Source of the DNA: Candidatus Uhrbacteria bacterium
GTDB taxonomy: Bacteria > Patescibacteriota > Patescibacteriia > JACQRZ01
Direction of reading: 5' to 3'
Assembly: GCA_016206155.1 (NCBI GenBank)
Contig: JACQSC010000004.1
Span: 217,910 to 281,909, forward strand
Length of the DNA: 64,000 bases
Made by a program: the position numbers and the translations under genes. This document shows, piece by piece, positions 1 to 64,000 of the stretch. Position 1 is the first letter of the stretch. Every line of letters begins with the position of its first letter. The notes beneath the pieces were generated by a model, which was not told the DNA's origin, searched no databases, and was given only the letters and a program-made list of their open reading frames with translations.

Positions 1-2380
1 CAAGGAGGAGAGCAGAGTGAGCAAGACACCCGTCGGGGTGCAGAAGTGGGGCGGGGTTTACACGAATAACTGTTGGGTTTTGATCCTTATCAACCCTGAT
101 TTTAATATGCGCATAATCCCGACATTCTAATATATTGTACGCATCAAGAGCAATTTCGGTAATCAATGATTCAAGCTTTTTTGGAATGTTTTTCGGCGGT
201 CGATGAATAATCGTAGGAGTATCATCAATGCGTTCCGGCGTATTCATCGTGTGAGAATAAAGAGGCCATGGAACCTCAGGGTGCGGAGAAAAGATGATGC
301 GCGTGAGCGGGAGGACGCGTGCGTCTGTGTCGTTACCAAGAATGATAACATGATATTCATCCCCATCAATGTATTCTTCAATACATACAGGCAGCTCTTG
401 AGCGACAATGGCGGCAATAGCGCTTTTTAGCGTTTCGGGATCAGAGACGACCGCGGGGGAAACAGGGTCGCGCGTGTCATCGTGAAGCGCGGGTTTTACG
501 ACAAGGGGAAAATGAAGATCTTCGTTGATCGGGTCGGCGTCGGTGTAGGCGTAATCCCATCGTGGAGTTGGAATTCCATGGTAGTTCAGGAGTTTTTTTG
601 TATGAATGGCATCGGCGCAGACACCAAGCGCAAGGGGGTCTGGCCCCGCGTATGGTATGTCTAGCATATCGAGAAGGGCTGCGGTATGGAGTTCCAGCGA
701 GCGCGATTGAGCGATGCGCGCGCGGACATTAAGAATGAGGTTCACGTCGCTGGCAAGGAGGGCTGAGCATGTTGTCTGAAGTGTTGAACAGTCAAACATG
801 CGCACGGTATATCCGCGTCGTGAGAGCGTTTCTTCAAGCGCATGAGCGGTTGGTGAGAGCTCTTGGTTTGAGGCGCCGAGAAGTTCGTTTGGTGTATTAT
901 GCAGTATGCCGATCTGTACATTGTGAATATCTTCACGGGAAAGCCGCTTCATGGTCTCTCTTTTTGCGGCCCGAAGGAGCAAGTCTTTGGTAATGGAGGC
1001 AGCGGCAAATCGTGTTTTTCGCGACGTGCGGCCAATCGCGGAGTCGCGATTGAATTTTGCCACCTCGTAGTGCACTTGTTTCATGATTGCGGAAAGATTG
1101 TCTTGAGCGTCAATTGGATTGTCGCCAGAAACGGTTATCCAGCCCAGATATTCATATCCTTCAGGTGGAACAAGCACCGGATCGCCAACTTTCTTGTACA
1201 GAGCGAGATCTTCCACGCGCAAATCTTTTTTTATGGTGTCGCTGATATCAAGACGCGAGAGAATGCCCGATTCTTCCGAGAGAAAATAGCGACCTACCAT
1301 ATATCTATGAGGCCGGCCAAGACTTGGAATTGATTTGATATACATTCCGCAGGCAATTTTTGCCGCCTGCTCAATGAGGTCAACCCCCCACACACCCTTG
1401 ACGTAGGAATAGACCTGATCGCCACCCATGCGAAGATTAATCTCAATTGGTACGGGACCGCTCCGCGTTGATTTTGCCTCAAAGTGAACACACCCATTTT
1501 GTATGCCGAGTTTTTCGAGCGTCTCCTCCGCACATTCAATAAGCGCGCGCTGATCGAGTGGTGGGAGGCTGGAGGGAATGGCATCGCCGGTTTCAACAAA
1601 GAACGGCTCTCGTGTTTGAAAGTTGTCCGTCAGAGAATAAAATTTTATCTTTCCGTTTTGAAGAAGGATATCTATGTCAACTTCCTCTCCGTCAATGTAT
1701 TCCTCAACAAGGATATCAAGACCATTTGAGAGCGCCGACTCGGTTTCCGCCGATATGTTTTTCCGTATGTAGTCATAGGTTGTTATAAGTTCGTCGGGTG
1801 TTTGCACCTTGATGACATAGGCGCTGCTTGCGCCATATACCGGTTTTATGACAAGCGGAAAAGAACATTGCTCAATGGCGGCGGCGCAGTCGTCGCGAGA
1901 CTTAAGGAGGAGGTGGTGCGGCGCGCGAATGCCGTGTTCCCCGCAGAATTTTCTGAATAAAAATTTATTTCGGATTTTTTGCGCTACGGAAAACGGGATG
2001 CCAATGAAGTTAAACGCATCGATGATCTTTGACGTTAACAGCACATCATCCTCCCAGAACGTCAGCACCCCGTCAATTTTTCCATTGGATCCATCCTTGA
2101 TAAAGTCACGAATTGCATGTATTGATTCCTTCGCGTTTGTTGTGTCGGCGAGGATCCAGTGGTCCGCATAGCTTTGCGCCCAATTTTTTTCCTTATTCAG
2201 GACAATAATACACACCCCCAATTTTTTGAGCTGTTGCAGAACAATACGTTTTTTTATTGAGCCGGTGTTTACAAGGAGGATTGTCTTCCCAGGAAGTCCA
2301 GCCCCGTTAGACGGTTTGTTTTCCACATGAGAGATATGAACGATGCACCCCAGAGAGAGTTGACAGAAGTGGGTACACAT
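1..2380 (-). CDS. Fused tandem ATP-grasp ligase: N-terminal ATP-grasp amino-acid-ligase-like domain plus C-terminal D-Ala-D-Ala-ligase-like domain. The C-terminus lies beyond the window start.
   Basis: My own minus-strand translation from the ATG at 2380..2378 down to position 1 is a single uninterrupted frame. It reads MCTHFCQ...KTILLVNTGS...FPLVIKPVYGASS...VEEYIDGEEVDIDIL..., then ...LDIPYAGPDPLALGVCADAIHTKKLL...FPLVVKPALHDD...IEEYIDGDEYHVIILGND... The ORF track omits it because there is no in-window stop. The plus-strand ORFs at 203-2171 are antisense artefacts. Confidence 0.55.
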   Translation of the reverse strand, partial: MCTHFCQLSLGCIVHISHVENKPSNGAGLPGKTILLVNTGSIKKRIVLQQLKKLGVCIIVLNKEKNWAQSYADHWILADTTNAKESIHAIRDFIKDGSNGKIDGVLTFWEDDVLLTSKIIDAFNFIGIPFSVAQKIRNKFLFRKFCGEHGIRAPHHLLLKSRDDCAAAIEQCSFPLVIKPVYGASSAYVIKVQTPDELITTYDYIRKNISAETESALSNGLDILVEEYIDGEEVDIDILLQNGKIKFYSLTDNFQTREPFFVETGDAIPSSLPPLDQRALIECAEETLEKLGIQNGCVHFEAKSTRSGPVPIEINLRMGGDQVYSYVKGVWGVDLIEQAAKIACGMYIKSIPSLGRPHRYMVGRYFLSEESGILSRLDISDTIKKDLRVEDLALYKKVGDPVLVPPEGYEYLGWITVSGDNPIDAQDNLSAIMKQVHYEVAKFNRDSAIGRTSRKTRFAAASITKDLLLRAAKRETMKRLSREDIHNVQIGILHNTPNELLGASNQELSPTAHALEETLSRRGYTVRMFDCSTLQTTCSALLASDVNLILNVRARIAQSRSLELHTAALLDMLDIPYAGPDPLALGVCADAIHTKKLLNYHGIPTPRWDYAYTDADPINEDLHFPLVVKPALHDDTRDPVSPAVVSDPETLKSAIAAIVAQELPVCIEEYIDGDEYHVIILGNDTDARVLPLTRIIFSPHPEVPWPLYSHTMNTPERIDDTPTIIHRPPKNIPKKLESLITEIALDAYNILECRDYAHIKIRVDKDQNPTVIRVNPAPLLHPDGCLAHSALLL

Positions 2381-2426
2381 GAAAAAATTTTATCATACTG
2401 AAAAATAGTGTATAGATGCACCTCAT

Positions 2427-2852
2427 ATGAAAAAAGACATCAGAACGGATATGCTAAAAAATTTGTATTGTTCGCGGGCAGGGAAGAAGGGGCGCGGAAT
2501 CTTTACCTCGCGGCCAATTCGCACCGGCGCGGTGATAGAACGATGCGAGGTTATTTTTTTTCCTCGTCGAGAAGTCCCCGATATGCGCAGGACGCAGTTG
2601 GAATATTACTATTATTGGTGGAAATCGGGAAGCGCCGTGCTGCCGCTCGGGTTTGGCGTATTGTATAACCACTCCAAGCATCCGAACGCCGATTGGATAA
2701 ACGACTATCGTTCTCGGAGAATGATTCTTGTGGCGTTGCGCGCTATTTCAAAGGATGAAGAAATTACCGTAAACTACGGGCTTGATTCTGACGAGTTTTG
2801 GTTTTCGATCGTTGAAGACACCAAGGAAAAGAAGCGGAAGAAGCGTTCTTAG
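2427..2852 (+). CDS. SET-domain protein (putative protein lysine methyltransferase)
   Basis: 141 aa with three SET motifs: GKKGRGIFTSRPIRTGAVIE, NHSKHPNA (an NHSCxPN variant), and EEITVNYG (an ELxFDYG-like motif). Confidence 0.65.
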   Translation: MKKDIRTDMLKNLYCSRAGKKGRGIFTSRPIRTGAVIERCEVIFFPRREVPDMRRTQLEYYYYWWKSGSAVLPLGFGVLYNHSKHPNADWINDYRSRRMILVALRAISKDEEITVNYGLDSDEFWFSIVEDTKEKKRKKRS

Positions 2853-4699
2853 AGGAGGCCGCGTATTTTTTTAACGATAGCCGCGCCGTTGATATGCTCG
2901 GCGGCAAGGAGTTCGTCGGGTGTACCGCTATGAGGCATTGTGCGTACGGCAAGTGAATGGACGGGTGTTTTTGTGTGAGAGAGGGCGGCTGCTACTGCTT
3001 CGCCGATGCCGCCTTCGGGGAGATGATCTTCTACGGTGATGATCGCCTTTGTTTCTCGTGCTGCTTTTTCCAATGTCTCCATGTCGAGTGGTTTTATTGA
3101 GTAGAGGTCAATGACACGCGTTGAGATTCCTTCATGTTTTAGCGTCTCGTGCGCCGCAAGCGCTTCATGGAGTGTAATGCCCGCCGCAACAATTGTTGCT
3201 CGATCGGTTGGATCTTCTCGAAGTGTCATGCTTCCGCCAATGCGGAATTGGTCATCGGTTGTATAGAGGAGGGGGGTGTCTTTGCGCGTTGTGCGAATAT
3301 AGACAAGGCCGTGAGTTCCAAGCGCGCGCTCGACAAGGCGCTCGCAGGAGATCGCATCTGACGGGTAGAGAACGACACTGTCCAAAAGCGAGCGGAACAA
3401 TCCGATATCTTCAAGGCCCATTTGCGACGCACCGTCCTCGCCGATAGAAACACCCGCATGCGATCCGCAAAACACGATGTCCGAATTGGCATATTGGCAC
3501 ATGCGAATCTGGTCATGCGCGCGGCTGAAAAATGCGGCAAACGTCGAGATGCACGGTTTTTTCCCACGGCGCGAGAGTCCAAGCGCGGCCCCAACCATGT
3601 TTTGTTCCGCGATAAACATCTCAAAGAATCGATCGGGATACGCGTTTTTAAAAAACTCCGCATACGTTGAATTACTCACCTCCGCGTCAAGTACGACCAT
3701 GGCGGGGTATTCTTGTGCAAGACGTACGAGGGCATTGCCATACGCGCGTCGCGTTGCAACAGCTTTATCAGGAGGATACAACACCGGGTCAAGTTGTGAT
3801 GTGGCTTGCTTTTTGCTTAATTCTTGATTCTTAATTCTTGATTCTTGCATCGCCGGTTCTGTAAGTGTGCCACGAATATCATAATCAATCTCACCAAGTT
3901 CTGCGAGCGCTTGTTCATATTCCTCTTGCTTCAATGCTTTTCCGTGCCAACCGTCTTTATTTTCCATGAATGAAATACCATTTCCTTTCAGGGTTTTTGC
4001 AATAATCATCGTTGGCCGATTGGATTGCAATGTATATACCTGTGTATATACATTACAAATTTCCTCTATGGAATGTCCGTCGATCACGTACGTTTTCCAA
4101 CAAAATGCCGCAATGCGTTTTTCATATGTATCACAATTGTGTTCAAGCATCGTTGGACCGCGCTGACCAAGACGATTAACATCAAGGATACCGACAAGAT
4201 TTCCAAGAGAATAGTGGGATGCCAGGGCAAGCGCTTCCCATACCGACCCCTCTGCCATTTCACTATCGCCCAAAAGGATCGTTGTGCGATACGGGAGTTT
4301 ATCGAGGTATTTTGCATTGATCGCCATGCCAACGCCGACGGAAAGTCCCTGGCCCAGTGAACCGGTTGGCGTCTCGGTGTAGGGGAAGTCCATGGTTGGA
4401 TGCCCTTCAAGGCGACTCCCCAGTTTGCGAAGACTTAAGAGTTCATCTTCCGGAATTGCTCCAGCCGCTGCCCACAGTGAATAGAAGAGTGGAGACGCGT
4501 GGCCCTTTGAAAAGATCAGCCGATCGTTGTTGTGGTAAGCCGTATCGTCCTTTTTGAACCTAAAGAATCCGCCAAAGAAAAGAGCGGCCATTAACTCAAC
4601 CGCCGACAGGCTCGATGATGGATGTCCGGATCCCGCTTCTGTCGTTGAGCGAAGAATATAATAACGAAGGAGTTTTGCCAGCTTATCTAAATCATGCAT
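2849..4699 (-). CDS. tkt: transketolase
   Basis: Motifs GHPSSSLSAVELMAALFF, SKGHASPLFYSLWAAAGAI and GSLGQGLSVGVGMAINAKY. The ORF track extends it to 5164, but the most plausible start is the ATG at 4699..4697 (MHDLDKLAKLLRYY...). The upstream extension only reads through palindromic repeats. Confidence 0.9.
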   Translation of the reverse strand: MHDLDKLAKLLRYYILRSTTEAGSGHPSSSLSAVELMAALFFGGFFRFKKDDTAYHNNDRLIFSKGHASPLFYSLWAAAGAIPEDELLSLRKLGSRLEGHPTMDFPYTETPTGSLGQGLSVGVGMAINAKYLDKLPYRTTILLGDSEMAEGSVWEALALASHYSLGNLVGILDVNRLGQRGPTMLEHNCDTYEKRIAAFCWKTYVIDGHSIEEICNVYTQVYTLQSNRPTMIIAKTLKGNGISFMENKDGWHGKALKQEEYEQALAELGEIDYDIRGTLTEPAMQESRIKNQELSKKQATSQLDPVLYPPDKAVATRRAYGNALVRLAQEYPAMVVLDAEVSNSTYAEFFKNAYPDRFFEMFIAEQNMVGAALGLSRRGKKPCISTFAAFFSRAHDQIRMCQYANSDIVFCGSHAGVSIGEDGASQMGLEDIGLFRSLLDSVVLYPSDAISCERLVERALGTHGLVYIRTTRKDTPLLYTTDDQFRIGGSMTLREDPTDRATIVAAGITLHEALAAHETLKHEGISTRVIDLYSIKPLDMETLEKAARETKAIITVEDHLPEGGIGEAVAAALSHTKTPVHSLAVRTMPHSGTPDELLAAEHINGAAIVKKIRGLL

Positions 4700-4738
4700 A
4701 CTTAGTGTCTGTTTATACAAAGAAGCGACACTACTCGG

Positions 4739-4789
4739 TGTCATCCCGCCGAAGGGCGGGATCTGGATTCCGGCCTGCGCCGGAATGAC
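4739..4789. repeat. REP-like double palindrome: two adjacent perfect 8-bp-stem hairpins enclosed by a 5-bp outer stem
   Basis: atcccgcc-gaag-ggcgggat at 4743..4762 and attccggc-ctgc-gccggaat at 4767..4786, bracketed by gtcat/atgac. It lies between the gnd stop (4803) and the tkt start (4699). Confidence 0.6.
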
Positions 4790-4802
4790 AACAGTAGCCG
4801 TT

Positions 4803-5717
4803 TTAGTGTCCTGGTTGTTCGTTTGGTTTGATGCTGTGTCCCCCAAACTGGTTGCGCAGCATGTTGACGACACGGCAGATATACGGAGGTTTTTCTGATG
4901 AGTGAACTCGGTATTGATACGATCCTTCAATGATTGGAACGTCAACGCCATGCCGCTTTGCCTCTTTGACCGTCCATTCTCCTTCTCCGGTGTGTCCAAT
5001 GATTGAAGCAATATCGCCAAGATCTTCACCGTATGCTTCATATCCACTCTGCGCCCATTCAACGAGGCGGGATTCGATAACGCTGCCATGATTATACAGC
5101 TTACAGACATCAATGAGATTATATTTAAAGGGCGCATTTTTGAGAAGCGCAAATCCTTCCGCAATCGCCTGCATCATGCCGTACTCAATGCCATTGTGAA
5201 TCATTTTTGCGTAATGGCCCGCACCGGCAGGACCAAGGTGGGCGTAATACCCATCATCTTTTGCAATATCTTTAATAAGCGGGAGGAGTTTTTCATAATC
5301 TTCTTTTTCTCCCCCGATCATGAGACAAGCGCCGTTGCGGGCACCGCCGGGTCCGCCGCTCACGCCGACTTCCATAAAATGGACGCCCGCCTCAGTAACT
5401 TTTTTTGCGCGGCGCAGTGTCAATTCATATTGCGAGTTTGCCGCCTCTACGATCATATCACCCGTTGAAAGAAGGGGAACAAGCTCGGCGAGCATATCGT
5501 CAATCACTGCCGAGGGAATCATGCTCCAGATCACGCGGGGAGTCTCCAGTTGTGCGACCACACCCGCATATGAATCGACGACCGTCACGCCAAGCTCGGC
5601 TGTTTTTGCGCGCGCTTCTTCACTGGGATCATAGCCAACGATTTCATGCCCCTTTTCTTTGAGGCGCGCAACCATGTTGTGTCCCATCTTGCCAAGTCCT
5701 AGATAGCCGATCTTCAT
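4803..5717 (-). CDS. gnd: 6-phosphogluconate dehydrogenase (decarboxylating), short form
   Basis: N-terminus MKIGYLGLGKMGHNMVARL, an NAD(P)-binding Rossmann fold, and family-typical motifs. Confidence 0.85.
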   Translation of the reverse strand: MKIGYLGLGKMGHNMVARLKEKGHEIVGYDPSEEARAKTAELGVTVVDSYAGVVAQLETPRVIWSMIPSAVIDDMLAELVPLLSTGDMIVEAANSQYELTLRRAKKVTEAGVHFMEVGVSGGPGGARNGACLMIGGEKEDYEKLLPLIKDIAKDDGYYAHLGPAGAGHYAKMIHNGIEYGMMQAIAEGFALLKNAPFKYNLIDVCKLYNHGSVIESRLVEWAQSGYEAYGEDLGDIASIIGHTGEGEWTVKEAKRHGVDVPIIEGSYQYRVHSSEKPPYICRVVNMLRNQFGGHSIKPNEQPGH

Positions 5718-5797
5718 ACTCTTACGAATTACGAATCATTACTAATATACGAATTCAAAGTAAATCATAAATCATAAATCGTCAATCGTAAATTTTC

Positions 5798-7285
5798 TTA
5801 TATTTCCTCAATATGTTCTGACTCGATACGAATAGTATCGCTGTGTGGGGTGTAACTTTTCAGTGGGACACGATTTTTTTGCCATGCGCGTATGATGGGG
5901 TCTATGAATTTCCACATCGAGACAATCTCATCGGTTCGGACAAAGAGTGTTTGGTCGCCTGTGATACAGTCAAGGAGCAAACGCTCGTGCGCTTCGAGAG
6001 AACACGTATTCTTTGGTCCATCGGGGAACGAAAAACGCAACACCTGCTCTTCCATCGCATACTCAAATCCCGGTTTCTTTGCCCAGAAGTAGATAAGAAT
6101 TTCATCTTTGGGTTCCAGACGAAAGATGACACGATTTTTATAATGTTCAAGAACATTTGAAGGGCAGAGACAGGGAAAAGGATGGCGAAAGGTGATTTCA
6201 ATTTCTTTGCGCACCTCGTGCATGACCTTTCCTGATTCAAGATAGATCGGCATACCGCGCCACCGAGGCGCATCAAGGAGGGCGCGCACCTTAAAATATG
6301 TTTCCGTAACGGAGTTGCGCGCAACGCCGGGAATATCCCGATATCCATCATACTGGCCACGGAACGAATAGCGGAGAATATCTTTTTTTGTCGGACGATG
6401 AAGAGATGAAAGAAGTCGTGCGCGCGCCTCACGAATGGACCGCGCATCATAGGTACGCGGATGATCCATGGTGACGAGTGCAAGCATTTGTAAAAGATGA
6501 TTTTGTCCATAATCTTTGAGCGCGCCAATGGTATCGTAGAACCCCGCGCGTTCCTGGACACCAATTTTTTCAAGCGCGCGAACATTGATCTTTTCTATGG
6601 ATCGGGCAGTCCAGTTTTCTTCAAAGAGGTTATTTGAGAAGCGAAACGTGAGGATGTTCTGAAGCATTTCTTTTCCGAGATAGTGGTCAATGCGATATAT
6701 TTGAGTTTCTGCAAAGAGCGCGCCAAGCAGGCGGTCTAGATTTTGGGCGGTCTTCAGATTGGTGCCGAACGGTTTTTCTACAATAATACGAGTCCACCCA
6801 GCTCCAGTACTCTGGGGCTGGGCCCGCCCACCTTCATTCGCGCAGGATTTTGAAAGACCAGATTTCGCAAGATGACGAAGAATGATTTCATAGTTAAATG
6901 GGGATGCCGAGAGGTAGAACAATTTGTTTGAACACATGCCCCAGGCATCATCAATTTTTTTTAACTCATCTGCAAGGTTGTAAAAATCTCGGCTTTCAGA
7001 AAAATCACCCTGGTGGTATGAAAATAATTTGAGAAACGGACGAAGGTCTGCGCTCTTTGGTTTTCGCGAAAAGTGGCTTCGAATACTTTCGGTAAGGTGG
7101 GCGTAAAAGAAGTCTTTTGTCCACGCACGCCTCGCAAACCCGACAACGCGAAAGCGATCGGGCATCTTCTTTTTTTGAAAGAGATGAAACAGCGCGGGCG
7201 TAATTTTGAGTGATACCAGGTCGCCGGTTACGCCAAGAATAATGAGAATGGTTGGTGCTGCTCCGCGCTCGTCTGAAAACGTCAT
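5798..7285 (-). CDS. zwf: glucose-6-phosphate 1-dehydrogenase
   Basis: N-terminal GVTGDL, EKPFG, and the G6PD signature RIDHYLGKE. Confidence 0.9.
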   Translation of the reverse strand: MTFSDERGAAPTILIILGVTGDLVSLKITPALFHLFQKKKMPDRFRVVGFARRAWTKDFFYAHLTESIRSHFSRKPKSADLRPFLKLFSYHQGDFSESRDFYNLADELKKIDDAWGMCSNKLFYLSASPFNYEIILRHLAKSGLSKSCANEGGRAQPQSTGAGWTRIIVEKPFGTNLKTAQNLDRLLGALFAETQIYRIDHYLGKEMLQNILTFRFSNNLFEENWTARSIEKINVRALEKIGVQERAGFYDTIGALKDYGQNHLLQMLALVTMDHPRTYDARSIREARARLLSSLHRPTKKDILRYSFRGQYDGYRDIPGVARNSVTETYFKVRALLDAPRWRGMPIYLESGKVMHEVRKEIEITFRHPFPCLCPSNVLEHYKNRVIFRLEPKDEILIYFWAKKPGFEYAMEEQVLRFSFPDGPKNTCSLEAHERLLLDCITGDQTLFVRTDEIVSMWKFIDPIIRAWQKNRVPLKSYTPHSDTIRIESEHIEEI

Positions 7286-7335
7286 ATGGTGATTAGTATA
7301 TCACTGTATGGACGAAAGGGGAACGGGAGGGTATA

Positions 7336-8592
7336 GTGAGGAAATATATGAAAGAGTTTTTTCTTTGCGCATGGCGCGACGCGCGAGAGTGTATTTATCG
7401 CGGCGGTGTGGTTGTGTATATCACACTGTTTTTTATCGCCGTTATGCTTGCCTACAGCTTACAACCCTTCGGTGAGCAGCAGTATTCGTATCTTGCGCAA
7501 TCATTTCTTCACGGCAAACTTTATTTTCTCGAAAGCCCCGGGTGGTGGGGGGATGCGGTAGCATTTGGCGGAAAATACTATTGGCCTCTTGGACCGCTGC
7601 CCGCAATACTATTAATGCCCTTTGTGCTTTTGTTTTCTTTTTTTGGCGCGTTTTTTTACCAAGGATACGCGATTTTTTTCATTACGCTTATTATTCTTCT
7701 GCTGTGGTATCGCATTGTCCAGCTCTGCGGCTTCTCCAAAGATGACGCGCGTTACGCGGCGTTTGCCTTTTGTTTTGGGTCAAGCTACCTCATGGTTGCA
7801 TTGTGGCAGCGGAGCTGGTTTTTTGCGCATGCCGCTGTGATCCTGCTGTTGTCCTGTGCACTTTTTGAGTACCTCACAAAAAGGCGCTATTGGCTTATTG
7901 GTGTATTGATGGCAGCCGTTGCCATGACGCGGATGACGGCTGGCGTCGGTATTATTTTTTTTATCATTGATATTCTATTTCTCTCTTCTGCCCAATGGTC
8001 CGACAAAAGAAGATCGCTCACAGCGCTTCTGGCACCCCTCGGTGTTGCCGGTGTGCTTTTGGCAGGGTATAACGCTGCGCGATTTGGGAGTGTATTTGAA
8101 CAGGGATATGCGTTGCAGATTCTCATGATTGACGCCATAAGGAAGGCGCGCGATTACGGACTTTTTAGCCTTATTCATGTGCCGGCAAATCTCTATTATA
8201 TGTTTCTCGCGCCGCCCCTTCCCATTATTCGCGACGCATCTACGTTTGTCCTTCGCTTTCCCTATATTGTACCCAACCCGCTGGGCATGAGCATATTTCT
8301 TGTCTCGCCCTACCTGCTTACGCTCTTTTTTCAACGATTAAAGGACAGGCTTTCATGGGCGCTGCTTGTCACGTGTGGTGTTGTGAGCGCCCCTTTGATG
8401 CTTTATTACGCAACGGGATATTTTCAATTCGGCTATCGATATTCGCTCGATTTTTTTCCATTCCTCTTTTTGCTTTTTGTCCATCAGTATCGAAAAAAGA
8501 GTAGTACCTTTTCCCGCGGCCTTCGCTTTGTCATTATCGCAAGCGCACTGGTAAACCTCTTTTTGTTCCTCGCATTAATATATACGCAATAA
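7336..8592 (+). CDS. ArnT/PMT-like GT-C fold membrane glycosyltransferase
   Basis: Polytopic membrane protein with a GEQQYSYLAQSF loop motif after TM1 (DExxY-like). Confidence 0.5.
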   Translation: MRKYMKEFFLCAWRDARECIYRGGVVVYITLFFIAVMLAYSLQPFGEQQYSYLAQSFLHGKLYFLESPGWWGDAVAFGGKYYWPLGPLPAILLMPFVLLFSFFGAFFYQGYAIFFITLIILLLWYRIVQLCGFSKDDARYAAFAFCFGSSYLMVALWQRSWFFAHAAVILLLSCALFEYLTKRRYWLIGVLMAAVAMTRMTAGVGIIFFIIDILFLSSAQWSDKRRSLTALLAPLGVAGVLLAGYNAARFGSVFEQGYALQILMIDAIRKARDYGLFSLIHVPANLYYMFLAPPLPIIRDASTFVLRFPYIVPNPLGMSIFLVSPYLLTLFFQRLKDRLSWALLVTCGVVSAPLMLYYATGYFQFGYRYSLDFFPFLFLLFVHQYRKKSSTFSRGLRFVIIASALVNLFLFLALIYTQ

Positions 8593-9285
8593 TTGTCTAT
8601 GCCGCGCGTGTCGGTTGTTATTCCGTGCCACAATGAAGAGCAATCAATCGGGAGTGTTGTTGATGGCGCGAAACTTCACGCGCAGGAAATTATTGTCGTT
8701 GATAATAATTCAACGGATGCAACATCCCGCGTGGCGGAAAGCCATGGCGCACGCGTAGTTGTTGAGGAGTCGCCGGGGTATGGTGCGGCGCTGATGAGGG
8801 GGTTTGGAGAGGCCACGGGCGATATCATTGTAACGCTTGACGGAGATGGACAATACCCGGCGGAGAACATTGGCGAGCTGGCCGATCTGCTTTTGGACAA
8901 CAGCCTTGACTTCATCACCGCGAGCCGTTTTCCGCTTGAAAACAAACACGCCATGCCGCGCGTTCGACAGCTTGGCAATGCGTTTTTAACATCCGCGGCA
9001 AATACTCTCTTTGGATTGCAGCTTCGTGATTCGCAATCCGGGATGTGGGTATTTCATCGATCGGCGCTGTCCTTCTTTCAGCTCGAAAGCAAGGGAATGG
9101 CGCTTTCGGAGGAAATAAAAATTCGCTTTTTTCTGCATCCGCGCATGAAGTGCGCGGAATATCACATTTCCTATTACGAGCGGACAGGCTCATCAAAACT
9201 TTCCATTATTTCCGATGGGCTGGGGAATCTTGGGTACCTATTTGCGTTGAGGCGAAAGCTTCGCCATAACGACACACAACCATGA
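8593..9285 (+). CDS. GT2 glycosyltransferase (polyprenyl-phosphate sugar synthase-like)
   Basis: Motifs VSVVIPCHNEE, VVDNNSTD and TLDGDGQYP. Confidence 0.75.
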   Translation: MSMPRVSVVIPCHNEEQSIGSVVDGAKLHAQEIIVVDNNSTDATSRVAESHGARVVVEESPGYGAALMRGFGEATGDIIVTLDGDGQYPAENIGELADLLLDNSLDFITASRFPLENKHAMPRVRQLGNAFLTSAANTLFGLQLRDSQSGMWVFHRSALSFFQLESKGMALSEEIKIRFFLHPRMKCAEYHISYYERTGSSKLSIISDGLGNLGYLFALRRKLRHNDTQP

Positions 9286-10022
9286 ATCAACCCGGCGAGC
9301 GCTACGATTACGCATGCGTTTTTGTCCTCCCCGTTTTTAACGAGGCGACCATTGTTGAACAATCGGTAACCCTTCTTATGGAGGGCGCGTGTCATTCATT
9401 TGGCCCGGAAGAGCGGTGGAAGATTGTTGTTATCGACAATGGATCAACCGATGATACTCTTGCCATCGCGCACCGTTTTGCACAAGACCATAAGACCATT
9501 ACGGTACTTTCCTGTCCACGTCCTGGAAGGGGTAATGCGATAAAAAAGGCGCTGAGCACATTCCAATCGTCACAGATGTACTGCTACCTTGATATTGATA
9601 TTCCCATTGATACGCACGACATAGCACGCGTCATGGCTCCTATTGTTGAGGGGCGGGCTGACATGGTTATTCCTCGTCGCTGCGGTTCGCGGCCTCTGGT
9701 GCGGAGACTGCTCTCGCTCTGCTATCGCGCGTTGTTTTTTTCATTTTTTCATCTTCCGTATGGTGATGTGCAAGCAGGAGTAAAGGTTTTTTCCCGTCGC
9801 ATCGCGTCGTTGATTCTTGAGGCGTGTAATGAGGAGGGTTATTTTCTTGACACAGAGTGTGTTGTCATCGCGCGGAATAGAGGGTATGCCATTCAGGAGG
9901 TGCCGATTGCATGGATAGAAAAAAGATACGCCAACAGAAAAAGTAAAATATCCCCTATACGAGATTCTGTCTTGGCGCTTCGCGCATTGGCGCGAATATG
10001 GAGACGAATACACAATGTATGA
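9282..10022 (+). CDS. GT2 glycosyltransferase, second copy
   Basis: Motifs VFVLPVFNEA, VVIDNGSTDDT and LDIDIPID. Confidence 0.65.
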   Translation: MNQPGERYDYACVFVLPVFNEATIVEQSVTLLMEGACHSFGPEERWKIVVIDNGSTDDTLAIAHRFAQDHKTITVLSCPRPGRGNAIKKALSTFQSSQMYCYLDIDIPIDTHDIARVMAPIVEGRADMVIPRRCGSRPLVRRLLSLCYRALFFSFFHLPYGDVQAGVKVFSRRIASLILEACNEEGYFLDTECVVIARNRGYAIQEVPIAWIEKRYANRKSKISPIRDSVLALRALARIWRRIHNV

Positions 10023-11722
10023 GCAGGAGTGTACTACTTAAAAGCATCGTAGTTTTTCTTTTCGTGGGGGGCGTTTCATTTTTTGCCAATATCTTTCTTG
10101 CCAACTTTCTGTCAAAGGAGTCAGCCATTTATTACTGGGACTGGTCAACGTTTGAAGTACAGTATTCGCTGGTGACACAAGGCATGAAACATGACCCAGT
10201 GCAGACACTTGCCACTATCTACACCTCACTCATATTCCATCAGTATAGTTTTTTGATTGCGCTTTTTCTCGCGCCATGGGGCTTCCTGTTTGGTACCGAC
10301 AGGGCGGCGTACCTGTTTGGCGTACTGAATGTTTTCGGGCTTCCCGCATTGTTGGTGATCTGCGCTGTTTTTTGGAAATTTATCACGCGAATTGATAAAC
10401 CGACAGCGCCAATTTTTTTTATTCCGTTGGTGGTCGGCATTCTTGATCCTCATTTCTGGAAACCGATTCTTCAGGGATACTACGACGTTGCGGTTGTATT
10501 GGTCATGGGCGCTGTATGGTTGTGCGTGTTGGCACAACAGAAAAATCGAAAGACGTTTTTTAGCGTCACCGCCGGCGTTTTCTTGGCCCTGCTTGCGTTG
10601 ATGCGCCGCTGGACCCCCTTTTGGTCAGTGGCTTTTTTTGCCGCACTCGGCGTTGATTGGCTGATATGCAGAGCGCTCAAGAAAGAGCCGGTATGGAGTA
10701 TGCGCTCCATACTGTATTGCGGGGTTGCCGCACTTTTGAGCTTCTTTCTTATCGCGCCAACGGTTTTTATACACATGGGAACAACACCTTATGCAACCCT
10801 GTACTCTGCATACGCTCTGGGCCGTACACACCTCCAGCTTATGGGTGATGCAATGATTTCCTATGGACTGTTTGGGGTTGGTCTTGCGCTCTACGGATGC
10901 AGTGTCGCGCTTCGGGACAACAGAGTTCGATCATATGCTTTTGTTTTTATCGTGCAAACCCTTTTGACGCTTTTTTTCTTCACCGGCGTGCAGCGCCTTG
11001 ATCCGCACCACCACTATCCTATTGTGCTTGCGGTTATTTTTTTTGAATCCGTTGCCCTATGGTCTCTTTTGCGAAAAGGGATTGCCTCACCGCTTCGATT
11101 GGCGCTTGCAGCAATGGTGTTTATCCTGGCGGCGCTCAATTTTTCCCAGGCATTTATACCACCTGTCCGTGCGCAGATTTCTCAATCGATTTTTTTCTCA
11201 AACGTGTGGCACGACCCGCTGGTTCGCCATGACATTCCCGCGCTTAAAGCATTGATTACATTCGTTGAAGAGACGACACCGCGCAACTCGCCCATCTATG
11301 TCCTTGCGTCCTCCGGGATTCTGAACGATGATATCATAAAATATTCCTGTCGATACGCAAGATTACAGACGAGCCTGTGTGATCGTCTTCTTCCCACCAA
11401 CCACGTCGATCGACGCGACGGCTTTCCAAAGCATTTTTTCAATGCCGAGGCCGTGATTACAACGTCGCCCACCCAATACCATCTTCTCTCACGGGACCAG
11501 AAAGTCATCGGCGCTCTTGCCCAAGCGCTTCACGAGAAGCGCGCAGTCGGGCGCGCCTACAAGAAGGCAGATACGGTGTTCCGCCTTGATGATGGCGTCA
11601 CGGCGGAGGTGTATTACAAGATTCGGGATCCGCTGCCCGAGGAGCTGTCCGATCTTGATGAGATGTTTGAAAAAAATCCTCTCTGGGACGCGCCATCTAT
11701 CTTTTTTCAGGGCGCGCGGTAA
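9998..11722 (+). CDS. polytopic membrane protein with a C-terminal soluble domain (possible GT-C-like glycosyltransferase)
   Basis: At least 10 hydrophobic helices in the first ~380 aa, located in the glycosyltransferase cluster. Confidence 0.35.
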   Translation: METNTQCMSRSVLLKSIVVFLFVGGVSFFANIFLANFLSKESAIYYWDWSTFEVQYSLVTQGMKHDPVQTLATIYTSLIFHQYSFLIALFLAPWGFLFGTDRAAYLFGVLNVFGLPALLVICAVFWKFITRIDKPTAPIFFIPLVVGILDPHFWKPILQGYYDVAVVLVMGAVWLCVLAQQKNRKTFFSVTAGVFLALLALMRRWTPFWSVAFFAALGVDWLICRALKKEPVWSMRSILYCGVAALLSFFLIAPTVFIHMGTTPYATLYSAYALGRTHLQLMGDAMISYGLFGVGLALYGCSVALRDNRVRSYAFVFIVQTLLTLFFFTGVQRLDPHHHYPIVLAVIFFESVALWSLLRKGIASPLRLALAAMVFILAALNFSQAFIPPVRAQISQSIFFSNVWHDPLVRHDIPALKALITFVEETTPRNSPIYVLASSGILNDDIIKYSCRYARLQTSLCDRLLPTNHVDRRDGFPKHFFNAEAVITTSPTQYHLLSRDQKVIGALAQALHEKRAVGRAYKKADTVFRLDDGVTAEVYYKIRDPLPEELSDLDEMFEKNPLWDAPSIFFQGAR

Positions 11723-11756
11723 TATGGAATAGTAATTTCCTAAAAAAATTCATTCT

Positions 11757-12725
11757 ATGATGCACGAAGCTATTGCAGGTTTTGCAAAACAATTTGCATG
11801 GGAGCCTAAAGTTGAGAGACCAACAAAGAAAAAATTTAAAAGGGTGATCGTCGCGGGCATGGGGGGATCGCATTTGGCGGCAGACCTTCTCAAAAGCGTC
11901 CATAGGGAAATCCATATGAATATCCATAGGGATTATGGCTTGCCGTTTATTGCGCCAAGCGAGCGATCGGACACGCTCGTGATTGCAAGCTCGTATTCCG
12001 GAAACACTGAGGAAACAATCGATGCGTTTAAGGAAGCCGGAAAAAAGGGAGTCGCGCGCGCTGCAATAGCTATTGGAGGCAAACTTGAGAAGGTGGCTCG
12101 CGCCGCGCGAGTGCCGTATGTGCAGATGCCCGATACCGGCATTCAGCCTCGCTCGGCGCTGGGGTTTAGCATCAAAGGACTCGCCGCGCTGATGGAGCTT
12201 TCATCATTTACTATGGAGCTGTCGCGTCTCGCAAAAACATTAAAACCCGCGGCGAAGGAAGCACGAGGGAAAACACTTGCCAGAACACTCAAAGGAACCA
12301 TACCCATGGTCTATGCTTCGACCATGAATGAGGCGGTTGCGTATAATTGGAAGATTAAATGTAATGAGACCGGAAAAATTCCTGCGTTTTATAATGTTAT
12401 TCCAGAGCTTAACCACAATGAGATGACGGGATTTGACCATACGCTCAAGAGTGCGGGGCTTTCAAAAAAGTTTACGGTGTTGTTTCTTGCAGATGATGAT
12501 GATAATCCGCGAGTACAAAAACGCATGGCGATTCTTATAAAGCTTTACCGCAGCAGGGGACTTCAATGCGTTACCGTTCCCTTGAAAGGAGACGGCCGGT
12601 GGATGAAGATATTTTCATCCCTTGTACTTGCCGATTGGATTGCATACTATACGGCACTTTCCTACGGCGCAGAGCCAGAGCAGGTGCCGATGGTTGAGGA
12701 GTTTAAGGAGATGATTGCGCGATAA
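11757..12725 (+). CDS. SIS-domain bifunctional phosphoglucose/phosphomannose isomerase-like
   Basis: Motif VIVAGMGGSHLAADLL, a length of 322 aa, and archaeal-type PGI/PMI architecture. Confidence 0.55.
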   Translation: MMHEAIAGFAKQFAWEPKVERPTKKKFKRVIVAGMGGSHLAADLLKSVHREIHMNIHRDYGLPFIAPSERSDTLVIASSYSGNTEETIDAFKEAGKKGVARAAIAIGGKLEKVARAARVPYVQMPDTGIQPRSALGFSIKGLAALMELSSFTMELSRLAKTLKPAAKEARGKTLARTLKGTIPMVYASTMNEAVAYNWKIKCNETGKIPAFYNVIPELNHNEMTGFDHTLKSAGLSKKFTVLFLADDDDNPRVQKRMAILIKLYRSRGLQCVTVPLKGDGRWMKIFSSLVLADWIAYYTALSYGAEPEQVPMVEEFKEMIAR

Positions 12726-12858
12726 GAACTACTCTATCGGGTTATTGCCCATCGGGACCGGGTATTTTTCTGCTGAAAAATCCCTTAAACTCATGCCGTC
12801 GCATTCCGTATGTCCCTCTGGACAAAAACCCGATAGAGGGCTTCGTAATTTATGGAAA
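12726..12858. repeat. Structured intergenic element 'type A', copy 1: long closing stem plus internal hairpins, exactly filling the gap between convergent genes
   Basis: About 85% identical over ~100 nt to 26479..26613. The terminal stem ctctatcgggtt/aacccgatagag changes in a compensatory way in copy 2. Confidence 0.6.
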
Positions 12859-15798
12859 TTATAAACCGAGTGGCGCAAGGACAGAGGAATTCGGAAGATA
12901 GAACTGGGTCTGCGGAATAATCTCTTTTGGAATGCGGGAATGAGACCACGAGAGTCGAACGCGCGCATCGCCAGAATATTCTGCATAAACAACGCGGATA
13001 TAATAGAGGCGATCGCGCAAAAGCGTTTTTGTCGCTGTGTATTCTTGGGTTACGTTTGAACCTGTTGATATGAGCGGTGCCGCGGTTGGTGAAATGTGTG
13101 TATCGCCGATATAAAGAGCGGCGTGGTCGTCGGCTTGGAGATGGAACGTGTATGTTCCCTCATACTGGGGTTGGAGAAATCCCTCCCAACGAACAGAGTA
13201 GTTGTCTGTCGGAAGGCGCTCATCGACTTCACGTTCGCCCCATGGAAAATTAACTTTTACATCGGTCCGCTCAAAAACCGGATAAGGGAGCGCAACTTTT
13301 TCGGCAGTGTCAGCGCCCCTGTAATACCGTCCGCGCAAACCCGTTCCGTTACCACGCGGGCGGATCGGTTCAGGCGCAGGGTAGAGATATGCGCGGGGTA
13401 CAATTTCACGTGCGCGCCCACCTCGTTCCCAGAGGAGCTGGATGCCGGTTGGTCCGTCAACATCATAGGTTTCAATGCGAATAGGATATTTACCATGGTC
13501 GAGATATTTTGAAACACGATATTCGGTCGGATATGTCGATACCCGTCGCCATTCGTTCATAAGCATTGCGCTATTTTGATCAACCTCTTGAGATCCTTTG
13601 TCCCCGATCCACAAGTGAATACCGTCATCGACTCGTACGGTAAAGGTATATGTTCCTTTTTCCGGCGCCTCAATCCAACCGGTCCAGCGGACGGAGAAGT
13701 GATCGCGGGGAATTGCGGGGTCGGGCGTACCGTCCCCCCAGAGCAAATTAATTGTTGGATCGATTCGCGTAATGCCAAGCAAGGAAAGGCGGTCATCAAT
13801 AAAGTACTCACCCCAGAGGCCGGTTCCCGTTCCGTTCGCGCTACCAGATCCGCTTGCCCCACCAGTTCCGGCAGATGATATATCCGTCTTTGGAAGCGGG
13901 GTTGGATAGAGATGCTTTTTTGAGATGATTTCTCGGGCGGAACCCTTTCGTTGCCAGAACAGCTGAATGCCCGCTGGGCTGTCGAATTCAAAGTATTCCA
14001 CCCGTATCGGATATCGTTGCCCCGCCTCAAACCTTTTTTCCGCTGTATACTCTTCCATATAGTTCGACACGCGCCGCCATTCGTCCATAAGTTTCTCCTC
14101 GTCAATCCAGAGACGAATACCGTCGTCAACCCGCGCGACGATGGTATACGTTCCGCTCTCCGGCGCCTCAATCCAGCCGGTCCAGCGCGCGGAAAAGTGG
14201 TCTGCGTGCACAGCGGGGTCAGGAGCACGTTCGCGCCAGTCAAAGTTGATTGCTTCAGCCGGGTGTTGTGCCTTTAATGTCTCAAAGTTTTCTCCATCAA
14301 AATACTCGCCGAGTAGTCCTGTCCCTTGAAGCTTCGGCACGAGGGTGGCATACAGCGCCTCGCGCGGGACGATGGTGCGCTTGCCGTCAGATCCAGACCA
14401 CTGCAGGTTTATATTCGCAGTTTGGGTGTATTCTGTATACTCGAGCGCTAAAGAATACCGACGGCCCTGCTCAAGAAGAATCGGAAGCGCATGATTTATT
14501 TTTCCCGCGCGCATGCCCGTGGTATCAAGTACCGCATGCCCATCAATCGTAAGTTTTATACGATCGTCAACCCGGCTTGAGAATTGATAAAAGTCTGTCC
14601 GTTGTGCCTCTATTTCCCCGGTCCACTTCACTGAAAAATGATCGCTGTTGACCGGTCCGGTTTTCGGCGATCCGCGCCCCCAATCAAAGTTGATTGTCGG
14701 ATCAAGACGGGAAAAAGCCTGCTGTTCAAAATGTTCCCCGTTGTAGTACAGCCCCGCAAGGCCAGTTCCTTGCTTTTTTGGCTGTTGCTGTGCGCGGAGA
14801 GGAGCATAGAGCGCAGAGCGGGGAATGAGCTCCTTTTCCGGCGAAACAGCGTTTGACCAGAGGAGGCGCGCGCGGGCAACGCCACTTTCTTGGCGATAGG
14901 TCAGCGTGAAAGGATATAGTTTTCCCGCGACGAGAAACACCGACCCGGTTCGCTGTTCTGCCGGACCCTCGGATTGCGTTGATATCTCGGCTTTTCCATC
15001 TTCCCCTTGAAGTGAAAACGCAACGGGTCCGTCCGCGCTCGTATGAAAGCGGTAAAACGTAGATATGCGCGGCTCGATCTCTCCTGACCACGCAACGTCG
15101 AAGCGAAATTTTTCTTTGTTTTGAAAATCGACAGGAAGATCGAGTGAAACCGTTTGATCGGTGCGCGTGACCCGATAGGTCTCTGAATCAATATATTGCG
15201 TGATTGTTGCAAGGGCTCCGCTTCCTTTTCCTGCTGGAAGAAGTGCGGGAAGCGGCTCGGCGGAAAGATAGCGTGACGGAATAATTTCCCATACGCCGTC
15301 TGGTGTGCGCCACCAAAGCTGAACAAGGCCATTGTTCTGGCTGTGGCGTGATTTTAATCTGAGATGATAGGTGCGCCCCAGCTCAAAAAACGATTTCCTC
15401 GAAGAGGTGAATTCATAGGTGCCGGGCGTGCGCACGACAGCATCAGAGGGGGCGCCCTCGATAAGGAGCTCGTCGTTGACCCACAGCGCCGCCGCGCCAT
15501 CGCTAATAATGGTGAAAGCATACGTTCCGGTTGCGGGAGGATGGAGGTCGCCCCTCCACTCGGCTGTAAAAAAATCACTGCCAACCGGCGGGCGATTGGT
15601 CGCGTCCCATCGAAAGGAAATGCGCTCATCGGTGCGCATGGCGCCGATGTCACTGTTTCGTTCGATGCGCGTGATGGGATCGCCCGTGCTGTCATAATAG
15701 ATGCCGCGCAGTCCCGCAGACTCCTCGGCAAAAACGTCGCTTACAGCGGACATGGCAAGAAACAGCGCCAAAAGAAAGATACGTGCAAGATATTTCAT
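12859..15798 (-). CDS. Secreted protein with about five tandem PA14 domains
   Basis: Signal peptide MKYLARIFLLALFLAMSAVS. Repeated GL[RAL]G.Y[YF].....INF.W....P......F.S.RWTG.I.....Y.F....DDG..L.I motifs. Confidence 0.7.
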   Translation of the reverse strand: MKYLARIFLLALFLAMSAVSDVFAEESAGLRGIYYDSTGDPITRIERNSDIGAMRTDERISFRWDATNRPPVGSDFFTAEWRGDLHPPATGTYAFTIISDGAAALWVNDELLIEGAPSDAVVRTPGTYEFTSSRKSFFELGRTYHLRLKSRHSQNNGLVQLWWRTPDGVWEIIPSRYLSAEPLPALLPAGKGSGALATITQYIDSETYRVTRTDQTVSLDLPVDFQNKEKFRFDVAWSGEIEPRISTFYRFHTSADGPVAFSLQGEDGKAEISTQSEGPAEQRTGSVFLVAGKLYPFTLTYRQESGVARARLLWSNAVSPEKELIPRSALYAPLRAQQQPKKQGTGLAGLYYNGEHFEQQAFSRLDPTINFDWGRGSPKTGPVNSDHFSVKWTGEIEAQRTDFYQFSSRVDDRIKLTIDGHAVLDTTGMRAGKINHALPILLEQGRRYSLALEYTEYTQTANINLQWSGSDGKRTIVPREALYATLVPKLQGTGLLGEYFDGENFETLKAQHPAEAINFDWRERAPDPAVHADHFSARWTGWIEAPESGTYTIVARVDDGIRLWIDEEKLMDEWRRVSNYMEEYTAEKRFEAGQRYPIRVEYFEFDSPAGIQLFWQRKGSAREIISKKHLYPTPLPKTDISSAGTGGASGSGSANGTGTGLWGEYFIDDRLSLLGITRIDPTINLLWGDGTPDPAIPRDHFSVRWTGWIEAPEKGTYTFTVRVDDGIHLWIGDKGSQEVDQNSAMLMNEWRRVSTYPTEYRVSKYLDHGKYPIRIETYDVDGPTGIQLLWERGGRAREIVPRAYLYPAPEPIRPRGNGTGLRGRYYRGADTAEKVALPYPVFERTDVKVNFPWGEREVDERLPTDNYSVRWEGFLQPQYEGTYTFHLQADDHAALYIGDTHISPTAAPLISTGSNVTQEYTATKTLLRDRLYYIRVVYAEYSGDARVRLSWSHSRIPKEIIPQTQFYLPNSSVLAPLGL

Positions 15799-15919
15799 AG
15801 TGTCAACCCTATCACGCCGGCGCCATAAAATCAACTGATCTCGCACGCGCAGACCGCGTGCATTTCATTGACGAAAAAAATATGGTATGCTTGAAGTATA
15901 ATTCTTCACAAAGATCAAT

Positions 15920-16618
15920 ATGTGGAAAAAGTACGGTCTCATTATTGGCGCGTTGGTGATTGGGCTTGTCGGTGTCGTCTATTATGCCGTGCAGTTTGCT
16001 TCTTATCAGAAGCCCGAAAAGCAGGAGCCACAAGAACAGGCTCAAGCTGGAGAATGGTTTGACGGTGCATCGGGCGGCGGGCCTGGCGGTGGTGCACTTG
16101 AGGGCGCATCTGGCGGCGGTGCATCGGGCGGCTGGCCTGGCGGTGGTGCACCAGATGGCGCGGCAGTGGCGCCGCTCGCAGGGACGTCAGAGATTCCCAA
16201 TGCCGGATCAGCAGAAGGGATGACACTTCCTCCGGCACAGCCCCCTACTTTTGGCACGACAGTGCCACCGGTTGGTACGCCATCAGCAGCAGCGCCGGCG
16301 GATGCCGGCACTCCTCCTCCTGCGCCAATCGTTATTTCCTATGACGGAAAATCGTATACTCCCGCAAGCGTTGAAATAAAAAAGGGTGACCTTGTCATGT
16401 TTGTGAACATGGGAGAAGGAGAGATGTGGCCCGCATCGGCCATGCACCCAACGCACGCGGTCTACCCAACGATAGGCGTGTGTGGTGGAAGCACCTTTGA
16501 TGCTTGTGCCGGAGTTCCTGCCGGTGGGCAGTGGTCGTTTGTTTTTGACAAAGTGGGAAGCTGGAAATATCACGACCACCTCAATCCAAGCGTTCGCGGA
16601 ACGGTTAATGTGAAATAA
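15920..16618 (+). CDS. Membrane-anchored protein with a Gly/Pro-rich linker and a C-terminal cupredoxin-like domain
   Basis: N-terminal TM helix, then EIKKGDLVMFVNMGEGEMWPASAMHPTH and WKYHDHLNPSVRGTVNV near the C-terminus. Confidence 0.3.
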   Translation: MWKKYGLIIGALVIGLVGVVYYAVQFASYQKPEKQEPQEQAQAGEWFDGASGGGPGGGALEGASGGGASGGWPGGGAPDGAAVAPLAGTSEIPNAGSAEGMTLPPAQPPTFGTTVPPVGTPSAAAPADAGTPPPAPIVISYDGKSYTPASVEIKKGDLVMFVNMGEGEMWPASAMHPTHAVYPTIGVCGGSTFDACAGVPAGGQWSFVFDKVGSWKYHDHLNPSVRGTVNVK

Positions 16619-17439
16619 TGAAGCTTCAGCTTTACCTTACAACTGCCCTCTTGTCCGGCGCGGCATATCTCCTTTCGCTCTACGCAACGTCGGAGCGGGG
16701 CGAGCTTGATTTTTCTGCGCCTGCGACAGTCGTGGGGAGCGGTGGCGTTGATGAGCTTCTTTTGTTCCTTCTCTTTTTTGCCTGCGCAACCGCGTTTATG
16801 ATTGCTCTCTTTCGCATCTATCGGGGGACCGCGCTTTATCGAGTGCTGTTTTCGCTGGTTGCGGTTTTGGGGCTGGTGAAGCTGTTTGAAACAGTTTTTC
16901 CGCTCGAGTTCTCCGCAACGGTTGCGCTTGTCTTTCTTCTTGGGCTCTTTGTTGTTCCGACGGTATGGACGCACGATATCATTGTTATACTTGCGTCAGC
17001 GGGTATCGGATCGATGTTTGCCTTAAACTTTTCTGAATACACCGCGATCGCTCTTCTCTTGATCCTTTCTCTCTATGATGGCATCGCTGTTGTTGTCACG
17101 AAGCATATGATCGCGCTTGCGCATGAAATGATTCGCCATCAGGCAACATTTGCTCTTTTTGTTCCCGAACGATTGCGCGGCTTTGCCGCAGCGATCGGTA
17201 CGATTCGTCCAGGCGCCGGTTTCCTTGTCTTTGGCGGGGGCGATCTTGTTCTTCCGATGATATACTTATCTGTAATTGCCCGGGAGAGTACAACGCTCGC
17301 TGGATATGGCGTTGGCGGAGCTCTTGTTGGACAGTTCCTTAATCATATGTTTCTCACCACGCTACGAAAGCCAATACCGGCGCTCCCTTTAATCGCGCTG
17401 GGTGCGATTGCGGGCGTAGCGCTGGGGCGCTTTATATGA
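16618..17439 (+). CDS. GxGD intramembrane aspartyl protease, presenilin/SPP-like
   Basis: Motifs LYDGIAV (YD), FGGGDLVLP (GxGD) and KPIPALPL (PAL), each within a hydrophobic segment. Confidence 0.5.
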   Translation: MKLQLYLTTALLSGAAYLLSLYATSERGELDFSAPATVVGSGGVDELLLFLLFFACATAFMIALFRIYRGTALYRVLFSLVAVLGLVKLFETVFPLEFSATVALVFLLGLFVVPTVWTHDIIVILASAGIGSMFALNFSEYTAIALLLILSLYDGIAVVVTKHMIALAHEMIRHQATFALFVPERLRGFAAAIGTIRPGAGFLVFGGGDLVLPMIYLSVIARESTTLAGYGVGGALVGQFLNHMFLTTLRKPIPALPLIALGAIAGVALGRFI

Positions 17440-18905
17440 AAACACTGATATTCAAACGGACGCTTCTGCTCGGCGCCATTGTCATTGCACTGTCAACGAT
17501 GGGGCTCTCGTGTACTTTTTTTCAATCGGAAGACGCTGTTAAAGAGGCACAACGTCCCATTACGCTTGAGTTCTGGGGTGTTTTTGATGAAGGATCCTCA
17601 TTTGATCCTCTCATCGCCGCGTATCGAATAGAACATCCAAACGTTACCATCAATTACCGTAAATTTCGCCCCGAGGAATACGAGCAGGAGATTATTGAGG
17701 CGCTTGCCGAGGATCGCGGACCAGATATCCTTGCCATTCATAACACATGGGTAGACAAGTACATCAACAAGCTGGCGCCAATGCCACCGGTGATGAATAT
17801 CAGTTTTGTTGTGACAAAGGGCAAGGTAAAACAGGTGACCGAGGCAGAGGTGCGCCAGATAAAAGGATACACGCCCGCCTCTATTCAAGAGGCATTTGTG
17901 CCGACGGTAGTTGACGATGTGATTCGGTTCATTGACGGGAGTCCGCGCATTCTCGGCCTGCCGTTCTCGGTTGATACGCTCGCGCTTTTTTATAATCAGA
18001 CACTCTTGCGAAACACCGGCGTGATTCTCGCGCCGCCAAAGTATTGGGCGGTTTCGGATGACGATCCTCAGGCGACGCAGAAGCGCGTGTTGTTTCAGGA
18101 TTTTGTATCGCAGGCAGCGAGATTGACCGTCTTTACTGACGAGATGACAAGGGAAATTATTCAATCCGGCGCGGCATTTGGCAGCGCGAATAACATCGCG
18201 CGCGCCAACGACATACTTGCAACCCTTATGCTGCAGAACGGCAGCCAGATGGCTGGTGATAGTACGGTTAACTTCGATTACGACCCTTCCTTCCCGCGCC
18301 CGCTTGCCGTCAATCCGGGTGTTGAGGCGTTGCGCTTCTACACGGATTTTGCCTCTCCGTCTAAACAGATCTATGTCTGGAACGAGACGTTCCCTGAGAG
18401 TTTTGAGGCGTTTGCGCAAGGCAGAACAGTGATGTTTTTTGGCTATTCGTATCATGCGAGCCAGCTGGCGTCGCGCGCGCCCCAGCTTCGGTTGGGGGTG
18501 GCGCCTGTTCCTCAAATTAATCCAAACCGGCCGGCTGTTTCCGCCAACTATTGGGTGAATGGCGTTTCACGGAAATCAAAGAACCAAGAGTATGCGTGGG
18601 ATTTTTTGCGCTTTGCAACACAGCCGGAAGTGCTAAAAGGTTATCTTGCGGCCGCCAAGCGCCCCACACCACTGCGCAGCCTCATTGATGAGCAAAAAAA
18701 AGATCCACAACTCGAACCGTTTGTGTCCCAGCTTTTTTATGCCCGTAACTGGTATCATGGCAAGAACCCCTCCTCTATGGAAAATGCATTTACCGAAATG
18801 ATTAACGGCGCGTTTCAGAGCAAAGCCTCATCGAACGAGGAGCATCGTGCAGAATTGACCCGCCTCATGGACGACGCGCAAAAAATCATCCAAAATGGGT
18901 GGTGA
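17436..18905 (+). CDS. ABC transporter solute-binding lipoprotein (carbohydrate-type)
   Basis: N-terminus LSTMGLSCTFF (lipobox-like), with overall extracellular solute-binding protein features. Confidence 0.6.
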   Translation: MKTLIFKRTLLLGAIVIALSTMGLSCTFFQSEDAVKEAQRPITLEFWGVFDEGSSFDPLIAAYRIEHPNVTINYRKFRPEEYEQEIIEALAEDRGPDILAIHNTWVDKYINKLAPMPPVMNISFVVTKGKVKQVTEAEVRQIKGYTPASIQEAFVPTVVDDVIRFIDGSPRILGLPFSVDTLALFYNQTLLRNTGVILAPPKYWAVSDDDPQATQKRVLFQDFVSQAARLTVFTDEMTREIIQSGAAFGSANNIARANDILATLMLQNGSQMAGDSTVNFDYDPSFPRPLAVNPGVEALRFYTDFASPSKQIYVWNETFPESFEAFAQGRTVMFFGYSYHASQLASRAPQLRLGVAPVPQINPNRPAVSANYWVNGVSRKSKNQEYAWDFLRFATQPEVLKGYLAAAKRPTPLRSLIDEQKKDPQLEPFVSQLFYARNWYHGKNPSSMENAFTEMINGAFQSKASSNEEHRAELTRLMDDAQKIIQNGW

Positions 18906-18953
18906 TAAAAAAATTTCAGATTTCAGATTTATGATTTTTGACGAAATATAGTC

Positions 18954-20120
18954 ATGAAATGGATTCACCCCACTGTCATTTCCCTGATGAGCGTTATCGG
19001 AGCTGCATTTTTTCTCTTTCCCGGAGAGGTGTCGGCGCAAGAGGGAATTATTCCCCAGTGTGCCTGGGCAGCAGGAGAGACCTATGGCCTTGGCGCGTTT
19101 ACCCTACTTGCGATAAACGTTCTCAAGTTCATCTGGGGCATTTTAGGCAGTCTTGCCCTCGTGATGTTCGTCTGGGGCGGTTTTCTCTGGCTCACTGCGC
19201 GCGGAGAAGAGAATCAAATTAAGCAGGGATGGGACACGCTCGTCAACGCCGCTATAGGCCTCTTAATAGTGCTTGGCAGCTGGCTGATTATCAATACGAT
19301 TATCCTCTCCCTGACAACGCCGGGCGACTGGAGTAAAGTCGCGCGGGTTTTTTCCAAGGATTGGTCTGAGCTTGTCAGAGGAGATATTTGCGTCAATGTT
19401 GCCGCGAGCGTGAAAAGCTGGGGAATGGGAAAGGCGGCATCCGGCTCGGCGGCAACCGGTGGGGGGGATGGTGTATGTTGTCTGGAGAGTAATTTAGGCG
19501 CAGTATTTAACAAGGGCGTAAATGAAGATCGTTGCAAGCAGCTATTAATCAAACTTGCAAATAACGGTGCTAGCAGACAGCCGACAGCATACTATTGTCC
19601 TTCATCTGTCGATGAATCCGTATGTGGAAACAAAGAGATACGAGGGGGCGCTCGCTATAATCCTGATGACAAGACGGGTGAATATTGGAGAATGAATTGT
19701 TCTTCTGGACAGGTAGTCTACTCGATTATAAATAAAGGTGATGTATGCGCGGATGATAAAAAAATTTGCCGGGAACCTTATGTGTGTCTCCCAACGGGAG
19801 GGGGGAAGAAGTGTGTCGATGAGAACGAACAAGGAAAGTGTGTTTTGGTTGTTTCGGCTACCCTTGGTAGCGAGACGAAAAAAATTGTTGCGACATTCGA
19901 TACTGGCACGAAGAGAGATGATTGCAAAGGAAAAACATATCCAAACACAACGATTACTATGAATTCGCAGAGTTGGACTATAACGGGCGTTGAATATATT
20001 CAATGGTGTGAACAAGACGCATCAGATGGAAGCGTGTGGTCATCCGATTCTTCGCCAGGAATCAACGCAGTTGAAAAAGAATTTGGAAGGTGGGGAAGAA
20101 CGTGCGTTTCTGTAAAGTAG
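18954..20120 (+). CDS. Pilin-like paralog P1: TrbC/VirB2-like two-helix core followed by a 270-aa Cys-rich C-terminal extension
   Basis: Signal peptide, then the core FVWGGFLWLTARGEENQIKQGWDTLVNAAIGLLIVLGSW. Confidence 0.55.
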   Translation: MKWIHPTVISLMSVIGAAFFLFPGEVSAQEGIIPQCAWAAGETYGLGAFTLLAINVLKFIWGILGSLALVMFVWGGFLWLTARGEENQIKQGWDTLVNAAIGLLIVLGSWLIINTIILSLTTPGDWSKVARVFSKDWSELVRGDICVNVAASVKSWGMGKAASGSAATGGGDGVCCLESNLGAVFNKGVNEDRCKQLLIKLANNGASRQPTAYYCPSSVDESVCGNKEIRGGARYNPDDKTGEYWRMNCSSGQVVYSIINKGDVCADDKKICREPYVCLPTGGGKKCVDENEQGKCVLVVSATLGSETKKIVATFDTGTKRDDCKGKTYPNTTITMNSQSWTITGVEYIQWCEQDASDGSVWSSDSSPGINAVEKEFGRWGRTCVSVK

Positions 20121-20125
20121 CATCG

Positions 20126-20933
20126 AGTGATGGGGTCAGTAATGCAGTAATGGGGTCAGTGCAGTAATGGGGTCAGGAGCCATTATTTTTAAGTTATGAT
20201 ATGCTATAATCATGCCACGAACTATACGATCCGATATTGCCGACATGAGCTATCACGTTATTAATCGAGCCAATGCTCGTGTGCAGATTTTTTCTACCCA
20301 GCAAGAATTTCGACAATTCGAAGACGCTCTTTCAGAAGCGCGTGAAAAGACTGGGATGCGTATTTATGCATACGTTATCATGCCAAACCACTGGCATTTA
20401 GTTGTTTCACCATGTGCTGATGGAGATCTTAAACGATTTATGGCGTGCCTTACCATGACGCATACACAACGCTGGCACAGAGACCACAATTCCGTTGGCA
20501 CGGGGCATCTTTATCAGGGGCGATATAAAGCGTTTATTGTTGGTACAGATGACTATTTTATTACAGTTTGTCGTTATGTTGAACAAAATCCACTACGCGC
20601 AAACCTTACACCTCGTGCGGATGAGTGGAGGTGGGGCAGTCTCTGGAGAAGACAGTTTGGGTCAAGAGAAGAAAAAGCAATGCTTTCATCATGGATAACG
20701 GAAGCGCCACGATCATATCTTCAGTGGGTGAACGAGCGCGATGAAGATGATCGCCTTGAACGTATTCGTACATGTGTGAATAGGGGGCGCCCCTTTGGCT
20801 CTCCGACTTGGACAGAAGAAATAGTTAAGCGTTTTAAGTTAGAATCAACCCTTCGTTCTGTCGGGAGGCCATGGGATAAAAATAATGGCTCCTGACCCCA
20901 TTAACCTTTGAACTGACCCCATTAACCTTTGAA
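20126..20933 (+). mobile_element. REP-RAYT unit: inverted REP-like repeats flanking an IS200-like Y1 transposase
   Basis: Three copies of GCAGTAATGGGGTCAGT at 20126..20177 and two copies of CTGACCCCATTAACCTTTGAA at 20892..20933, in opposite orientations. Confidence 0.7.
20212..20895 (+). CDS. REP-associated tyrosine transposase (IS200/IS605-like Y1 TnpA)
   Basis: HuH motif PNHWHLVV and catalytic Tyr context YQGRYK. Confidence 0.8.
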   Translation: MPRTIRSDIADMSYHVINRANARVQIFSTQQEFRQFEDALSEAREKTGMRIYAYVIMPNHWHLVVSPCADGDLKRFMACLTMTHTQRWHRDHNSVGTGHLYQGRYKAFIVGTDDYFITVCRYVEQNPLRANLTPRADEWRWGSLWRRQFGSREEKAMLSSWITEAPRSYLQWVNERDEDDRLERIRTCVNRGRPFGSPTWTEEIVKRFKLESTLRSVGRPWDKNNGS

Positions 20934-21710
20934 ATGAGAAAAATGAGAATTGACACCATTTTACTTTTGCTGAGCGGGATTTTATTTTTCGCGGGAAGTG
21001 GCGACATTGCTTTTGCTGGAAGGGGCGGTAATACACCATGTCCAGACACCTACGCCGTTAGATCACCCTATTTGGCGACACCTGCCGGCTGCAGCAGTTT
21101 ATGTGTGAGCGAAGGGTATGCCTATGGCAGTGCAACTACATGTGACAATGAGACGGCATGCCTTTGTTCTGGCACTGGCACTGGCGGTGGAGGGGCTGGC
21201 GGGTCTGGAGCTAGCGCGGGATCCGGTTCGGGAAGCGGTGGATCTACTGGTGCGGCAAAGTCCGCGTGCCCCGGAGCATTTTTGAGTCCGCCTTCGGACC
21301 CAGTTGCGTGTGGAGTGGCGTGCGGGAAAGCAGATTTTCGTCAGTCGAAGTTTGATAGTGATGGATTTTCAAACGGAGCCGCAAAATGCTGTTGTTACGA
21401 ACGTAGGGGAGCCAGTACACCAAATGATGAAAAAAATAAGGCGGCATTCGGACCCGAAGTCGCCAGTCCCTTTGGGCCTAAGTTTAACGTTCCCGAACTT
21501 ATCGGAGACACACTTCGGCGGTTTTTGGAAATTATCGGCATCATCGCGCTGGTGATTTTTATCTACGGTGGATTTCTGTGGATGATATCGCTTGGGGACG
21601 AGACGCGGGTCAAACGCGGCCGCGAAACCATGATCTGGGCGGGTATGGGGCTCATCGCGATTTTGGGAAGCTATATTGTTATTAAATTTATCCTCGACGC
21701 CGTGCTTTAA
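20934..21710 (+). CDS. Pilin-like paralog P2 (Cys/Gly-rich ectodomain plus conserved C-terminal core)
   Basis: C-terminal core IYGGFLWMISLGDETRVKRGRETMIWAGMGLIAILGSY. Confidence 0.6.
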   Translation: MRKMRIDTILLLLSGILFFAGSGDIAFAGRGGNTPCPDTYAVRSPYLATPAGCSSLCVSEGYAYGSATTCDNETACLCSGTGTGGGGAGGSGASAGSGSGSGGSTGAAKSACPGAFLSPPSDPVACGVACGKADFRQSKFDSDGFSNGAAKCCCYERRGASTPNDEKNKAAFGPEVASPFGPKFNVPELIGDTLRRFLEIIGIIALVIFIYGGFLWMISLGDETRVKRGRETMIWAGMGLIAILGSYIVIKFILDAVL

Positions 21711-21747
21711 CCATTGACACAATTTTCCAAAAGTATATACTATTGGT

Positions 21748-22029
21748 ATGAATACATACGCTGTTGTCAATATAAAAACCGACCCAAAGGTCAAGGATCG
21801 CGCAGCGCGCGTTGCGGAGAAACTCGGGGTGAGCATCAACGCCGTACTCAACAACGAGCTCCGTCGTTTTGCCCTTGAAGAGAGCGTAACGTTTGACACA
21901 CCGTCCGCGCCGAATCTCAGCACGCAAAAAACGCTTACTCGCTCTCGTAAGCAGATTGAGCGGGGCGATTATTATCGTTTTCAGGACAACGGGGCGGCTA
22001 TTGATTTTTTGCGCTGCGAACTTCAATGA
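21748..22029 (+). CDS. dinJ: RelB/DinJ-family antitoxin
   Basis: N-terminus NIKTDPKVKDRAARVAEKLGVSINAVLN. Confidence 0.65.
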   Translation: MNTYAVVNIKTDPKVKDRAARVAEKLGVSINAVLNNELRRFALEESVTFDTPSAPNLSTQKTLTRSRKQIERGDYYRFQDNGAAIDFLRCELQ

Positions 22030-22283
22030 TTATTTCGTATTCAAAAAATTTTATAAAGCAGGCGAAAAAACTTCCCCATCCCATTCGCGAACAACTCACA
22101 GAACGTATCATCCGTTTTAGCACAAACCCCCTTGACCCGCTTCTTCGGAATCATAAACTTAAAGGCGCATGGAGAGAATATGGAAGTATAAATGTTACCG
22201 GCGATTATCGAGCACTCTATTTTTTGCGTGGCGATGAAGTAATTTTTGACCACGTTGGCACTCATGCACAGCTCTATGAATAA
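22026..22283 (+). CDS. yafQ: RelE/YafQ-family mRNA-interferase toxin
   Basis: 85 aa, overlaps dinJ by 4 nt, C-terminal motif GDYRALYFLRGDEVIFDHVGTHAQLY. Confidence 0.6.
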   Translation: MIISYSKNFIKQAKKLPHPIREQLTERIIRFSTNPLDPLLRNHKLKGAWREYGSINVTGDYRALYFLRGDEVIFDHVGTHAQLYE

Positions 22284-22326
22284 AGAAACGAGACGCGTGT
22301 CAAAGGCGGCGCGTTAAATACGATAT

Positions 22327-22875
22327 ATGAAAAGGACTATCTTTTTTGTAGCAGTAATTTTTTTGGGGAGCGGTTTTTCTTTGCCAATACCCGCCAGTGC
22401 CCTTAACGCATGTGGGGGCCAGCCACTTGCCGGGACAGTATCCAATCCTATTAATAGTGAGGGGGAATGCAGAACAAAATGTTCAGGCCTTGGAGGGGGG
22501 TATACATTTAAAGAGTATAGCGCCGGCGGTTTTACCGGACTCGATCCGAGCAAAAAATTTACATGTTGCTGTGGGAGACAGCCAGCCGGAGGCGCAGTCT
22601 GCCCTGCCGGTCTGACGTGCCTTGACGATCCGCTTGGCACTGCGGACATTCCTACACTCATCGGTTTGGTTCTGCGCGGGCTCTTTGCCATCATCGGCGC
22701 CATTGCGCTTATTATTTTCATTTATGGCGGCGCGCTCTGGATGACGGCATTTGGGGAAGAGGCAAAAGTGAAGAGGGGATGGGACACCATGATCTGGGGG
22801 GCTATCGGGTTGGTGGTGATCTTTGGCAGCTACGTCGCGGTTGACTTTATCCTCAAGGCAATCCTTGGAAGCTAG
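22327..22875 (+). CDS. Pilin-like paralog P3
   Basis: Core IYGGALWMTAFGEEAKVKRGWDTMIWGAIGLVVIFGSY. Confidence 0.6.
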   Translation: MKRTIFFVAVIFLGSGFSLPIPASALNACGGQPLAGTVSNPINSEGECRTKCSGLGGGYTFKEYSAGGFTGLDPSKKFTCCCGRQPAGGAVCPAGLTCLDDPLGTADIPTLIGLVLRGLFAIIGAIALIIFIYGGALWMTAFGEEAKVKRGWDTMIWGAIGLVVIFGSYVAVDFILKAILGS

Positions 22876-22929
22876 ACAAGTCACGCCGAAGCTCGCCACC
22901 GCCGAAGGCTATGGCGCAGCGAAGGTGGA

Positions 22930-22959
22930 TTGACACCATTTGGCGTTTTTTTGTATAAT
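22930..22959 (+). promoter_or_regulatory. sigma70-like promoter upstream of P4
   Basis: TTGACA at 22930..22935, an 18-nt spacer, and TATAAT at 22954..22959. Confidence 0.45.
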
Positions 22960-22975
22960 ATAAGAAGCATCTCTG

Positions 22976-23416
22976 TTGATAACTTTTAACCATATAAGAA
23001 TAGGTATGGGTACACAATTTTTGCGACACGTGATCGCAGGAGCGATGTTCTCGTTTCTTGCGTTTGGACTTTTGGGCGCCCCGGCATTTGCCGAGGAGTT
23101 TAATGTGAATAACCCGTTGGATTATATCCGTCCGGGAAGTAACACAGTTGAGGACGCCATTCCGGGGAGATACAAAGACCCCCGCGAGATTGTCAGGGAT
23201 ATTATTAACATTTTTTTGGGGTTCTTGGGGGTTATTGCCGTGATTATCATCCTCATGGCTGGCTTCCAGTGGATGACCGCCGGCGGTGAGGAGGAAAAGG
23301 TTGCCGAGGCGCGCCAGCGTTTGATCCAGGGTGCCATCGGACTGGTACTGATTATTGCCGCGTGGATCATCGCGTACTTCGTTATAGACCAGCTCGTTAA
23401 GGCAATTCAGAGATAA
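22976..23416 (+). CDS. Pilin-like paralog P4
   Basis: Core MAGFQWMTAGGEEEKVAEARQRLIQGAIGLVLIIAAW. Confidence 0.65.
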   Translation: MITFNHIRIGMGTQFLRHVIAGAMFSFLAFGLLGAPAFAEEFNVNNPLDYIRPGSNTVEDAIPGRYKDPREIVRDIINIFLGFLGVIAVIIILMAGFQWMTAGGEEEKVAEARQRLIQGAIGLVLIIAAWIIAYFVIDQLVKAIQR

Positions 23417-23571
23417 TTGAATCTGGCGAATAACATTCACCAGATTCATCCCGCACATGGTTGCGGGATCCAGAAGCACTATCTGTAAAGACATTCATTC
23501 AATAGTAACACACCATAGGTCAGTAAAAAACGTTTCTTGCTAATTTCAATTAATATTAATAATAGAAAAAT

Positions 23572-24015
23572 ATGAGTACACGACTCATGAAACACATTAT
23601 GGCGGGAGCGATGTTCTCGTTCCTTGCATTGGGACTATTGGGCGGACCAATGCTTGCTGGCGCAGCGGATGGTCCGACAATTGACCCAAAGACTTTCAAG
23701 GTAAATGCTCCGGAGCAGTATTTTGGCGCGAATTCCGGAGAAGGATATACGAGTGTTGGCCCCGGCAAGTACAAGGATCCGCGGGAGCTTGCAAAGAACA
23801 TTATCAATATCATTCTTGGCTTTCTCGGTATTGTTGCCGTGATCATCATCCTCATGGCGGGCTTCCAGTGGATGACCGCCGGCGGAGAAGAGGAAAAGGT
23901 TACCGAGGCACGCCAGCGTTTGATTCAGGGCGCCATCGGACTTGTGCTCATTATCGCCGCATGGATTATCGCCTACTTCGTTATTGACCAGCTCGTTAAG
24001 GCAATTCAGACGTAA
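23572..24015 (+). CDS. Pilin-like paralog P5
   Basis: Its C-terminal 70 aa are nearly identical to P4; the N-terminal ectodomain is different. Confidence 0.65.
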   Translation: MSTRLMKHIMAGAMFSFLALGLLGGPMLAGAADGPTIDPKTFKVNAPEQYFGANSGEGYTSVGPGKYKDPRELAKNIINIILGFLGIVAVIIILMAGFQWMTAGGEEEKVTEARQRLIQGAIGLVLIIAAWIIAYFVIDQLVKAIQT

Positions 24016-24021
24016 CTATTC

Positions 24022-24462
24022 GTGAGAATGACCATCCAAGACACCGTCGAAAACGTGTCAAGGGCGGAGCGCTTGAGGATACTGCTTGGCAGGGCGGTGT
24101 TGGGGCTTTTAGGCGCGGCGCTGCTCTTTGCGCCGCTCGTCGTGGCACAAGGAGCCATAACGTCTGCAAATACGGGATTGAACGAAACCGCAAGAAATGC
24201 GGGGTATCAGACGACCAATGTCTCGATCCCCCAGTTTGTCGGAACGGTTATTAATGCCGCACTCGGCATTATCGGTGTTATCTTCTTGGTGCTTATCGTC
24301 TATGGCGGTATGCTCTGGATGCTTTCGGAGGGAGATGAAACGAAGATTGGCAGCGCCCGAGGGCTCATCTTCCACTCGATTATCGGTTTGATTCTTGTTC
24401 TTTCTGCCTACGCGATCACTTCGTTTGTTGTGGGATCCATTATAAAAGGCACGCTGAATTAA
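24022..24462 (+). CDS. Pilin-like paralog P6
   Basis: Core VYGGMLWMLSEGDETKIGSARGLIFHSIIGLILVLSAY. Confidence 0.6.
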   Translation: MRMTIQDTVENVSRAERLRILLGRAVLGLLGAALLFAPLVVAQGAITSANTGLNETARNAGYQTTNVSIPQFVGTVINAALGIIGVIFLVLIVYGGMLWMLSEGDETKIGSARGLIFHSIIGLILVLSAYAITSFVVGSIIKGTLN

Positions 24463-24503
24463 AGTACGACTTGCGCAGGCGGGCACATTTCATCGTCGTG
24501 GGG

Positions 24504-24821
24504 CCACCATTTATGGCAAACCTTAAACAGGAGATAAACGCAAAACTTCAAAACGCCGGAGAAGCGAATGCGGGGTATGCGAGCACAGATATCGCAGCAG
24601 TTATCGGCAACGTCGTTCTCACTCTTTTAACGATTCTTGGCGTTGTCTTTATTGTTCTCATTGTCTTTGCGGGATTTAGGTGGATGCTCGCGCAGGGCGA
24701 GGAGCAAAAAATTACCGAGGCCCGCAATCTCATCATTCATTCAATTATCGGACTTCTGGTCGTATTAGCCGCATATGCCATCAGTTACTTTGTCATCAGC
24801 GCACTCCAAAAAGCCGTCTAG
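24504..24821 (+). CDS. Pilin-like paralog P7 (core only, no obvious signal peptide)
   Basis: Core FAGFRWMLAQGEEQKITEARNLIIHSIIGLLVVLAAY. Start chosen at MANLKQ; the ORF track starts it at 24471. Confidence 0.5.
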   Translation, partial: PPFMANLKQEINAKLQNAGEANAGYASTDIAAVIGNVVLTLLTILGVVFIVLIVFAGFRWMLAQGEEQKITEARNLIIHSIIGLLVVLAAYAISYFVISALQKAV

Positions 24822-25230
24822 ACTAGAAGGGGTTGGTCGTACGCTTGCGCGACTTACTCTTGTTTCAAGCGCGCTTTCCTTCATCGTCGCGCTTCTTGTT
24901 GTAACCACGGAGACCCACGCGCTCACCGCGCCAATACTTGAGAAGCTGAATATCGCGCGCAACGTTGCCTGGGGGCCGACGGCGCAGCAGAGCATCGGCC
25001 TTATCGTCGGAAGCGTTATCCTTACAGCTCTTGGCTTGCTCGGCGTTATATTTGTGGTACTCTTAACCTATGGAGGGTTCCTGTGGCTTACGTCCGCCGG
25101 CGAGGAGGACAAGGCAAAAAAAGCGCGGGATCTCATTGTTAACTCACTGATAGGCATCTTCATCGTGATTGCGGCGTACAGCATCGGCTACTTTGTCCTT
25201 TCGCGATTGAGTGAGGCAGTAGTAACATGA
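24775..25230 (+). CDS. Pilin-like paralog P8
   Basis: Core TYGGFLWLTSAGEEDKAKKARDLIVNSLIGIFIVIAAY. It overlaps the end of P7, and I found no alternative in-frame start. Confidence 0.55.
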   Translation: MPSVTLSSAHSKKPSRLEGVGRTLARLTLVSSALSFIVALLVVTTETHALTAPILEKLNIARNVAWGPTAQQSIGLIVGSVILTALGLLGVIFVVLLTYGGFLWLTSAGEEDKAKKARDLIVNSLIGIFIVIAAYSIGYFVLSRLSEAVVT

Positions 25231-25628
25231 AAAAGTTTTTTCTCCTTTTTGGCATAGCTCTTTTTTTGGCCACGCCGACACTAGCATTCGGTGCAAGCGT
25301 TCTTGAGAATGCCCTGTACGCAGATCCGACCTCCGAAACCAATAAGCTGCTCAATAAATTTGTGCCCGGGGCAGGGGTGATAAAAACACCAGGTGTTATT
25401 GTCTTTGAAGTTCTTCAAATTATTTTGGGATTCCTTGGCATTGTCGGTGTTATCATGATGATTTATGCCGGTTTTCTCTGGCTCACCGCCGGTGGGGAAG
25501 AAGAGAAGGCAAAGCAAGGGCGCACCATTCTCTTTCAGGCAATTATTGGAATTCTTATTGTCTTGGCGTCGTATACTATTACCTATTTTATCATTGCGCA
25601 GCTTACCACCGCGGTTGTAAACCGATAG
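25227..25628 (+). CDS. Pilin-like paralog P9
   Basis: Core IYAGFLWLTAGGEEEKAKQGRTILFQAIIGILIVLASY. Confidence 0.65.
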   Translation: MKKFFLLFGIALFLATPTLAFGASVLENALYADPTSETNKLLNKFVPGAGVIKTPGVIVFEVLQIILGFLGIVGVIMMIYAGFLWLTAGGEEEKAKQGRTILFQAIIGILIVLASYTITYFIIAQLTTAVVNR

Positions 25629-25632
25629 GGCC

Positions 25633-26067
25633 ATGGGGAAAACACCTTTCATTTTTTTTTCACTCCTCCTCGCGTTGTTTTTTATCCTATCGCCGGTATT
25701 TGCGGAAAATCCGCTCCAGGCAGGCACCACGCGCACTACTATTCTTGGGAATTACGTCCACGGGGAAACTACTCAGTTTAATTGGTTTACAAAAGGATTT
25801 GGCGTCGATGATGTTTCCGATGTTGCGTGGCCCAATACCATTGCACGAAGGATAGTTAACATCGTGTTTAGTTTTTTGGGCATTGTTACCGTTATCGTTA
25901 TTATCTATGCCGGCTTCCTCTGGATAACCGCCGGCGGGGAAGAGGAAAAGGCAAAGCAGGGCCGCACGCTCCTATTCCAGGCGTTTATTGGTTTGGTTAT
26001 TATTTTATCAGCCTATCTTGTTTCCTACTTTACCATAGACCAGCTCGTTAAAGCGATTATGAAATGA
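25633..26067 (+). CDS. Pilin-like paralog P10
   Basis: Core IYAGFLWITAGGEEEKAKQGRTLLFQAFIGLVIILSAY. Confidence 0.65.
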   Translation: MGKTPFIFFSLLLALFFILSPVFAENPLQAGTTRTTILGNYVHGETTQFNWFTKGFGVDDVSDVAWPNTIARRIVNIVFSFLGIVTVIVIIYAGFLWITAGGEEEKAKQGRTLLFQAFIGLVIILSAYLVSYFTIDQLVKAIMK

Positions 26068-26474
26068 GGTATATTTTTACATTTTTTTTTGTTGCCATAA
26101 GCATTGCTATGATTGCGAGCTTGCCGACGTTTGCGGCAACCAGCCAATTGAAGGATGCCGCACTTTTTGGCGACAACTCTCAATTCAAAGAGTTTTTGGA
26201 AAAATGGGGCGTAACAAAGGATAAACCTCCCACAGAACCAGGCACAATTGCCCAGCGCATTGTTGCGGTTGTCTTTAGCTTTCTTGGCATTGTTGCCGTT
26301 ATTGTGATGATCTATGCGGGCTTTCTTTGGATGACCGCCGGCGGGGAGGAAGAGAAGGCAAAACAGGGCCGCACGCTCCTGTTTCAGGCGTTTATCGGAT
26401 CACTCATCGTGCTTGCGTCGTATTCAGTCACATATTTTGTACTATATATGCTCACTCTCTCAGTCTCTCCCTAG
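26064..26474 (+). CDS. Pilin-like paralog P11
   Basis: Core IYAGFLWMTAGGEEEKAKQGRTLLFQAFIGSLIVLASY. Confidence 0.65.
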   Translation: MRYIFTFFFVAISIAMIASLPTFAATSQLKDAALFGDNSQFKEFLEKWGVTKDKPPTEPGTIAQRIVAVVFSFLGIVAVIVMIYAGFLWMTAGGEEEKAKQGRTLLFQAFIGSLIVLASYSVTYFVLYMLTLSVSP

Positions 26475-26478
26475 CTTT

Positions 26479-26613
26479 GAATTACGAAACTCCTCTGTAT
26501 CGCGTATTGTCCATAGGGACCGGGTATTTTTCTGCTGAAAAATCCCTTAAACTCGGGCCGTCGCCCTCCGTATGTCCCTCTGGACAACAACCCGATACAG
26601 AGTTTCGTAATTC
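26479..26613. repeat. Structured intergenic element 'type A', copy 2
   Basis: Outer stem gaattacgaaactc/gagtttcgtaattc; inner stem ctctgtatcg/cgatacagag; core highly similar to 12733..12838. Confidence 0.6.
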
Positions 26614-28375
26614 AAGGCTCCCTAGGAATGAAAATAATCATTTCATCGTCGCGATAGGCCTCGCTAAATTCTGGAATTCCCAGAATTTTTTCTTGCAGCC
26701 CTTCATTGAGGTGCGTGATAACGACTGCCGACGGGTTAAATGTTGCGACAAGCTTCTCGGTTTCTGCGCGTTCGGCTCGAGGCGTGCAAGCAAAAAAGAG
26801 TGATCGCGCATCATGCTTTGAGTCTAAAGACGACGAGGCGGCGGTGCACAGCCCTCGATATCCGAACGTTTCTGCAAGATCATTGCCTTGCGAAAACGCG
26901 GTGTACTTCTTTGCTCGCTCAGGATTTTTTTCATACAAGAAGCGGGGATCAAGGCCGGAAACATAGCCATACTCGGGGGCATGATAGTAGAACAGGGGAA
27001 AGTCATCCCATCGATTGTGGACAATGCGTCCGCCCGCCGGAATGGTATCTGCAAGCCAGCGCATGCCGTTAGCATACTGAGAAAAACGATAGCCGCTTTG
27101 AAAATCAGCGGTAACGGACGAGATGCTTGCGCCGATAATTACGGGCGCCGCAAAGAAAAAATAAAGCACGATCATGCCGCGCGCCGTTCGCGGAGAGCGA
27201 AGCGATTCTTTGATATATCCCCAGAGGTGCAGAAAAAGTTCTTTTGAAAAGAGCGGGGCAAGGACAAGGCTTGAGAACAATGTCGCAAGCGGCGCGAAAT
27301 ATTCGCCATAGCGCCGCGATTTAAGCGTGAGCGCAAAAAAGAGAACGGTCATGACGAACATGAACCACTGCGCATAGGTGCGGCGCAAAGGGGGGGTGCG
27401 GAAGACCGCCACAAAGAGCCCGGGAAACAAGAAGGCGCAAAGGGAGAATACAAGCAGCATGAGTGTCGGCCCATGAAGCGGAATGAACGAGACGCCGGCA
27501 GAATACCATTCACTTCCGACCGGAACGTCGGTTAAGATGTTTACAATTGCGATCTTGAATGTTTGGATCCAGTAAAAGAAGACGTTGGTTGGAAAATACG
27601 GATTGATGATAAGACCGGCAAGAGCGCCGGAGAGCGATGCAAGAGGAAGTGCTACGTTTTTTTGTGAGAAAAGACGCGCAACGATATTGCAACTTGCAAC
27701 TTTTAATTTGCAACTTTCAGTCGGAGAGCCCTTAAAGTTTAAAGTAGAAAGTTGAAATTTTTTTGTATCAATTGATATGCGAAAATCAGAGAAGGCGCGC
27801 ACGATCCAGGCGATGGTCGCTGACAACGGGAGTAATGGCCATCCGGCGTAGAGCCAGACATAGAGGAATGAAAGGCCAAAAAGATGAGCCGGGCGATTTT
27901 TTAGGATTGCATAGATGCCTGCAAAAAAAACGATGAGCGAGACAGCGGGGATTTTTGCAAGGTTTATGCGGAAAAGAAACACGCTGTTAAGCGCCAAGAG
28001 CACAAGAAAAAAAAGAGCGCAGGAGCGCGACTGATGGGTGGCGCGGCGCAAGAGCCAGTAAAAGAATGCAAGAAACAGCGAGGCAAAAATAACCGTTGAA
28101 ATCTTGATGCCAATCAAGGGGTTGAAAAACGTAACAAAGGGAATAAGGAGAACGTGGTAGAGAAAATGATGATCAATAAAAACGTCGGACAGCGCTGTGT
28201 CGGGAAGGGCGGAAAAGGAAATAATCGGCCCGCGCACCATGTCTGCCGCGATGCGCGCATGATAAAATGAGTCTGGGTCTGGGAAGAATGGGTGTAGCTG
28301 GAGAAGAGAAAGTAACAGAATGCTGGCAAGAAATACCGGCACATACTCAAATTTTCGCAAAATATAAAGAATCAT
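26612..28375 (-). CDS. ArnT/PMT-like GT-C fold polytopic membrane protein
   Basis: DPDSFYHARIAADM loop motif after TM1 and more than 10 hydrophobic helices. Confidence 0.45.
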   Translation of the reverse strand: MILYILRKFEYVPVFLASILLLSLLQLHPFFPDPDSFYHARIAADMVRGPIISFSALPDTALSDVFIDHHFLYHVLLIPFVTFFNPLIGIKISTVIFASLFLAFFYWLLRRATHQSRSCALFFLVLLALNSVFLFRINLAKIPAVSLIVFFAGIYAILKNRPAHLFGLSFLYVWLYAGWPLLPLSATIAWIVRAFSDFRISIDTKKFQLSTLNFKGSPTESCKLKVASCNIVARLFSQKNVALPLASLSGALAGLIINPYFPTNVFFYWIQTFKIAIVNILTDVPVGSEWYSAGVSFIPLHGPTLMLLVFSLCAFLFPGLFVAVFRTPPLRRTYAQWFMFVMTVLFFALTLKSRRYGEYFAPLATLFSSLVLAPLFSKELFLHLWGYIKESLRSPRTARGMIVLYFFFAAPVIIGASISSVTADFQSGYRFSQYANGMRWLADTIPAGGRIVHNRWDDFPLFYYHAPEYGYVSGLDPRFLYEKNPERAKKYTAFSQGNDLAETFGYRGLCTAASSSLDSKHDARSLFFACTPRAERAETEKLVATFNPSAVVITHLNEGLQEKILGIPEFSEAYRDDEMIIFIPREP

Positions 28376-28430
28376 ATGATGGAATCATACGATTCTTTTG
28401 TTCATTGAGCAAATGTCCTGTCGTTCTGGG

Positions 28431-28547
28431 GGCGTACGGAGTTTGATGCAATTCAAGGCGTCGCCGAGAAACGCAGTAAGGCGTACACAGCAGTACGGTG
28501 TCGAGTATCGCAGGCGACAACGCAGAAGTGCGCTAACTCCGTACGCC
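28431..28547 (-). repeat. Structured element 'type B', copy 1 (sense strand is minus, downstream of gene 28552..29322)
   Basis: Terminal stem ggcgtacggagtt/aactccgtacgcc. The core aligns at about 80% identity with the reverse complement of 30150..30269. Confidence 0.55.
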
Positions 28548-28551
28548 CTCG

Positions 28552-29322
28552 CTACTCCGCGAAGGGGCTCAGTTCGGAGTACAGCATATGCTGCGCTGAA
28601 ACGGTCTCTATTTTTTCCGGATCGTCACCACTGCTGACAAAGACAAACATGCCCTCTTTCATCTGATCGAGAGATCCCGGTTCGGGTGCGAAGAGCGGTG
28701 CGGTAAGATTGTCCTTTTCCCGCGGGTTTTGATAAGTATATTCGGTGTCAGCGCTCACGCGGACAACAAAGGCCTTGGCCTGTCTTGGCTTTTCTTCACC
28801 TCTCTCGAGGGGAAGAGGAGGTAGGAGCTCTTGCACGATGACGACGTCTTTCTCTTTGGAAAGAATTGTTCCGTAGAACCCAAACTCTTCTTGTTCGGGA
28901 ATGCTATCATTTTGCGCCACAGTTGAAGGAAGCGTAGGCGTGGCTGGGTTATTCCCTGATAGCGGCGCCGCATAAGAGTATTGCGAGGATTGAAACTTGG
29001 CAACGATAGGAGGAAGAATCACAAAGCCCAAGAGCAGCCCAAGTGTAATGGTACCCGCAAGACACACAACACCTCCGTAGAGAAAGCACTCAGTTGATGT
29101 TATTGCCCGCTGTTTTGCCTGCACACGAATGTGGGGGGCGGACGGTGCGGATTTGGGAGGCGCCGCAGGAGGCATGACATCTGAGACTGTGGTGGAAGGA
29201 GTTTTTTTCTTTCGCGCAAGTGGCGCGCGTCGAGGCGCCCGCTTTTTCTTTGGACGTTCTTTTGTTGGTTCTGCGGTAACGGACGGCGCGGATTGCGTCG
29301 GAGTTGTTTTGCGACGAGGCAT
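28552..29322 (-). CDS. hypothetical membrane-anchored protein with a basic N-terminus
   Basis: 256 aa, K/R/P-rich N-terminus, one TM segment, and no recognisable motifs. Confidence 0.4.
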   Translation of the reverse strand: MPRRKTTPTQSAPSVTAEPTKERPKKKRAPRRAPLARKKKTPSTTVSDVMPPAAPPKSAPSAPHIRVQAKQRAITSTECFLYGGVVCLAGTITLGLLLGFVILPPIVAKFQSSQYSYAAPLSGNNPATPTLPSTVAQNDSIPEQEEFGFYGTILSKEKDVVIVQELLPPLPLERGEEKPRQAKAFVVRVSADTEYTYQNPREKDNLTAPLFAPEPGSLDQMKEGMFVFVSSGDDPEKIETVSAQHMLYSELSPFAE

Positions 29323-29443
29323 AAAATAATTTACGATTTTAGATTTGCAATTTAAGAATTATAGCACATTATCTTTATATTATCACGTGCGGGTGTGCAT
29401 AACCTTTACAGCGCGCGCAGAGCGTGTACTATATTGGGGTATG

Positions 29444-29579
29444 CCCCGCACTTAAGAACGATTGTTGCTCATTAATTCATCCATACGTTTATGATGCACG
29501 CCGCTATTATTATTGATCAAGCGATTTTCTCCGTGTATACACGACGCAACACGAGGATGAATCGTTCTTAAGTGCGGGG
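29444..29579. repeat. MITE-like element with 20-bp perfect terminal inverted repeats, inserted at the ruvA start codon
   Basis: CCCCGCACTTAAGAACGATT at 29444..29463 and AATCGTTCTTAAGTGCGGGG at 29560..29579, flanked by direct repeats TATG (GGGGTATG). Confidence 0.5.
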
Positions 29580-29580
29580 T

Positions 29581-30147
29581 ATGATTGGCTATCTTCAAGG
29601 AACTATTATTTTCAAGGAAGACTCATTGATCATTCTTCTCGTTGGCGGTGTTGGGTATCGTGTATTTCTTCTTGAAAGAAAAATAAACGCACACGCAGTC
29701 CACAGTGAGTGTTCTCTATTTATCTTCCCGTATGTTCGCGAGGGTAATGTGGAGCTTTATGGATTTGACCACCATGATGACCTTCACGTATTCGAGCGCC
29801 TTATCTCAGTTTCGGGAGTGGGTCCCAAGTCGGCGTTTGCAATTTTGCGCCTAGCGTCATCAGATGATATTTGCATTGCCATTCAGCGCGGAGACGCCGA
29901 TCTTCTTAAAAAGGTTTCCGGCGTCGGGAACAAAACCGCACAGCGCATTATCATTGAATTGAAGAATGTATTTGACCGTACACGCGAGGAGGTGGGGAGT
30001 GTCGGAATGGATTCCCAAGACCTTGTTGATGCATTGGTGCGCCTTGGCTATTCACGCGTCGCTGCGCGAGAAGCGCTCTCTCATGTTCCAGCAACTGTCG
30101 AAACACCGTCAGAGCGCATACGCCACGCCTTGAAATATATTCAATGA
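29581..30147 (+). CDS. ruvA: Holliday junction DNA helicase RuvA
   Basis: N-terminus MIGYLQGTII and the helix-hairpin-helix region VSGVGPKSAFAIL...VSGVGNKTAQRIIIEL. Confidence 0.85.
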   Translation: MIGYLQGTIIFKEDSLIILLVGGVGYRVFLLERKINAHAVHSECSLFIFPYVREGNVELYGFDHHDDLHVFERLISVSGVGPKSAFAILRLASSDDICIAIQRGDADLLKKVSGVGNKTAQRIIIELKNVFDRTREEVGSVGMDSQDLVDALVRLGYSRVAAREALSHVPATVETPSERIRHALKYIQ

Positions 30148-30149
30148 TA

Positions 30150-30269
30150 CGACTTACGCAGTTGGCACATTTCTTTGTTGCCGCCTCCGGTACTCGACAC
30201 CGTACCACAGAGTACGCCTTACTCCGTTCCTCGGCGGCGCCTAGAACTGCACTCAACTGCGTAAGTCGT
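30150..30269 (+). repeat. Structured element 'type B', copy 2 (sense strand is plus, downstream of ruvA)
   Basis: Terminal stem cgacttacgcagttg/caactgcgtaagtcg, with internal hairpins ggtac-ucgacacc-guacc and gagua-cgccu-uacuc. Confidence 0.55.
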
Positions 30270-30313
30270 GTTAATGAATCAATTTTGTATTCAGTAGCGC
30301 ACACCAACAATAC

Positions 30314-30385
30314 GCCCCCGTAGTTTAATGGATAAGACGCAGGCCTCCGAAGCCTGAAATAGAGGTTCGATTCCTCTCGGGGGCA
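30314..30385 (+). tRNA. tRNA-Arg (anticodon CCG)
   Basis: Cloverleaf read by eye: acceptor gcccccg/cgggggc, anticodon loop cuCCGaa, T-arm gguucgauucc. Confidence 0.75.
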
Positions 30386-30590
30386 AAAAGGAAAATACGG
30401 GAAAAGGGGATGAGTGGTGCGCATGCAGATAGTGGAGGAATATGTGGATAACCTGTGGGCAGTTTGTGATTTCTGTTGATACAATAAATGACTCAAAAGT
30501 TATTTTTTTGAGAACGATAGAGAAAAAACACCGATTTTCCTTATATTTGTAAGCATTTTCAATAATATGCGTAAATTCCGCCCAATGCTC

Positions 30591-30619
30591 TTGACAGGGG
30601 GTTGGTTTTGTGATATTTT
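30591..30619 (+). promoter_or_regulatory. candidate sigma70-like promoter for rpoB
   Basis: TTGACA at 30591..30596, followed about 15-17 nt later by a tgtGATATTTT extended -10-like sequence. Confidence 0.3.
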
Positions 30620-30752
30620 TACAAAGCTTTTTTGAAAATCACGAACCCGTGCTTGTTTTTTTGATTTACTCTCTCCTCAAAAATTCATGTATTCTTTCAA
30701 GTAATTGAACAAAAATACTCACCGCCCATCACTCGCTGGTGAATTTTTTTTT

Positions 30753-33700
30753 ATGCCACGCAAGAGTACGCGCAGCTATTTTACAACAAAGCACGAAGTT
30801 GTCCCCCTTCCCCATCTTATCGAGGTACAGATGGATTCTTTTCGCTGGTTTCTTGATACGGGGTTGCGCGATCTCCTAGACTGGGTTTCACCCATTCGGG
30901 ATTTTACCGGAAGAGATCTCGAGCTTTCATTCGTCGATTATTATTTTGACGAGTCGAAGTTCGACCAACAGACCAGCCTTGCAAAAAATCTTACTTATGA
31001 ATCTGCCCTGTGGGTAAAGTCTCGTCTTGTCAATCGACGGACAAATGAGTCAAAAGATCAAGATATTTATCTTGGAGACTTTCCGATTATGACCGATCGG
31101 GGAACCTTCATTATTAACGGCGTCGAACGCGTTGTTGTTTCTCAGCTTATCCGGTCTGCGGGTGTGTTTTTTTCCTCAGAGCCCGCGAAGGGGTCGCAGC
31201 GGCGGCTATATGGGGCTAAGCTTATCCCGAATCAGGGCGCGTGGCTGGAGTTCGAGACCGATGAAAATGATATTATCTCTGTCAAGATTGATCGCAAGCG
31301 AAAGGTGCCAGTCACAACATTTTTGCGCGCGTTGGGATTGTTTGATACCGAGGAGATAGAAAAGCGATTTACAGACATTGATACGGATCCCGATCATCGC
31401 TACCTTGAAGCAACGCTTGCCAAGGATCAGACCGACGACGAAGTGGCCGCCCTTATCGAGGTGCACAAGCGCATTCGCCCAGGTGATCTTGCAACGCCGG
31501 ATAATGCGCGACAGCTGATTCATGACATGTTTTATCGCTTCGATCGCTATGATTTGGGACGCGTTGGGCGCCACAAAATGAATCAGCGGTTTGGGCTTGA
31601 TTTTTCCCCAAAGGAAAAAGAAGATCGGATTCTTAAAATCGACGACGTTGTTGCGATTGTCCGTGAAATCATTTCCTATAACATTTCTCAGGCCGATGCC
31701 GATGATATCGACCACTTGGGCAACCGACGCATTCGGGGCGTTGGTGAACTGATTCAGAACCGTTTTCGCGTCGGCCTTGACCGCATGCGCCGCATTATTC
31801 GCGATCGCATGAGTACGCTTGATGTTGGCAGTCTGTCGCCGACAAAATTGATCAACGCGCGGCCGGTCATTATTGCGGTGAAGGAATTCTTTATGTCTTC
31901 CCAACTCTCGCAGTTCATGGATCAGACCAATCCGCTGTCTGAACTTGAGCACAAGCGCCGCATCTCCGCACTGGGTCCCGGCGGTCTTTCTCGGGAGCGC
32001 GCAGGGTTTGAGGTGCGCGACGTGCATCCAACGCACTATGGGCGCATCTGTCCCATTGCAACGCCGGAAGGTCCTAACATCGGTTTGGTCGGACACCTCT
32101 CTTCACACGCCCGCCTCAATGAATTTGGATTTATTGAAACGCCGTTTCGAAAGGTTGTATTAGAGAAAGACGGGCGAAAACGAGCAACAAAAGATGTGGC
32201 CTATCTCGATGCATTTGCCGAAGAGAAACATATTACGACCTCGGCAACTGTGCCTCTTGACGAGAAGGGATATTTTACGACCGACAAGGTCGAGGCGCGA
32301 AAATACGGACAGCCAGCGCTGGCGTCAATTGATGAGGTTGAATATATGGATGTTGCGCCCAATCAGATCGTGAGCGTTTCAACATCTCTCATTCCGTTTT
32401 TGGAACACGATGATGCCGCCCGCGCGCTTATGGGATCGAATATGCAGCGCCAGGCGGTTCCGCTAATTCGTCCGCAAGCGCCGGTTGTGGGAACGGGTAT
32501 CGAAGCGCGCGCGGCATATGACTCCGGGCGCATGCTTATTTCAAAACATCAGGGAACGGTCGTCGGTATTGAAGCGGACCAAATTACCATCCAGACCGCG
32601 GAGGGAGACGTTGTTGATTATCCGCTTGAAAAATTTTTGCGGTCAAACGCATCAACATGCATCAATCAAAAACCGCTTGTCGCAAAGGGCGACGTGGTCG
32701 CTGTTGGCGATTCGCTTGCCGACGGTCCTGCCATTGAAAAGAGCGAATTGGCGCTCGGGCAAAACGTGCTCGTTGCGTTTATGTCGTGGGAGCTTGGCAA
32801 CTACGAAGATGCCATACTTATCTCCGAACGACTTGTCCACGACGACCGATTCACCTCCATTCATATTGAGAATTATCCCATTTCAGTCCGTGACACCAAA
32901 CTGGGACCCGAGGTGATTACCCGCGACATACCAAATGTCAGCGAGGAAAAATTAAAGGATCTCGATGAAGACGGCATTGTGCGGATCGGCGCGGAGGTTT
33001 CTTCGGGCGATATTCTTGTTGGAAAGATTACGCCAAAAGGTGAGACCGAGCTTTCCCCGGAAGAAAAGCTTCTCAGGGCGATTTTTGGAGAAAAGGCAAA
33101 GGACATTCGCGACTCTTCACTCTATCTCGAACACGGCGAACACGGGAAGGTCATCGATATAAAGATTTTTTCTCGCGAGAACGGCGACAAGCTGCCGGCG
33201 GGAGTTCTTAAAACCGTTCAGGTGACGGTTGCTCATCTACGCAAGATTCAGGTTGGTGACAAGATGGCCGGACGCCATGGAAACAAAGGTGTTATTTCCC
33301 GCGTCGTTCCTATCGAGGATATGCCAGTGATGGAGGACGGTCGTTCTATAGACATTATTCTCTCGCCGCTTGGCGTTATCTCTCGTATGAACCTGGGGCA
33401 GATTCTCGAGACTCATCTTGGCATGGCGGCGCGTTCGCTGAATATAACTGTTGCCTCGCCGGCGCTTGACGGTATTCCCGAAAGCGTACTCAAAGAGCAA
33501 CTCGCACGGGCCGGATGGACAACGGATGGCAAGCATCAATTGGTCGACGGCCGTACCGGCGAACAATTTAAAGAAAAGACCGTTGTCGGAGTCATGTACA
33601 TGATGAAATTGATTCATATGGTGGAGGACAAGATTCATCAGCGATCCATCGGACCCTACTCTCTGATTACCCAGCAGCCGTTGGGCGGTAAAGCGCAGAG

Positions 33701-33962
33701 CGGCGGGCAGCGTTTTGGAGAGATGGAAGTCTGGGCGCTCGAGGCATATGGCGCGGCGCATACCTTGCAGGAAATTTTGACGATTAAGTCCGACGATGTC
33801 ACCGGACGCTCAAAGGCGTACGAATCGATTATTAAAGGAGAGCCGATAAAGAAACTTAACGTCCCCGAGGCATTTAACGTTCTTGTGCGGGAGCTCAAAG
33901 GCCTCGGACTGGACGTTGAATTGAAGAAGTCCAAAGCGTCCGCTGAGCAGGACGACGAATAA
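30753..33962 (+). CDS. rpoB: DNA-directed RNA polymerase beta subunit
   Basis: Diagnostic rpoB motifs. Start chosen at MPRKSTRSY. Confidence 0.95.
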   Translation: MPRKSTRSYFTTKHEVVPLPHLIEVQMDSFRWFLDTGLRDLLDWVSPIRDFTGRDLELSFVDYYFDESKFDQQTSLAKNLTYESALWVKSRLVNRRTNESKDQDIYLGDFPIMTDRGTFIINGVERVVVSQLIRSAGVFFSSEPAKGSQRRLYGAKLIPNQGAWLEFETDENDIISVKIDRKRKVPVTTFLRALGLFDTEEIEKRFTDIDTDPDHRYLEATLAKDQTDDEVAALIEVHKRIRPGDLATPDNARQLIHDMFYRFDRYDLGRVGRHKMNQRFGLDFSPKEKEDRILKIDDVVAIVREIISYNISQADADDIDHLGNRRIRGVGELIQNRFRVGLDRMRRIIRDRMSTLDVGSLSPTKLINARPVIIAVKEFFMSSQLSQFMDQTNPLSELEHKRRISALGPGGLSRERAGFEVRDVHPTHYGRICPIATPEGPNIGLVGHLSSHARLNEFGFIETPFRKVVLEKDGRKRATKDVAYLDAFAEEKHITTSATVPLDEKGYFTTDKVEARKYGQPALASIDEVEYMDVAPNQIVSVSTSLIPFLEHDDAARALMGSNMQRQAVPLIRPQAPVVGTGIEARAAYDSGRMLISKHQGTVVGIEADQITIQTAEGDVVDYPLEKFLRSNASTCINQKPLVAKGDVVAVGDSLADGPAIEKSELALGQNVLVAFMSWELGNYEDAILISERLVHDDRFTSIHIENYPISVRDTKLGPEVITRDIPNVSEEKLKDLDEDGIVRIGAEVSSGDILVGKITPKGETELSPEEKLLRAIFGEKAKDIRDSSLYLEHGEHGKVIDIKIFSRENGDKLPAGVLKTVQVTVAHLRKIQVGDKMAGRHGNKGVISRVVPIEDMPVMEDGRSIDIILSPLGVISRMNLGQILETHLGMAARSLNITVASPALDGIPESVLKEQLARAGWTTDGKHQLVDGRTGEQFKEKTVVGVMYMMKLIHMVEDKIHQRSIGPYSLITQQPLGGKAQSGGQRFGEMEVWALEAYGAAHTLQEILTIKSDDVTGRSKAYESIIKGEPIKKLNVPEAFNVLVRELKGLGLDVELKKSKASAEQDDE

Positions 33963-33974
33963 TCAAACCAACCT

Positions 33975-36900
33975 ATGCCTCCACGCGAAGAACGAAAAGA
34001 CGCAATTCAATCCCTCGATTTTGACGCAATCCGCCTCAAGATCGCAAGCCCCGATGACGTCAAGCGATGGTCATACGGCGAGGTTACGCGCCCCGAAACC
34101 ATTAATTACCGAACCCAGCGTCCCGAGAAGGACGGGTTGTTTTCGGAGCGCATTTTTGGTCCGACAAAAGATTGGGAATGTTATTGCGGCAAGTACAAAA
34201 AGATTCGATACAAAGGAATTATCTGCGACAAGTGCGGCGTTGAGGTTACGCGATCGATTGTCCGCCGCGAACGCATGGGGCACATCGAGCTCGCCACACC
34301 CGTGTCGCACATTTGGTTTTATCGCAGCGTCCCCTCAAAGATCGGACTGATGCTCGATATGTCGGTTGCCGCGCTTCATAACGTCATCTATTTCGCGCAG
34401 TTTATTATTATGGATGTGAATGAGGAGTCTAAGAAGCAGACGATTGAGTCTGTGCGCGAAGAGTACAAGAGCACAAAGAAGAATTTTGAAAACGAGTGCA
34501 ACATGAAGATGAACGCCGTGCGAGCAAAGGAATCAAAGGCGGCGGCAAAGGAAGAGAAAGCCGCACTGGAAGGGGAAATGAATGCAATCGCGCGCCAGCG
34601 GGACAAAGAGCTTACACGCCTTGAGGAGAACCTCCACGCCGTTGAAGAAGAACTCAAAAGCATCAAGCCAATGGCATTCCTTTCCGAGAGTAGATACCGT
34701 GAATTGTCCCTGCCTTACGGACACTTGTTCGAGGCCGGTATCGGTGCGGAGGCCATTCGAAAACTTTTGGAGCGACTTGATCTTGACGCGCTTGAGCAAC
34801 AACTCAGCGAAGACGTTGAAAACGCCCAAGGACTGAAGAAGGAAAAGCTCGTACGTCGCGCAAAGCTTGTGAAGAGCTTTCGGGCAAACGGCATACGTCC
34901 GGAGTGGATGATTATGACCATGCTTCCCATCATCCCCCCGGATCTGCGCCCGATGGTTGCGCTTGACGGCGGACGGTTCGCAACATCCGACCTGAACGAT
35001 CTGTATCGCCGCGTTATCAATCGCAACAATCGCCTCAAACAGCTTATTGAGCTGAAGGCGCCAGAAGTGATTGCGCGAAACGAAAAGCGCATGTTACAGG
35101 AAGCGGTTGATGCGCTGATTGATAATTCTGCGCGCCAAGGAAAAACGGTCATGGCGGCGACCGGACAGAAGCGCACCCTTAAGAGCCTTGCCGATATGCT
35201 GAAAGGGAAGCGGGGCCGCTTCCGCCAAAACCTTTTGGGGAAACGTATCGACTATTCGGGACGCAGTGTTATTGTTGTCGGCCCCTCGCTCAAACTTCAT
35301 CAATGCGGACTTCCAAAATCAATGGCGCTCGACCTTTTTAAGCCATTTGTCATGAGTCGCTTGATTCAGGACGGGACCGTGTACAATGTTCGAAGCGCAA
35401 GCCGCTTTATCGAGAGTGGCCGCGACGAAGTGTGGGATATTTTGGAAGACATTGTCAAGGAAGCGTTCGTGCTTCTCAATCGTGCGCCAACACTCCACCG
35501 CCTTGGTATTCAGGCCTTTAAGCCCATTCTTATTGAGGGTAAGGCAATCCAGGTTCACCCTCTTGTGTGTCCTGCGTTCAACGCAGACTTTGACGGTGAC
35601 CAGATGGCGGTACACGTTCCTCTCTCCGATGAGGCGCGGCGTGAAGCTGCCGACATCATGCTCTCTTCGCATAATCTTTTGAAGCCGGCAAGCGGACACC
35701 CGATCGCAGTTCCACAGCAAGACATTGTATGGGGCGCTTTCTATATGACCTATATCCAGGATGGCGAGGACTCTATTCCTCCTCAGGAACAGATGAAAAA
35801 GTTTTGCCATGAGAACGAGGCGGTATCGGCATACCTGATGAAATTAATCACACTTCAGGAGCCGATTCTCGTACGGTTTGGCGAGACAACACGCGAACGC
35901 ATGAGCGATGCGGACAAAAAGGACACGCGTCGCACGACCACGGTCGGACGCATCTTGTTTAATAACATACTTTCGCCAGAGATGCCGTTTTACAACGCGC
36001 GCATTGATAAGAAAACCATGGGAGAACTCGTCGCAATATCGCTTGAGCGATGCGGTATTGAGCGGACGGCGGAGATGCTTGATAACATTAAGGAGGTGTG
36101 CGCAAAGTATCTGACTGAATCAGGGTTATCCTTCGGCATGGACGATATTCCCGTTCTTCCCCAAAAGAAAGAGCTTATCGCAGAGGCGGAGGCGCGCATC
36201 GACGAGGTTCAGAACCAGTATGACATGGGGCTTCTCACATTTCATGAGCGAAAAAACAAAGTCATTTCTCTGTGGACTGAAACGAGAGAAAAAATCGCGC
36301 GCCTTTCCAAGAATTCTCTTGACGTGCGCGGATCCGTTTACTCTATTATCGAATCCGGCGCTCGCGGAACGTGGGCACAGCTCAATCAGATCATCGGTAT
36401 GAAGGGGCTCTTAACGAACCCATTGGGAGAGATCATCGAGCTCGCCGTGAAAAGCAGTTTTAAGGAGGGTCTTGGGGTGCTCGAATATTTTATTTCAACG
36501 CACGGTGCGCGAAAGGGGCTGGTTGATACTGCGTTGCGCACCTCAAATGCGGGGTATCTTACGCGTCGGTTGGTTGATGTCGCTCAAGATGTGGTCGTGA
36601 ACGAGGCGGACTGCCAGGAGAAAGAAGGATATTGCGTCACTCGAGCCGAGTGTGAACAGAATGATGTCGACCTTACGGATCGTATTGTGGGCCGGTGCGC
36701 AGCGCAGGATATTAACGCCCTTGACGGCTCGTTGCTTGCGAAGCGGAATGAATTAATTACCAAGGAGCTTGCCAAGACAATAAAAGAATCGGGATGCACA
36801 GAGGTTGCGATTCGCTCCATCCTTACCTGCCGGACTGCGCGCGGCGTTTGCCAGAAATGTTACGGTCTCGATTTGGGAAAAAACAGCTTGGTGGTTGCAG

Positions 36901-37976
36901 GTACCGCGGTCGGTATCATTGCCGCCCAGAGTCTTGGAGAGCCCGGAACTCAGCTGACGATGCGCACGTTCCATACTGGAGGTGTTGCGGGAGCCGGAGA
37001 TATTACGCAAGGACTGCCGCGCGTTGAAGAACTCTTTGAAGTGCGCACGCCAAAAAACAAAGCAATTGTCGCGGAGGTTTCTGGGCGCTCTTCAGTAAGC
37101 GACAAGCAAAAGAGTGTTGTGAGCCCCCTTGGCGAAGAGAGCGTGCAGACTGAACACGGCCAGAAGACGGTTTCGATTCATTACAAAGAAACAGAGGAGG
37201 AGGTGTATAAGTTTTCGAGCAAACGGAAAGCGGCCGAAAAGACAGCAACTGAAAAGAAAACAAAAAAGGAAAAGGTGCGCACTATTCTCGTGCAAGACGG
37301 GCAGTCCGTGCGCGAGGGAGCGGTGCTTTTTACGGTTGGCCAGACCGAGACGCGCGCGCGCCGCAGTGGCGTTGTAAAGGTTGGAAGCGCAAGCATCTCG
37401 ATTGTCGGCGACAGCGAGGGGGTGCGCGAGTATGTCATTCCTCAGGGAGCCTATTTGACCATTGGCGACGGCGATCTCGTCACCGCGGGCGACCCATTGA
37501 CCGAAGGAGATATTGACCTGCAATCCTATTTCCGATATAAGGGGAAGCTCGAGACGCAGAAATATATCATCAATGAGATTTATCGCATTTATACAAGTCA
37601 GGGACAAAAAGTGAACACCAAGCATATCGAAGTCATTGTTCGTCAGATATTTTCGCGCGTGATGGTTGCCGATGCAGGAGATACCGATCTGCTCGCGGGC
37701 GAGATTGTTGAGTTCTCAGAACTCCTGGAGCAGAATAAGAAAACAAAAGTCGATGGCGGGAAAGAAGCAAAAGCCGCCGAGCTGCTGATGGGAATCACAA
37801 AAGCATCGCTTTCTACGCGTAGCTGGCTTTCTGCGGCCTCCTTCCAAGAAACCGCGCGCATCCTGATCAACGCCGCCGTAACAGGGAAAGCCGACTATTT
37901 GGAAGGCTTAAAAGAAAATGTGATCATCGGCCGCCTCATTCCTGTCGGGACAGGATACCACACGAAAAAAAAGTAA
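33975..37976 (+). CDS. rpoC: DNA-directed RNA polymerase beta-prime subunit
   Basis: Zinc-binding CGKYKKIRYKGIICDKCG and the catalytic NADFDGDQM motif. Confidence 0.95.
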   Translation: MPPREERKDAIQSLDFDAIRLKIASPDDVKRWSYGEVTRPETINYRTQRPEKDGLFSERIFGPTKDWECYCGKYKKIRYKGIICDKCGVEVTRSIVRRERMGHIELATPVSHIWFYRSVPSKIGLMLDMSVAALHNVIYFAQFIIMDVNEESKKQTIESVREEYKSTKKNFENECNMKMNAVRAKESKAAAKEEKAALEGEMNAIARQRDKELTRLEENLHAVEEELKSIKPMAFLSESRYRELSLPYGHLFEAGIGAEAIRKLLERLDLDALEQQLSEDVENAQGLKKEKLVRRAKLVKSFRANGIRPEWMIMTMLPIIPPDLRPMVALDGGRFATSDLNDLYRRVINRNNRLKQLIELKAPEVIARNEKRMLQEAVDALIDNSARQGKTVMAATGQKRTLKSLADMLKGKRGRFRQNLLGKRIDYSGRSVIVVGPSLKLHQCGLPKSMALDLFKPFVMSRLIQDGTVYNVRSASRFIESGRDEVWDILEDIVKEAFVLLNRAPTLHRLGIQAFKPILIEGKAIQVHPLVCPAFNADFDGDQMAVHVPLSDEARREAADIMLSSHNLLKPASGHPIAVPQQDIVWGAFYMTYIQDGEDSIPPQEQMKKFCHENEAVSAYLMKLITLQEPILVRFGETTRERMSDADKKDTRRTTTVGRILFNNILSPEMPFYNARIDKKTMGELVAISLERCGIERTAEMLDNIKEVCAKYLTESGLSFGMDDIPVLPQKKELIAEAEARIDEVQNQYDMGLLTFHERKNKVISLWTETREKIARLSKNSLDVRGSVYSIIESGARGTWAQLNQIIGMKGLLTNPLGEIIELAVKSSFKEGLGVLEYFISTHGARKGLVDTALRTSNAGYLTRRLVDVAQDVVVNEADCQEKEGYCVTRAECEQNDVDLTDRIVGRCAAQDINALDGSLLAKRNELITKELAKTIKESGCTEVAIRSILTCRTARGVCQKCYGLDLGKNSLVVAGTAVGIIAAQSLGEPGTQLTMRTFHTGGVAGAGDITQGLPRVEELFEVRTPKNKAIVAEVSGRSSVSDKQKSVVSPLGEESVQTEHGQKTVSIHYKETEEEVYKFSSKRKAAEKTATEKKTKKEKVRTILVQDGQSVREGAVLFTVGQTETRARRSGVVKVGSASISIVGDSEGVREYVIPQGAYLTIGDGDLVTAGDPLTEGDIDLQSYFRYKGKLETQKYIINEIYRIYTSQGQKVNTKHIEVIVRQIFSRVMVADAGDTDLLAGEIVEFSELLEQNKKTKVDGGKEAKAAELLMGITKASLSTRSWLSAASFQETARILINAAVTGKADYLEGLKENVIIGRLIPVGTGYHTKKK

Positions 37977-38079
37977 GGATGCAGTGCGTTGCACAGTGTA
38001 CAGTGCAAATTTCTGAAGCGCTATGCTATACTGTGGTAGTGTTTTTAGAGACTCCATAAATCTGAAATCTGAAATCAGT

Positions 38080-40299
38080 ATGCCTCGTCATTCACGAAAG
38101 CGGACCCATCGATCGATGGAACGGCTTGCGTACCGTGCACCGCGCGTATTGTTTCATTCGCTTTCTCCCGAGGCGCGGCAAGGCATAGCGGTTGTATGTG
38201 TTCTGATGCTGGTGTTGCTTTCGGTGTTGAGTCTCCTTGACCTCGCGGGGACGGTTGGGCAGGCGCTTAACCGTGTTTTTGGTCTTCTCTTTGGAAACGC
38301 AAAGTATGGCGCCCCGCTCTTTATTCTTATCGGTGGAATTTTTTTTATTCGGCGCACATCCGTAACCGTGCACATTACACAAGCAATCGGTCTTGTTTTT
38401 TTTATTCTTTCACTGACAGCATTTTGGCACCTTCAGTACCCGCTCGAGGAATCATATGCGCGCGCGCGGGAGGGATCGGGAGGCGGTATGTTGGGATTTT
38501 TTTTGGCGTATTCGCTTCAGTCAATTCTGCAGTTTTGGGGCGCGTTGATTGTCCTGCTGTCCATATTTCTCATTTCTTTTTTTATCATTCTTAACACGTC
38601 GCTTGGCGATTATGTCGCTCGTGTCAAGGAGCTTGGCGCTCTTCTTGCCCGCAGTGCGGCATATGTGGCGTCTGTAACTCGCAAGAATCGTCTGGCTCCA
38701 GAGCAAACGTTCTACGAGAATGCGGAGGGTGAGGAAGAGCGCCATGAAAAAATTGAAGCGCCAACGTTTTCGCGAGGAACACTTCCCATATCAGAATCCG
38801 CGACCTCTCAAGAAGAATTGCCAGCATCCAAAGAGGAGATTGAAATCTTAAAAGCTCCAAAAAGAAAAACGCCCGTCCAGATCCCCTTGAGTTTGTTGAG
38901 CGAAAAGCAGGGGCCGCCCACGAGCGGAGACATCAAGTCAATAAAGCTGATTATTCAAAAAACGCTTGAGAATTTTGGCATTCCCGTTGAAATGGGTGAG
39001 GTAAACGTGGGACCAACCGTTACGCAATATACGCTCAAGCCAGCCGAAGGCATAAAGCTTTCGACCCTGACCGGACTTCACAATGATCTTGCTTTGGCGC
39101 TCGCCGCACACCCAATCCGTATCGAAGCGCCAATTCCGGGGAAGGCGCTTGTTGGCATTGAGGTGCCAAATGTGAAGGTCGCGCGTGTGACGTTGCGGGA
39201 ACTCATGGAGTCCGAGCCATTTCGAAAGCGAAAAACGTCCCTCGAGCTGGTGCTTGGGAAGGATGTTTCCGGTACTCCTCGCCTTGCGTCGCTTCTGACA
39301 ATGCCCCACCTGCTCATTGCGGGATCGACCGGGTCTGGCAAAACCGTATGCATTAATACGATTATCACCACGCTTCTGTTTCAGAATGGACCCGACATGC
39401 TTCGATTCATTCTTGTCGACCCAAAGCGCGTTGAGCTCCCATGCTATAACGATACGCCACACCTTCTTACCCCTGTTGTCACAGATATTAAAAAGACGCT
39501 CAACGCACTGCGGTGGTCTATTGGTGAAATGGAGCGGAGATTTGACGTTTTGGCAAAAGCGGGAAAGCGCGATCTTCGTTCGTATAATGAATGGAGTGAG
39601 GAAAAAATGCCCTATATCGTCATCGTCATTGACGAGTTGGCTGATATCATGGCAACGGTCGGCGCGGAAGCCGAGAATCTGATTATTCGCTTGGCACAAA
39701 TGGCACGCGCCGTTGGCATTCATCTTATTCTGGCAACGCAGCGCCCTTCCGTTGATGTGATTACCGGACTCATTAAGGCAAACATTACGTCGAGGATTGC
39801 CTTTGCCGTTGCGTCACAGATGGATTCGCGCACTATTCTTGATACAGCTGGCGCGGAGCGTCTTGTGGGGCGAGGTGATATGCTTTTTGTCTCGGCAGAT
39901 TTGAGTAGGCCTGTTCGTATCCAGGGAGCCTATTTGTCCGATGAGGAGATCGAACGGGTTGTTTCGTTTCTCAAGAGTCAGGGCGAGCCATCGTATACCG
40001 ACGGTATTGTAGAAAAACAATCGTCCATGCAAGGTGGCGGGTTTACCTCAGATGACGAGGAAGATGACCTACTCCCCGAAGCGCGCCAGATCATTGTGCA
40101 GTCGGGCAAAGCCTCTGCCTCACTCTTGCAGCGCCGACTGCGCATTGGATACGCGCGCGCCGCTCGCATCCTTGATTTATTGGAAGCGGAGGGGTTTATC
40201 GGTCCGGGCGAGGGAGCAAAACCTCGCAGGATTCTCGGCGGGGGCGGGGGTGGCGATCAGGAGTTTGAGGATTCGATTGACGATGAAACAATCTATTGA
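38080..40299 (+). CDS. ftsK: DNA translocase FtsK/SpoIIIE
   Basis: N-terminal TM helices, Walker A GSTGSGKT, and a C-terminal winged-helix region. Start chosen at MPRHS. Confidence 0.9.
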   Translation: MPRHSRKRTHRSMERLAYRAPRVLFHSLSPEARQGIAVVCVLMLVLLSVLSLLDLAGTVGQALNRVFGLLFGNAKYGAPLFILIGGIFFIRRTSVTVHITQAIGLVFFILSLTAFWHLQYPLEESYARAREGSGGGMLGFFLAYSLQSILQFWGALIVLLSIFLISFFIILNTSLGDYVARVKELGALLARSAAYVASVTRKNRLAPEQTFYENAEGEEERHEKIEAPTFSRGTLPISESATSQEELPASKEEIEILKAPKRKTPVQIPLSLLSEKQGPPTSGDIKSIKLIIQKTLENFGIPVEMGEVNVGPTVTQYTLKPAEGIKLSTLTGLHNDLALALAAHPIRIEAPIPGKALVGIEVPNVKVARVTLRELMESEPFRKRKTSLELVLGKDVSGTPRLASLLTMPHLLIAGSTGSGKTVCINTIITTLLFQNGPDMLRFILVDPKRVELPCYNDTPHLLTPVVTDIKKTLNALRWSIGEMERRFDVLAKAGKRDLRSYNEWSEEKMPYIVIVIDELADIMATVGAEAENLIIRLAQMARAVGIHLILATQRPSVDVITGLIKANITSRIAFAVASQMDSRTILDTAGAERLVGRGDMLFVSADLSRPVRIQGAYLSDEEIERVVSFLKSQGEPSYTDGIVEKQSSMQGGGFTSDDEEDDLLPEARQIIVQSGKASASLLQRRLRIGYARAARILDLLEAEGFIGPGEGAKPRRILGGGGGGDQEFEDSIDDETIY

Positions 40300-40314
40300 T
40301 ACCATGTAAATAGT

Positions 40315-41031
40315 ATGGATAGTTCCGCAGCACACACACCACCATCACTGGGCACCTTGTTTCGGCGCGCGCGCCGCTCATTCGGGTTGAGTATTGACGA
40401 TATTTCTGAGGATATAAAAATTCGATCAGAGATACTTAACGCGATAGAGCATGGCGCATTCGAGCGAATCGACGAACCTGTCTATCGTACACTCATGGTA
40501 AAGACCTACGCCGAGTACCTTGGTATTTCGTGGGATACTATTGAAGATGTATACATTCGCGAATCAGTCTATATACCTGTGCTCCCTCACGCAAAAGGAG
40601 TGAACACAAAGCATATTCAAAGCGGCGACCTTATGGTCGTTCCGCGCCTTCTTAAACACGTTTTTCTGTCTGCCGCGATGATTGGAGTCTTTTTTTACTT
40701 CATGGTTCTTGCGGGGAGTGCGCTGCAGCGTCCCGCATTGACAGTCATCAATCCGCCTGAACGGTTTATGAGCCCCGCGAAAACAATCCGTATCGAAGGT
40801 TCTGTTTCTGCAGAGGCAACGCTCGCCATTAACGGACAAGAGGTAACCAAGACTAATGATGGCCATTTTTATCAGGATCTTACACTTTCGGACGGCCTGA
40901 ACACCATTCGCATTTCCGCATCAAAAAAATACAGCAAGGAAACTGTAGTAACGCGTACGGTACTCTATCAAGCGCCGTCTGCCCCACTTAGTTTTAATGA
41001 GTATGATTATGGCAAAACAACCACACGATGA
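40315..41031 (+). CDS. HTH (Xre-type) plus transmembrane protein, RodZ-like
   Basis: N-terminal [24 protein letters not shown] and a central TM segment. Confidence 0.45.
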
Positions 41032-42100
41032 TCCGCGCGCACAGGCCGTCACTGCGGCGCTCGAACAAATACGCGATCGCTTCGGCGAGGGATCAATTAT
41101 GAAATTGGGAGAGGCAAAGACCATGAATGTTGACGTCGTGACAACCGGATGCCTTTCGCTTGATATTGCCCTTGGTGTTTGGGGCATGCCTCGTGGCAGA
41201 ATTATTGAAATTTACGGACCGGAATCGTCTGGAAAGACGACGCTTGCGCAGCACGTTATCGCCGAGGTGCAGAAGCAAAAAGGGATCGCCGCATTTGTCG
41301 ACGCTGAGCATGCGCTAGACCCTGATTATGCTCGCAAGCTTGGCATTAATATCAATGAGATGTTTATCTCGCAGCCCGATAATGGCGAGCAGGCGCTTGA
41401 GATTGTCGAGACGTTGGTGCGTTCAAACGCCGTTGACGTCATTGTGATTGATTCTGTTGCCGCATTGACGCCAAAAGCGGAAATAGAAGGGGATATGGGT
41501 GACTCTCATATGGGATTGCAGGCGCGCTTGATGAGCCAAGCGCTTCGCAAACTGACAGGCATTGTCAGCAAGACAAAAACCATTGTGATTTTTATCAATC
41601 AAACACGTCAGAAGATTGGCGTGTATTTCGGCAACCCCGAAACAACAACGGGTGGCACGGCGCTAAAGTTTTACTGCTCAGTACGTATCGAGATTCGCCG
41701 TGCGGCACAGATCAAGCAAGGAGAAAAAATTATCGGCAATCGCGTCAAGGTCAAGATTGTGAAAAACAAAGTTGCTCCACCGTTCCAAACCACCGAGTTT
41801 GATATCATGTACAATGAGGGTATCTCTATCCCCGGCGATCTTTTGGATACGGGGGTTGCATATAAGATAATTGTCAAAAGCGGCAACACGTATTCGTTTG
41901 GAGATGATAAACTCGGCGTTGGCCGCGAAAACGCGAAAACATATCTTGCAAGCCGCCCTGATTTGATGGCCGCTATCAGGCAGCAAACTCTTGCAGCTAC
42001 AAAACCCGAAGCCGAGGCTGATAGTGTGCCGCACGACGATTTCATTCCACCTCTTCCCAGCGCCAGTGATGAAATAGAGCAAGAGATGGGGGTAGTATAA
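41009..42100 (+). CDS. recA: recombinase RecA
   Basis: Walker [10 protein letters not shown] and conserved RecA motifs throughout. Confidence 0.95.
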
Positions 42101-42173
42101 AATCCATGCGCGTTGTTGACAGAATTGGAAAATAAAATATACTTAAGTCTATAACTAATATATTAGATTAAAT

Positions 42174-42974
42174 ATGAAATCGAAAGGACTTTCTGCGTTA
42201 GGTATCGCATTGGCAGTCATTGCAGTCATCGCAATTATTTTTGGCGCTATAAGCTGGAGTAAATTTGGAATCGTGGTCGAAAACGAGCAATCGAAAGGAC
42301 AAGTCTCGAAAGAGCAAGAGGTGACGGCAGTACAGGGACAGCAAGCGAATCAGGTCGCACAACAAGGAACCCAATATACATTGGAGTCCGGAATTTCATT
42401 CACCTATCCGATAGGGTATACTGCGGAAAAAAATGACGAAAATGACGGAGAGGTGATTCTTACGAAAAATGGAGAATGGTATATTCGGATCATACCTTTT
42501 ACAATGGAGGGAAGTTATGAGTCACTCGATGAGCTTCTTAAAGCGAATCCTAATGTTAAAGATGGAAATTTCGCTCCTCCTGAAAAGAAAGGGGAATCAT
42601 TAAATCCCGACTTGTTCTACATCGCCGGTATTGTTTGTTCCTCTGCTGGGGATCGAATAGATGGAATGGGTGGAAATGATGTTAGCATTTCTTGTGCGGA
42701 TAAGCCAGTATCCAAAAAGACACTTAACATTAACGGGTATACGGTGTACGAATACTACGCCAAACGTATCGAAGAGGATTTTTCGAAGAAAACAGAAGAT
42801 GCGACTGTTATCGGCCCAATTTATGTCTTCGATGTTACAAAGAATTTTACTGATGGATATGCACATGCCTTGGTCGTTACTCCAGATGGTGAGATCTTCG
42901 TTGCGAATAAGAACAATCCACAGTTCCAAGCCGATCTTTTGGCGATCGCACAATCAGTAGAATCAAAAAAGTAA
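42174..42974 (+). CDS. hypothetical N-terminally anchored extracytoplasmic protein
   Basis: One N-terminal TM helix and no recognisable motif. Confidence 0.4.
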   Translation: MKSKGLSALGIALAVIAVIAIIFGAISWSKFGIVVENEQSKGQVSKEQEVTAVQGQQANQVAQQGTQYTLESGISFTYPIGYTAEKNDENDGEVILTKNGEWYIRIIPFTMEGSYESLDELLKANPNVKDGNFAPPEKKGESLNPDLFYIAGIVCSSAGDRIDGMGGNDVSISCADKPVSKKTLNINGYTVYEYYAKRIEEDFSKKTEDATVIGPIYVFDVTKNFTDGYAHALVVTPDGEIFVANKNNPQFQADLLAIAQSVESKK

Positions 42975-43006
42975 GTACTTCCATATTTAATCTGCAAAGA
43001 TAAACC

Positions 43007-43038
43007 AAAAAAAGCCCCATTGAACAGGGGCTTTTTTG
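43007..43038. terminator. bidirectional intrinsic terminator between the 42174-42974 gene and efp
   Basis: Hairpin agcccc-attgaaca-ggggct flanked by an A-run and a T-run. Confidence 0.7.
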
Positions 43039-43081
43039 GATGGCGCTGAGCCATCTGTGCGCGCAAATAAGGTTGGCGTTA

Positions 43082-43651
43082 TTACGTGACGCGTTCGGCG
43101 TACTCGAGCGTGTCAGTGTTGACGCGGATAGTGTCGCCCTCTTTGACGAAGAGTGGTGCGTTGACGACAAGGCCGGTTTCCAGGGTGACCTGCTTTGTTG
43201 CATTGCCGGCCGTATCTCCCTTAATGCCCGGCGGCGCCGAGGTAACTTTAAAATCTATTTTTGGCGGAAAGCTGACGGCAATAGGCCGCTCATCAAAGTA
43301 TAAAACATCTACCTGGGTTCCTTCTTTCAGAAGCTTTACGCGGTCACCGAGCAGTGTTTGCTCAATGACAAACTGTTCATAACTCTCCGCATCCATGAAG
43401 TATGAGCCGGTTTGATCGGTATACAAATAGTCGCACTTTTTTCGTTCTAGATCAGCTTCCTCCACTTTTTCACCCGCTTTAAAACTATATTCCAATACTT
43501 TGCCGTTGACGATGTTTTTCATTTTTGTCTGCATGACAGGCTTTCTCTGTTGCATGCGTACAAAGTTTGCGGTCTGCACCTGATACGGCTCACCATTAAA
43601 AAGAATCGTGAGGCCGACCTTTATGGAATTGAGCGATGGAAGAACGGACAT
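43082..43651 (-). CDS. efp: elongation factor P
   Basis: 189 aa with KPGKG-type loop context and the EF-P domain order. Confidence 0.9.
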   Translation of the reverse strand: MSVLPSLNSIKVGLTILFNGEPYQVQTANFVRMQQRKPVMQTKMKNIVNGKVLEYSFKAGEKVEEADLERKKCDYLYTDQTGSYFMDAESYEQFVIEQTLLGDRVKLLKEGTQVDVLYFDERPIAVSFPPKIDFKVTSAPPGIKGDTAGNATKQVTLETGLVVNAPLFVKEGDTIRVNTDTLEYAERVT

Positions 43652-43784
43652 ACGAGACAGAATTAAGAATCAAGAATTAAGTATCAAGCAGTGCAAGAGG
43701 ATCGTAATTCTTCATTCGTAATTCTTGATTCTACGTGGATAAAGATAAAATCAATGTAAGGAGACCAGCTCTTCGATTGAGCAG

Positions 43785-44027
43785 TTACTGTATGACGAAC
43801 GGAAGCAACGCCATCACCCGTGCGCGCTTAATCGCGATACTCAGTTTTCGCTGGTGTTTGGCGCATACGCCGCTTCGGCGGCGAGGCGCGATCTTGCCAT
43901 AAGAGGAAATAAAGCGGCGCAGGGTCGTGATATCCTTGTAATCAATTTCACTTTTTTGCTTGACGCAGAAATGGCACGATTTTTTCTTTTGAGGTATCGA
44001 TGATTTTTGTGTTCTTGATTGGAACAT
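43785..44027 (-). CDS. rpsR: 30S ribosomal protein S18
   Basis: Motif [15 protein letters not shown]...[10 protein letters not shown]. Confidence 0.9.
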
Positions 44028-44038
44028 AGCGCAGGTTG

Positions 44039-44476
44039 TTAGAATGGAATTTCTTCAATGGTGCGTTCGGCGTCATCATTCGCGCGTGGAGCGGGAACCG
44101 CCGATGTCGGGGTATCATTCTGGGCAAATGCGCCGCGCTGCCCCCCCGGTCCGCTATCGAGCATAATCATATTTTCTGCAATGACTTCGGTGCTATAGCG
44201 GCGGACACCGTCTTGTCCCACCCAGTCGCGCGTCTGAAGGCGTCCTTCGAAATAGGCTCGCCGCCCCTTGGAGAGGTACTGTCCGCAAATGTCCGCAAGC
44301 TTTCCCCATACAACGATATTGTGGAATTCCGCTTTTTCCTGCTTTTGTCCTTGTGTGTCGGTGTACACGCGGTTTGTGGCAACAGAAAAGCTTGACACAG
44401 ACGTTCCGCCCGGCGTTGCGCGAACTTCTGGATCCTTTGTAAGCCGGCCGATAAGCATTACTTTGTTTAAATCCAT
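44039..44476 (-). CDS. ssb: single-stranded DNA-binding protein
   Basis: N-terminus [17 protein letters not shown] and an acidic C-terminal tail ending IPF. Confidence 0.9.
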
Positions 44477-44544
44477 ACACGTAATTTATAATTTTCTATT
44501 TAAGATTTATGAATTTAAGATTTATGAAATTTGAAATCAGAAAT

Positions 44545-45138
44545 TTAAATAATATCATCGGAAAGAAGTTCATTCAATTTCTTATCAAGATCTTCGTAGC
44601 TGACTTTTTTCGCCTTTTTCTTTCCGGTATCATCGGTTGTCGCCTGTTCGTCCGATTCGGTCTTTTCTTCGGGCGCTGGCTCAGGTGCGGTATCGTCAAG
44701 CGTGACAGGAGGGGCGCTTGGCATCACCGGCGCTTCTTCTGCAAGTGGCGCTCGACCAAGAAGCTCCTCGTCTTGCGTTTTGCGCGTTGGTCGACCATCT
44801 CGAGGGCGCATCTCTTCCTCGCGACGTTCAAATGGCGTTGGTGTGCCAACGGTTTTTCTCCGCACAATGCAATGTCGCAGCAGTTCGGTTGTCAGCGACA
44901 TGGCTCGTTCGAGTTTTTTAATATGCTCTCCCGGGGCATCAAATTCGCACAGGAGATATGTTCCATATCCTTGGTGGTTGATCGGGTATGCCAGTTTTCG
45001 TCGTCCCGCATTGTGGACATAGTGGATGGAAGAGACATGCTTTTTGAGAAGATCTTCAAAGGTCTTCTTGAATGTTTCGAGTTCCGAATCAGGGATGCGA
45101 CCATCAACGATCGCGAGCAGCTCGTAGTGATTTGTCAT
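44545..45138 (-). CDS. rpsF: 30S ribosomal protein S6 with a long acidic C-terminal extension
   Basis: N-terminus MTNHYELLAIV. The ORF track extends upstream to 45315, but the S6-like start is the ATG at 45138..45136. Confidence 0.8.
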   Translation of the reverse strand: MTNHYELLAIVDGRIPDSELETFKKTFEDLLKKHVSSIHYVHNAGRRKLAYPINHQGYGTYLLCEFDAPGEHIKKLERAMSLTTELLRHCIVRRKTVGTPTPFERREEEMRPRDGRPTRKTQDEELLGRAPLAEEAPVMPSAPPVTLDDTAPEPAPEEKTESDEQATTDDTGKKKAKKVSYEDLDKKLNELLSDDII

Positions 45139-45280
45139 AGAAATAAAAAAAATAAGGCTGTGGAGTTCCTTTTCGCTTGCCTTGTGGGGACCCGAATCGA
45201 AGTGCTTTCGGGGCGAAAATGAGACAGAACCATGTTGTGTGCCAAGTATAGCACGGGGTAAAAAATATGCAAGAGTACCC

Positions 45281-46711
45281 CTAGATTCTCTTTTCTGGAA
45301 GAAGGGAGGCGACAAGTTCCCTGGTCAGCGCTCCGGTGAGGAACAAAACGATTATATATACAAGGGCGCCGGCCAGAACTTTGACCGCGCTTGGCCAGAG
45401 GGGGAACGCATAGAGAAAGATTCCCATGGCACCGCTTGCCATGAGCGCTTTTGCGCACAGTGCCAGCGATGGCATCACGCGTGTTTTTGCGTAGAAGACG
45501 CTAAACCCAAATAGGGCGATGAGCATCTCGGTTACGATCGTAATGAGTGCCGCCGCCCAATATGAATAGAGGGGAATAAAATAGAGATATGCCAAGAGAC
45601 CGCCGAGGGCAACAGCTCCATACCCGACGAGCATCGTGCGTTGGGCATGAATGACATTGATCAGATTCCCAAAGAGCGATCCAAAGAAAACAGCGCCGAC
45701 GGCAATCATGAGAAGTTTTAGTATCGCGCCTGATGCATAAAATGAAGGGCCGGTGATTGCGACCATAAGTTCTGTCCCAACAAACCACGTGCCAACAACG
45801 AGTGGGAACGCTGCAAGGGCCATAACATCAAAACTTTTCTGAAAATACCGAGCAAACGTCACGCGGTCGCCACTCGACCATGCTCGCGCAAAACTGGAAA
45901 TGGTAAGGCCAATGAACATGAGCGGCAACGTCATCATCACCTCAAGAACCCGAAATGCGGCGCCATAAATGCCAACGTCACCCTGAGACTGCGACAACGA
46001 CAAGACGATCGTGTCCGCCCTCATATAGACGACATTGCATACGATTGACAGCGCGATGGGCCATGTGCGCGAAGCGATGTCGCGCCACACATCCCAATCA
46101 AACGCAAGAGGGGGCAGATACCACGATCGATTACCGCAAAGAAGAATCACCCACTGAATGAGGTTGTTTAGGAGGATCATAACGAGAATGCCGACAAGGC
46201 CCAAATCAGACGCCGCGACAGCCGCAATTCCCCCGATGAGGAAAAACTTGCTTGCAATTTCTGCAATAACGGGAATGCGCATTTTAATTCCCGCTTGATA
46301 GGGGACGGTGGATATTTGAATGAGCGATGAGATGAAAAAAGAAGGAGCCATGACCAGCACGCCGAATTTTACCGCTTCGGGATAGGGGAGTATGAGTACG
46401 ACGAGCGGCGCAAGAAGGTAGATGAAAACGCCGGATATGAGCCGGATGGTAAACAGGTTGCGGAAATTTTTCTGATGATCATATCCCGTCTCAGAGACCA
46501 TTTGGATAGCAATGACCGTCAGGCCCATGTCTACCAGAATGCCAAAGAATTGCAAAAAGGCGGTGATGGTCGTATAGGCGCCAAATCCGTCAGTGTCCAG
46601 ATACCGCGCCATGAGGCCAAAGGCAACGATGGCAAACAGCGTTCCGACGATTTTTGCGATAAGCTGAAGGAGCGCGTTATAGGCTATTGAGCGGGAAAGG
46701 GATATGATCAT
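45281..46711 (-). CDS. MOP-superfamily polysaccharide/oligosaccharide flippase (Wzx-like)
   Basis: 476 aa with about 12-14 TM helices. Confidence 0.6.
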   Translation of the reverse strand: MIISLSRSIAYNALLQLIAKIVGTLFAIVAFGLMARYLDTDGFGAYTTITAFLQFFGILVDMGLTVIAIQMVSETGYDHQKNFRNLFTIRLISGVFIYLLAPLVVLILPYPEAVKFGVLVMAPSFFISSLIQISTVPYQAGIKMRIPVIAEIASKFFLIGGIAAVAASDLGLVGILVMILLNNLIQWVILLCGNRSWYLPPLAFDWDVWRDIASRTWPIALSIVCNVVYMRADTIVLSLSQSQGDVGIYGAAFRVLEVMMTLPLMFIGLTISSFARAWSSGDRVTFARYFQKSFDVMALAAFPLVVGTWFVGTELMVAITGPSFYASGAILKLLMIAVGAVFFGSLFGNLINVIHAQRTMLVGYGAVALGGLLAYLYFIPLYSYWAAALITIVTEMLIALFGFSVFYAKTRVMPSLALCAKALMASGAMGIFLYAFPLWPSAVKVLAGALVYIIVLFLTGALTRELVASLLPEKRI

Positions 46712-46809
46712 TTTCGATGTATGATTTCAGATTTCAAATTGGCTTGAGTAAAAACTGTACTCAATATATAACCATTGTCAAACGTTGCTCAATATGGTAT
46801 AATAAATAT

Positions 46810-48768
46810 ATGAAACCTTTAACAGGATTATTTGTAAAAGGCGTAGTTGGTTTTTCCTTTGTTGGAGCTCTTATTCTTGCCCCAACTGTATCATATGCCG
46901 CGGACAAGAGCAATGAAGGAGGGGCGCTTCGTCTCATCCAAAGCGATTTTTCACTCTCCCTCAAACCGCTCGAACAGCATCGGTTCGGCGTTGGCTTTAA
47001 AAATACCGGCAGCACGACCTGGAAAAAGGGGCGCGATGCAATGACGCTGCGTGCAAAGGCAAAGAAGGAGAGCTACTTTTATCATGTATCATGGAAGAGC
47101 GGAACCATAGTTATGGACCTTCCTGGAGACGTAAAAAGCGGAGAGGTTGTTTATTTTTGGTTTACTCTTGAGGCGCCAAAAACAACGGGTTCGTATGTTG
47201 AAGAGCTGACGCTCTATCGTGACGGGCAAGCTCTTGCCGGAAGCGTTACGCGTATTCCCATCAGCGTGCAGGGGAGCGCCGAGTATAAGCCGCTTGCCGC
47301 GACCCCAACCGCGACGCTTGCGGCCCCAGCCCAACAGTCAGTTGTTCAGCTTACCGCGACCAAGCTCATTCAGAGCGCCCCGAGTCTTACCATGAAACAA
47401 TACGAACGCACAACGTTTGGCATCGGATTCAAGAATACCAGCACGCGCCCATGGTCCTCTGCCGATGCGATCACCTTGCGCGCCAAGGCCGCGAAAGAAA
47501 GTTATTTTTATGATTCCTCATGGAAGAGCGGAACCGTTGTGATGGATCTTCCGCGGGAGGTACAACCCGGTGAGGTTGTCTATTTTTGGTTTACGCTGTT
47601 TGCGCCCATTTATCCGCGCACCTACGAGGAAAAACTTTTCCTCTATGCGGGGGAGACAAAGATTGTTGGAAGTGACGTTGCCATTCCCATCGTCGTAGTT
47701 CCCGCCTCCTCCTCGGCGCTGACCACGGCCACGCCTGAGGACACATCGCGCCCGAGCACAACGCTTATTGAGACAGCGGCTCCTCAGGCGCGGTCCGGTA
47801 TCATCGACGACAAAACAGAGGTCGAACCATTTATCCGTGTTGGCCTCTATCACACAACCGAACCAATTCGAATAACCGCGCAGAAGGAGTATGATGTTCG
47901 CGACGAGGATGGAACAGCGCTTGCCCATGAACAAGCGGGAGCCGTGACAACGATAACATTCGATTTTGCGACAAAGGCATATACAATAACAACGCCCTCC
48001 ACAAGCGTGATGACATCGAAGTATGTGCGCCTGCGCGGATCCACCCTGCCCTATCGTCTGGTGACGCGGCAAGACGGGTCTATTGTCGTAGAACCCGTAG
48101 CGGATCAAGATACCATTTTTGAAATTCTTTCATACTCAAACCGCCCGACATGGTCGAGCACACTGAACGATAATACATTTCGCGGTGAGCTCGAGGTGAG
48201 GTACGCGCCCCTCACTGACCGTCTATGGGTTGTCAATGAGCTCTTGTTTGAGCAGTATTTGAAGGGCATTGCCGAGACGTCAAATAGTTCACCGTACGAG
48301 TATCAGAAAGCATTGATTATCGCAGCGCGCACTTACGCGAAATATCATATTGATCGCAACACTAAGCACGCATCAGAGGGATTTACAGTCAAGCCGACCG
48401 AGGCCGATCAGGTGTATCGCGGCTATGGCGCGGAAAAGAGGCTATCCAATATTTCACGCGCGATTGACGAAACGCGCGGCGTGATTGTGTACTATGGGGA
48501 TACGCTTGCCATCACGCCGTATTCTTCTAATACGGACGGACGCACGCGAAGCTGGGAAGAGGTGTGGGGCGGTTCACCAAAACCATGGCTTGTAAGCGTT
48601 CCTGATCCGTGTTGTACCGGCATGGCTATGCGCTATTCGAACAACAGCTATAGTCATGGTGTTGGTATGTCTGCGCGCGGAGCGCTTGCCATGGCGCTTG
48701 ACAATAAAGGATTTGAGGAAATTTTAAAATACTACTATACTGGTATTGAACTCCATAAAAAATACTAA
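46810..48768 (+). CDS. SpoIID/LytB-domain protein with two N-terminal Ig-like repeats
   Basis: Signal peptide and an internal ~130-aa duplicate (FGVGFKNTGSTTWKK... and FGIGFKNTSTRPWSS...). The ORF track starts it at 46717. Confidence 0.6.
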   Translation: MKPLTGLFVKGVVGFSFVGALILAPTVSYAADKSNEGGALRLIQSDFSLSLKPLEQHRFGVGFKNTGSTTWKKGRDAMTLRAKAKKESYFYHVSWKSGTIVMDLPGDVKSGEVVYFWFTLEAPKTTGSYVEELTLYRDGQALAGSVTRIPISVQGSAEYKPLAATPTATLAAPAQQSVVQLTATKLIQSAPSLTMKQYERTTFGIGFKNTSTRPWSSADAITLRAKAAKESYFYDSSWKSGTVVMDLPREVQPGEVVYFWFTLFAPIYPRTYEEKLFLYAGETKIVGSDVAIPIVVVPASSSALTTATPEDTSRPSTTLIETAAPQARSGIIDDKTEVEPFIRVGLYHTTEPIRITAQKEYDVRDEDGTALAHEQAGAVTTITFDFATKAYTITTPSTSVMTSKYVRLRGSTLPYRLVTRQDGSIVVEPVADQDTIFEILSYSNRPTWSSTLNDNTFRGELEVRYAPLTDRLWVVNELLFEQYLKGIAETSNSSPYEYQKALIIAARTYAKYHIDRNTKHASEGFTVKPTEADQVYRGYGAEKRLSNISRAIDETRGVIVYYGDTLAITPYSSNTDGRTRSWEEVWGGSPKPWLVSVPDPCCTGMAMRYSNNSYSHGVGMSARGALAMALDNKGFEEILKYYYTGIELHKKY

Positions 48769-48800
48769 ACCCTAAACCCTAAACCCTAAACCCTAAACCC
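48766..48800. repeat. Perfect tandem heptamer (TAAACCC)x5, complement GGGTTTA, overlapping the upstream stop and ending 6 nt before the pilT ATG
   Basis: taaaccctaaaccctaaaccctaaaccctaaaccc. Confidence 0.9.
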
Positions 48801-48806
48801 TATCCT

Positions 48807-49835
48807 ATGACCATTGACGAAATACTTAATCTCGCGATTAAAAAAAATTCTTCTGATATCCACCTAGCGATTCATAAACGTCCGGTATTTCGTATGGACG
48901 GGCAGCTGGTTGAGCAGGAGGAATTCGCGGTTTTTGAAGACGTAGAATTAAAAAACACCATTCTCGAGCCGCTTTCTGATTATCAGAAGAAGGAACTTGA
49001 AGCAGAGCGTGAACTCGCGTTCGTGTACTCGCTGCCCGACCATCACCGGTTTCGCGTAAACGTGTTTTGGGATCAGGGACGCCTCGCATTGGCCGCGCGC
49101 GCCATTCCCTCAACGGTTCCAACCATGGAACAGGTGGGTCTGCCAAAAGTTGCCTATGATTTTCTCAATCTCGACAAGGGTCTCATTATCCTCACCGGCC
49201 AAACAGGAAACGGCAAGTCAACGAGCCTTGCCGCGATGATTGATCATGTTAACAAGACACGCGCTGCTCACATCATCACCTTTGAAGATCCGATTGAATT
49301 TGTCTTCAAGTCAGAAAGCTCCATTGTGCGACAGCGCGAATACGGAGCGGATTTTACAAGCTTTGAGAAAAGTTTGAAGTTCGTGGTGCGTCATGACCCC
49401 AACGTTATTATGGTAGGCGAGATGCGCGATCCGGAGACTATTGCAACAACCATCACGCTTGCAGAAACAGGGCACCTGGTGCTCACCACCCTCCATACCT
49501 TTGACGCCGCGCAAACCATCTATCGCATCATCGATTATTTCCCGTCAGATCAGCAGGATCAGATTCGACTGCAGCTTGCGCTCACACTGCGCGGCATCAT
49601 CTCTCAATTGCTCCTGCCAAAAGTCGGCGGCGGGCGTATTCCGGCGCGCGAGATTTTGGTCAACACGCCGGCAATCGCGAACCTTATTCGTGAAAACAAA
49701 ATCGAACACATTCCATCCATACTCCAGACCGGACAGGATCATGGCATGACGACCATGGATCAGGCGCTACAAGACCTTCTCGGTAAGAAGTTGATTACCG
49801 ATGACACAGCTCGGGCACACATGACAAGGACGTAA
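48807..49835 (+). CDS. pilT: type IV pilus retraction ATPase PilT
   Basis: Walker A GQTGNGKST and PilT/PilU family length. Confidence 0.85.
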   Translation: MTIDEILNLAIKKNSSDIHLAIHKRPVFRMDGQLVEQEEFAVFEDVELKNTILEPLSDYQKKELEAERELAFVYSLPDHHRFRVNVFWDQGRLALAARAIPSTVPTMEQVGLPKVAYDFLNLDKGLIILTGQTGNGKSTSLAAMIDHVNKTRAAHIITFEDPIEFVFKSESSIVRQREYGADFTSFEKSLKFVVRHDPNVIMVGEMRDPETIATTITLAETGHLVLTTLHTFDAAQTIYRIIDYFPSDQQDQIRLQLALTLRGIISQLLLPKVGGGRIPAREILVNTPAIANLIRENKIEHIPSILQTGQDHGMTTMDQALQDLLGKKLITDDTARAHMTRT

Positions 49836-49893
49836 GTCAGCCACTATCCCTTCACAAAATAATCACGGCACGGTACACTTGCCGTATATTTTA

Positions 49894-49965
49894 GCGCCCG
49901 TCGTTCAATGGATAGGACGCGTGACTTCGAATCACGCGATGGGGGTTCGATTCCCTCCGGGCGCA
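49894..49965 (+). tRNA. tRNA-Arg (anticodon TCG)
   Basis: Acceptor gcgcccg/cgggcgc, anticodon stem gtga/tcac with loop cuUCGaa, T-arm gguucgauucc. Confidence 0.7.
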
Positions 49966-50088
49966 AGAGAGCGAAGCGAACGGGAGCGCGCGGAAGCAAC
50001 AGCCAGTGGCTGTTGCGTGGGATGAGAACGGGTGGTGAGTGCGCGCAACCACCCAGGACAGCGAGCCTGCCTGCGGTAGGCAGGTCGG

Positions 50089-50736
50089 ATGCGAAGCGGC
50101 GATTCTCTCCGGGAGTTTAATGGCGCGCCACGTTTTCTTGGCACTGACGAGAAGGGGCGGGAAGTGCTTACGTTTATCAAGGGCGAAGTGCCGCACAGAG
50201 AAATAGATTGGACTGACGATCAGCTCATTGTTGTTGTTCAGATGCTTAAACGTTTTCACGATGCAACAGCGGGAAGCACACTTGCCGGCAATCATGAAGT
50301 TGTTTGCCATAATGACGCGGCTCCATGGAACATCGTACTGGACGATACTACGCCGGTTGCATTCATAGATTTTGACGGTGCGAGTCCGGGCAATCGCGCT
50401 GATGATCTGGCATATTTTCTGTGGACATTCCTTCGGCTGGGTAGTGACATTCCAGCCGACCAGCAAGCGCGAAAGATACGAACGCTCTGTGAAGAGTATG
50501 GATTTGCCGATGGGCAGGCATTATTTGAAGCGCTTATTAAACAGCAGAAAAAGATTTTAGCAAAAAGAGAACTATTGGCACAAGAAGCTCCTGACGAAGA
50601 GTCGCGTGAGTTTTCCAGGACACGAGCCACAAACATCCGTTCGGAAATTGAGTGGGTTCAATCACACAAGACATTGTTTGAAAATCTGTTTCATGGCCAA
50701 GGCACCCACCTGCCGGAAAGGCCCATTCGTCCTTGA
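50089..50736 (+). pseudogene. APH/choline-kinase-family phosphotransferase, C-terminal-lobe fragment
   Basis: Catalytic loop VCHNDAAPWNIVLDD and metal-binding FIDFDGAS are present, but the N-terminal nucleotide-binding lobe is missing. Confidence 0.4.
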
Positions 50737-50788
50737 CAGAAAATAATACTATTTGTATACTGTATATATAGTTTAGTAATACCCCGCT

Positions 50789-51967
50789 ATGATGTATCCA
50801 AGAACTATTTATTCCCGTATCAAGGCGCATCTCGGCACGAAGTCAGTTGTTGTCCTCACGGGAATGAGAAGGACCGGAAAGACGACTATTCTGAAACATA
50901 TTCTGTCCGAGATACGTTCGGATAATAAGGCATACTTTGATCTGGAAAAAATAAGCGACCGCGAATTTTTTGATCGCAAAAATTATGATTCCATACTGCT
51001 TGACCTCGCGCAACGAGGACTTGAGCCGAAAAAAAAGCTCTATCTTTGCATTGACGAAATACAGTTCCTGCCGAATATCACGAGTGTCATTAAATATCTC
51101 TATGATCACCATCGTATAAAATTTTTCGCTACCGGATCGAGCTCGTATTATTTGAAGAATCTGTTTACCCAATCGCTTGCCGGACGAAAAATTGTCTTTG
51201 AGCTTTTCCCGCTTGATTTTTGCGAGTTTCTCACCTTCAAGGATGTTCCCCATAGAGAAGGTTCGTTTCTTAAAAATGCCTTCTCGCGAGCAGAGTATGA
51301 ACGCCTTCGATTTTATTATGAGGAATTTATTGAGTTTGGCGGATTTCCGGAAGTTGTGTTGACAAAAAGCAAAGTTCTTAAAAAAGAGATGCTGAATGAT
51401 ATTATCAGCTCCTATATCAATATTGACATACAGTCGTTGGCCGATTTTCGGAAAGGCAAGGATATATACAATCTTATCAAAATGCTTGCATCTCGCTGTG
51501 CAACGCGGCTTGATTACAGCAAGCTTGCCAGTATGAGCGGTTTATCGCGCCCCACAGTTGAATCGTACGTAGATTTTTTTGAGAAGACCTACCTTATTAC
51601 CCGCGTCCCGGTCTTTACTCGCAATACAGACAGGGAAATCGTCAAGGCACGTAAGATCTTTTTTTGTGATAATGGTCTTATGGGTATTCTTGCACAAAAC
51701 AGCAGTGGAGTACTATTTGAAAATGCGCTTTTCAATCAGTTGCGCCACAAAGGCGAAGTGCGCTATTATGCGCTCAAGGATGGAAGCGAGATCGATTTTA
51801 TTCTTGATGGAACAATGGCTCTCGAGGCGAAGGAGTCGCCAACAGGCGTTGACCTGAATACGCTTGCACGGTTGAGCAGAATCGCGAAATTAAAAAAAAT
51901 CCATCTTGTTGGCCGTTACGAAGTACCGCGATTTAACGATTATATCTGGGGCGGAGCTATTCGATAG
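50789..51967 (+). CDS. AAA-family ATPase with a C-terminal DUF4143-like domain
   Basis: Walker A GMRRTGKTT. Confidence 0.6.
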   Translation: MMYPRTIYSRIKAHLGTKSVVVLTGMRRTGKTTILKHILSEIRSDNKAYFDLEKISDREFFDRKNYDSILLDLAQRGLEPKKKLYLCIDEIQFLPNITSVIKYLYDHHRIKFFATGSSSYYLKNLFTQSLAGRKIVFELFPLDFCEFLTFKDVPHREGSFLKNAFSRAEYERLRFYYEEFIEFGGFPEVVLTKSKVLKKEMLNDIISSYINIDIQSLADFRKGKDIYNLIKMLASRCATRLDYSKLASMSGLSRPTVESYVDFFEKTYLITRVPVFTRNTDREIVKARKIFFCDNGLMGILAQNSSGVLFENALFNQLRHKGEVRYYALKDGSEIDFILDGTMALEAKESPTGVDLNTLARLSRIAKLKKIHLVGRYEVPRFNDYIWGGAIR

Positions 51968-51971
51968 GTGT

Positions 51972-52427
51972 ATGCGAAGAATCAAACGAGAAATAGTGTC
52001 AGCGCTGATTTTTTCACAAGAAGGTAAACTCTTTCAAGGGAAAAAAGACCCGGCGAAAGGTGGCGTCTATAGTGATGCGTGGCATCTTCCGGGCGGAGGC
52101 ATTGAAGAAGGGGAGGACACTATAACTGCGCTCAAGCGAGAGATACTGGAGGAAACAGGAATTGATATTTCCCCATACCCCATTGAATTGATCGACGATG
52201 TCGGACGGGGCGAATCGGAAAAGACACTTGAAGATGGCGAGCAGGTGATATGCGAGATGGTATTTAATGTTTACGGGGTGACAATCTACGACAAGAAAGC
52301 AGATGAGATCGTCGTGAATTTGGACGGTGATCTGATCGAATACGCGTGGCGCAGCATTTCAGAATTGAAAAATATTGTGCTCACGCCACCGTCAAAAGAG
52401 CTATTTACTCGTCTTGGATATATATGA
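51972..52427 (+). CDS. NUDIX hydrolase
   Basis: Nudix box GGGIEEGEDTITALKREILEETGI. Start chosen at MRRIKREIV. Confidence 0.7.
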   Translation: MRRIKREIVSALIFSQEGKLFQGKKDPAKGGVYSDAWHLPGGGIEEGEDTITALKREILEETGIDISPYPIELIDDVGRGESEKTLEDGEQVICEMVFNVYGVTIYDKKADEIVVNLDGDLIEYAWRSISELKNIVLTPPSKELFTRLGYI

Positions 52428-53116
52428 TTGATCTTAAAGGAAAAGTCATTGTTATTACCGGCGCAAGCAGGGGGTTGGGTCGCGCACTTGCGAGAGTCCT
52501 TGCGCAAGAGGGTGCGCAATTAGTGCTTGCGAATCGTAATGTCGAAGAGTTGAATGAGGTTGCGCAAGAGACTGGCGGCATTGCGGTTGTTGCTGACGTT
52601 TCCGACGAAGCACAGGTACAGGGCCTTGCTCGTACCACAATAGAAAAATATGGACGCATCGATATCTGGATAAACAACGCCGGTATCTGGATGCCGCATG
52701 TGCCGATTGAGGAACTGAACTGGAAGCGTGTTCACGAGATTTTTGAAGTCAATGTTTTCGGTTTGATGTATGGGTCGAAGGAAGCGCTGGTACAGATGAA
52801 AAAACAACAATCGGGAACAATCATTAATATTATTTCTGTCCGTGGTGTTGACCCCCTTCCAAACGAAGCGGGGTATACGGCAAGTAAGTTCGCGGCAACA
52901 GGGTTTACGAAATGTTTGCGCCTCGAAGCCGAACCATTCGGTGTTCGTGTCTTTGGCATTTACCCCGGCGGCATGAAAACCCATCTCTTTGATGAAGCGC
53001 CGCGCGCAGAATACAACGAATTCATGGACCCTGCCGATGTCGCGCAAAAGATAATCAGCCACATCAAAGATGAGCATGCCGATCCCGATCTCATTCTCAA
53101 ACGCCCAAACACATAG
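52424..53116 (+). CDS. short-chain dehydrogenase/reductase (SDR)
   Basis: Motifs GKVIVITGASRGLGRALA, NNAG and YTASK. Start at MIDLKGKV, overlapping the NUDIX stop. Confidence 0.8.
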   Translation: MIDLKGKVIVITGASRGLGRALARVLAQEGAQLVLANRNVEELNEVAQETGGIAVVADVSDEAQVQGLARTTIEKYGRIDIWINNAGIWMPHVPIEELNWKRVHEIFEVNVFGLMYGSKEALVQMKKQQSGTIINIISVRGVDPLPNEAGYTASKFAATGFTKCLRLEAEPFGVRVFGIYPGGMKTHLFDEAPRAEYNEFMDPADVAQKIISHIKDEHADPDLILKRPNT

Positions 53117-53122
53117 CTATCT

Positions 53123-53437
53123 ATGCCATCAGAAACGCGCGCATGCCAGAACCGTAATCATCAGTGCACGAACGCGTTCAAAGTGTTGAGCGTGGATCTT
53201 GATTTTTATCGAGCGCATCATCTGCCGATCCACAGACTATGCCCTAATTGCCGCCATTATGAACGTCTCGCAAAACGAGAACCGGTTCAGCTCTGGAGCC
53301 GAACCTGCATGTGCGCAGGCGCGCCTTCTCATGCGCATGGCACGTTGCCTTGTACCGTATCATTTCAAACGTCGTACGCACTCTATCGACCGGAGATTAT
53401 CTATTGCGAAGCGTGCTATCAGCAGGAGGTTGTGTAA
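53123..53437 (+). CDS. Cys-rich zinc-ribbon family, miniature member A (degenerate N-ribbon fused to the C-terminal module)
   Basis: Sequence ELxFYRAHHLPIHRLCPNCRHYERL...CTVSFQTSYALYRPEIIYCEACYQQEVV. Confidence 0.5.
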   Translation: MPSETRACQNRNHQCTNAFKVLSVDLDFYRAHHLPIHRLCPNCRHYERLAKREPVQLWSRTCMCAGAPSHAHGTLPCTVSFQTSYALYRPEIIYCEACYQQEVV

Positions 53438-53502
53438 GTATTTGACAATGTCGCACGGCGGCGTATACTATGGAGTGTTATTAATAATTAACAACAAAAC
53501 AT

Positions 53503-53769
53503 ATGGCACGTACCGTATTTACCACAACCATCTCGCTTCCTAAAACAATGGCCGCAACATTGAAGCAAATGGAGCGGGAAGAGGGACGTACAACCAGCGG
53601 GCTTATACAAGAAGCGCTTCGGCATTATGAGCGCTTTCATCGTTTCGAGAGTGGTCGGCGACACATAAGCTGGAACATCCTTAAAAAAGATCTTGCACGC
53701 ATTTCAAAGGCTGGGCGACAAAATGTCAACCTCGCGGATGCTATTGCACGAGATCGACTCTCTCATTAG
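53503..53769 (+). CDS. ribbon-helix-helix (CopG-like) antitoxin
   Basis: N-terminus TTISLPKTMAATLKQMEREEGRTTSGLIQEALRHY. Confidence 0.6.
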   Translation: MARTVFTTTISLPKTMAATLKQMEREEGRTTSGLIQEALRHYERFHRFESGRRHISWNILKKDLARISKAGRQNVNLADAIARDRLSH

Positions 53770-53778
53770 GGTAGCAGT

Positions 53779-54231
53779 ATGATGATATCACATCTGTACA
53801 TCCTTGACGCATCCGTTATTGTTAAGTTATTCAATAAGGAATGTGAAGAATCGACAGAGGAAGCCGAAGATATTCTCGATGCCGCGCACCGCGGCATTCA
53901 TCTTTTGGCGACATGCGATCTCGCCGTACATGAAGTATTCAATGTTCTGATCCGTTCGAAGGGGGTGAGAGGGCGCGATCTTGAACTTGCTGTTGAGCGA
54001 TTTTTTGCTCTTCCTTGCCAGCTTCTTCAAACAGACGCGTCGTGCGCGGCGCTCGCGGCGATGATTGCCACGGAATCAGGCATCACATTTTACGACGCCG
54101 TGTATTTGGCTCAGACGCAGAGGCGCAACGCGCCGCTTATCACTGCGAATCCCAAGCATCAACGATCGTCGCGGGGGATAGAGGTTATCTCACTCGATCA
54201 GTGGTTTTCATTCAAGCAAAAAACAGCATAG
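53779..54231 (+). CDS. PIN-domain (VapC-like) toxin
   Basis: Motifs YILDASVIVK, E at aa 52 in HEVFNV, ITFYDAVYLAQT. Confidence 0.6.
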   Translation: MMISHLYILDASVIVKLFNKECEESTEEAEDILDAAHRGIHLLATCDLAVHEVFNVLIRSKGVRGRDLELAVERFFALPCQLLQTDASCAALAAMIATESGITFYDAVYLAQTQRRNAPLITANPKHQRSSRGIEVISLDQWFSFKQKTA

Positions 54232-54246
54232 CGAGGAGATGACGCT

Positions 54247-54726
54247 ATGAACAGTGAACAAAGAATCTGCCAGAACTGTAAACAATCCTTCATTATAGAA
54301 TCGGAGGACTTTATGTTTTACGAAAAGATGAAAGTCCCGCCGCCGACGTGGTGTCCCGAGTGCACGAATGTAAGTTTTTCATTGAATCTTCAAAATTGCA
54401 TGGACTGTTTTGGGTGCGTGAATTTGAAGAATAAACAGCACTGTATTTTTAATGAGCAGTATACGAAAGAAGAATACGAACAAAAGATGAAGGAATTTGA
54501 TTTCGGCTCCTACTCGTTTGTTCAAGAGATGAAAAAGAAGGTTTCTGAACTTTCATTGAAGTATCCACGACGATATGTTGAGGGGCTGAATAATGAACAG
54601 GTGGTCGGTGACTACATTTTTAATTCAAAGAATGTAGCACAGTGCACCGAAGTGACCGATTGCGAGAACTGCAAACCACCCATTGAAATATCAAAAGTGT
54701 TACCTATGTATGCGTCTTGTACATGA
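54247..54726 (+). CDS. Cys-rich zinc-ribbon family, truncated member B (N-terminal part only)
   Basis: Sequence CQNCKQSFIIESEDFMFYEKMKVPPPTWCPEC...CFGCVNLKNKQHCIFNEQYTKEEYE. Confidence 0.55.
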   Translation: MNSEQRICQNCKQSFIIESEDFMFYEKMKVPPPTWCPECTNVSFSLNLQNCMDCFGCVNLKNKQHCIFNEQYTKEEYEQKMKEFDFGSYSFVQEMKKKVSELSLKYPRRYVEGLNNEQVVGDYIFNSKNVAQCTEVTDCENCKPPIEISKVLPMYASCT

Positions 54727-54765
54727 TTTTGACAAACGCACAATGCTTTGTTAGTATAGAGCAAT

Positions 54766-55023
54766 ATGGAACAGAGATTGCTCAATTACGTTGTTATATT
54801 GGAGTCCGATATTCGAACGGGGAGCGATGAGCCCTGCTATAGTATTTATTGCCCCTCGTTGGGACTCTCTGATAGCGGTGATACTATTGAGGATGCGCTT
54901 GAAAATATGAAAGACCTTATTGTATTTCACCTCGATTCTCTTCGCAAAGAGCAGGAACCGATCCCTACGGCGGGTATTGCTCAACCCCTTATTGCAACAG
55001 TGCAAGTCGCCTATCCGAGTTAA
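54766..55023 (+). CDS. hicB: HicB-family antitoxin
   Basis: Motif YCPSLGLSDSGDTIEDALENMKDLIVFHLD. Confidence 0.6.
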   Translation: MEQRLLNYVVILESDIRTGSDEPCYSIYCPSLGLSDSGDTIEDALENMKDLIVFHLDSLRKEQEPIPTAGIAQPLIATVQVAYPS

Positions 55024-55027
55024 TGGT

Positions 55028-55249
55028 ATGCCGAAACTCGCAGAGGTTATGCCAAAGGACCTTTTGAAAGCTCTTCTTAAGGGTGGTTTTGTCATTACAA
55101 ATCAATCCGGAAGTCATGTGCGTCTCCATCATTTTGATGGACGAAAGACGACCCTTGCGGTTCACGCAAAACCGCTTCCGAAAGGAACGCTCGCGTCGAT
55201 TCTCCGTCACACCCAGATTTCCAGAGAAGAACTTGAACATTTATTATGA
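55028..55249 (+). CDS. hicA: HicA-family toxin
   Basis: Sequence MPKDLLKALLKGGFVITNQSGSHVRLHHFDGRKTTLAVHAKPLPKGTLASIL. Confidence 0.6.
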   Translation: MPKLAEVMPKDLLKALLKGGFVITNQSGSHVRLHHFDGRKTTLAVHAKPLPKGTLASILRHTQISREELEHLL

Positions 55250-57039
55250 AGTCAGCAGAAGATAGTATCTGCCAGAACTGTAAACAATCCTTCATTATAG
55301 AACCGGAGGATTTTGCGTTTTATGAAAAGATGAACGTCCCGCCGCCGACGTGGTGCCCCGAGTGCAGGCTCATTCGGCGACTGGCGTTTGATAATCTGCG
55401 AACCATCTATAGCGGCGGGAGGTGCGTAAAATGCGAAAAGGGGATTATTACATCTTTGCCGCCAAACACTGAGCGGACCGTCTATTGCAACACTTGCTGG
55501 TGGGGTGATTCGTGGGATGGTTTTGAGTATGGTCGGGATGTTGATTTTGATAAACCATTTCTCCAGCAAGTGAAAGAGCTCATGGCTGTTGTTCCGCAGA
55601 TGGCGCGCGCAAACGACGAGCCGACACTGGTAAACTCTGACTACACCATGAACGTTGGACATCTCAAAAATTGCTATCTCGTATTTCATGCTGATTTTGA
55701 TGAGGATTGCGCTTATTGCGACACCATAGATGGTGTGAAGGATTCTCTTGATTGCAGCCGATTGAGCGGATGCGAATTATGCTATGAGTGTGTCAATCTG
55801 AAAACCTGCTACAAGGCGGTTACTTGCGTGGATTGTGAGAACTCAAATGACATTATGTTCTGCCGTGATTGCATCGGGTGTACGAATTGCTTTGGTTGTG
55901 TTGGGTTGCGCAATAAAGAGTATTGTTATTTCAATGAACAGCTTACCCGCGAAGAGTACGAGAAGCGGATGGCGGAATTTCGTCACGGATCATATACGGC
56001 AATGGAAGAGATGAGAGGACGAGCCCGGGAATTTTGGGAAACCATGCCGCGCCGGTATATGCACGGGAAAAACAATGAAGACGTTTCTGGCGACTATATT
56101 GATCGCTCAAAAAATACACACCATTCATTTCAAGTTTCGCAATGCGAGGACAGCAAGTTCATTGCCATTGTCGGTATCCAACCGACAAAGGATTCCTATG
56201 ATTACTATTCTTGGGGAAGCGGCGTTTCGCGTATCTATGAATGCGCCGCGGTTGGCGAAAATGCCGACAGGGTGAAATTTACATTTATGTCATGGCCGTC
56301 GTGCAGTGAGGTTGAGTATTCGATGTATGCAGTGAGCTCATCAAACTGTTTTGGGTGTGTTGGGATACGGAACAAGAACTATTGCATTCTCAACAAGCAA
56401 TATACGAAAGAAGAATATGAGATGCTGGTGCAAAAAATAAAACACCACATGAACGATATGCCCTATATTGATGCGGTTGGCCGCGAATATCGGTATGGAG
56501 AATTTTTTCCGACAGAACTGTCGGCATTTGCCTATAACGAGAGCCGGGTACAAGAATATTTTCCGCTCACAAAAGAAGAAGCGCTTGAAAAGGGGTATGC
56601 GTGGCGCGATAGAGTAGGGGGAACTGTTTTACCAACCATTCATTGCACTGGTTTGCCTGATGACATTCACGATGTTCCCGATACGATAACCAAGGAGATC
56701 ATTGAATGTACGCATATCGAGCAGTGCAACCATGAATGCAAGCTGGTATTCAAGGTCATAGCGCAAGAGCTCGCGTTTTACAAAAAAATGAACATCCCTC
56801 TCCCGCGCCTTTGTTTTAATTGCCGCTACGCAGAACGTATCAAGCTTCGCAACCCCATGAAACTCTGGTTGGGCCAGTGCCAATGCGGGGGAGAAAAGTC
56901 GCAGAGCGGTGTCTATAAAAATACTGCACAACACACTCACGGCGCGTCACCATGCGCTGTGACATTTCAGACATCATATGCCCCGGACAGGCCGGACATT
57001 GTCTACTGCGCCGAGTGCTATCAGCAGGAGGTTCTTTGA
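55246..57039 (+). CDS. Cys-rich zinc-ribbon family, full-length member C (597 aa)
   Basis: N-terminus CQNCKQSFIIEPEDFAFYEKMNVPPPTWCPEC. Internal Cys-periodic repeats with two CFGCVGxRNKxYC units. C-terminus ELAFYKKMNIPLPRLCFNC...CAECYQQEVL. Confidence 0.6.
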   Translation: MKSAEDSICQNCKQSFIIEPEDFAFYEKMNVPPPTWCPECRLIRRLAFDNLRTIYSGGRCVKCEKGIITSLPPNTERTVYCNTCWWGDSWDGFEYGRDVDFDKPFLQQVKELMAVVPQMARANDEPTLVNSDYTMNVGHLKNCYLVFHADFDEDCAYCDTIDGVKDSLDCSRLSGCELCYECVNLKTCYKAVTCVDCENSNDIMFCRDCIGCTNCFGCVGLRNKEYCYFNEQLTREEYEKRMAEFRHGSYTAMEEMRGRAREFWETMPRRYMHGKNNEDVSGDYIDRSKNTHHSFQVSQCEDSKFIAIVGIQPTKDSYDYYSWGSGVSRIYECAAVGENADRVKFTFMSWPSCSEVEYSMYAVSSSNCFGCVGIRNKNYCILNKQYTKEEYEMLVQKIKHHMNDMPYIDAVGREYRYGEFFPTELSAFAYNESRVQEYFPLTKEEALEKGYAWRDRVGGTVLPTIHCTGLPDDIHDVPDTITKEIIECTHIEQCNHECKLVFKVIAQELAFYKKMNIPLPRLCFNCRYAERIKLRNPMKLWLGQCQCGGEKSQSGVYKNTAQHTHGASPCAVTFQTSYAPDRPDIVYCAECYQQEVL

Positions 57040-57092
57040 CTCTATTTTGATATTTTGACATGAAGGCTCATTCATGATAGCGTTTAGGTAGT

Positions 57093-57362
57093 ATGAGGCT
57101 ATCAATAAACAAATATATTGTCTCTGATTCCGACATTTGTCATGGAAAACCAACGTTTAAAGGAACGCGGGTTATGGTGTGGCAGATTCTTTCCATGCTC
57201 TCCCACGGCGAATCAACACAGAATATTCTTGAGGAGCATCCATCCTTGACAACACGACATATTCAGGCAGCGCTTGATTATGCTTCATCCCTTACCCAAG
57301 AACATTATGTCATCGTCAACACGCAAGCCCCGGCTTTTGCTGGACGAGAACGTACGGTTTGA
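57093..57362 (+). CDS. DUF433-type small protein (antitoxin-like)
   Basis: Motif GKPTFKGTRVMVWQILSMLSHGESTQNILEEHPSLTTRHIQAALDYA. Confidence 0.55.
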   Translation: MRLSINKYIVSDSDICHGKPTFKGTRVMVWQILSMLSHGESTQNILEEHPSLTTRHIQAALDYASSLTQEHYVIVNTQAPAFAGRERTV

Positions 57363-57660
57363 CCTCTATCGGTATGTGCAGAACGAGGGATATGATGTTG
57401 TCCGGTCCGCAATTTCGACAAGCGATCACCTTCTCGCCAAAAGAACAATAAAGGAGCGCAGAATTCTTGTTACGAACGATCAAGACTTTTTATGGTATCC
57501 GCGCCATACTATTTTTTCTGTTATTATTTTGCGGATACCACAATATGACGGAAGCGCTCTTCTTTCTTCATTCTCGAAACTCATGGCGGAGGAAAAGAAA
57601 TTTCAGGGTTTTGCCTTTATTCTTTATCCCGGTTCGTGGGATAAGGAGAAGTTAGCGTAA
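57307..57660 (+). CDS. DUF5615/Mut7-C-like PIN-related protein (toxin-like partner of DUF433)
   Basis: Motifs LLLDENV and RILVTNDQDF. The start is uncertain and overlaps the upstream gene. Confidence 0.45.
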   Translation: MSSSTRKPRLLLDENVRFDLYRYVQNEGYDVVRSAISTSDHLLAKRTIKERRILVTNDQDFLWYPRHTIFSVIILRIPQYDGSALLSSFSKLMAEEKKFQGFAFILYPGSWDKEKLA

Positions 57661-57678
57661 TACGATTGAGCGTGTTAT

Positions 57679-59475
57679 ATGTCACCAGAGACTCTGACCT
57701 GCCAAAACTGCAAATCCCCCTTCACTATCGAGCCGGAGGACTTTGCATTTTATAAAAAAATAAAAGTCCCAGCCCCGACGTTTTGTCCGGTTTGCCGTCT
57801 GCAGAGGAGGCATACATGGCGCAATATGCGTTCACTCTATCGGCGGCCGTGTGATCTGTGTAAACAAGACAAGATTGGTATGTATGCACCGGACAAGCCG
57901 CACATAGCATTCTGTCCGCGCTGTTGGTGGTCTGATGGATGGGACGGCTTTGACTATGGTTGCGCGTTTGATTTTTCGCGAAGTTTTTTTGTGCAGTTTG
58001 CCGAGCTCTTAAGGCGCGTGCCCCTTATCGCTCGCTCCGTGTATGAAGATACGCTCGTCAACTCGGAGTATACAAACATGGCGCATTCACTGAAGGACTG
58101 CTATCTTGTGTTTTTGAGTGTGACGTGCGAGCGAAGCGCGTATTGCCAATCAATTGATGGCGGGAAGGACTGCCTCGATGTTTCGTGGTCCAACGATGTC
58201 CAGCTTTGCTATGAAGGAATCAATCTCCATAATTGTTATAAGGTGTTTTACTCAAAAGATTGCCTGTCCTGCTCGCATTCCTATTTTCTGAATGATTGCG
58301 TTAACTGCAGCAACTGTTTTGGGTGCGCGGGATTGCGCAACAAACAGTATCATATTTTTAACGAACCGTATTCACCGGAACAGTACGCAGATAAATTAAA
58401 GGAGATTGGGTTTCAATCAGAGAAATACAGTTCGGTTAAAGAATTCAAGCAGAGAGCCAAAGATTTGTGGTCGTGCTATCCGGTAAAGTATGTTCATGGG
58501 TCGAACAATCAAGATGCTTCGGGCGACTACATCTATAACGCAAAAAATACCAAACATTCTTTTTTCGTAAACGCTATCGAGGACTCAAAATTCTGCTCCC
58601 TGTTGATGTTTGGCAAACCGGTACGAGAATCCTACGACTGGACACAGTACGGTGATAATGGAGAACTGATGTACGAGGTGGCGCAGTCCGGCGGCGGAGT
58701 CTACAATAATCATTTTGGCTGGATGATCTTGCGCGGATGCCGCGATGTTGAGTACTGCGCCCTCATGAATAATTGTTCGGATTGTTTTGGATGTGTGGGG
58801 CTGAAGAATAAAAAGTTTTGCATTTTTAACACACAATACACAGAGGATGAGTATCGAATAATGCGCAAACGCATCATTGTGCAGATGGCAGAGATGCCCT
58901 ACATTGATGCGAAGGGGAGGATGTATCGGTATGGTGAATTCTTTCCACCAGAGTTGTCGCCTTTTGCATACAACGAGTCCGCTGCGCAAGAGGAATTTCC
59001 GCTCACTGAAAAAGAAGCAGGAGACCGAGGATTTTTGTGGAGAGACGAGAAACAAGACGTATCATATACGATAACAAAACAGGCGCGTGATCTCCCTGAC
59101 GCGTCGCACGAAAATGGTGATTTTACAAAAGATATTATTGGATGCGAGTCGTGCGGCAAAGGGTACCGCTTTGTAAAGATGGAGCTTGCTTTTTATCGCG
59201 ATCATCACATTCCCTTGCCGCGAACATGTTCGAACTGCCGGTATCAAGAACGATTAGAGTGGCGCGGCCGTACGCTCCTGACAGAGCGCCAGTGCCAGTG
59301 CGGGGGAGCAAAGTCGCAGAACGGCATGTACAAAAATACGGCGCAACATGCACATGGAGGCGCGCCTTGTCCAATGACATTTCAAACTGCATACGCCAAG
59401 CCTGAAGGCAGGGCAAGCACCCTGCGACCCGAGATTGTCTACTGCGCCGAGTGCTATCAGGGTGAGGTCATTTGA
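57679..59475 (+). CDS. Cys-rich zinc-ribbon family, full-length member D (598 aa)
   Basis: Same architecture as C; CFGCAGLRNKQY and CFGCVGLKNKKFC; C-terminus IVYCAECYQGEVI. Confidence 0.6.
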   Translation: MSPETLTCQNCKSPFTIEPEDFAFYKKIKVPAPTFCPVCRLQRRHTWRNMRSLYRRPCDLCKQDKIGMYAPDKPHIAFCPRCWWSDGWDGFDYGCAFDFSRSFFVQFAELLRRVPLIARSVYEDTLVNSEYTNMAHSLKDCYLVFLSVTCERSAYCQSIDGGKDCLDVSWSNDVQLCYEGINLHNCYKVFYSKDCLSCSHSYFLNDCVNCSNCFGCAGLRNKQYHIFNEPYSPEQYADKLKEIGFQSEKYSSVKEFKQRAKDLWSCYPVKYVHGSNNQDASGDYIYNAKNTKHSFFVNAIEDSKFCSLLMFGKPVRESYDWTQYGDNGELMYEVAQSGGGVYNNHFGWMILRGCRDVEYCALMNNCSDCFGCVGLKNKKFCIFNTQYTEDEYRIMRKRIIVQMAEMPYIDAKGRMYRYGEFFPPELSPFAYNESAAQEEFPLTEKEAGDRGFLWRDEKQDVSYTITKQARDLPDASHENGDFTKDIIGCESCGKGYRFVKMELAFYRDHHIPLPRTCSNCRYQERLEWRGRTLLTERQCQCGGAKSQNGMYKNTAQHAHGGAPCPMTFQTAYAKPEGRASTLRPEIVYCAECYQGEVI

Positions 59476-59521
59476 CAAGGGGTATTTGTGTGCTACGGTA
59501 AAAGTATAAAAAAGTATCTCT

Positions 59522-59797
59522 ATGTCAAACGATTTGATAAAAAATGCGGACATTCAGCACATTGCTGATCAGGGAGCGAAAATCTACGGAGGAATTAAAG
59601 ATCAATACGACCCCAAAGAAAGAGGAAAGTTTCTCGCTATTGATATAGAAAGCAGAGACGTGTATCTCGGTGAGACAAGCGCCGAAGCTCTTGAACGGGC
59701 GCTCGAACAGCACCCACACAAGATTTTTTATGTTGTCAAAATCGGGTATGATGTTGCCGAGACAGTTGCGCATTCATTTTCGAAGACACGACAATGA
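59522..59797 (+). CDS. small protein (DUF5678-like), upstream partner of the retropepsin-like gene
   Basis: 91 aa, GAKIYGG...RGKFLAIDIESRDVYLGE, overlaps the next gene by 4 nt. Confidence 0.35.
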   Translation: MSNDLIKNADIQHIADQGAKIYGGIKDQYDPKERGKFLAIDIESRDVYLGETSAEALERALEQHPHKIFYVVKIGYDVAETVAHSFSKTRQ

Positions 59798-60162
59798 TTA
59801 CGGGATCTTTTGTTGACAATACGCCGTTTGTTCGTATTGCGATAGGATGGGGGCGTTCAGTGCAGACGCCCCTTGTTGTTTTAGATACTGGTTTAACTGG
59901 TGACCTTCAGGTTACCCCAAAGATAGCGCGCGAGCTTGACCTTGAGGTTATTGGCGCCACAGAAGCACGGATTGCAAGCGGTGATGTTGTTCGTGTTCCT
60001 GTTGCTATCGCACTTGCCGCCATGGAGGGCATGACGCAAACGATTCAGGTCATCATCTCCGAAAGCATTCCATTGGTTGGGATTGGCTTTCTTTCAAAAT
60101 TTGAATACAAAGCGATTCTTGACTGTAAGGATAAAACAGTTGTTTTGGAACGAAAAAAATAG
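59794..60162 (+). CDS. retropepsin-like (clan AA) aspartic protease
   Basis: Active-site D-T-G within VVLDTGLTGD; 122 aa. Confidence 0.6.
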   Translation: MITGSFVDNTPFVRIAIGWGRSVQTPLVVLDTGLTGDLQVTPKIARELDLEVIGATEARIASGDVVRVPVAIALAAMEGMTQTIQVIISESIPLVGIGFLSKFEYKAILDCKDKTVVLERKK

Positions 60163-60169
60163 TATGCCG

Positions 60170-60523
60170 TCCGAGATTCGCACGTGCCAAAACTGCAAAC
60201 AGTCCTTCGTTGTCTAGCCGGAGGATTTTGCATTTTATGAAAAAATGAACGTTCCTCCGCCGACGTGGTGTTCCGAGTGTCGTCACAAGTCTCGATTTGC
60301 CATGTGCACGCCATACAAGCTTTGGTCTCGGCAGTGCATGTGTGATCGTGCGGAGCACGATCACCGCGCCATAGTCGCGCCAGAGCTTGGGCGGCGGCCG
60401 ACGGAGGCGGGTCAATGTTCCACCACTTTTCAGACCGCATACGCCCCGCCTGAAGGCCGGGCAAGCACCCTCCGACCCGAAATCATTTACTGCGAGGAGT
60501 GCTATCAGAAGGAGATTGTTTAG
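60170..60523 (+). pseudogene. Cys-rich zinc-ribbon family, miniature member E with an in-frame TAG
   Basis: MPSEIRTCQNCKQSFVV(TAG at 60215..60217)PEDFAFYEKMNVPPPTWCSEC...IIYCEECYQKEIV. Confidence 0.5.
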
Positions 60524-60584
60524 CGGCATTGACAGGTGTATTACATAGTACTATAATTGTAATACATACTATTTACTCTCGTGT

Positions 60585-60854
60585 ATGCGTAAAGTTATAG
60601 CAATTTCTCTGCCGGAAGCGACCGCTCGCCAGGTAGACCGTATCGTCGTGAAGGAGGGATATACAAGCACAAGCGAATTATTTCGCGATCTTCTGCGTGG
60701 ACGGGGAGCGTATACGGATACACGGGGACGCGAAAAAATGTGCGTTATGCCATTTCGCGCAGATGCGTTCATTCGAGCAGTGAAGCGACATGCGCAGAAA
60801 GGAGCGCCAAAAACACTTTCTCACAACCACGATCGTTATCTCTATGGAAAATGA
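60585..60854 (+). CDS. ribbon-helix-helix antitoxin
   Basis: N-terminus VIAISLPEATARQVDRIVVKEGYTSTSELFRDLLR. Confidence 0.55.
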   Translation: MRKVIAISLPEATARQVDRIVVKEGYTSTSELFRDLLRGRGAYTDTRGREKMCVMPFRADAFIRAVKRHAQKGAPKTLSHNHDRYLYGK

Positions 60855-61257
60855 ATTCCTTGCCGACGCTGATTTTTTGATTGCATTGTATAGTAAAAAT
60901 GACACGAATCATGCGAAGGCGCTGAAGTTGCTCGAACGCGTTGCTGATTTTTTTCGCCCGCGAATTGTTATATCCATGCTTGTCTACGGCGAGGTTGTGA
61001 CAATTCTTTCACAACGTGTTGCGCAAAAAACCGCGCACCATTTCATGGATGACAGTGAGCAACAGGGAATCACGGTGATGGCTATTACTCAAGAGATATT
61101 TCGCTTTGCGCAGGATATTTTTCGCAGGCAGCGATCAAAAAATGTCAGCTTTGTTGATGCGACGAATATCGCACTCATGCAGAATAAATCCTTCATGGGT
61201 CTCTTGAGCTTTGATCGCGATTATCTTAAAAATGGCATTCGCCTTTTCAATCCTTGA
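60847..61257 (+). CDS. PIN-domain (VapC-like) toxin
   Basis: Motifs FLADADFLIALY and SFVDATNIALMQ. Confidence 0.55.
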   Translation, partial: ENEFLADADFLIALYSKNDTNHAKALKLLERVADFFRPRIVISMLVYGEVVTILSQRVAQKTAHHFMDDSEQQGITVMAITQEIFRFAQDIFRRQRSKNVSFVDATNIALMQNKSFMGLLSFDRDYLKNGIRLFNP

Positions 61258-61296
61258 TTTTTTTCTTTTGTTCGATATACTGCATCCATCATTTAC

Positions 61297-61369
61297 GCGC
61301 CCATAGCTCAGTTGGTAGAGCTGCTCGCTCTTAACGAGAAGGTCGCAGGTTCGAGTCCTGCTGGGCGCA
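61297..61369 (+). tRNA. tRNA-Lys (anticodon CTT)
   Basis: Acceptor gcgccca/tgggcgc, anticodon loop cuCUUaa, close to the canonical tRNA-Lys D- and T-arms. Confidence 0.75.
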
Positions 61370-61385
61370 AAAGTAAACATTCAGC

Positions 61386-61415
61386 AAAAACGGCCTCTTG
61401 CCGTTTTTGTTTTTC
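61386..61415 (+). terminator. intrinsic terminator after tRNA-Lys
   Basis: Hairpin aaaacggc-ctctt-gccgtttt followed by a T-run. Confidence 0.7.
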
Positions 61416-61441
61416 ACTGTGAGTGATACAATGAGAGGACT

Positions 61442-63181
61442 ATGGCTGTCTTGCACAATCAACGAATAGCGCGATTGCTCAACGAAATGTCAGAATATCT
61501 TGAGGTGCAGGATGTGCCGTTCAAGCCCTCTGCCTATGCTCGTGCAGCGGGTATCATTGCGGGAATGACCGACGAGGTGACTGACATCTATGACCAGAAT
61601 GGCAAAAAGGGATTGGATGGTATTCCTGGTGTCGGGAAGGGAATTGCGGAAAAGATCGAGGAATACATCACGACCGGATCGATAAAAGAGCTCGAGCAAA
61701 TGAAGAAAAAGTTTCCGGTCAATGTGAGCGAGCTATCGGCTGTTCAGGGAGTGGGACCGAAGAAAATTGCGGCGCTGTATAAAAAATTGAATATAAAAAA
61801 TTGTGCTGACCTTGAGCGCGCAGTGCGAGCGCACAAGGTTGCTGGGCTTGCACATTTTGGAAAAAAATCAGAGGAGCAAATCCTCAAAGGAATCGAGTTT
61901 TTGAAAAAAGGACGCGGGCGCATGCTCCTCGGGACGGTGGTGCCTCTTGCGCAAGATATTGAAGCGCGGCTGAGAAGTGTTCCGGGTGTTGCGCGCGTGA
62001 CAGTCGCCGGCTCCATCCGCAGGAGACAGGAAACGATTGGGGACATTGATATCGTTGCAACAACCGCACACCCAAAACGCGTCATGGATGCGTTTATTGC
62101 ATTGCCCGAAGTTGAGCATGTGTATAGCAGTGGTCCGACAAAAACAATGGTGCGTTTGTCAATTGGCATTGATGCGGATTTGCGTGTTGTGAAAAAAGAC
62201 TGTTATGGCGCGGCGCTACAATATTTCACCGGCGACAAACAGCATAATATTGAGGTGCGAAAAATCGCGATCAAAAAGGGCTATAAACTTTCAGAATACG
62301 GGTTGTTCAAGGAAAAAAAACTCATAGCCGCGAAAACAGAAGAAGAAATTTATAAAAAACTAGGGTTAGCGTATATACCGCCGGAACTTCGCACCGCGTC
62401 AGGGGAGATCGAGGCTGCCCGCAGAAACGGATTGCCCGATTTGATTCCCTATGGAAGTATTCGCGGCGATCTTCAGGTGCAAACTAACTGGACCGACGGC
62501 AACGCGTCGATTGAAGAAATGGCAAAGGCGGCAATGAACGCTGGGCTTGAGTATATCGCGATCACCGACCACACGCAGTCACTCGCCATGACGGGCGGGC
62601 TCGACGAGAAGAAGCTTGCGCGGCAAGGCAAGGAAATTGATGCACTCAATAAAAAATTCAAACAGAAAAAGTTTCACATTCTCAAAAGCGCCGAGGTGAA
62701 TATCATGAAAGACGGATCTCTTGATATCTTTGACGCGGCTCTCAAAAAACTTGATCTCGTCTGTGTGGCGGTGCACTCGCATTTTGCATTATCAGAAAAA
62801 GAGCAGACCGAGCGCATTATTCGCGCGCTCAAGCACCCCCTCGTGAATATTCTTTTCCATCCCACCGGTCGGCGCATCGGTCGTCGCGAGGCGTATGCGC
62901 TTGACATGGAGAGTACTCTTCGCGCAGCAAAAGAATACGGTGTTGCCATGGAGGCCAATGCCTCTACTGACCGGCTTGATCTGAAGGATGCGCACATTCG
63001 TCGCGCGATTGAATTGGGCGTGAACATTGTTGTCAACTCCGATGCGCACGCGCCAGGACACTTTGCCAACCTCGATCTCGCGATTGCCCAAGTCCGCCGT
63101 GGCTGGGGAAAAAAGAGCGACGTCCTCAACACTCTTTCGGTGGACAAGTGTCTAGCGTTTTTGAAACGGCTCAAGAAGTAA
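61442..63181 (+). CDS. polX: family X DNA polymerase with a C-terminal PHP domain
   Basis: HhH motifs GIPGVGKGIAEKI and VQGVGPKKIAALY, palm aspartates GDIDIV, and a PHP-domain histidine cluster. Confidence 0.85.
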   Translation: MAVLHNQRIARLLNEMSEYLEVQDVPFKPSAYARAAGIIAGMTDEVTDIYDQNGKKGLDGIPGVGKGIAEKIEEYITTGSIKELEQMKKKFPVNVSELSAVQGVGPKKIAALYKKLNIKNCADLERAVRAHKVAGLAHFGKKSEEQILKGIEFLKKGRGRMLLGTVVPLAQDIEARLRSVPGVARVTVAGSIRRRQETIGDIDIVATTAHPKRVMDAFIALPEVEHVYSSGPTKTMVRLSIGIDADLRVVKKDCYGAALQYFTGDKQHNIEVRKIAIKKGYKLSEYGLFKEKKLIAAKTEEEIYKKLGLAYIPPELRTASGEIEAARRNGLPDLIPYGSIRGDLQVQTNWTDGNASIEEMAKAAMNAGLEYIAITDHTQSLAMTGGLDEKKLARQGKEIDALNKKFKQKKFHILKSAEVNIMKDGSLDIFDAALKKLDLVCVAVHSHFALSEKEQTERIIRALKHPLVNILFHPTGRRIGRREAYALDMESTLRAAKEYGVAMEANASTDRLDLKDAHIRRAIELGVNIVVNSDAHAPGHFANLDLAIAQVRRGWGKKSDVLNTLSVDKCLAFLKRLKK

Positions 63182-63236
63182 ATAAAAAAGCGCTATACTG
63201 TATACATACATATTCCTTTGAATTACGATATAAAAT

Positions 63237-63270
63237 AAACCCCCCCTCGATGCTGAGGGGGGTTTACCTT
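63237..63270. terminator. bidirectional intrinsic terminator between polX and hup
   Basis: Hairpin cccccctc-gatgct-gagggggg flanked by aaac and ttta. Confidence 0.7.
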
Positions 63271-63290
63271 TTGAATTCAGGGAGCGTTGC

Positions 63291-63575
63291 TTATTTTACG
63301 GCGTCTTTGAGCCCTTTGCCAACGCGGAAGCGCGCAACAGTGCTTGCCGGAATCTGAACCTTTATCGAAGGATCCTTCGGGTTGATACCCATGCGTCCTT
63401 TTCGCTGCTTGGTCAGGAAGGTGCCAAAGCCGGTAAAGGTAAGCTCATCGCCCCTTTTCAAGAGAGCGGTGATGTACTCAAGCATTGTCTCAACCGCATC
63501 TTCCGCCTGACGCTTTGAGAGCGCGAGCTTCTCCGCCAAGTGTTCGACGAGGTCGCTTTTCTTGTATTTCGCCAT
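63291..63575 (-). CDS. hup: DNA-binding protein HU
   Basis: Motif GFGTF...R.GRNP. Confidence 0.9.
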   Translation of the reverse strand: MAKYKKSDLVEHLAEKLALSKRQAEDAVETMLEYITALLKRGDELTFTGFGTFLTKQRKGRMGINPKDPSIKVQIPASTVARFRVGKGLKDAVK

Positions 63576-63599
63576 ACTTTTGTATTTAAGAATTAATGG

Positions 63600-64000
63600 C
63601 TAAATGATTATCTCTTTTTGAATGCGTGTGATGGATACGGTTTTTCGCGTCTCCGAATCAATCGCAAGCAGGATACTATTAAACACCGTCAAGCCCGACT
63701 CCGCTATCTCAAAGTGGCTGGGCATTCGGGTGAGAAAGCGTTTAATGCCGCTCTCATAGGTAACCCCAATCAATGTGTCGCGCACACCAATCATCCCCGT
63801 GTCGGACTGGAACCCTGTTCCTCCCGGCAAGATCCGCTCATCTGCGGTTGGTACATGGGTGTGGGTCCCTACTACCGCGGACACACGTCCATCGCTATAC
63901 AGGGCTACCGCATGCTTTTCGCTTGTCGTCTCCGCATGGATGTCAACGATAATGCCGGCAAGGGGAGTCGTGCGGTACTTTTCAAGGATGGCGTCAAGTG
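63600..64000 (-). CDS. YmdB-like metallophosphoesterase (2',3'-cNMP phosphodiesterase family), partial
   Basis: C-terminal part with the VVGTHTHVPTADERILPGGT motif. The N-terminus and start codon lie beyond the window end. Confidence 0.5.
   Translation of the reverse strand, partial: LDAILEKYRTTPLAGIIVDIHAETTSEKHAVALYSDGRVSAVVGTHTHVPTADERILPGGTGFQSDTGMIGVRDTLIGVTYESGIKRFLTRMPSHFEIAESGLTVFNSILLAIDSETRKTVSITRIQKEIII

Follow-up and report, generated by a model that had tools for sequence, protein, structure and literature searches.

Predicted toxin-antitoxin cassettes in an apparently partly decayed array of Cys-rich zinc-ribbon paralogs in Candidatus Uhrbacteria

Organization of the locus

The window analyzed here, a 64-kb stretch of a MAG-derived contig (metagenomic assembly) of Candidatus Uhrbacteria, contained five members of a Cys-rich protein family (c1 to c5), all on the + strand within 53123-60523, and tblastn located no further members elsewhere in the window. 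The initial annotation had described five same-strand copies in 8 kb, two of them full-length (597 and 598 aa) with two CFGC..LRNK units each, and a tRNA-Lys at the array end; tblastn, the family HMM and the tRNA prediction bore this out. It had also placed each copy within 18 nt of the preceding gene or overlapping it, and the measured distance from the preceding stop was -4 to +18 nt at all five junctions. The features are given below, with family-HMM scores in bits; L numbers denote loci in close relatives.

49894..49965, +, tRNA-Arg(tcg), conserved landmark to the left of the variable interval, likewise placed in L086, L090 and L092
53123..53437, +, c1, mini copy of 104 aa (HMM 490-595; 124.7 bits)
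53442..53469, +, promoter-like site, sigma-70 TTGACA-16-TATACT (11/12 match), within the 65 nt separating c1 from RHH1
53503..53769, +, predicted RHH (CopG-type) antitoxin 1 (PF01402, E 4e-6; L089 ortholog 77% identity)
53779..54231, +, predicted PIN-domain toxin 1 (PF01850, E 4e-14; L089 ortholog 73% identity)
54247..54726, +, c2, broken copy of 159 aa (193.5 bits)
54729..54757, +, promoter-like site, sigma-70 TTGACA-17-TAGTAT with extended -10 TG (10/12 match), upstream of HicB
54766..55023, +, HicB-like antitoxin (PF15919, E 8e-5, under gathering score)
55028..55249, +, predicted HicA toxin (PF07927, E 5e-15, residues 46-100 of a long ORF)
55246..57039, +, c3, intact, 597 aa (971.5 bits; 100% match to NCBI HY623_03450, Ca. 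Uhrbacteria)
57093..57362, +, DUF433, antitoxin-like (PF04255, E 2e-22)
57274..57660, +, DUF5615 / Mut7-C PIN-like putative toxin (PF18480, E 2.5e-9)
57679..59475, +, c4, intact, 598 aa (844.8 bits)
59522..59797, +, 91-aa protein, putative protease partner (no family match)
59794..60162, +, 122-aa clan-AA (retropepsin-like) aspartic protease candidate with DTG motif (TIGR03698)
60164..60523, +, c5, pseudogene, N ribbon fused to C-terminal tail (73.2 bits)
60529..60557, +, promoter-like site, sigma-70 TTGACA-17-TATAAT (12/12, perfect consensus), upstream of RHH2
60585..60854, +, predicted RHH antitoxin 2 (PF01402, E 2e-5; L086 and L090 orthologs 54-56% identity)
60790..61257, +, predicted PIN toxin 2, likely start 60844 (PF01850, E 5e-11; orthologs in L086 68%, L090 57%)
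61297..61369, +, tRNA-Lys(ctt), conserved border to the right of the array, likewise placed in L086 and L090

The five two-gene modules proposed by the initial annotation were partly confirmed. Four interleaved pairs (RHH-PIN twice, HicB-HicA and DUF433-DUF5615) were supported by Pfam as probable type II toxin-antitoxin (TA) modules, while the fifth, a small protein with a candidate clan-AA protease, remained sub-threshold: the 122-aa ORF reached 31.7 bits against TIGR03698 (E 1.5e-7; curated cut-off 57) and had no Pfam match, and the 91-aa ORF matched nothing in Pfam, NCBIfam or PADLOC. The HicA ORF as listed begins at 54920, with a presumed ATG at 55028; the DUF5615 ORF overlaps DUF433, and its true start is uncertain. 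At 4-5 pairs per 8 kb, TA density in the array was locally high; of 31 small ORFs scanned in the other ~56 kb of the window, one was of TA type (YafQ/ParE). A RecA gene was also present in the window.

A sigma-70-like promoter of its own preceded three of the five cassettes, and the gaps before DUF433 and before the 91-aa ORF yielded no promoter match. The four best promoter-like matches fell on three sites, all in gaps upstream of antitoxin genes, and a GTATTACA/TGTAATAC palindrome overlapped the perfect site upstream of RHH2. The total of 16 promoter-like matches was not above that in shuffled controls (13 +/- 3.5); it is the placement of the best matches, not their number, that is suggestive.

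Only c3 and c4 are intact; c1, c2 and c5 are what deletions have left of paralogs whose counterparts in relatives have their full length. The intact copies were 48% identical to each other; orthologs of c3 in L086, L089, L090, L092 and L093 showed 65-78% identity, and the ortholog of c4 was copy 5 of L086 (76%). In c1, ~10 N-terminal residues were fused straight onto ribbon A', the Cys/His cluster and ribbon B', which form the C-terminal module; the C-terminal end of copy 2 in L092, a protein of 582 aa, was 81% identical to c1 across 96 aa. In c2, the N ribbon was joined to the first CFGC/solenoid unit by an internal deletion of HMM ~40-195; the copy ended at HMM ~302 with its C tail absent, and full-length copies in L090 and L086 shared 65-68% identity with its middle part. 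An in-frame TAG interrupted c5 at 60215-60217, where the family has Glu, and is a true stop, as TAG also terminates neighboring genes. The junctions of c1, c2 and c5 were all in frame. An N ribbon start and a C tail, earlier ascribed to every copy, were found in 3/5 (counting c5 if its stop is ignored), and c1 and c2 departed from this description.

The Cys-rich protein family

At 50% identity (E<=1e-30), the family comprised 2,211 clusters. At least 7,980 matches were obtained, all ~595 aa. All were named "hypothetical" except for one JGI label, "Zn ribbon nucleic-acid-binding protein", and the best 80 genome loci carried Patescibacteria or unclassified labels with two exceptions. No curated model in Pfam or NCBIfam reached threshold, PADLOC gave no match and no solved homologue was found in the PDB beyond weak treble-clef matches, in line with the earlier remark that the family was unrecognized. 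Profile comparison and modelling showed a predicted cytoplasmic protein of ~595 aa, with no predicted membrane helix, laid out as ribbon A, ribbon B, solenoid/CFGC unit 1, unit 2, YGEFFP region, ribbon A', Cys/His cluster and ribbon B'. Ribbons A and A' were homologous (hhalign 98.9%), the YGEFFP region was conserved in the family, and the AF2 model of c3 had a pLDDT of 86 and a pTM of 0.87. This is an uncharacterized, very large, Patescibacteria-specific family of zinc-ribbon/beta-solenoid proteins.

Arrays and neighbors in other genomes

In a broad sample of 82 loci from other Patescibacteria, at least two same-strand copies were present in 59/82 and at least four in 30/82, with a maximum of 10. 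At 124 of 181 copy-to-copy junctions (about 69%), spacing was below 150 bp, leaving no room for a gene. The family normally occurs as a run of up to 10 paralogs on one strand, with nothing inserted between them. Genes in the gaps included 12 ATPases, 7 CutA1, 3 HicA and 1 AbiEii, with TA genes in ~4 of the 49 larger gaps; the flanking ORFs (n=134) included 14 ATPases, 3 CutA1 and 2 PemK, TA genes making up 2/134. On these counts, the idea of [antitoxin][toxin][Cys-rich] as a conserved functional module did not hold across the family. A total of 49 ATPase genes occurred in 30/82 loci; 46 were same-strand, and 39 had a copy within 500 bp. These ATPases matched TrwB_AAD_bind, T4SS-DNA_transf, TraG-D_C and DUF87, and their two common types, one of ~490 aa and one of ~660-770 aa, had no predicted membrane helix. 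The recurring neighbors of the family are soluble VirD4/TrwB/HerA-like ATPases and CutA1, not TA genes. On gene neighborhood alone, the most likely family role would be zinc-dependent binding or an adaptor function alongside VirD4/HerA-type ATPases and CutA1. Neither an ATPase nor CutA1 was found in the 64-kb window, nor at the syntenic loci across the clade, so this link is not demonstrable for the c1-c5 array.

Synteny with close Uhrbacteria-type relatives showed that the array site is fixed in the chromosome, between tRNA-Arg/NUDIX/SDR and tRNA-Lys/PolX. Within this interval, relatives carried 2 to 8 full copies and TA families differed by junction; the locus is a variable island, a possibility that the initial annotation had proposed to check. 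L086, L087 and L088 had five uninterrupted full copies followed by a 60-aa mini copy, RHH-PIN, tRNA-Lys and PolX; L090 had eight full copies with BrnT/BrnA and RHH-PIN within the array; and L089, L092 and L093 held other TA sets. The gene 5' of the c3 ortholog was HicBA in the window, a CopG/BrnA-like antitoxin in L089, RHH-PIN in L090 and NUDIX in L086 and L092, and orthologous RHH-PIN pairs adjoined different paralogs in different genomes. TA association was thus kept in the immediate clade, with pairs in or beside the array at 5/5 distinct syntenic loci, but not across the family, where TA genes were rare.

Origin of the interleaved array

We consider it probable that TA cassettes with promoters colonized, and possibly stabilize, a partly decayed, recombination-prone Cys-rich array, and that no three-gene defense module is involved. 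The region would be what is left of a tandem array of Patescibacteria-specific paralogs on one strand, of which c1, c2 and c5 have shrunk by internal deletions between or within ribbon-coding ends. Unrelated type II TA cassettes fill the junctions between copies. Each downstream copy would be read through from an autoregulated TA promoter. The cassettes would be selfish addiction modules accumulating in a dispensable array, not mechanistic partners of the Cys-rich protein, and by analogy with TA in sedentary chromosomal integrons they may stabilize it. As a counterpoint, each of the five distinct clade loci has TA pairs within or next to its array, and the uniform tight spacing from toxin to copy (-4 to 18 nt) may be a sign of functional coupling and not simply of tolerance.

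Functional coupling is the core of a reading that we judge improbable, in which the Cys-rich protein is a sensor, regulator, chaperone or effector of the preceding TA pair and the three genes form a new defense or addiction system. The constant order [promoter][antitoxin][toxin][Cys-rich] at five window junctions, equally tight junctions in L089 and L090, and the TA pairs throughout the clade are consistent with it. However, three of the five "third components" in the window are deletion remnants or pseudogenes, and the toxins belong to at least six unrelated types (PIN, HicA, DUF5615 and a clan-AA protease candidate, with BrnT in relatives and PemK nearby). The five L086 copies have no TA between them, about 69% of family junctions lack room for a gene, and TA genes are rare in gaps and flanks. 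PADLOC found no match, and the proposal of an uncharacterized defense or addiction system with swappable TA pairs was not sustained.

How the cassettes moved is a separate matter, and a tentative answer, somewhat doubtful but compatible with colonization of a decayed array, is that ribbon-coding 5' and 3' ends served as homology arms by which [3' end]-TA-[5' end] segments were swapped, duplicated or deleted. Homologous or microhomology recombination would be the driving process, and the locus would be a variable island that resembles an integron but lacks the integrase. Recombination is indeed seen at the ribbon-coding ends, as the initial annotation had suggested in calling them boundaries. 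The 5' ends of c2 and c3 were 91% identical over 109 nt (about 70% for other copies), including a 36-nt exact run, and identity stopped exactly at the c2 deletion junction; over its last 106 nt, c5 matched the 3' end of c4 at 78% identity, with an insertion in common; and c1 and c5 were N ribbon to C ribbon fusions (A/A' chimeras). The shifting RHH-PIN neighbors and a RecA encoded in the window also fit. Against this, the five post-copy gaps held no shared repeats or attC-like hairpins and the array held no recombinase, ribbons A and A', with only ~35% of their amino acids identical, are too diverged for homologous recombination of the classical kind, and the support comes from a handful of MAG contigs; moreover, no special mechanism is needed, because TA modules are generally mobile. 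Chimeric assembler joins across repeated paralog segments could also create truncated copies beside TA genes, and a MAG contig with a 36-nt exact repeat adjoining the c2 junction invites this suspicion, which we nevertheless hold to be very improbable. The independent assemblies L086-L088 have the 60-aa mini copy, with contigs recovered in six or more samples, L093 has truncated copies, and TA pairs lie between copies in L089, L090, L092 and L093. The in-frame junctions of c1, c2 and c5 argue likewise, and c1 and c2 cannot have been assembled from pieces of c3 or c4, as they are 42-48% identical to every other window copy.

Comparison with known systems

Treble-clef zinc fingers of the form CxxC-x17-CxxC (zf_Tbcl PF13451, zf_Tbcl_2 PF23477, TIGR04272) are candidate relatives of the ribbons. 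Ribbon A matched zf_Tbcl below threshold (21.5 bits, cut-off 24), and ribbon B aligned with the zf_Tbcl_2 finger of the neighboring long ATPases (hhalign 96%, E 1.4e-9). These domains are small and generic, covering less than 20% of the 595-aa protein and neither the solenoid core nor the YGEFFP region. Cys-rich or regular beta-solenoids (insect antifreeze proteins, curli CsgA, left-handed beta-helix acyltransferases, bactofilin) are a further close comparison. Tandem arrays of 2-11 strongly diverged VirB2 pilin paralogs recur in Patescibacteria genomes (PMC12102498), and one lies in the same window at about 19-26 kb. Pilins, however, are small membrane proteins that are secreted, and no membrane helix is predicted for the ~595-aa Cys-rich proteins.

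Homologs of the type IV coupling proteins (VirD4/TrwB/TraG) are the commonest neighbors of family arrays. Patescibacteria carry about two "orphan" T4CP homologs per genome, mostly far from virB4, and their possible exaptation has been raised (PMC12102498). The two common neighbor types differ from coupling proteins in lacking a predicted membrane helix, no such gene occurs in the window or in the close relatives' syntenic loci, and we found no evidence that the Cys-rich proteins are substrates. This ATPase link is a more interesting lead than TA adjacency.

In tripartite toxin-antitoxin-chaperone (TAC) systems, a third gene likewise lies directly 3' of a type II TA pair and is probably co-transcribed. 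The TAC chaperone, which is SecB-like, co-evolves with one TA family, whereas members of the Cys-rich family come after five or more unrelated TA types, are frequently broken and in most cases have no TA beside them. The sedentary chromosomal integrons, such as the Vibrio superintegron (Richard et al. 2024, PMC13108822), differ in having an integrase, attC sites and unrelated cassettes, where the array elements here are paralogs of one family. They likewise intersperse unrelated type II TA modules in a long same-orientation array, and as with their TA, at least three cassettes here have their own promoter-like site and the array varies between relatives. In chromosomal integrons, TA cassettes cause cell death if cassettes are excised too often (PMC13108822), and by analogy the TA modules of the Cys-rich array plausibly penalize its deletions.

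A degraded array in the window

A conserved chromosomal locus was found to hold a tandem array of an uncharacterised Patescibacteria protein family, rich in cysteine and built of zinc ribbons and a solenoid, and in the window genome, a Candidatus Uhrbacteria MAG, two copies of this array are intact and three survive only as remnants, with unrelated toxin-antitoxin (TA) cassettes at every junction. The initial annotation had described five same-strand copies of one family, and both the ORF listing and tblastn of the whole window agreed, yielding exactly five members, all on the plus strand and all between 53123 and 60523. The copies, c1 to c5, were scored with a family profile of 595 positions built from 43 full-length homologs.

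Copies of the Cys-rich family in the window and their profile scores
53123-53437, +, c1: 124.7 bits; profile positions 490-595
54247-54726, +, c2: 193.5 bits; profile positions 1-302 with an internal gap
55246-57039, +, c3 (HY623_03450): 971.5 bits; full length
57679-59475, +, c4: 844.8 bits; full length
60164-60523, +, c5: 73.2 bits (second ORF only); profile positions about 1-45 and 513-595

Copies c3 and c4 matched the 595-position profile over its full length and carried all 53 invariant residues of the family alignment (A1), of which both are rows, so that the invariant columns include them; at 48% identity to each other, they were considered old paralogs. In c1, about 10 N-terminal residues were fused straight onto the C-terminal ribbon, and in c2 the N-terminal ribbon was joined to the first CFGC unit, the copy ending at profile position ~302. 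The start of c5 lay at 60164, not 60165, and an in-frame TAG was present at 60215-60217, where the family has Glu. Reassignment or read-through of this codon was rejected and c5 was regarded as a pseudogene, because TAG also terminates the nearby SDR, PIN1 (first PIN toxin) and protease genes. The earlier description of both end motifs in every copy held for only three of the five (c3, c4 and, when its stop codon is disregarded, c5), and failed for the start of c1 and the tail of c2.

In all three shortened copies, the reading frame was kept across the junction of the internal deletion (chance about 1 in 27), so that some of the shortened proteins, above all c1, may still be expressed. C-terminal mini copies were also seen in other genomes, at loci L007, L025/L086 and L073. 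A tblastn extension of c1 homology upstream into the SDR gene was rejected as spurious, with an intervening stop codon and marginal similarity, and two ORFs of ~580 aa (9998-11722, +, 574 aa; 26612-28375, -, 587 aa), neither with a Pfam match even at E≤1, were rejected as family members, being unrelated. Elsewhere in the window, 18954-26471 contained a VirB2-like pilin gene array of the kind described for Patescibacteria (PMC12102498), made up of the gene for a 388-aa T4SS_pilin-domain protein (18954-20120) and six small ORFs matching PF18895 (T4SS_pilin). A minus-strand gene at 12859-15846 encoded a 995-aa protein containing six PA14 and three GLEYA domains, which likely serves as a surface adhesin or binds carbohydrate.

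The Cys-rich protein family

Relatives numbered at least 7,980 in a word-indexed search; they were about 595 aa long and about 47-50% identical, came from many lineages of Patescibacteria, and almost all bore the name "hypothetical". An exhaustive HMMER search of clusters at 50% identity found 2,211 at E≤1e-30 and 5,256 at E≤1e-3, and a genome scan returned at least 593 loci, the best 80 of which were labelled Patescibacteria or unclassified except for two MAGs (Gammaproteobacteria and Bdellovibrionales).

The family had not been recognised from the sequence, and database comparison left it so. Pfam and NCBIfam searches with all five copies gave sub-threshold treble-clef (zf_Tbcl) matches only, and no copy rose above the curated threshold of zf_Tbcl, zf_Tbcl_2 or TIGR04272, the best scores being 21.5 bits for c4 on PF13451 (threshold 24), 10.8 bits for c5 on PF23477 (threshold 27) and 11.3 bits for c5 on TIGR04272 (threshold 36). 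Comparison of PDB sequences with the A1 profile gave nothing at E≤1, and no paper about the family emerged from literature searches with the Pfam and TIGR identifiers or on tandem Cys-rich families of Patescibacteria. The suggestion of an uncharacterised defence system gained no support from PADLOC-DB 2.0, in which c3, c4 and the 91-aa and 122-aa ORFs of the array had no match at E≤0.01.

Profile-profile comparison showed internal duplication, of ribbon A (9-56) with A' (498-542) at 98.9%, of ribbon B (60-86) with B' (570-593) at 94%, and of solenoid/CFGC unit 1 with unit 2 at 99.7%. A beta-solenoid fold, which the periodic Cys repeats had suggested, was borne out by stacked beta-coils in a confident structure model and by structural matches to solenoid proteins; the C-terminal half modelled alone gave no structural match. 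No membrane helix was detected by hydropathy scan. The protein probably resides in the cytoplasm, carries several zinc ions and serves in binding or as a scaffold. With thousands of members in many Patescibacteria lineages and up to 10 copies in a row, the family has neither a Pfam model nor a solved homologue.

Interleaved toxin-antitoxin pairs

Four of the five TA-like pairs first described were supported by Pfam as small, adjacent, co-oriented genes, namely RHH_1 with PIN (twice), HicB_lk_antitox with HicA_toxin, and DUF433 with DUF5615/Mut7-C, each combining an antitoxin fold with a toxin fold as in type II TA. The fifth consisted of a 91-aa protein with no match and a 122-aa protein with a sub-threshold match to the clan-AA aspartic protease model TIGR03698 (E 1.5e-7). 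By fold and arrangement, the four supported pairs are type II TA modules, with predicted toxin activity and neutralisation by the antitoxin, and the fifth is a candidate. The 91-aa and 122-aa ORFs were also considered as a split form of a 202/203-aa array gene of relatives, which was rejected for lack of similarity; that gene, with no Pfam or NCBIfam match, lay inside the arrays of L086 (18852-19463) and L090 (10991-11599) at 33% mutual identity and was absent from the window.

The tight packing of each copy against the preceding gene was confirmed, with -4 to +18 nt from toxin stop to the next copy start and 39-65 nt from copy stop to the next antitoxin start, as was the end of the array at a tRNA gene, tRNA-Lys(ctt) at 61297-61369. 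In the rest of the window, which encodes rpoB, rpoC, ftsK, recA and similar genes, 1/31 small ORFs was TA-like; this single ORF, within 1-53000, matched YafQ/ParE toxin models.

Consensus-like -35/-10 elements, as pattern matches only, were present in the short gaps upstream of the antitoxin genes RHH1, HicB and RHH2, and it was at these three sites that the four highest-scoring sigma-70-like matches of the 8.6 kb fell (10-12/12 positions). The predicted RHH2 promoter matched the consensus perfectly, and a palindrome of 8 nt overlapped it; the pattern search found no such elements upstream of DUF433 or the 91-aa ORF. The total number of sites was not above that of shuffled controls, and therefore only their placement was informative. 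TA promoters may now drive the downstream Cys-rich copies.

Arrays of close relatives

Orthologs of c3 (65-78% identity) in a close Uhrbacteria-type clade sat in the same chromosomal backbone, in the order polysaccharide-synthesis gene, SpoIID, PilT-like ATPase, tRNA-Arg(tcg), a few variable genes, array, tRNA-Lys(ctt) and PolX.

Arrays at the clade loci
L086, L087, L088 (alike): five uninterrupted full copies, followed by a C-terminal mini copy of 60 aa and the ortholog of the window's second RHH-PIN pair (54%, 68% identity)
L090: eight full copies, with copy 2 followed by BrnT/BrnA and copy 3 by the ortholog of the second RHH-PIN pair, which immediately precedes the c3 ortholog
L089: CopG/BrnA-like gene, c3 ortholog, the ortholog of the window's first RHH-PIN pair (77%, 73% identity), another copy
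L092, L093: full and truncated copies separated by further PIN, BrnA-like and RHH pairs

TA pairs were found in or beside the array at all five distinct clade loci, with differing families and positions, and the gene immediately preceding the c3 ortholog took four different forms in five genomes. The clade loci also differed in copy number, in keeping with the variable island for which a synteny comparison had been proposed. Copy c1 corresponded to the C-terminus of L092 copy 2 (81% identity) and the middle of c2 to L090 copy 3 and L086 copy 2 (65-68%), and the c4 ortholog was L086 copy 5 (76% identity); c5 was without a close ortholog, its 3' 106 nt resembling c4 with an insertion common to both. 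As judged from such identities, the fragments in the window are remnants of genes that are intact elsewhere.

Between tRNA-Arg(tcg) and c1, the window (49894-53116) held a 215-aa ORF, an AAA_14/DUF4143 ATPase, a NUDIX gene and the SDR gene, an interval that varied among relatives, where PemK with NUDIX, 2'-5' RNA ligase with NUDIX, or an SDR fragment were present. AAA_14/DUF4143 ATPases were also seen beside arrays in other lineages.

Neighbourhood across the family

In a broad sample of 82 non-redundant loci from other genomes, at least two same-strand copies were present in 59 loci and at least four in 30, with a maximum of 10. Copy-to-copy junctions were shorter than 150 bp in 124/181 cases, so that most arrays could not accommodate a gene between copies. 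A Pfam scan of all ORFs in the 49 larger gaps yielded 12 TrwB/VirD4/TraG/DUF87-type ATPases, 7 CutA1, 3 HicA (2-3 with HicB/UPF0150-type partners) and 1 AbiEii; the 134 ORFs directly flanking arrays included 14 ATPases of the same type, 3 CutA1 and 2 PemK, the remainder being unrelated housekeeping genes. TA genes were thus rare in or beside arrays across the family (about 4/49 gaps and 2/134 flanking ORFs), and the most frequent neighbours were VirD4-like ATPases and CutA1. Conservation of TA adjacency, which the initial annotation had proposed to check, was contradicted by this tally and stood only within the close clade, in 5/5 distinct loci with changing families; the TA load seen at this locus is clade-specific and positionally fluid.

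An ATPase HMM detected 49 genes in 30/82 loci, of which 46 shared the strand of the array and 39 had a copy less than 500 bp away. Types of ~490 aa and ~660-770 aa occurred together in 15 loci and often bracketed the array (L023, L036, L054, L078, L047), and membrane helices were absent from both. The long type had a CxxC-x17-CxxC finger (zf_Tbcl_2) scoring 49-57 bits on PF23477, and ribbon B of the Cys-rich family was homologous to this finger (hhalign 96.4%, E 1.4e-9). With PADLOC, neighbouring ATPases of other genomes matched only generic HerA/mad8 ATPase models. The ATPase HMM found no VirD4-like ATPase in the 64-kb window, L086, L089, L090, L092 or L093, and no CutA1 was found in the clade loci.

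Long ATPases beside arrays (e.g., L023 17846-20146, L036 2854-4986, L001 11787-13628) consisted of the ATPase domain, the finger and a 250-300-aa Pro/Lys/Glu-rich low-complexity tail, which ended in EVPEDVLRK[VI]LE in both sequences inspected (L023, L036). A third type, at L005 11822-14188, was a 788-aa DUF8128 protein with one N-terminal membrane helix.

Interpretation

A 2025 survey counted 5,713 VirD4-type homologs in 2,918 Patescibacteria genomes, only 148 of them near virB4, raised possible exaptation and acknowledged the role of these ATPases as an open question (PMC12102498); our literature search found no paper linking them to the Cys-rich family. Because the ATPases recur beside arrays and the long type shares a finger domain with the family, a joint system with them is the best lead. 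Our tentative proposal, which we put forward as possible and still doubtful, is that the Cys-rich proteins would work together, as cargo, adaptors or regulators, with the soluble "orphan" VirD4-like ATPases, of which each genome has roughly two, encoded away from type IV secretion genes, and would form with CutA1 a new Patescibacteria-specific ATPase-driven system, diverged paralogs providing alternative specificities. By the same proposal, one such array would, in the Uhrbacteria-type clade, have become a TA-laden variable island between two tRNA genes. For the window array itself, the reading that we favour as likely is that the TA cassettes would be selfish modules settling in a dispensable, recombination-prone array, which they may protect from deletion, by analogy with the TA cassettes of chromosomal integrons (PMC13108822).

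Recombination at the ribbon-coding ends would be compatible with this selfish-module reading, and we rate it as a plausible, though less than likely, route for cassette shuffling. Over the first 109 coding nt, c2 and c3 were 91% identical, including a 36-nt exact run, where other copies were about 70% identical; this similarity stopped exactly at the c2 deletion junction, and c1 and c5 were fusions of the homologous ribbons A and A'. Against such shuffling, no common repeat or hairpin that might serve as a recombination site was found in the five post-copy gaps, and no recombinase gene was present between tRNA-Arg and tRNA-Lys. The sole transposase found in the window was an IS200-like Y1 gene (20212-20895; PF01797, E 1e-18), about 32 kb upstream of the array.

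A true three-gene TA system with the Cys-rich protein as its third component would fit the co-occurrence of TA and copy in the close clade, which was seen only there and with changing TA families. It is nevertheless improbable, because the third gene is often broken, trails many unrelated TA types and mostly lives without TA, as the sparse TA genes in gaps and flanks and the short junctions of the broad sample indicated; L086 itself had five copies with no TA between. Mis-assembly across repeated paralog segments, as a source of the remnants and insertions in the window, was a minor caveat, because independent assemblies of relatives showed features of the same types.

Comparison with known systems

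TAC-like three-component TA systems are marked by a third gene that accompanies its TA pair from genome to genome, whereas the Cys-rich family does so only in the close clade. An integron has a tyrosine-recombinase integrase and attC-type imperfect inverted repeats, and the window array has neither. The TA cassettes themselves are ordinary, and their pile-up in a paralog array without integron machinery modestly extends the idea of TA modules colonising or stabilising arrays that are unstable; the TA-in-array architecture is a variant of a known theme. The ATPase-linked neighbourhood offers a concrete, testable hypothesis on biology widespread in an entire bacterial radiation, and the family might, together with its ATPase neighbours, make up a system of a new kind.
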